Source: Candidatus Bathyarchaeota archaeon
GTDB lineage: Archaea > Thermoproteota > Bathyarchaeia > 40CM-2-53-6
DNA: 19,727 nucleotides
Assembly: GCA_963833125.1 (NCBI GenBank)
Contig: CAWHWX010000021.1
Location: 1 to 19,727, forward strand
Direction of reading: 5' to 3'
How positions within the stretch are numbered: position 1 is the stretch's first letter; the number at the start of each line of letters is the position of its first letter. Below, one piece after another: positions 1 through 19,727 of this stretch. A program made the translations under genes and the position numbers. Below the pieces are notes generated by a model, which worked only from the letters and a program-made list of their open reading frames with translations, did no database searches and was not told the origin of the DNA.

Positions 1-221
1 TTCAATACCACTACATTTCCTCTCCCACATACGGCCTAGTAATTCTGTTATCTTAAGGCTTATTCTACCAATGCGACCTCTCAAGCTAGATATTAGAACA
101 GCACTTGAGTGACTGTTGGGGGCATATGATATGTGGGAGCTTGGGGAGAGGGGATGGGTATCGGTTACTGTTGGTGTCGCCGCAGGCGGCGTTGCTGGCC
201 AAGGTGCGCCTGGGAGGGATA

Positions 222-580
222 ATGAACACAAGGGTTTGGCGGGATGGAACTTTGCTGGCCTGGATTGGTATTTTGTGGTCGGTTTGATATTCGGACTTGA
301 CTTAGTTGTTGACAGGTTTGGACTGTACGTGGCGCCTCTGATAATGATTGGGTCGAACTCTGTCGTACCCGGCGTAGGTGTGGGAGTCGCATTGTTCTGA
401 CGCATTGGTCTGGGTGTGATAATTCCATTCTGGATGTTTGGTGTTATCGTACCGGTTATCATCGCTTTGATTGGGTCAGTGGCTATAGGTGTGCTGCTGT
501 TGATTGGGATAGTGGTGGCGATCTTGGGCGTTGCCCGATGGGCTAAGAAACGTACTGAACCCTCCTATGCAATCGACTAA
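222..580 (+). CDS. Small multi-pass membrane protein, disrupted (frameshift ~270 and in-frame TGA 398-400)
   Basis: GGAGG then ATG at 222 (MNTRVWRDGTLLAWIGI). The frame shifts into the 116..400 frame (FVVGLIFGLDL...GVALF). After TGA the same frame continues with hydrophobic text RIGLGVIIPFWMFG...VARWAKKRTEPSYAID to TAA at 578-580. No family recognised. Confidence 0.45.
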
Positions 581-633
581 CTGGTCTGCGATAATATCTT
601 AAGAATGGCGACTGAACGAAAGACGCGGCTTCC

Positions 634-1346
634 ATGTCGAATAATTCAGTAGATGTTAACGAGCATAAGCACTCCTCATCAGCTTCCTCTCTCTCCGATT
701 TCATTTTGGGCAGTCAAGATGGTCTGGTTAATGTTCTTGGAATCATATTGGGTATGTCGGCTGCTACGCGCGATGTACGCCTGATCTTAGTGGCGACCTT
801 TGCTGCCTTAGGAGCTGAGTCGGTCTCGATGGGAGCGGTCGCATACACGTCAACTGTTGCTAGACGTCGCTTGTACTTGAGTGCAGCTGATCGGGAGACG
901 AAGGAGTTGAAAGAATCTAACCTAGGTTACGAGGAGGCGTCGCATGTTCTTAGAGGATGGGGGTTCAGGGGAAAGAGCTCGAGGAGGGAGCTCGGAGAAT
1001 CGCCGCGAAACCGAAGGCGATGCTTGAGTTGATGATGTCGTACGGGTTACAGATGTCACCGGTTGGACCGGATGAGGCTCGACACAGTTTTCTGGTAGTT
1101 CTAGCCTCGACGATTGTGGGGTCCGCAATCCCAATCATACCCTTCATAATCAGTGGAGGTGACGTTATCGCAGGCGCGATTGGAGCAGTGATTCTAAGTG
1201 GGGTGGTGCTGTTCTTCATTGGTTGGTACAGCGCGAAGGTGACTGTGGGGTCGCTCTGGAAGAGCGGTTTGCAGATGTTAATCATCGGTCTGACGGCCGG
1301 TTTCGCAGGCTTCCTAATCGGGCACTTTCTCGGAGCCCCACCCTAA
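634..1346 (+). CDS. VIT1/CCC1 family Fe/Mn transporter (one frameshift ~958-975)
   Basis: N-part has the signatures DFILGSQDGLV and AESVSMGAVAY. C-part (957..1346) has GSAIPIIPF and three further TM helices typical of VIT1. The two ORFs join across G/A homopolymers. Confidence 0.85.
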
Positions 1347-1469
1347 GCAAGCCGTATCCTATTCGAGTCCATCATGCTTGACCCGTAAGGATTGTAAATT
1401 AGAATAAGCCATCGTCCATCAGGTTGCATCCGGATTACGTTTGAAGAGACTCATGTTCTTTCGATTTTC

Positions 1470-1721
1470 TTACCATCGGGAGAAGTAGACGTCAACGTCC
1501 ATCTCGAACAATGAAAGGCAATGCCAGCAGCCTCTACAATCTGCAGTAATGTTCGAGAGAACCACCTGTGGGTCGGTGGGTGTATTTCCGATTAGAGAAA
1601 TCGCGCCGAGAGGGCCATCCCGAAGATTAGATCGGAAAGAGATTCGACATTGATCTTGATTCTCGGTGTCTCGTTGCTTTCCACATAAGGCAACTCGTTG
1701 TATTCTACGCTTTTCAGTCAA
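1470..1721 (-). CDS. Possible small Cys-containing hypothetical protein
   Basis: 83-aa ORF overlapping the stop of the upstream gene by 8 nt, with CxxCxxC near the C-terminus. No family recognised. Confidence 0.3.
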   Translation of the reverse strand: MTEKRRIQRVALCGKQRDTENQDQCRISFRSNLRDGPLGAISLIGNTPTDPQVVLSNITADCRGCWHCLSLFEMDVDVYFSRW

Positions 1722-2396
1722 GTATCCCGGCAGGTTTTCGATGTTGCGCTTTGTAAGAGATTAGCCTTGCCGAGGCGGAGAAAATTACTATCGTTATTGC
1801 TGTTATGACCAGGGGATTAGGGATCCATCTGCGAGTCCTTCGAATGATGCCCAGAATACCAATGCTCCTACTAGGAGCCCTAGCCCAGTACCTACCATGG
1901 CTGTGGAGACTTTCACGTCGAGTAAGTAGGCTATCACAATCGTCACCCACCAGCCAATGAGGAAAGTGGAGACAGCGATGACGCCGATTATTCCAAATGC
2001 ACCCGCGTGGGTGACTAGGTAGGTGGATATGGGACCGTACTGTTTCCTTATCCGCGCTAGATGCGGCGCGACACGCTCATATTGATCAATTGAATGTAAG
2101 ATTCTTAGGCCGGCGTAAGTCGTGAAGGCGAGAATCGGTACGACGAGCCCGATTGATACGTAGCTTGGAAGTCCTAATTTTGTTCCGAGGGCGATGGCGA
2201 AACCAAAACCGCCTAACAGTGCCAGGATAATGAATTGGGAAGGCCATGCGCTCAGGAGACCTCCGACGATGGCCCCGATTAAGAAGGTGAGTCCAATCGT
2301 GAGTAACGGATAGGCGTTCAGGAATCTGCGCAACGAACTGATCTCAGTAAAAAACGTCGAGTAAAACTGTTGTCCAGCGCTTCTAACTCTCTCCAC
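1714..2396 (-). CDS. COG2426 / small multi-drug export-like membrane protein (frameshift ~1835)
   Basis: The pattern GFGFAIALGTKLGLP...GAFGIIGVIAVSTFLIGWWVTIVIAYLLDV...GLGLLVGALV resembles COG2426. The C-terminus continues in the 1714..1950 frame (WIPNPLVITAITIVIF...). Confidence 0.6.
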
Positions 2397-2608
2397 GACA
2401 CAGAGGCCCCTTTCATCTCGCTTATGGCGATTCTTGATTTAAGTCCCTACTTACAATTCTTCTTCCAATTACAATTAACCACAAACGATACGGCGCTTTT
2501 TAATAGATGAAGGAAATGGCAGTACACTGATGATCTCATTTGTCCAAGAATATCAGGACTTCTGATTGGGTAAGGGCTCTACGCCTTGGATTTTAGGGAG
2601 CGAGATAT

Positions 2609-3031
2609 GTGAGCCACGTTCCTATGAGTGATTTGGAGCTTCGAGAGTTCCTCTCCCAACCCTTGATCGCTGATATCGTAACCTTGAAGAAAGATGGTTC
2701 CCCACAGATCACGCCTGTCGATTATTATTTTGATGGTACCTACCTCTACTTCTCAACCACTACTGAGCGGGCGAAGGGTAGGAATGTAAAACGTGACAAC
2801 AGAGTCGCGGTCTCCATCCGAAACGAGAACGCTCACAAAGTGGTTCTCTTTTCAGGCATCGCCGACATCTTGGATGACAAGGACCATGCTCTAGTTCGTA
2901 GGATCGTTGCTAGATACTGGCCGTCAGACAAGGTCGACGGAATTCTAAGCGGTCTGGAGGCCAACCGAATCATACTCCGAATGAAGCCAAGCAAGACGAT
3001 TAACTGGGACTACACCAAGTCAGGGAACTGA
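2609..3031 (+). CDS. PPOX-class (pyridoxamine 5'-phosphate oxidase-like) probable F420/FMN-dependent oxidoreductase
   Basis: Motifs TLKKDGSPQITPV, STTTERAKGRNVKRDNRVAVSI and C-terminal IILRMKP..INWD; 140 aa. Confidence 0.85.
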   Translation: MSHVPMSDLELREFLSQPLIADIVTLKKDGSPQITPVDYYFDGTYLYFSTTTERAKGRNVKRDNRVAVSIRNENAHKVVLFSGIADILDDKDHALVRRIVARYWPSDKVDGILSGLEANRIILRMKPSKTINWDYTKSGN

Positions 3032-3115
3032 CAGATCATGGTCTCTGACGGGTAGCTCGCGATCAAGCTTCTTCTTGAAAGGGACGGATTAACAGTAATC
3101 TTCCTGATTCACAAT

Positions 3116-3556
3116 TTGTTATTGGGTGAATTTGGTTTGCCAAAGAAATTTGGTCTCAAGCGTGACATTCCGGATGAGCATTCTTGGGTGCTGCAGCAGC
3201 TCTCAAGCAACGCGCTGACGCTTGCGGGGTTTTCATTCGCCTCTTTAGTATTCATGATTGGTCTCCTGGGAAACTCCTTTCCGGTGTCGGCGGAGGTCGG
3301 TCTCCTGCTTTGCACAATCACTTTCGCTATTGCAGGAGAAATGGCGAGAACCTCCTACAGTTCAGAGGAGTATATCGTCTCGGAAAGCGTATATTTCATC
3401 TCACTGATTTTGCTCTTTTACAACTTCATAACGCTAACCTACGAGTCGCTCCACGGCTGGGGAGTCATTCCCATCGTCGCCGCAATTGTCGGTCTTGTCT
3501 ATGTTATCTGGCGAACGTTCGCTAACTTCAGGCTACTGAGAAGAACTGGACATTGA
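3116..3556 (+). CDS. Hypothetical 4-TM membrane protein
   Basis: 146-aa ORF with four hydrophobic segments and a basic C-terminal tail. Confidence 0.6.
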   Translation: MLLGEFGLPKKFGLKRDIPDEHSWVLQQLSSNALTLAGFSFASLVFMIGLLGNSFPVSAEVGLLLCTITFAIAGEMARTSYSSEEYIVSESVYFISLILLFYNFITLTYESLHGWGVIPIVAAIVGLVYVIWRTFANFRLLRRTGH

Positions 3557-3686
3557 TAAGAATTGCAAACGCTAATGTGATAGATGGCAAAAGTTCAACA
3601 GTTCATATAATGCTGCCATCGCGCAGCACCAGCCATACACAACACTTTCTTGACTGCGACCGACGACGAGGCGCCACGAACCGAAA

Positions 3687-4109
3687 TTAAGGGGAAGACG
3701 GTTGCTTGGATGGGAGTTGTGTGAATTGCCAGAGCCCGACTAAGTTGCCTTCTGTATCCTGGAAGTAGGCGGCGAAGCCGAAGTTTCCAACGGGCGTTCT
3801 TGGTTGGATGATTTTGCCTCCGTTCTGCTCGATAGTTGCCGCTGCTTCGTCAATGTTCTTCACGCTGATGTAAATGACGGGGGACTTGACTGAGTCATGT
3901 CGCTCCACCATGCCACCGTTTATGGCACCTGGTTCCTTTGGGGTTCCTAGTACTCCGAGCTTATCAGCCTCAACGGTTCCGATTTGTGTGTAATGCATCG
4001 ATGGAATCTCGTTCATCTTCCAATCAAAAACTGTACCGTAGAATTTCCTTGCTCGCGCGAGGTTGTCGGCGGGTATTTCGAAGAATATTACCTTGTCCAA
4101 ATCCCTCAC
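3687..4109 (-). CDS. VOC (glyoxalase/bleomycin resistance) family protein
   Basis: FEIPADNLARARKFYGTVFDW, AINGG and FQDTEGNLVGLWQ are typical VOC motifs. GGAGGTGA SD-like sequence at the start. Confidence 0.9.
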   Translation of the reverse strand: MRDLDKVIFFEIPADNLARARKFYGTVFDWKMNEIPSMHYTQIGTVEADKLGVLGTPKEPGAINGGMVERHDSVKSPVIYISVKNIDEAAATIEQNGGKIIQPRTPVGNFGFAAYFQDTEGNLVGLWQFTQLPSKQPSSP

Positions 4110-4352
4110 CTCCGACCGCTCAGATTAGTAAACAAGTGTTAGTCTCTCCGAAACCGGGGGGAAGAGGATAAGGCCTCCGATAGGCTCTCGGCAAAAGAAC
4201 GTAAGGTAGAACCATCGATTTCCCCATGGTCAGGGTTCAACTCTGCAATCGTTAGGGTCACCCAATTTCGCGCCTGCATGAACACTCGAAGACTTGTCAT
4301 AAGTTGATCGAATCGAAGGCCCCTGTTGCGGCGGTTGGGGGCTGGACGGGGT

Positions 4353-4664
4353 TTAGTGTTGTTTGGTTTCCTCCAGTCTGAAGTTGCGTATTGCGAGGCG
4401 AATTAGGTCGCTTCTCTTTACAGAGTAGGTTTTTGCCATTTCATTCAACTTGATGATGAGGGGTTCGTTGATGGCAAGTTTGAGCTTATGTTTCTTGCAT
4501 TTCGCGAAGACTGATGGGTTGGGAGAACCGAACAGGTGCTCCAATGCTATGTTGACGATGCTGCTTAAGGGGAAGCCGCCGTAAGACCGGGTCAGCTCCC
4601 GCAATTCACCGAGCTCATATTCGCAGAACCGCAAGGCAACTCTCGGTTTAGGCGGATTAGTCAT
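4353..4664 (-). CDS. Tandem ribbon-helix-helix (CopG/Arc-like) DNA-binding protein
   Basis: From ATG 4664 there are two RHH-like units: RVALRFCEYELGELRELTRSYGGFPLSSIVNIALEHLF and KLKLAINEPLIIKLNEMAKTYSVKRSDLIRLAIRNF. The longer 4769 start adds low-information sequence. Confidence 0.65.
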   Translation of the reverse strand: MTNPPKPRVALRFCEYELGELRELTRSYGGFPLSSIVNIALEHLFGSPNPSVFAKCKKHKLKLAINEPLIIKLNEMAKTYSVKRSDLIRLAIRNFRLEETKQH

Positions 4665-4680
4665 CCCGAACCAAACACCC

Positions 4681-4727
4681 ACGGTGCACCGTCCTGAAAC
4701 GTTCTGACAATACCCTGACGTGTTCAG
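4681..4727. promoter_or_regulatory. Putative operator: 12-bp palindrome plus phased CTGA repeats upstream of the RHH gene
   Basis: ACGGTGCACCGT (4681-4692) is a perfect palindrome. CTGA occurs at 4694, 4704 and 4715, with inverted TCAG at 4724. Function is inferred. Confidence 0.3.
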
Positions 4728-4857
4728 CCAGGATGAGGGAGTCCGAAGTGAATTCAATCCCCCCAGCAACGACCCCTATCAAGCGTCATCCGCCTCGAAC
4801 GCCAGTGGGCATGAAAGTACCCACCCCCGGGGGGTATCCGCATCAAGCGGTGCGGGG

Positions 4858-5090
4858 TGGTGGGGCCGAAGGGACTCTCATGGTTCGGCCGTGAACCATT
4901 TTGAACCCTCGACTTCCGCCATACCGTCATGTCTACGGGTTTCTTCGCTCCTGAAGTTCGTCATTCCGTTCAGGTCCGCAAACCCGTTAAGGTTTGGTCT
5001 TCTGGAGCCCTTGGCGGGTACGTATCCCTGTCGTCATCCCTGGCTAGACACCGCCACTCCTTCCGACGTCATCGGAGTGACTACGGCCCC
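4858..5090 (-). tRNA. trnW: tRNA-Trp(CCA) with five introns (10/11, 28/29, 37/38, 45/46, 59/60), CCA end encoded
   Basis: Exons 5090-5081, 5048-5030, 5010-5002, 4940-4933, 4913-4900 and 4874-4858 join to GGGGCCG TA GTCT AGCCAGGGA TGAC G ACGGG CTCCAGA CCCGT AGGTC GAGGG TTCAAAT CCCTT CGGCCCC A CCA (77 nt, full cloverleaf, anticodon 5005-5003). Every junction sits in a BHB or relaxed BHB motif. Confidence 0.85.
4941..5001 (-). ncRNA. Putative intron-encoded C/D-box guide RNA in the tRNA-Trp 37/38 intron (Cm39, Cm34)
   Basis: Guide ACGGGTTT (4987-4980) then D' CGGA (4978-4975); C' ATGACGA (4964-4958); guide CTTCAGGAGC (4956-4947) then degenerate D AAGA (4945-4942). The N+5 rule lands on C39 and C34. 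Terminal boxes C and D are degenerate. Confidence 0.6.
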
Positions 5091-5210
5091 ACATGGGTTG
5101 AACAGGGTCGGCCCCAGCACCCCACCCTCAGAGAGTTGCTATAACGATTATGGCTGGCTCCAGGTCAACGCGTATAATACTGCGAACAGACGGAATCCTA
5201 TCGAAGGTTC

Positions 5211-6440
5211 TTGCTCAAGATAGGCTTAATCGGTAAGACAAACGCTGGCAAAACCACATTCTTCAACGCCGCAACCCTCCTAACCGCCGAAGTCTCCAAC
5301 TACCCCTTCACCACCAAGAAACCAAACGTAGGCCAAGCCAACGCCAAAACAATTTGCGTATGCAAGGAACTAGGCGTCAAGGATAATCCGCGCAACTCAA
5401 CCTGCATCGACGGAGCCCGTTTCATACCAGTACAACTAATCGACCTCCCAGGCCTAATCAAAGGATCATGGGAGGGTAAAGGCTTGGGAGCGCAGTTCCT
5501 AAGTGTCGCCTCTCAAGCAGATGCTCTCATACACATCGCAGATGCCTCAGGAAGCGTAGATGCTGAGGGAAAACTCACGAAACCCGGCATGGGAAACCCA
5601 GTTGCAGACGTCTACGATATCGAGGAAGAGATTGTGCGATGGTTCTCGAAATCAATCGAGAAAACACTCCAAAAAGTGAAAAAACATTCGAAGAAAGGCT
5701 CGTCAGTATACCACCTATTCGCACAGGATCTAGCGGGCATGAAAATCACCGCAACCCACATCGCACAGGCCCTCAACGCGGCTGACCTCACGGACAAGGA
5801 CTTAGGTAAATGGACGCGGCAGGACATTTGGAATTTCTCAAAGAGGCTGCGTGAAATTTCGAAGCCCACATTGATCGTGGCAAATAAGATGGATATCGCA
5901 CTCGGAGAGAAGAACTATGAGAAGCTGGTCAAAGAGTTTGGGCAAGCGTTCGTAATCGCCGCCTCAAGCGATGCTGAGCTCGCTCTGCGGAGGGCTGAAC
6001 AGACTGGATACGTTGAGTACGTTCCCGGCGAGGAAATTTTCAAGGTCAAGGATAGGAGCAAGCTTACTCCCGAGCAGCGAGACGCACTAACGTACGTTGA
6101 ACAACGTGTTTTCTCAAAATGGATACGGACGGGTGTGCAGTTCGCTCTGAACACCTGCATCTTCAAACTGCTCGGCATGAATGTTGTCTATCCGGTTGAG
6201 GATGCTGACAAGTTCTCGGACAGGAAGGGCAGCGTGCTTCCGGACGTGTTCCTAATTCCATACAACGCCTCTGTCTCGGACCTGGCCGGTCAGATTCATA
6301 GCGAACTAGCTAGGACCATGATCTACGCGGTTGACGCACGAACAAAGATTCGCCTACCAACCGATTACAAACTGAAAGACAGAGACGTCGTCAATATCGT
6401 CTCGGCCGCAAAAGGAAAATCACGAGCTAAGACCCAATAA
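5211..6440 (+). CDS. ychF: YchF/Obg-family translation-associated ATPase/GTPase with C-terminal TGS domain
   Basis: G1 GKTNAGKT, G2 NYPFTT, G3 DLPG, G4 NKMD, and a TGS region with IHSEL...YAVDART. Archaeal-type CxC...NS.C insert. Confidence 0.92.
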   Translation: MLKIGLIGKTNAGKTTFFNAATLLTAEVSNYPFTTKKPNVGQANAKTICVCKELGVKDNPRNSTCIDGARFIPVQLIDLPGLIKGSWEGKGLGAQFLSVASQADALIHIADASGSVDAEGKLTKPGMGNPVADVYDIEEEIVRWFSKSIEKTLQKVKKHSKKGSSVYHLFAQDLAGMKITATHIAQALNAADLTDKDLGKWTRQDIWNFSKRLREISKPTLIVANKMDIALGEKNYEKLVKEFGQAFVIAASSDAELALRRAEQTGYVEYVPGEEIFKVKDRSKLTPEQRDALTYVEQRVFSKWIRTGVQFALNTCIFKLLGMNVVYPVEDADKFSDRKGSVLPDVFLIPYNASVSDLAGQIHSELARTMIYAVDARTKIRLPTDYKLKDRDVVNIVSAAKGKSRAKTQ

Positions 6441-6996
6441 CCTTCAGCAAATCCGCCTTGGTTATGATTCCCAGCACGTGCCCACGCCGGACCACGAGCA
6501 CCGCAGGCTCATACTGAAGCAGCGCAGAAACCATCGACACCGGCGCAACCTCATTCACCAGTGGGAACGCCTCATCCATTATCGTCTCTATCTCTCCCTT
6601 CGACACAAGGTCGGGTTTGGGAGATGACACGAGCTTCTGAAGAATCGTCTTCTCCGTTAAGCTCCCTACAACCTGATTGCCGTTGAAAACAGGCAGCTGG
6701 GAGAAGCCTGTTTCCCGCATCAAATGCACTCCCCTCGAGATCGGTTCATGAGCCTGTACACTGACGACTTTGCCGTGGCAAATCTCCTTCGCCTTCATCT
6801 CGTTCCTTCGTTCCAAAGTCTCGAGGGTATCGAAGATGGCTTTGGTTTTCAGGTATGATGGGCTAATGTTCTTACTCTCAATCTTCGCGATCATTGATTG
6901 GCTTATGCCGGCGAGGTTAGCCAGCTTTTTCTGGCTCATCGCTAGGAGCCGGCGCCGCCGTCCAATCTCCTCTAATCCTGGTAGCATGGGATCCAA
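6427..6996 (-). CDS. XRE-HTH plus CBS-pair transcriptional regulator (COG3620-like)
   Basis: N-terminal RRRRLLAMSQKKLANLAGISQSMIAKIE (Cro/C1 HTH). CBS pair with FSQLPV and GIITKADLL. Confidence 0.9.
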   Translation of the reverse strand: MDPMLPGLEEIGRRRRLLAMSQKKLANLAGISQSMIAKIESKNISPSYLKTKAIFDTLETLERRNEMKAKEICHGKVVSVQAHEPISRGVHLMRETGFSQLPVFNGNQVVGSLTEKTILQKLVSSPKPDLVSKGEIETIMDEAFPLVNEVAPVSMVSALLQYEPAVLVVRRGHVLGIITKADLLKVIGS

Positions 6997-7094
6997 ACCC
7001 GTCTCCGAAGGGTATTCTTAGGGGAATTTTTTCTTATCGCAAGGTTATATTATAGGAATATCGGAATTTCGCCAATAAGTTTCAGTGAAATCAC

Positions 7095-8291
7095 TTGAGC
7101 AAACTTTCCACCGGATCAGCCAGCGTTGCCGTGGCTTTGAGCCAAAAGCCTCGGTCTTACATGTTCACGTCCGAAAGCGTCACCGAAGGTCACCCCGACA
7201 AGGTGGCGGATCAAATCTCAGACGCGATCCTCGACGCCATCATGCAGAAGGATCCGAAATCACGCCGTAGACATCGAGACTCTCATAATGAAAGGAACCA
7301 TAATTGTTACGGGTCAAATCTCAACAGCAAGCTACGTCCCGATTAGCCAAATCGTCCGCAACGTACTCCCGATATCGGCTTTAACAACGCGAAGGTAGGC
7401 TTGGATTGGGAAGCCTGCGGAGTCCTCGTCTCAGTAGAAGAGCAGTCTCCAGATATCGCCATGGGGGTCGATAAGGAAGACATTGGCGCGGGCGATCAGG
7501 GAATGGTGTTCGGGCACGCGACGAATGAAACTCCTGAACTAATGCCCCTACCGATCATCCTAGCCCACAAACTTGTCAGACGCCTCGCAGAGGTAAGAAA
7601 ACAGGAAATTCTACCCTACCTGCGGCCTGACGGAAAGTCGCAAGTGACCGTTGAATATTCGAACGGCAAACCGAAACGTGTAGACGCAGTAGTAATCGCG
7701 GCCCAACACAACGAAGACGTGCCAAGGGAGCAAATGAGAAAGGATATCATCGAGAAGGTAATCGAAAACGTCATCCCCAAGAACATGCTCGACAAGAACA
7801 CTAAATTCTTCATAAATGAAACCGGCCGCTTCACAGTAGGCGGCACACTCGCAGATTCCGGCCTGACTGGAAGGAAGATAATCGTTGACACGTACGGCGG
7901 GATTGGCAGCCACGGTGGCGGTTGTTTTTCCGGGAAGGATCCTACCAAAGTCGATCGATCCGGGAGCTACATGGCGCGGTACATTGCGAAGAACATAGTC
8001 GCGGCAGGTCTCGCCGACAAGTGCGACGTGCAGATCGCCTACGCCATAGGCGTTTCAAAGCCGGTTTCGGTCATGGTCTACACCTACGGCACTGGTAAGG
8101 CGTCCGATGAGAGAATTACGGATGCAGTGAAAGCAGTTTTCGACATGACCCCCAAGGGAATAATTGAGCGCCTAAATCTCCGAAGGCCCATTTACAGAAA
8201 GACGGCAACCTACGGACATTTCGGGCGGGACGATCCCGACTTTACATGGGAACGCACTGACAAAGTAGACGAACTCAAGAATTACGCATAG
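7095..8291 (+). CDS. metK: S-adenosylmethionine synthetase, bacterial/eukaryotic type (two compensating indels ~7266 and ~7369)
   Basis: [58 protein letters not shown] and YGHFGR. The missing middle ([19 protein letters not shown]...) reads in a shifted frame between the indels. Exact start uncertain. Confidence 0.93.
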
Positions 8292-8376
8292 ACAGTGTTG
8301 AAATGGGAACACGGCATCAATCGTAGATCCTTGAACATCATCCAATCAGGTCCACCGCAAGATTAGCACCAGTATA

Positions 8377-9517
8377 TTGATTAGGCCCGTTCGTGCGGTT
8401 TCGTGGCTTAACGCTGAGCGGTTGTCAATGGATGTAGGAAAGTCACTACAGCGCGTAGTTACAATGGGTAGAATGCTTGCCCTAATCCTCGCAATCTTCT
8501 CAGCCTTCACTTACGTAATTACCCTCATCTTAGGCCCAGTACTTTACTTCACTACACCCGATGGCCTGAAGGACGCTGGGCACGTAATCCACCAGCTCCC
8601 CCTGGACATCTTTATGCTTTACACAGTGTACCTCCCTGGCGGAATGAGCCACGGAACCCTATTCGCGATAATTTGGATTATTTTCGTTGTTTGCCTGGTG
8701 GCAGCATTTCTTAGCGCTGGAGGTTTTGTAAAAACGGTTAAGGATGCCCTCTCTAAGCCAATTTCAGTCGCGAAAACAAACTTCCTCTATATCATGCCCC
8801 TAGTAGCCACGGCCCTTCTTTACACGACAATTCTCATTTCAGAATTCCAAACAACGCAGGGCATTCAAACAGGCAGCTTAAATTTTCCCGCTCAGACAAG
8901 TCCGTACCTGATCCTCCTCAATCTTGCTTATGCTGCCGATAAGCGAGGAATTCGCCTTCCGGATAACAACGATCGGAATCCCGTTTGCCGCATTCCTTCT
9001 CATCATTTACCGATCAGATGCGCGGACGAAGGGGCTGAAGAAACGCGTGGGTTTATTCCTCCTCACCCTATTCAGTCCCGAACTCGCCAAATCTAAGCTG
9101 GGTTACAAGACCGTGGCTGCAAACGGTTTCATCCGCGGCATTAGTCCCATGGAGTGGGCGCTTATTGTGGTAAGCTCGGCGGTGTTCGGGATAGCTCACT
9201 ACATTGGCGGAGGAGGCTGGGAGATCGGGAAAGTTTCTACTGCGGCACTAGCAGGTTTCGTTTTTGCTATCATGTATGTGAGCTACGGCGCCTACGCAGA
9301 CATTCTCATGCACTGGTTCTTCAACTACTACTTCACAGTCCTCGATATGGCGAGCACCGCGTATGGCGGCGTGTTTACTGGTTTCGCGAACTTCGTCGAG
9401 ATCAGTAACCTGTTAGCAGGCCCAGTCGTACTTATCGTCTTTCTGCTAATCTCTGCCCTAAAGCTGTCCGACTACCTCACAGCACGGGCCGCGGGAATTT
9501 CCACAAAGACCACCTAA
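8377..9517 (+). CDS. CPBP (Abi/CAAX type II) intramembrane glutamic protease (frameshift ~8935)
   Basis: Motifs EEFAFR, FGIAH and HWFFN. The N-terminal TM part (8377 frame) joins the 8924 frame at ...NLAYA/PISEE. Confidence 0.85.
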
Positions 9518-9652
9518 ACCCATTCGACAATCTTATACGGCAAAACAACCCAACTCAGTCTGGTGCAGGGGCCTGTATCACCGCCAAGTCCACTAAGGCT
9601 AGAAACAAGCTCTCTCTTAGGCCTCAATGCATTTTCTAGCAAGTGACAACAC

Positions 9653-12016
9653 ATGGCAACTCCGGAGAAAACTGAAACCGCGAAGAAATTCCTGCCACAA
9701 ATCACCGAAAAGAGATGGGACCATAATGTTGAGAGGACAATTTTCGATCAATGGCAGCAGGAAGGGATGTTTAGGTTCAAGGCCGGTAAGGGAGGAAAAA
9801 CCTTCCTCATCGACACTCCGCCGCCAACCACCTCAGGAACTTGGCACATAGGCGCAGTGGCAGCCTACTCACAAATCGATATGATTGCCCGATCCCAACG
9901 GATGCAGGGAAAATCCGTTCTATTCCCAATCGGCTTTGACCGAAACGGAATCAATGTCGAGATCTACGTAGAGAAGCAATCAAAGGTGCGGATGCGGGAC
10001 ACACCCAGGCAACAATTCATCGACCTATGCTCACACGCGCTCGACGAGCTCGAGGCTCAGATGTTGAACATGATGAAGCGGGTCGGGTTGAGTGGGGATT
10101 ACGAGGGCAGATATCACACCGATCACGAAGACTACCGGAAGCGGACGCAGGCCACATTTATCGAACTCTGGAAAAGAGGGCTCATCTACGAAACAACACG
10201 CCCCAACAACTACTGCCACGTGTGCGGAACAACAATCGCCGACGCAGAAGTAGAATACGAAGATCTTCCCTCGAACCTGACGTATCTCAACTTCAAAATT
10301 GAAGAAACAGGCGAAACGCTAGTGATCGCGACAACCCGGCCTGAACTTGTTTGCGCATGTCAGTTGGTAATCGTGAACCCCACGGACGAGAGATACACGA
10401 AGTTTCATGGAATGCACGCGATTCTACCCATCTACGGCCGTAAAGTCGAAGTTAAACCCCATCCGAGCGCAAAAGCCGAGTTCGGTACGGGGGCCGTAAT
10501 GATATGCAGCTACGGAGACTACACGGACGTACTACTCTTCAGGGAGTTGAGTCTCAAAGAGGTCTTAGCCGTAGGGCCGGATGGCAGACTTACCGCTGCC
10601 GCGGGAGCATACCAAGGTTCTACGATGTTAGAGGGACGCTCGCGAATCCTAGAAGACTTGCGCTCTCAGGGCCTACTCGTCAAAACTGAAAAGATTAGGC
10701 ACCGCACACCAGTATGCTCACGCAGCAACACCCCAATTGAAATCATACCGATGAAGGAATACTACCTAAAGCAAATAGACTTCATCCCGAAGCTCAAACA
10801 ACTCGCTAAGCAAATCACCTTTCACCCCGAGGCGGGTAGGCAGATATTGCTCGACTGGATAAACTCGATAACGATTGACTGGCCGATTTCCAGACGACGC
10901 GTATACGCCACTGAGATTCCGGTTTGGTACTGCAAGAGCTGCGGCACAACATTCCTCCCTCCCCCGGGCGAATATTACAGGCCATGGAGAGATCAACCAC
11001 CATCTGCAATATGTTCCAAATGCGGTAACGCTGAATTTGACGGGGAGACTCGCACATTCGACACCTGGATGGACTCAAGCATTTCCGCGCTTTACATTTC
11101 CAAATACCAACTAGACCCCAAGTTCTTCAAGCGAGCATACCCTGCAAGCATACGGCCTCAGGGGAAGGACATAGTGAGAACTTGGCTCCACTACTCCGTC
11201 CTGAGGTGCTACCAATTAACAGGCCGAGCGCCATTTACAGATGCGTGGATAAACGGGCTTGGGATGGATGAACAAGGTCAAGCGATGCACAAGAGCAAAG
11301 GGAATGTTGTAGAGCCTGAACCGGTTCTTGAAAAGTTCGGAGCAGACTCATTCAGGTTCTGGAACGCTTCCGAAGCAACCCTTGGTTCCGATTTCCGTTG
11401 CTCCGAAATGAGAATCGCCGCAGCCCACAAATTCATGACGAAACTCTGGAATCTCTCCCGTTTCATCTCATCCTTCCCACAAGTCAAGACAGCCAGACTC
11501 CAGCCCAGCGACAAATGGATTCTCTCCGAACTCACCCTACTGATACAAAAATCCATCAAGGGCTATCGCGATTACAATTTCTTTGTCCCCTCAACAGCAA
11601 TCAGAGACTTCGTCTGGGAGACATTTGCCTCACATTACCTAGAGATGGTGAAGCCTCGCGCCTACGGCGAGGGCTTCACAAAGAGTCAGCAGAAAGCTGC
11701 ATGGTACACGCTCCACACAGTCTTGAAGAGTGTACTCCTTCTAATTGCCCCTATAGCCCCGTTCATGCCAGAGCACGTCTGGAAGCAATTGTACTCGAAG
11801 AGAAGCATCCACGCCCAGGAATTCCCAAAGCCGGAGTGGTCGAAGGCATCGAAGCGTTATACCCAGAAGATGTTCGATTTCAACCGAGAAGTCTGGAAGA
11901 TTAAGAAGGAAAAGAGCCTGGCTCTACGTGACCCAGTCGATGTAAAGATCCCGAAGGCTCTAGCGCCGTTCACAGACGATTTGGTTAGGATGCATTCGTT
12001 GATCACGAAGCCATAG
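9653..12016 (+). CDS. valS: Valine--tRNA ligase, archaeal type
   Basis: DTPPP, HIGH-like WHIGA, editing-domain ATTRPE and GTGAV, DWPISR, DTWMDSS, RPQGKDIV, KMSKS-like AMHKSKGN. No bacterial C-terminal coiled coil. Confidence 0.95.
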   Translation: MATPEKTETAKKFLPQITEKRWDHNVERTIFDQWQQEGMFRFKAGKGGKTFLIDTPPPTTSGTWHIGAVAAYSQIDMIARSQRMQGKSVLFPIGFDRNGINVEIYVEKQSKVRMRDTPRQQFIDLCSHALDELEAQMLNMMKRVGLSGDYEGRYHTDHEDYRKRTQATFIELWKRGLIYETTRPNNYCHVCGTTIADAEVEYEDLPSNLTYLNFKIEETGETLVIATTRPELVCACQLVIVNPTDERYTKFHGMHAILPIYGRKVEVKPHPSAKAEFGTGAVMICSYGDYTDVLLFRELSLKEVLAVGPDGRLTAAAGAYQGSTMLEGRSRILEDLRSQGLLVKTEKIRHRTPVCSRSNTPIEIIPMKEYYLKQIDFIPKLKQLAKQITFHPEAGRQILLDWINSITIDWPISRRRVYATEIPVWYCKSCGTTFLPPPGEYYRPWRDQPPSAICSKCGNAEFDGETRTFDTWMDSSISALYISKYQLDPKFFKRAYPASIRPQGKDIVRTWLHYSVLRCYQLTGRAPFTDAWINGLGMDEQGQAMHKSKGNVVEPEPVLEKFGADSFRFWNASEATLGSDFRCSEMRIAAAHKFMTKLWNLSRFISSFPQVKTARLQPSDKWILSELTLLIQKSIKGYRDYNFFVPSTAIRDFVWETFASHYLEMVKPRAYGEGFTKSQQKAAWYTLHTVLKSVLLLIAPIAPFMPEHVWKQLYSKRSIHAQEFPKPEWSKASKRYTQKMFDFNREVWKIKKEKSLALRDPVDVKIPKALAPFTDDLVRMHSLITKP

Positions 12017-12059
12017 TCGAAGTGCAATAGTTTAATATCGCAAGACTCGCTCTAACGCC

Positions 12060-12362
12060 TTGATTTCGATGAAGATATCCGAACTCAAGCCTGGAATGCG
12101 GCGTGTGGACACGATAACCGCCAAGATTCAAGAAATCTCCCCAGCAAGGGAAGTAACGACAAGAAGGGGCGAACAATCCAGGGTTGCTACAGCAGTTGTC
12201 GCCGATGATTCTGGCACTGTCAAACTTAACCTATGGAATGAACAAATCGACCAGGTAAAGGCCAACGATACTGTAACGATTGAGAATGGGTATGTGGATA
12301 GTTTCCGCGGCGAGACCCAGCTGAACGTAGGCCGATACGGTAAGCTCACAGTGCAGCCATAA
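12060..12362 (+). CDS. Single OB-fold single-stranded DNA-binding protein (crenarchaeal SSB/RPA-like)
   Basis: KISELKPG, VADDSGTVKLNLW and IENGYVDSFRGETQLNVGRYG. TTTAATAT at 12031-12038 is a TATA candidate. Alternative ATG start at 12069. Confidence 0.88.
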   Translation: MISMKISELKPGMRRVDTITAKIQEISPAREVTTRRGEQSRVATAVVADDSGTVKLNLWNEQIDQVKANDTVTIENGYVDSFRGETQLNVGRYGKLTVQP

Positions 12363-12401
12363 CCGAATTCTTCACCTCCTACGCCGGTTAAGGCCCAAAA
12401 T

Positions 12402-13286
12402 TTGAGCACAGACGATCGCTTCGAAGAAATAAAACATCTACTTGACTCAACGATAAACGAATTTCAAACACTCTTCGAATCGGCGGGTGGGTTCGAAGAC
12501 TCAAGAGTCGGAAATGGTTGGGCTCCGGATAAGTTAACGCCTGAGGTCTATTGCCTCGAGCCAAAACCCCTACCAGAACTGCTCAAGACGGCTGAGGACC
12601 GTAAGGCAGCCTTGTTCAAAAACCGAGTCCTGTCTCTGCTCAAACCGAAGGACCAAGACGTTCACGCCGCGGAACCACCTAAACTAAAACTGATTCCGTT
12701 CTGGAGAATTCATGGATACCATGAATGTTTCTACTTTAGGGGAAACACGTACAAAATCGATCTTCCCCAGGATGTCGTCGCTGTGGAAGTTGAAGGAAAG
12801 ATCAGGGATCTCGTTGAACTGGGTTCTGCTGAAGGACAGGGAATATCGAATTTAGCAAAACGGTTACTGGGGAGAAGGGAGGGGTCAGAATCAAAATCGT
12901 TTCGACTAAACGAAATCACGGAGCTAGCGCATATGTACGACGAGAATTCCCTCTTTCTCAATGCGCATGGAAAGGAAGACCTCGAGGCCGAGGCGTTCTT
13001 CGACCGTCCCCTACCTCTCAAGAAGACAACCTACGAAGAACTACTCCTACAATACCCCGCCGTAGAATTCGAGACAAATTCGATGACCAAAGAGGAATTG
13101 GTCGCGAAGCTCCATGCTATGGTTGTTAAGCCACCCGCGGCATTCTCAAAGATACTTAGTAACCGATTCCAAGTGACTCAGTTAGCCCAATACCTAATGC
13201 CGGTCTACTCTTTCATCTTTGAATGGCACGGACAAAAAAGAGCGCTATCCGTGCATGGATACACCGGCGGAATTTTTCAACCCTGA
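12402..13286 (+). CDS. Hypothetical soluble protein
   Basis: 294-aa uninterrupted ORF co-oriented with SSB. Aromatic motifs LIPFW and YLMPVYSF...VHGYTG. Family not recognised with confidence. Confidence 0.7.
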   Translation: MSTDDRFEEIKHLLDSTINEFQTLFESAGGFEDSRVGNGWAPDKLTPEVYCLEPKPLPELLKTAEDRKAALFKNRVLSLLKPKDQDVHAAEPPKLKLIPFWRIHGYHECFYFRGNTYKIDLPQDVVAVEVEGKIRDLVELGSAEGQGISNLAKRLLGRREGSESKSFRLNEITELAHMYDENSLFLNAHGKEDLEAEAFFDRPLPLKKTTYEELLLQYPAVEFETNSMTKEELVAKLHAMVVKPPAAFSKILSNRFQVTQLAQYLMPVYSFIFEWHGQKRALSVHGYTGGIFQP

Positions 13287-14723
13287 GAGAACTTGCGGTA
13301 CCTCGGCCGCTTGAGAAGTCTCCTTAACCGGAAGTAGACCTTCCTTCCATAACGGGACACCGACCAACGAACAACAAACGCGACCGCAACGACACCTACA
13401 ATAACACTGATGAACAAATACGGCTGAGCTACCACCTCGTAAGTGGCCTTGCCCGAGTTCCCTAACGTGTCTCCTGCGCTAACCTTCAACGTCCACGTCC
13501 CGCCACGAATCAAATCAAAGAGTGTGCTTGAGTACGAAGCCCGCCATTCGCCAATGGAGGGGTCGTAGGTTGCCATCAACGGTGTGATCGATGATCCGGT
13601 AGAGACGACAAGGTTCACCGACCCAACGGTCAAAGGTGTTCCGTCCGGATATGTCACCTTTGATATTATGCTGACTTGGCCGAACGGAATTTGGATTCGT
13701 GTTCCGTTCAATTGACTGCTGATGATCAGGCTGGCATTCGTAACTGTGAAGTAATTAGAGGCCGTGTCAACTGCCGCACCCTTGTTCCCGAATCCATCGT
13801 CAAAGGCCATTGCGGGCATGTCGAAGCGATATTTCCCGCTGGGCGTCGCGTTGGCGAAGAGTTTGACCCCAGCCGCCCAGATGCCGTTTGCGGGATCAAC
13901 AAGGGTAAGATTGGCGGGGCCAAGTGTGGTCTGGTCTCGCATCAGGATGACGGGTTGTGAGGTAGGGTTTGAATTGACTACGGGGCTGCCGTCTGGGTAT
14001 TGAATTGCCATCGTTACATTGGCAACTTGTGTCCTCTGGTAGGTTGAGTTTGGTTGGTTTACGATTCTGGTCGATAGTACTGCCTGCGTCACAGTAAATT
14101 TCGCCGTAGAGGAAAAGTCCTGTTGCGGATTATCGAATGTCCCCGTGCCATAGATCACGGCTGTAAATACGTCTGTAATCGCGTCTGGCGGAATTCTCCA
14201 GGTATGATTGAAATCTCCCTCGGTCGTCGAAGCGAGTGTGGAGTGTACGATGTTGCCCGCCGGATCTTGAATAGTCAAACTGATGCTTGTGCCCGGAAAA
14301 ATGCCCCCGCCTATGATGTTCACAGACTGTGTTCTTTGATATACGGGCGTCGCTGAACCCCAGACACCGAAATGTGCGATCGCCTGCGCAGTTATCGGTG
14401 GTTGATGACGTAGATAGGCTGATGAGGTACGTACCCAATTCTGCATTGGCTGATAGAGGATAGGTTGTATCAGGAGGGATGAGTCCTCCAGAAACGGGCG
14501 TGAAGCTGACTCCGGTGTATCGTGTCTTGTTGGTGGCAGGTCCCCTTACCCAGAGGTAGTATTGTTGACTGGGCGTTAGCCCGGATCCGGCTAGGGTTAC
14601 TTGCTTGTCTCTGATGGTGTACAAGTAATTGTCTGTGCTTAGCGAAGGTGATGCTTTGGCTGGAAGCGGGAGGGCTAGCAGGATGATTGCCAGGGCAAGA
14701 AGTATGATTTTGGTTTGCTTCAT
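13277..14723 (-). CDS. Secreted, C-terminally membrane-anchored beta-rich (Ig-like) surface protein (frameshift ~14388)
   Basis: Signal peptide MKQTKIILLALAIILLALPLPAKA. Thr/Ser-rich beta segments with repeated YPDG.P motifs. C-terminal TM helix plus basic tail. ORFs 14130..14723 and 13277..14446 join near TTDNC/AQAIAHF. Confidence 0.75.
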
Positions 14724-14773
14724 TCGGTTTTTCCCTCCGCTTTCGCACTTCTTACGGCCAGTATGGTGTCATT

Positions 14774-14899
14774 TGGCGCCGGGAGAGGGATTCGAACCCC
14801 CGAGGCCCATAAGGGCCACGGGCTTGCATTGAAGTTGACACTCAAGGCCCGCGCCTTTGGACCATTTTCCATGATGTTAATCCACTCGGCCATCCCGGC
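14774..14899 (-). tRNA. trnS: tRNA-Ser(TGA) with two introns (21/22 and 37/38), CCA end encoded
   Basis: Removing 14877-14857 (21 nt; BHB GGAT/GTCC, bulges TA|A and AA|A) and 14840-14825 (16 nt) gives GCCGGGA TG GCC GAGTGGATTAA GGC G CGGGC CTTGAGA GCCCG TGGCCCTTATGGGCCTC GGGGG TTCGAAT CCCTC TCCCGGC G CCA (89 nt). Long variable arm and G73 fit Ser. Confidence 0.9.
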
Positions 14900-14923
14900 T
14901 AAAGTATCCCTGAAGCCGATTCC

Positions 14924-14930
14924 TATTTAA
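14924..14930 (-). promoter_or_regulatory. TATA box candidate for tRNA-Ser
   Basis: TTAAATA on the minus strand, 25-31 nt upstream of the mature 5' end, inside the 76-nt divergent gap shared with archease. Confidence 0.55.
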
Positions 14931-14975
14931 GTTCCCGTTGGCTTGCGAGCGCGAAAATTCAGATAGGTCTTCGCT

Positions 14976-15410
14976 TTGGCAGCCCCGCGTTATGAGTTTC
15001 TTCCACATACAACAGACGCATACATTCAATCTGTTGGTCCCACTTTTGAGGAGGCGCTTGAAAATGCGGGGCTAGCGCTGTTCGATACGATGTGTAACTT
15101 AGATTCAATTTCGATTAAAGAGGTCGACGATGTTGAGGCTGACGGTGGTGACGAAGTAGAGCTTCTCTATGATTGGCTCGAAACGCTGCTGCTGAAATTC
15201 GAGCTCGACAGTAAGGTCTACTCGAAATTTCATGTCACCCTCCTGAAGACCGCTCCCAACATCCTACAACTCAGAGCCAAGGCCTACGGCGAGACCTACA
15301 ATCGCCAGCTTCATGACTCTAAGGTTGAGGTAAAGGCTGTGACCCTTCACAGAATGGAAGTCGTGAGAGAAGGAAATTTAGTCATTCTTAGGTTCATACT
15401 TGACCTCTAG
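14976..15410 (+). CDS. Archease (cofactor of the RtcB tRNA-splicing ligase)
   Basis: YEFLPHTTD, LLYDWLETLL, C-terminal EVKAVTLH and terminal ILDL; 144 aa. Confidence 0.93.
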   Translation: MAAPRYEFLPHTTDAYIQSVGPTFEEALENAGLALFDTMCNLDSISIKEVDDVEADGGDEVELLYDWLETLLLKFELDSKVYSKFHVTLLKTAPNILQLRAKAYGETYNRQLHDSKVEVKAVTLHRMEVVREGNLVILRFILDL

Positions 15411-16437
15411 CCGCCTTGAAGCTTGGTATTAGGAAAAGTTTCGCAGGGTCGACATCCCTCAGCACTGATAGATAAGTCGAAACATAATCACCGAAAGTTA
15501 TAGCGCTAAGTAACCACCCCAATCTATCTTCGCCTACCACTTCGAAACTAATGGCCCGCGCAAATCCGAGCTGCGAAAGCAACTCAACCAACCTTTTCTC
15601 CGTCCTTTCATCCCCTCCCATTTGGTTTTGGTTACGAAGAAGGATCGGTTGAGTTCGAGACAGCTCCGTGAGCATCCTCAGCCCTTCGATGTCATTGTGG
15701 TATGCTTCTGGGAGGGCGAGGTAGAATGCTGGAACTTTGCTGTTCTCATTAAGCTCATTTTTGAATCGGCGAAGCACGCTAATGTTGTCCTCGCTCCCTA
15801 ACAGGAGGGGGAGATGATCCTTGAGTGCGACGGCCATCTGCTTCGCCTGATTCTTGGTCAGCGGGACTGATGGCTTCACCGAACTAATTATTTGCCGGAC
15901 AGACCGTGAAGCCGTTTCAAGCAGTTTCTGAGTATCCTTGAGAACGCCTCCTTGACCTAAGACATAGGCCAGTGCAGCTACGAGTTCAGGTAACGCCAAT
16001 CTTGGAGGCATGCCTCCATCGACCTTCACGTAAGGGATTCCTTGGGATTGCGCAGTCGCGAGAAGTTTCCCACCGGAGCAAACTACAGCAACGTTTGCTC
16101 CGTTACGCTTTGCTTGCTCGAACAATCCAAGTGTTTCGGCGGTATCTCCGGAGTAACTAATCGCAATGAATAGAGTATTCTTTCCCACATAACGCGGCAT
16201 TCCAACAGATCTGCAAACCGCCACAGGAATACCGACTTCACTCCGCAAGTAGTCTGTGAGGATATCCCCAACGATTCCGGAACCTCCCACGCCCCCAAAG
16301 ACGATGTTCATAGGGGTTTGAAAGCGAATTCGGCAGGTGGAATCGGCATTTGACGATGGAACCAGACGATCTGGAGTCCTCTCAATCGCCGCCAGCATAT
16401 CCGATTGGTCCACCCCTTCGAATTTCAGTCGGCTCAT
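15394..16437 (-). CDS. Bifunctional phosphoglucose/phosphomannose isomerase (SIS family)
   Basis: GVGGSG, ISYSGDTAET, SGGKL, PPRLA, RFKNELNENSK and PEAYHNDIEG. Confidence 0.92.
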   Translation of the reverse strand: MSRLKFEGVDQSDMLAAIERTPDRLVPSSNADSTCRIRFQTPMNIVFGGVGGSGIVGDILTDYLRSEVGIPVAVCRSVGMPRYVGKNTLFIAISYSGDTAETLGLFEQAKRNGANVAVVCSGGKLLATAQSQGIPYVKVDGGMPPRLALPELVAALAYVLGQGGVLKDTQKLLETASRSVRQIISSVKPSVPLTKNQAKQMAVALKDHLPLLLGSEDNISVLRRFKNELNENSKVPAFYLALPEAYHNDIEGLRMLTELSRTQPILLRNQNQMGGDERTEKRLVELLSQLGFARAISFEVVGEDRLGWLLSAITFGDYVSTYLSVLRDVDPAKLFLIPSFKAARGQV

Positions 16438-16485
16438 CTAGGCTCATTTTCACTCCCCTTGAGACGTATCCTTCTCCTAATAGAT

Positions 16486-16970
16486 TCATTCTTTCTTTGT
16501 AGTCTTTGGGGTGTCTCGTTCCTCGGCGTCCAATTCCTTGAATCGTGTTTCCACGAATTCAGCCACTCGCTCCTGACCATATTTCTTCAATTCGCTTTGT
16601 TTCTTCAATTGTTGTTCGATTGTGCGAAGCAGCTCAGTCATGTTGATTGGCTTGACCAAATAGCCATTGGCGCCCTTGTTTACCCGTCGATTGCATTCTG
16701 TAGTGCGGGGTATCCTGTGAGGATGATCTTGACCATCTCTGGGGTTGTTTGTTTCATGGAGGTTAGGACTTTCGTGCCGTCCATGTCTGGGAGGCGAATG
16801 TCTACGAGCGCAAGGTTATAGAAGTTGGTTTGAGATTTCGCGACGGCATCCTTGCCGTTGCTCGCGGTATCGACCAAGTATCCTTCAGTCTTCAGAGCTT
16901 CAGCGACAACTTTGCGAATTCCTTCATCGTCGTCTACGACGAGTATTCTGCCTTTCATGCCTTCACTCAT
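16486..16970 (-). CDS. Response regulator, receiver domain with short helical tail (frameshift ~16684)
   Basis: ILVVDDD, phosphoacceptor LVDIRLPDMDG and ILTGY. After a 1-nt deletion it continues VNKGANGYLVKP...QERVAEFVETRFKEL...KKE to TGA at 16488-16486. Confidence 0.88.
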
Positions 16971-19551
16971 AATTGTTCACCTCCAGCCTGGTCTGTTGGA
17001 TTGGAAGTTTCATCGTGAATGTCGTCCCCTTTCCGACTGTGCTCTGAAAGGAAATAGAGCCGCCATGGGCTTCTGTAATGCGTCTGCAGATTGGCAGCCC
17101 CAGCCCAATTCCCTTCGCCTTCGTCGTGTGTAATGGTGTCCAAATCTTCTCGACCATGTCCTGGGAGATTCCAACCCCTGTGTCGCGAATGGATATCGAT
17201 ACCTCTTTTTGTGTGTTTATGCTGGAGATGGACAGTTTTCCTCCTTCCGGCATTGCGTCAATAGCGTTTTGAATAAGGTTGGCAAGTACACGTTCAATCT
17301 TGGGAACGTCGACAAGAATCTCTGGGGTGTCCGTCGTCGTATCCTCTATCATAACGTTCTGTGGAACCTTGATGCCCTTGAACGTCTGTGCTACGATCGA
17401 TTTCGGTGTGGCGGGTAGTAGTTGGAGTTGCATTTCTCTTGAAAACTCCAACAGGTCGTTGACGATTCCATTTGCGTACTGAACTCCGTTGTCTATTACC
17501 TCTAGCATCTCGTTCGTGGAAGGATCGATGGAATCGCGGAAGTGCCTTCTTATGTTGTAAGCGGCACCGGCTATACCTTGGAGAGGGTTACGTAGGTCAT
17601 GACCAACCATTCCCGCGGTTTCTCCAATCGCCGCGAACCGCTGCGATTTAACAAGCTGCGCTTCCAACCGTTTCTGGGGAGTCAAATCGACTAGGCAGAA
17701 CAGAACTTTACCGAGCGATTGCTCGTAACCCGGAACCACAGCAGAAATCAGGTTGCAATGCTTCGTTTCGCCGAGCAGCGTTCTGATTTCGACTTCTGCT
17801 TCAAAATACTGCTTGCCTTTGGCCAACGCGACTATATCGCCCAAAAATTCTTGATTCGAGCCTGGTGTGAAGATGCGGCTTACCCGTTCGCCTCCGATAA
17901 TTTCATCCGCCGACTTCGCGCCGTAGAGATCTAGCGTAGCTTTGTTCACGTTGACAACTCGGATGAGTGTAGAGCATTTGGCGAGGTCCTTCGGATGGTT
18001 AGCGAAGTGATCGTCAAAATCGGAAACGCCTCTTTGTCGTAATTCATCTAAGAATTGTTTGACTTCAGTGAGGTCGTCCTCCCACAGCGATATCGGGGAG
18101 GCTTCGAACAACTCACGGTACCTCTCCTCACTTCCTCGTAGTTCGGCCTCCAATCGTTTCTGGGGAGTCAAATCGACTATACAGATCAGGACCTTAGCGA
18201 GTGACTGCTCGTAACCAGGAATGACACAGCATATCACGTCACAATGCTTCGTCTCGCCTTGCAGCGTTCTGTTGTCCATTTCTGCCTCATAGTACGGCTT
18301 GCCTTGAGCCAACGCAACGAGTTCGCCTGAGAATCGTTTCCGATTTGATTCCTCTGTCAAGACGCCGCTTAAACCTCCGAGAATCTCATCTATCGACTTG
18401 GCCCCGTAGAGGTTTAAGGTCGCTTTATTCACGTTGACGACCTTCACCATTGCAAGACATTTGTCAACGTCACCAGGGTTGTTAGAGAAGTAGTCGCCAA
18501 ACTCTGTAACTCCCTTTTGCCGTAATTCATTGAAGAATTTTTTCACGGCGGAGAAGTCTTCCTCCCAGAGTGATATCGGGCAAGCCTCAAACAGCTCACG
18601 GTACTTCCCCTCGCTTTCGCGAAGCTCCCTGGTTCTCTCAGCCATCAACTCCTCTAGATGCTGTGAGTACTTTTTCAGTTCCTCTTCCAACCGTTTACGG
18701 TCTGTGATGTCGCGGTTTAGGCCCGCAATACCTATGATGTCCCCGTTATCGTTTCGCAATGGTACCTTAGTTGTCAGGAGCCATCGCGTTTTGCCCTCCG
18801 GGTCTATCGTGCGTTCTTCTCTGTTAAGCAGAGGTTTGCCTGATCGAATCACCTCCTGTTCATCGTCGTAGTAGCTTGTTGCTAGTTCTCGCGGGAAAAA
18901 TTCGAAATCCGTCCTTCCAATTACATCGTCGGGTGTTTTGGTCCGCAAGAGGCGCGAATCCGCAAGGTTGCAAATCAAGAATCGGCTGTGAATGTCTTTG
19001 ACAAAAATGTTGTCGGGGAGATTGTCGATCAGCGTCCGCAATACCGTCCGTTCATGCACTAGTTTCTGCTCCATTCGTTTGCGTTCGGTGACGTCACGGA
19101 GTATTCCTTCATGGTAAATGATGTTTCCCTCCTCATCGTGAACATAACGGCCATGGTCTTCTACCCAAATCTCAGAACCATCCTTCCGACGCATACGGTA
19201 CGCCTCCACTTCTTCTTGCCCAGTGTCCAGAATGTGACTTCCACGTTCTTCGGGCGAGAAATACAATTCCTTCTTGATGTCCATAATGGACAACACTTCC
19301 TGTTTACTCGCGTATCCGAACATCTTCACAAAAGCAGGGTTGACGTCGACGAATCGACCCTGGTGCGTGCTGCGATATACTCCATCTAGCATCTGGTCGA
19401 AGAGGGAACGGTATCGTTCTTCTGACTGACGAAGCTTCTCTTCTGTTTTCTTGACGCGTTCAAATTTCTCTGGCAGCCGTTGCGCCTTGATCGGTCTGCC
19501 CTTGGCTAGGTTTCTTTTCTTCGCTTTTTCTTTCTTTTTCTTAATCAACAC
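16963..19551 (-). CDS. Cytoplasmic multi-PAS sensor histidine kinase
   Basis: Four PAS/PAC modules. H-box VGHDLRNPL, N-box NLIQNAIDAM, G1 DTGVGI, G2 GIGLGL. No TM segment. Confidence 0.95.
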   Translation of the reverse strand: MLIKKKKEKAKKRNLAKGRPIKAQRLPEKFERVKKTEEKLRQSEERYRSLFDQMLDGVYRSTHQGRFVDVNPAFVKMFGYASKQEVLSIMDIKKELYFSPEERGSHILDTGQEEVEAYRMRRKDGSEIWVEDHGRYVHDEEGNIIYHEGILRDVTERKRMEQKLVHERTVLRTLIDNLPDNIFVKDIHSRFLICNLADSRLLRTKTPDDVIGRTDFEFFPRELATSYYDDEQEVIRSGKPLLNREERTIDPEGKTRWLLTTKVPLRNDNGDIIGIAGLNRDITDRKRLEEELKKYSQHLEELMAERTRELRESEGKYRELFEACPISLWEEDFSAVKKFFNELRQKGVTEFGDYFSNNPGDVDKCLAMVKVVNVNKATLNLYGAKSIDEILGGLSGVLTEESNRKRFSGELVALAQGKPYYEAEMDNRTLQGETKHCDVICCVIPGYEQSLAKVLICIVDLTPQKRLEAELRGSEERYRELFEASPISLWEDDLTEVKQFLDELRQRGVSDFDDHFANHPKDLAKCSTLIRVVNVNKATLDLYGAKSADEIIGGERVSRIFTPGSNQEFLGDIVALAKGKQYFEAEVEIRTLLGETKHCNLISAVVPGYEQSLGKVLFCLVDLTPQKRLEAQLVKSQRFAAIGETAGMVGHDLRNPLQGIAGAAYNIRRHFRDSIDPSTNEMLEVIDNGVQYANGIVNDLLEFSREMQLQLLPATPKSIVAQTFKGIKVPQNVMIEDTTTDTPEILVDVPKIERVLANLIQNAIDAMPEGGKLSISSINTQKEVSISIRDTGVGISQDMVEKIWTPLHTTKAKGIGLGLPICRRITEAHGGSISFQSTVGKGTTFTMKLPIQQTRLEVNNYE
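17659..18603 (-). repeat. Internal tandem duplication of a ~160-aa PAS module in the kinase
   Basis: Copies at 18603-18145 and 18120-17659 (period 483 nt), both YRELFEA.PISLWE.D...VDLTPQKRLEA. They share the identical 25-mer cgtttctggggagtcaaatcgacta. Confidence 0.9.
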
Positions 19552-19726
19552 ATTTGCCTAACTCCTTCGACTGAGATGTCTTCAACTTCTTCGCCTCGTC
19601 AACATGTTCCAGGAAAGTGCGGTCCGGATTATCTGTGAACTCGAGCTCCAACTTGAAGTAGAATTGCTTGGCGATGGCTTTGGTTATGGTCTCTTTGCCG
19701 CGAACGCCAAAAATCTGCTCTAGCGC
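19541..19726 (-). CDS. C-terminal part of a DUF3227/NitrOD5-like small protein (truncated by the window edge)
   Basis: Read manually: ...ALEQIFGVRGKETITKAIAKQFYFKLELEFTDNPDRTFLEHVDEAKK...CVD*. The stop overlaps the kinase start. It resembles small domains found next to archaeal two-component genes; the family is recalled, not searched. Confidence 0.6.
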   Translation of the reverse strand, partial: ALEQIFGVRGKETITKAIAKQFYFKLELEFTDNPDRTFLEHVDEAKKLKTSQSKELGKCVD

Positions 19727-19727
19727 A

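Follow-up and report, generated by a model that had tools for sequence, protein, structure and literature searches.

Can a stretch of archaeal DNA that reads as a tRNA gene only after the removal of five separate segments be a working gene, or does its likeness to a tRNA merely reflect the freedom with which such segments can be excised? The question is raised by a 233-nt locus located at positions 5090–4858 on the minus strand of the window, by which we mean the whole stretch of 19,727 nt that was analyzed. When the six exon blocks of the locus were joined by a script, a sequence of 77 nt was obtained that ARAGORN identifies as tRNA-Trp(CCA) and that contains a perfect 7-bp acceptor stem, U8, A14, G18G19, U33, G37, the T-loop sequence TTCAAAT, A73, and an encoded CCA. 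The first-pass annotation had described the locus as a tRNA-Trp gene with six exons of 8–19 nt separated by five bulge-helix-bulge (BHB) introns, and this gene call and the isotype agree with the identification of the spliced 77-mer by ARAGORN. The coordinates and motifs that it listed are likewise all present in the sequence. The exons, the introns, and the other features of the locus are given in Table 1.

Table 1 Features of the five-intron tRNA-Trp(CCA) locus, in window coordinates and in the direction of transcription.
Feature	Position	Strand	Length (nt)	Remarks
TATA-like element TTATAG, putative promoter	5139..5144	minus		ca. 50 nt before the mature 5' end
5' leader of precursor	5091..5108	minus		contigs from RNA libraries end at 5100–5108; contig ends are not exact transcript ends
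Exon 1, tRNA positions 1–10	5081..5090	minus	10	joined directly to exon 2 in 14 of 47 orthologs
Intron 1, site 10/11	5049..5080	minus	32	central helix CCGU/GCGG, 4/4; inner stem of 6 bp
Exon 2, positions 11–28, D arm	5030..5048	minus	19	joined-sequence cloverleaf
Intron 2, site 28/29	5011..5029	minus	19	central helix GACG/CGCC, 3/4, one A·C mismatch
Exon 3, positions 29–37, anticodon CCA	5002..5010	minus	9	joined-sequence cloverleaf
Intron 3, canonical site 37/38	4941..5001	minus	61	central helix CUCC/GAAG, 3/4; anticodon stem is outer helix
Candidate D'-side guide ACGGGUUUG	4979..4987	minus		9 pairs with joined-tRNA positions 35–43; fifth nucleotide upstream of D' faces C39
Box D'-like CGGA	4975..4978	minus		CNGA in all rows, CUGA in many
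Box C'-like AUGACGA	4958..4964	minus		AUGANGA conserved
Candidate D-side guide	4946..4957	minus	12	complementary to G31–G37 and the first 3 nt of intron 3, one A·A mismatch (10 positions)
Degenerate box D-like AAGA	4942..4945	minus		12-nt spacing; weak in this genus
Exon 4, positions 38–45	4933..4940	minus	8	joined-sequence cloverleaf
Intron 4, site 45/46	4914..4932	minus	19	central helix CCGU/GCGG, 4/4
Exon 5, positions 46–59	4900..4913	minus	14	joined-sequence cloverleaf
Intron 5, site 59/60	4875..4899	minus	25	full hBHBh': T stem, UUCA/UGAG 4/4, inner stem of 6 bp
Exon 6, positions 60–73 and encoded CCA (4860–4858)	4858..4874	minus	17	joined-sequence cloverleaf

The intron boundaries follow the BHB rule, according to which each cut falls after the second base of a 3-nt bulge. 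The central helices are as the first-pass annotation had drawn them, with one mismatch each in introns 2 and 3, full pairing elsewhere, and a complete hBHBh' motif for intron 5. Intron 3 has no inner stem beside its central helix in this genome. The hexamer CCGUAG precedes both intron 1 and intron 4, and the CCGU/GCGG core is common to the two. As judged by sequence, four equivalent cuts are possible for intron 1 and two for intron 3; the product is identical for every cut, and the BHB rule specifies the same cut site in every ortholog in which several cuts are equivalent. The predicted fold of the whole 233-nt precursor has an energy of −88.2 kcal/mol (z = −2.2), and the minimum-energy structure includes the acceptor stem, the motif of intron 5, and a guide-target pairing of intron 3, which is considered below, but not all five BHBs. 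Such a predicted fold is indecisive for the five-BHB model. Upstream of the gene, an ATATAG/TTATAG-CAAC block is found at an equal distance in same-genus orthologs, and the TTATAG element of the window may serve as the promoter.

The unspliced locus gave no ARAGORN call, with or without the intron mode, and no Rfam match at either the gathering score or E ≤ 10, so that both programs are blind to it, as the first-pass annotation had expected of standard finders. In the whole 3.07-Mb genome, only 19 tRNA matches passed the Rfam cut-off, and CCA is encoded in 17 of the 18 tRNA genes detected. A search of the genome for another tRNA-Trp, a check also proposed in that annotation, was carried out with ARAGORN allowing introns, with Rfam, and with the BHB census described below, and it revealed none except an allelic copy, which lies on another contig (C19) of this assembly. 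The window contig and C19 align over 16 kb with 94.7% identity, and C19 carries a second five-intron Trp gene (C19:73649–73417) that differs in the loops and stems of introns 1 and 5. Given the extent and identity of this alignment, the C19 gene is a co-binned strain variant rather than a paralog. The assembly is 87.8% complete with 7% contamination, and at a completeness of 88% another Trp gene could be unassembled. For a second tRNA in the window (14899–14774), no convincing BHB was found for its anticodon-loop insertion.

The extent to which tRNA-like structures arise by chance was assessed with a BHB-constrained census. The census started from an acceptor stem and CCA anchor, built a cloverleaf whose stems and conserved bases were checked, and allowed jumps only over BHB-compatible segments of 11–130 nt. 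It was run on the whole 3.07-Mb genome, with reversed and complement-only copies as the control, and the results were filtered by ARAGORN. Solutions with up to four introns numbered 32 in the genome and 0 in the control, those with five or six introns numbered 27 and 28, respectively, and all solutions together amounted to 59 and 28. The census is trustworthy only up to four introns, and calls with five or six introns other than Trp were rejected as noise. The Trp gene was recovered with zero mismatches and 148–156 nt excised. The sole control solution with zero mismatches required excision of 328 nt, and no control combined zero mismatches with fewer than 300 nt excised. The census at times chose a wrong short intron or isotype; for Trp, an 11-nt alternative for intron 4 was ranked first. 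Given the similar numbers of five- and six-intron solutions in genome and control, structure alone is no proof of the gene, and the case rests on other evidence.

Such evidence was provided by orthologous loci. Among 22 same-genus genomes, 18 gave a match to the locus at E ≤ 1e-54, and the four that lacked it are 67–83% complete. Weaker matches extended over the order, where the locus is present in most of the genomes searched. A search with the exon pattern yielded 71 matches corresponding to 52 distinct sequences, from which five cut by contig ends were dropped to leave 47 full-length genes, and the intron sites of these genes were determined by spliced alignment to the mature sequence of the window. 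Of the 41 orthologous records obtained with the exon pattern, 36 are titled as Candidatus Bathyarchaeia or Bathyarchaeota assemblies. The orthologous loci thus place the gene in Bathyarchaeia and not in Thermoproteales, the lineage that the first-pass annotation had named in connection with multi-intron tRNAs.

Five introns are present in 38 of the 47 distinct full-length orthologs, four in 8, and three in 1. Site 37/38 is occupied in all 47 genes and site 45/46 in 46; site 28/29 is occupied in 46, the exception (L033) having its intron at 25/26. Site 59/60 is occupied in 46 genes, including three (L030, L049, and L073) in which the T-loop intron was aligned 2–3 nt off and was assigned by eye. 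Site 10/11 is occupied in 33 genes, and an alternative site in the D loop is occupied in 6. Intron 1 is missing in 14 of the 47 orthologs, intron 2 in L099, L102, and L103, and intron 4 in L034 and L098, and in each case the exons are contiguous at the predicted junction. Intron 5 is missing in L033, in L090, and in all nine loci from other orders, where the T loop is contiguous. Intron 3, by comparison, was found in every one of the 56 orthologs examined, 47 of 47 within the order and 9 of 9 in other orders. The alignment of orthologs for intron presence and absence that was suggested in the first-pass annotation thus bears out its five intron sites: relatives without an intron join their exons exactly as predicted, and four of the five junctions are confirmed by such intron-less alleles.

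At the level of the class, 27 of 121 sampled genomes showed a match at E ≤ 1e-8, and matches in other orders spanned no more than exon 3, intron 3, and exon 4. Eighteen class-level loci were picked, of which three were dropped (no anchor, wrong strand, and truncated, respectively). The spliced product was identified by ARAGORN as Trp(CCA) for 15 of the 15 remaining loci. Nine of these 15 loci are from other orders and contain two to four introns each, and the five-intron state therefore belongs to the order of the window.

Given that the exon strands of the splice-site helices are fixed by the tRNA, changes in these helices are mostly one-sided, with pairing kept. The central helix is complete (4/4) in every distinct row for both intron 1 (31/31) and intron 4 (29/29), with the last central pair of intron 1 being U·G in 22 of the 31 distinct rows and U-A in 9. 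The A·C mismatch of intron 2 is replaced by A-U in 11 of 32 distinct rows, and the C·A mismatch of intron 3 is replaced by C-G in the L040 group. The inner stems of the introns show changes on both sides. In the hBHBh' motif of intron 5 (38 sequences), 92.1% of cells are paired, compared with 38–58% when the partners are slid by 1–3 columns. Double-sided change is apparent at six pairs of this motif versus 0–3 in the slid controls, and none of 500 shuffles reached the observed value. The bulge-helix-bulge of intron 5 thus covaries.

Peat and soil RNA libraries contain 23–41% of the sampled words of the locus, and the RNA evidence consists of contigs of four runs, from libraries that may contain DNA. 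An 83-nt contig of run X5, with a depth of 802, matches positions 5107–5079 and 5046–4992 and skips the 32 nt between them (5047–5078). Because the joint can be shifted by up to 3 nt, 5049–5080, the position of intron 1, fits; at 29 nt, its shorter side falls just under the 30 nt below which caution is advised. The contig retains a leader of 17 nt together with intron 2 and the beginning of intron 3. In run X5 the same stretch is also covered by an unspliced contig with a depth of 161, and runs X1, X3, and X6 yielded unspliced contigs only. Joints for introns 2–5 appeared in none of the four runs, where exons of 8–19 nt are too short to be placed and contigs are no evidence of absence. The same-genus genomes with an assembled 5' part all possess intron 1, which makes an intron-less allele in a strain of ~96% identity an unlikely source of the contig, and splicing of intron 1 is the simpler reading. 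Intron 1 may thus be removed with the leader and introns 2 and 3 still present.

The genome encodes candidate enzymes for such processing. Two PF01974 genes, which encode EndA paralogs of 185 and 190 amino acids, share 19% identity. The 185-residue protein matched chains named tRNA-splicing endonuclease (E values of 8e-40 to 4e-28), including 3p1z, 3ajv, 2cv8, and 2zyz, which we take to be crenarchaeal enzymes, and it has a Tyr...His...Lys pattern. The 190-residue paralog gave weak matches and is without the His. Two divergent paralogs of this kind fit an enzyme in which one subunit is catalytic and the other structural, which suggests the (alpha-beta)2 type. RtcB (E = 1.5e-172) and fibrillarin (E = 1.4e-97) are also encoded.

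The BHB that the first-pass annotation assigned to intron 3 is present, and a box C/D-like guide inside the intron escaped that annotation. Alignment of 38 distinct copies of intron 3 yielded the conserved elements GGGUUU-N-CNGA-CC, a short variable loop, GG-N-AUGANGA, and UUC(A/U)GGAGC. By the box C/D consensus motifs, CNGA and AUGANGA resemble boxes D' and C', respectively, and both are conserved in 38 of the 38 distinct introns, where they may be read as closing a K-loop. By the N+5 rule, the two guides place C39 and C34 at the position that would be methylated; the fifth nucleotide from the 3' end of the D-side guide faces C34, provided that AAGA acts as box D. In other orders the D-side guide is UUCUGGAGC, a perfect match. 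The position of box D is occupied by CUGA in L015 and by UUGA or GUGA in other orders (L093 and L096), with a spacer of exactly 12 nt; many order-level relatives have a spacer of 13 nt, not 12. Conservation throughout the class extends to the C'/D' boxes, the CC/GG that closes them, and both guides; L033 is without the D' complementarity. No terminal box C was found in intron 3. A search of positions 4800–5150 with Rfam at E ≤ 10 gave no family on the tRNA strand, the only match being a chance one of 9 bits on the other strand.

In Haloferax and other Euryarchaeota, the tRNA-Trp intron guides methylation of positions 34 and 39 (PMC11408192 and PMC7714728). Intron 3 resembles it in that it resides in the same tRNA at the same 37/38 site, faces the same targets 34 and 39, and has an internal C'/D' pair, with fibrillarin encoded in the genome. 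Intron 3 differs from its euryarchaeal counterpart in length (57–68 nt versus ~103 nt in Haloferax), in the absence of a recognizable terminal box C, in a box D that is degenerate in the genus, and in its non-euryarchaeal lineage; in addition, position 39 is C here and U in euryarchaeal tRNA-Trp. The motifs and their complementarity lead us to favor, by a modest margin over even odds, the view that the intron 3 module guides methylation at C34 and C39 of the same tRNA. The C'/D' module with guides to these two residues is probably the reason why intron 3 is never lost.

These results bear on several ways in which the locus might be misread. Were it the product of chance, with five free excisions carving a tRNA-like sequence from unrelated DNA, then the 28 five- or six-intron "tRNAs" in the reversed and complement-only controls, against 27 in the genome, would be in keeping with such an origin. 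No control, however, has zero mismatches together with fewer than 300 nt excised, and chance does not account for exon blocks that are conserved over 56 orthologs while the introns vary in length and sequence, for four junctions confirmed by intron-less alleles, for helices that covary, or for a joint in RNA. Chance is excluded because of the orthologs and the RNA joint, and we accord it a vanishingly small probability. It is also very improbable that the locus is a decaying or nonfunctional relic, with a working tRNA-Trp located elsewhere, for example in the 12% of the genome that is missing from the assembly or as split genes. The incompleteness of the genome and the small number of tRNAs that pass the Rfam cut-off would leave room for a working gene elsewhere, yet the exons of the locus are identical or near-identical in different families and orders of the class, among them genomes rated 98–100% complete, and each of the 15 class-level products is a clean Trp(CCA). 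In addition, the BHB helices are kept by compensatory change, the locus is present at high depth in RNA libraries, and no second Trp gene was found. We therefore conclude, with a probability of roughly 0.93, that the locus is a functional five-intron tRNA-Trp(CCA) gene, the only detectable one in the genome, whose six exons of 8–19 nt are separated by protein-spliced BHB introns.

The gene might be real and its details different from those described here, in that the boundaries are shifted by 1–3 nt or that the intron 3 module amounts to mere complementarity for precursor folding. The equivalent cuts available for introns 1 and 3, which give the same product, would be compatible with the former possibility, and the missing box C, the degenerate box D, the lack of an Rfam match, and the loss of D' complementarity in L033 would be compatible with the latter. 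Given that the BHB rule nevertheless picks the same site in all orthologs, and that the C'/D' boxes, the CC/GG closure, and both guides are conserved throughout the class, with a 12-nt spacer followed by UUGA or GUGA in other orders, we consider such differences rather unlikely.

For the functional five-intron gene, we infer a course of processing that includes the action of the promoter, the type and action of the enzymes, the order of cuts other than that of intron 1, and methylation. A precursor of ~250 nt would be transcribed with a leader of ~18 nt. The last six exon bases before each intron would pair with the 3' end of that intron to form a 4-bp helix, two 3-nt bulges, and an inner stem, and, with exon-intron pairing of such a local nature, the five splice sites may be largely self-contained. 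A crenarchaeal-type EndA consisting of the catalytic and the structural paralog would cut both bulges, RtcB would join the exons, and the K-loop-like C'/D' module of intron 3 would aim its two guides at C34 and C39. In the sequence, C40–C41 takes part in two helices, the outer one of intron 3 and the central one of intron 4. The motifs of these two introns would therefore not both be complete at the same time, which suggests an order of removal.

The orthologs also provide a glimpse of how an intron may arrive. In L024, introns 1 and 4 are identical at 16 of 17 nt, and a 9-nt unconstrained core is identical, whereas the background maximum score is 0.33. A general similarity between introns 1 and 4 was not found: 1 of 32 genes (L024) is above background, and the other 31 are dissimilar. 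The likeness in L024 points to an intron having been copied to another site of matching exon context; a reversed EndA/ligase reaction and gene conversion are two conceivable routes.

With regard to known systems, the tRNAscan-SE 2.0 paper (PMC8450103) gives up to three introns for archaeal tRNA genes. The maximum of three given in the first-pass annotation is thus stated in the literature, but a bioRxiv preprint of October 2026 reports up to five intervening sequences in a single Asgard tRNA gene (10.64898/2026.10.13.758758). Asgard genomes with introns in 92–95% of their tRNA genes were described in 2024 (PMC11291895). Given this preprint, five introns are rare and not unprecedented. Multi-intron tRNAs in Bathyarchaeia were the subject of no report found in the literature searched, the scope of which excluded supplements and most subscription journals.

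The present gene resembles the multi-intron genes of Thermoproteales and of other Crenarchaeota and Thaumarchaeota (PMC8450103) in its combination of BHB and relaxed HBh' introns at canonical and noncanonical positions. It further shares with these genes a two-paralog EndA, here probably of the crenarchaeal type, and a tendency to be missed or under-called by standard finders. Such genes have three introns at most, whereas the gene described here has five, with exons as short as 8–9 nt and an architecture conserved over a whole order, and it belongs to the class Bathyarchaeia, in assemblies from mesophilic soil and peat as judged by their titles. With the Asgard tRNA genes of the preprint it shares the same maximum per gene, BHB sites, many D-arm introns missed by annotation, and intron positions that were gained repeatedly and are lineage specific. 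The phylum is different, and the string "Bathyarchae-" is absent from the preprint. The present analysis followed one orthologous gene over 56 loci, with site-by-site presence or absence and a joint in RNA. Near-identical introns occur here at two sites of one gene (L024), whereas the preprint reports no general copying route. Set against these systems, the gene is ordinary in its mechanism and new in its degree, lineage, and documentation.

Viewed jointly, the gene would be the most fragmented cis-encoded tRNA gene with site-by-site comparative evidence and an RNA joint, a single tRNA-Trp gene kept in this state by an order of Bathyarchaeia; it would record the arrival of introns by copying; and its intron 3 would be a functional box C/D guide that works with no terminal box C, the first from a tRNA-Trp outside Euryarchaeota. 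This joint reading is tentative, being possible rather than probable when all of its parts are taken together.

The locus adds Bathyarchaeia, which are abundant and widespread archaea of soil and sediment, to the lineages with extreme fragmentation of tRNA genes. The tRNA sets of Bathyarchaeia are badly under-annotated, and completeness scores and codon-usage inferences for their assemblies are affected. The gene also constitutes a compact natural substrate with which to study how EndA handles five sites within 233 nt, exons of 8 nt, and the order of cuts. Finally, the presence or absence of introns over 56 orthologs, together with the near-identical intron pair, provides a concrete test case for the gain of BHB introns.

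The tRNA-Trp(CCA) gene of the window is preceded by a copy of its acceptor 5' strand (GGGGCCG, within window 5108–5120, minus strand), which lies just upstream of the ends of the RNA contigs. GGGGCCG or GGGGUCGA was found again 20–30 nt upstream of tRNA-Trp in orthologs of several families, and the upstream copy may act as an initiator region or in leader pairing. In the RNA library of run X5, we observed a contig with a depth of 1106 that spans intron 3 (37/38) and stops at window position 4936, where it abuts Illumina adapter sequence, indicating that many library molecules terminate within exon 4. Such ends could arise from stalled reverse transcription, from RNA processing, or as an artefact of library preparation.

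Among the orthologous loci, the tRNA-Trp gene of L024 (contig C5 of the relative genome G031) contains an intron 1 (10/11) and an intron 4 (45/46) that are identical at 16 of 17 nt, both located directly after CCGUAG. Introns 1 and 4 of 31 other tRNA-Trp genes have only the constrained 3' core in common. Recent copying of an intron between the two CCGUAG sites of L024 is possible. The records of four other orthologous loci (L043, L045, L069, and L071) are titled as bacterial (Methylomirabilota, Acidoferrum, Acidiferrales). Their contigs are also present, as L010, L013, L032, and L009, in genomes placed in the archaeal genus of the window; it looks as if either the bacterial titles are mislabelled or the contigs were mis-binned.

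Within the assembly that contains the window (G000), the whole window contig is a copy of a C19 stretch, with approximately 92–95% identity between window 1611–19443 and C19:70096–87612. Contigs C2, C3, and C16 each carry a near-identical tRNA-Val(CAC) gene, which points in the same direction. Two related strains seem to be present in the bin, consistent with its contamination estimate of 7%. Contig C28, which has the second-highest G+C content of the 39 contigs (0.521), may come from a different organism; it carries all three of the intron-free, high-scoring tRNA genes (64–70 bits) of the assembly.

The window contains another intron-bearing tRNA gene, of the class II type, for which the default ARAGORN run gave no call. 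ARAGORN with introns allowed identified it as Leu(CAA). Its anticodon loop has an excess of approximately 16 nt, for which a good BHB was sought and not found; a canonical 37/38 cut would be predicted to yield the anticodon UGA (Ser).

Coordinates of interrupted tRNA genes, with five example loci from the census, and of intron-free tRNA genes
Feature	Location	Strand	Remarks
Class II tRNA gene	window 14774–14899	-	long variable arm, G73, encoded CCA
Its D-loop BHB intron	window 14877–14857	-	21 nt, well formed; central helix GGAU/GUCC, 4/4
Intron-rich tRNA locus	C9:6773–6961		census
Intron-rich tRNA locus	C16:326836–327018		census
Intron-rich tRNA locus	C1:155789–155930		census
Intron-rich tRNA locus	C12:31530–31675		census
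Intron-rich tRNA locus	C14:28869–29029		census
Intron-free tRNA gene	C28:57281–57357		
Intron-free tRNA gene	C28:34937–35013		
Intron-free tRNA gene	C28:110482–110559		

Rfam tRNA matches in the assembly numbered 19 at E ≤ 0.001, with 18 above the family cut-off and most containing insertions. Our census, a BHB-constrained cloverleaf search filtered with ARAGORN whose isotype labels are unreliable, yielded credible four-intron genes (intron sets of 28, 24, 25, and 24 nt and of 31, 21, 21, and 21 nt) as well as three-intron genes; the reversed and complement-only control genomes gave no solutions with four or fewer introns. The tRNA set of this genome is broadly rich in introns and is under-detected.

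Follow-up and report, generated by a model that had tools for sequence, protein, structure and literature searches.

The pre-tRNA-Trp introns of Euryarchaeota carry an antisense element on either side of an internal C'/D' motif, and their guide and splicing conformers are mutually exclusive; the same arrangement is found, and the same exclusivity proposed, for the intron described here. According to the accessible sections of four reports, the tRNA-Trp introns of Euryarchaeota harbour a nested box C/D RNA that directs formation of Cm34 and Um39 (PMC4090602, PMC7994747, PMC6313347, PMC11408192). From the TACK lineage, the accessible part of Danan et al. 2012 describes the tRNA-Trp intron of Sulfolobus solfataricus as a very stable circle of 65 nt, without consensus C and D boxes and with two 7-bp complementarities to positions 34 and 39 (PMC3326292). 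The maximum number of introns per archaeal tRNA gene is given as three in the accessible text of papers from 2014 (PMC4033280) and 2021 (PMC8450103).

We analysed a 19,727-nucleotide stretch (the window) of a contig from a Candidatus Bathyarchaeota archaeon (assembly GCA_963833125.1). It holds a tRNA-Trp(CCA) gene with five introns, the third of which, at position 37/38 of the pre-tRNA, probably carries a guide for ribose methylation that is built on one internal kink-turn and is predicted from its sequence to direct formation of Cm34 and Cm39. The boxless TACK-type intron with 34/39 complementarity is already known; what is added here is a conserved internal kink-turn, fixed registers, covariation and breadth of distribution.

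A tRNA-Trp gene with five introns

On the minus strand at 5090-4858, the window carries a tRNA-Trp(CCA) gene with an encoded CCA. Read by eye, it starts GGGGCCG, ends CGGCCCCACCA, and has the loop CTCCAGA interrupted after G37. Our manual parse gives six exons (5090-5081, 5048-5030, 5010-5002, 4940-4933, 4913-4900 and 4874-4858) and five introns (5080-5049, 5029-5011, 5001-4941, 4932-4914 and 4899-4875; positions 10/11, 28/29, 37/38, 45/46 and 59/60), and ARAGORN calls a tRNA-Trp(cca) of 77 nt only after the five introns have been removed and the exons joined by script. On the window itself, with the intron option on or off, ARAGORN returned no tRNA at 4858-5090, and Rfam gave no match at the gathering score across the whole window and none at E<=10 in 4700-5250. 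Because the gene is invisible to both ARAGORN and Rfam, genomes of this group will seem to be without tRNA-Trp. The parse is supported by relatives that lack one or more of the other introns, in which the exons are the same; in the regions of 16 of 82 relatives, those with a single intron, ARAGORN directly calls tRNA-Trp(cca) with an anticodon-loop intron. Across the order the gene usually has four to five introns. No relevant paper emerged from a literature search on archaeal tRNA genes with four or five introns and on tRNA introns of Bathyarchaeota, the supplement of an intron-rich Asgard paper (PMC11291895) lying outside it.

Intron 1 (5049-5080, minus strand, 32 nt, position 10/11) shows by eye the bulge-helix-bulge CCGT[AG/T]CACTCC...GGAGTG GCGG[TG/T], where the slash, here and below, marks a splice junction, and an RNA contig skips 32 nt at this place. 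Intron 3 (4941-5001, minus strand, 61 nt) lies at position 37/38 between G37 (5002) and A38 (4940) and matches our family model R1, introduced below, with 99.3 bits.

Several further features of the gene and its genome were noted. A second copy on another contig of the same assembly (C19:73419-73659) is 96% identical overall, with an identical intron 3 and differences in the loops of introns 1, 2 and 5; since contamination of the assembly is estimated at about 7%, this copy may represent a second strain and not a duplication. With introns allowed, ARAGORN finds only 30 tRNA genes in the whole 3.07-Mb genome, several with unlikely anticodons and none of them tRNA-Trp; non-canonical or multiple introns probably interrupt most of the genome's tRNA genes. 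Under the same setting it calls a tRNA-Leu(caa) with a 28-nt intron elsewhere in the window (14774-14899, minus strand). A copy of the acceptor-strand sequence GGGGCCG lies in the 5' leader (5109-5115, minus strand), 18 nt upstream of the tRNA-Trp gene, and in the MFE fold of the flanked precursor it takes the 3' acceptor strand as its partner, leader sequence further upstream pairing with the trailer at 4840-4857. Such a leader copy is present in 28 of 65 relatives' regions, as against 3 of 65 with the upstream sequence shuffled, and it may serve as a placeholder helix while the true 5' strand is occupied in the splicing motif of intron 1.

The hexamer ATGACG occurs four times in 4858-5090 (minus strand). 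One occurrence is part of box C' of intron 3; another, a conserved copy in the D-arm exon, takes part in the pairing of the intron 2 splicing motif. The copies in the loops of introns 1 and 4 are absent beyond the genus or species and were thus not taken as boxes; nor were CGGA and ATGACG of these two introns accepted as additional boxes, GCGG(A) there pairing with CCGT in the splicing motifs.

Breadth of the intron family

By BLAST, the tRNA-Trp gene was found in 48 of 61 relatives. A covariance model, R1, was built from the anticodon-arm exons and the intron of 22 of 31 loci, nine near-identical rows of the genus being left out. In the class sample it has matches in 132 of 151 genomes (88 of the 94 of high quality), nearly always one per genome, and in a phylum-wide sample, at E<=0.1, in 71 of 151, closed single-contig genomes of other classes among them. 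From 103 loci, 82 were aligned to R1 and 21 dropped as near-identical or as the same place found twice, which left 80 distinct rows. The initial annotation had placed the window in a TACK-like genome, and the lineage agrees: the host belongs to the class Bathyarchaeia of the TACK lineage, and a pattern scan of named species genomes found at least 121 stretches, 72 of the 80 matches listed being from Bathyarchaeia or Bathyarchaeota. Another four of the listed matches (L133, L147, L154 and L163) come from MAGs that bear bacterial labels, the contigs in question being probably archaeal and mis-binned. The scan also places a member of the family in a named enrichment genome (L182).

An internal kink-turn with fixed boxes

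Box D' (CGGA, 4975-4978, minus strand) and box C' (ATGACGA, 4958-4964, minus strand) of intron 3 flank a CC-GG stem (4974-4973 with 4967-4966) and its variable loop, the whole element between the boxes spanning 4966-4974 on the minus strand. The element matches the internal C'/D' kink-turn of archaeal box C/D guides, its layout being that of a kink-turn whose canonical stem faces the loop. Fixed in the alignment are NNGA followed by CC on the D' side and GG-R-AUGANGA on the C' side; length and sequence both vary freely in the loop that joins the two boxes and in the intron's 5' stretch. The GA at positions 3-4 of D' is present in 80/80 relatives, pairing in the canonical stem is complete (100%) and both of its two pairs have changed on both sides, and C' reads AUGANGA in 72/80 and AUGA in 80/80. 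Together with A 4965, C' supplies the 3-nt bulge A-A-U, and the C1-G6 pair of the kink-turn is kept in 76/80.

Variation at position 2 of D' is in part matched by covariation at position 5 of C'. The pairing is Watson-Crick in 40/80 relatives (U-A in 18, G-C in 13, C-G in 5 and A-U in 4) and G-U in two, so that a standard pair is formed in just 42/80, which counts against the guide reading. The initial annotation had called the two boxes mutually compatible, with C-G replacing U-U; C5 of C' is indeed able to pair with G2 of D', and the replacement is present here, but among the 80 relatives it is one of several states. Its alternative D', the CTGA at 4973-4970, exists as sequence but falls within the variable loop of the kink-turn, which differs even between close relatives, and was rejected. 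A hairpin of CCTGAA and TTCAGG within intron 3 is likewise unconserved and was taken as incidental. A regular-expression scan of the same genome for canonical four-box sRNAs gave no strict and three relaxed matches (control, none) and was uninformative either way, and two further D'-loop-C'-like sites in the genome looked unrelated.

Two predicted guides directed at their own precursor

The 12 nt upstream of D' (4979-4990, minus strand) contain ACGGGTTT (4987-4980), which is perfectly complementary to AA/ACCCGT (4942-4935) across the 3' splice site and sets the fifth base upstream of CGGA (G, 4983) opposite C39 (4939, minus strand). In the 12 nt after C' (4946-4957, minus strand), CTTCAGGAGC (4956-4947) pairs at 9 of 10 places with GCTCCAG/AAG (5008-4999), i.e., with G31-G37 and the first three intron bases, the exception being an A.A mismatch at A36; the eighth base of this element (G, 4950), which is also the fifth upstream of AAGA, stands opposite C34 (5005, minus strand). 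Both elements thus have the antisense form of a box C/D guide, with the target at the fifth pair, and the guide register makes C34 and C39 the predicted sites of 2'-O-methylation. When the intron core was shuffled 20000 times with its dinucleotides preserved, a perfect 8-nt match to the 3' junction appeared 96 times and a 9-of-10 match to the 5' junction 34 times, and no shuffle gave both.

The initial annotation had proposed alignment with orthologous introns as a check for guide/target covariation. In that comparison both duplexes have compensatory changes, boxes D' and C' and the registers are kept, and the proposed aim of the guides at positions 34 and 39 of their own tRNA-Trp is borne out as far as complementarity, covariation and register can speak for it. 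The N+5 position of D' falls on position 39 in 68/80 relatives and misses it in 12/80, the latter a point against the guide reading. The eighth base after C' (equivalent to the fifth before the end of the 12-nt spacer) falls on C34 in 68/80, on position 44 in eight and on position 35 in four; we read the position-44 assignments as a mismatch at position 36 that breaks the contiguous run, and those at position 35 as a 1-nt insertion. In one family of the class (L065-L068) the position-39 guide looks degenerate or shifted, the C34 guide and the kink-turn being retained. Against the guide reading, the A.A mismatch at A36 leaves the C34 duplex of this genus with a contiguous run of 5 bp around C34; most lineages beyond it have a C34 guide that is complementary throughout (TTCTGGAGC).

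Over the 82-row alignment, 90.0% of cells are paired, as against 84.8% when shuffled and 28-53% in slid controls; 10 pairs have changed on both sides, and 0/500 shuffles attain any of five measures. The compensatory changes involve, for the C34 guide, its pairs with intron bases 1-3 and, for the C39 guide, those with the last intron bases and with positions 42-43, places where the exon sequence imposes none. As the D'-guide (C39) helix was absent from the search model, its pair counts owe nothing to the way in which the rows were aligned. The C34 helix and the kink-turn were what the alignment was fitted to, which makes their counts lean toward that structure, and the relatives' genomes are not independent samples. 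Since both duplexes contain intron bases, the substrate must be unspliced pre-tRNA-Trp, either the same molecule or another copy. The two duplexes lie only a few bases apart on the target and are likely to form in turn or on two separate molecules.

The intron ends and the splicing motif

No 5' box C (RUGAUGA, which would form a terminal kink-turn with box D) is present in 5001-4991. This 11-nt stretch, from the 5' splice site to the D' guide, is variable in length and sequence among 22 order-level and 82 class- or phylum-level relatives, and the reading of AAGACCA (5001-4995) as box C in the initial annotation is therefore rejected. Without a box C there is one kink-turn here, where described guides have two.

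At the other end, AAGA (4942-4945, minus strand) is a D-like NNGA exactly 12 nt after C'. An NNGA occurs at this spacing in 36/80 relatives and at 11-13 nt in 62/80; at the AAGA position relatives carry CTGA, GTGA, CGGA or GGGA. GA is found at -3,-2 of the intron in 75/80, and the commonest 3' hexamer of the intron is GAAGAA (35/80). The same bases overlap the splicing motif, in which GAAG (4946-4943) stands opposite C35-C32 and is followed by the bulge AA/A38. The earlier proposal of AAGA as the terminal box D thus keeps its D-like sequence and its spacing, but the splicing motif explains these bases equally well and, as AAGA fits the central helix strand and bulge of that motif, a box D role cannot be asserted.

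Parsed by eye, the splicing motif sets C32-C35 opposite GAAG with three of four pairs and a C34.A mismatch, has the bulges AG/A and AA/A, and is flanked on one side by the anticodon stem. Intron base 2 pairs with the base before GAAGAA (i2:-7) in 51/80 relatives, compared with 9-21/80 in slid controls; in this genus, where i2.-7 is A.C, the motif is without its intron-side helix and is a relaxed bulge-helix-bulge, which fits a genome with two splicing endonuclease paralogues. A terminal kink-turn formed by G37-A with the D-like GA was considered and is retained only in the more far-reaching reading below, for the i2/i3 pairings that would support it equally fit the intron-side helix of the splicing motif.

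Transcripts

Twenty RNA runs from 14 studies contain part of the stretch, none of them half its words, and the intron-containing precursor is found in RNA contigs from three studies. One soil metatranscriptome yielded a contig (word depth 802) in which 32 nt are missing at 5047-5078; with a leeway of up to three places, this joint covers the predicted intron 1. In this contig intron 1 is gone and introns 2 and 3 are kept and, the data being contigs, a DNA variant without intron 1 is possible. In run X5, a contig of word depth 1106 (4936-5021, minus strand) carries intron 3 unspliced with both exon flanks and abuts adapter letters at 4936 (G42). These two contigs hint at an abundant, partly processed precursor. 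On the leader side, the ends of RNA contigs fall within 5100-5108 and mostly at 5106-5108. The contigs of four RNA runs list neither a joint that removes intron 3 nor a circular back-joint, and contigs cannot show absence.

Discussion

The genome encodes fibrillarin, an adjoining Nop5, two L7Ae-family proteins and two splicing endonuclease paralogues. The Nop-domain match beside fibrillarin (C19:218960-219637) has one in-frame TGA and one TAG inside the matched range, which could reflect a frameshift, an assembly error or a split gene. In the mechanism that we propose, L7Ae would bind the kink-turn formed by D' (CGGA) and C' (AUGACGA), composed of sheared G.A/A.G pairs, C-G in place of U.U, a G-C pair, the 3-nt AAU bulge and the CC-GG stem, and Nop5-fibrillarin would then dock onto the L7Ae-bound element. 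The antisense element upstream of D' would pair across the 3' splice junction and set C39 at N+5, and the 12 nt after C' would pair across the 5' splice junction and set C34 at the equivalent position. Both guide duplexes compete with the anticodon stem and the relaxed bulge-helix-bulge; methylation would thus have to precede refolding for splicing, i.e., the precursor would be methylated first and would then refold into the splicing motif.

A more far-reaching reading, which we regard as rather doubtful, joins three ideas: that one kink-turn suffices if the pre-tRNA replaces the terminal C/D motif, that the intron ends act as a switch, and that this is a common or ancestral TACK form. In the first part, both guides would have their outer ends held in place by the anticodon stem and the intron ends. 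In the second, A36 G37/A and the GA near the 3' junction may form either the bulge-helix-bulge or a K-turn-like fold in which the anticodon serves as the 3-nt bulge; binding of L7Ae would then shut out splicing and vice versa, and methylation would be forced to come first. In the third, TACK archaea in general would share the one-kink design as their ancestral or common form.

The same conserved helices and kink-turn may instead be elements of folding or timing, i.e., a non-spliceable conformer or a site for L7Ae as an RNA chaperone, which order the removal of five introns and direct no methylation. Several observations suit such a role: both duplexes cross splice junctions and covary with intron bases, as a structural helix in cis would, and they exclude the bulge-helix-bulge; the helix of ACGGGUUU with AAACCCGU appears in the MFE and centroid folds of the 233-nt precursor; there is no second kink-turn; and an RNA contig has lost intron 1 with introns 2 and 3 still in place. 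We nevertheless consider it unlikely, as it leaves unexplained the fixed register, with position 39 at the fifth pair from D' and position 34 at the equivalent place in 68/80 relatives each, and the coincidence with the very positions that, in the accessible text of two reports, are methylated via the euryarchaeal intron (PMC4090602, PMC7994747).

Covariation with intron bases also bears on the possibility that the intron, once excised and perhaps circularised, serves mainly in trans, on rRNA or other tRNAs, with its complementarity to its own exons being secondary. Precedent for this comes from the tRNA-Trp introns of Sulfolobus and Haloferax, given as stable circles in the accessible parts of two papers (PMC3326292, PMC7714728), and from the trans action that, in the passages available, is demonstrated for Haloferax (PMC4090602, PMC11408192). 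Here, however, covariation ties the guides to the first and last bases of the intron in their own precursor, which points to unspliced pre-tRNA-Trp as the partner, and the circular joint is absent from the RNA contigs listed for four runs (which, as contigs, cannot show absence); we judge action mainly in trans to be improbable. That an ordinary tRNA intron simply happens to look like boxes and guides is scarcely credible: the variant boxes (CGGA, AUGACGA and AAGA) and the missing box C are what such an intron might show, but the two complementarities coincide in 0/20000 shuffles, and class-wide conservation with compensatory changes already contradicts a chance resemblance.

If the guide reading is correct, intron-borne self-methylation of tRNA-Trp is not just euryarchaeal and has been kept across Bathyarchaeia and other Thermoproteota in a reduced form with one kink-turn. 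This would bear on the minimum RNA required by the box C/D enzyme, on the reason for the persistent retention of the tRNA-Trp intron, and on the order of methylation and splicing where a precursor sheds five introns. Our literature search found no description of such a kink-turn intron guide, the primary euryarchaeal reports lying outside its reach, and a search on Cm39 in archaea added nothing.

Among known systems, intron 3 shares with the Haloferax volcanii and Pyrococcus (sR50) guide the gene, the 37/38 intron and the predicted targets 34 and 39, as those appear in the accessible text (PMC4090602, PMC7994747, PMC6313347, PMC11408192). It is a 37/38 intron of tRNA-Trp(CCA) with two guides predicted to address its own positions 34 and 39, and it differs from that type in that the full set of C, D', C' and D is not present: a terminal box C is missing, AAGA is an ambiguous D-like sequence, and D' and C' are the clear boxes. 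Position 39 is C here and U in the euryarchaeal type, and the intron measures 61 nt here, compared with 103-105 nt for Haloferax in the parts of two papers that were accessible (PMC3326292, PMC7714728). Searched against the present genome, the curated model RF01133 gave just a 12.5-bit match, elsewhere than in intron 3. With no Rfam model matching, we infer homology to the euryarchaeal introns solely from position and function-like anatomy and, given the missing box C and the lack of a curated-model match, intron 3 is not a plain member of the pre-tRNA-Trp guides.

Free-standing archaeal box C/D sRNAs share with intron 3 the kink-turn of RUGAUGA-like and CUGA-like boxes, the 12-nt spacer after C' and the N+5 rule, and the genes for L7Ae, Nop5 and fibrillarin are present here too. 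They differ in having two kink-turns and not one, and in ends held by a terminal C/D stem, a role that would fall here to the anticodon stem and the splicing motif; from the 5' splice site to D' there are 23 nt, with no box to measure from. Like the multiple-intron tRNA genes of Thermoproteales, the gene has non-canonical bulge-helix-bulge introns at 28/29, 45/46 and 59/60, and the pair of endonuclease paralogues in its genome is what the two-subunit enzyme type leads one to expect. The count of five introns in this gene compares with the maximum of three given in the accessible parts of the literature (PMC4033280, PMC8450103).

Within TACK hosts there is also a likeness to the Sulfolobus solfataricus intron, which, in the accessible text, has a similar length and is of the boxless type with 34/39 complementarity (PMC3326292). 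There, a circle has been demonstrated and a conserved internal kink-turn goes undescribed in that same text (PMC3326292), whereas the present intron is known from sequence and its kink-turn is conserved. As R1 matches closed genomes in other classes of the phylum, the Sulfolobus intron family and the one described here are probably one and the same.
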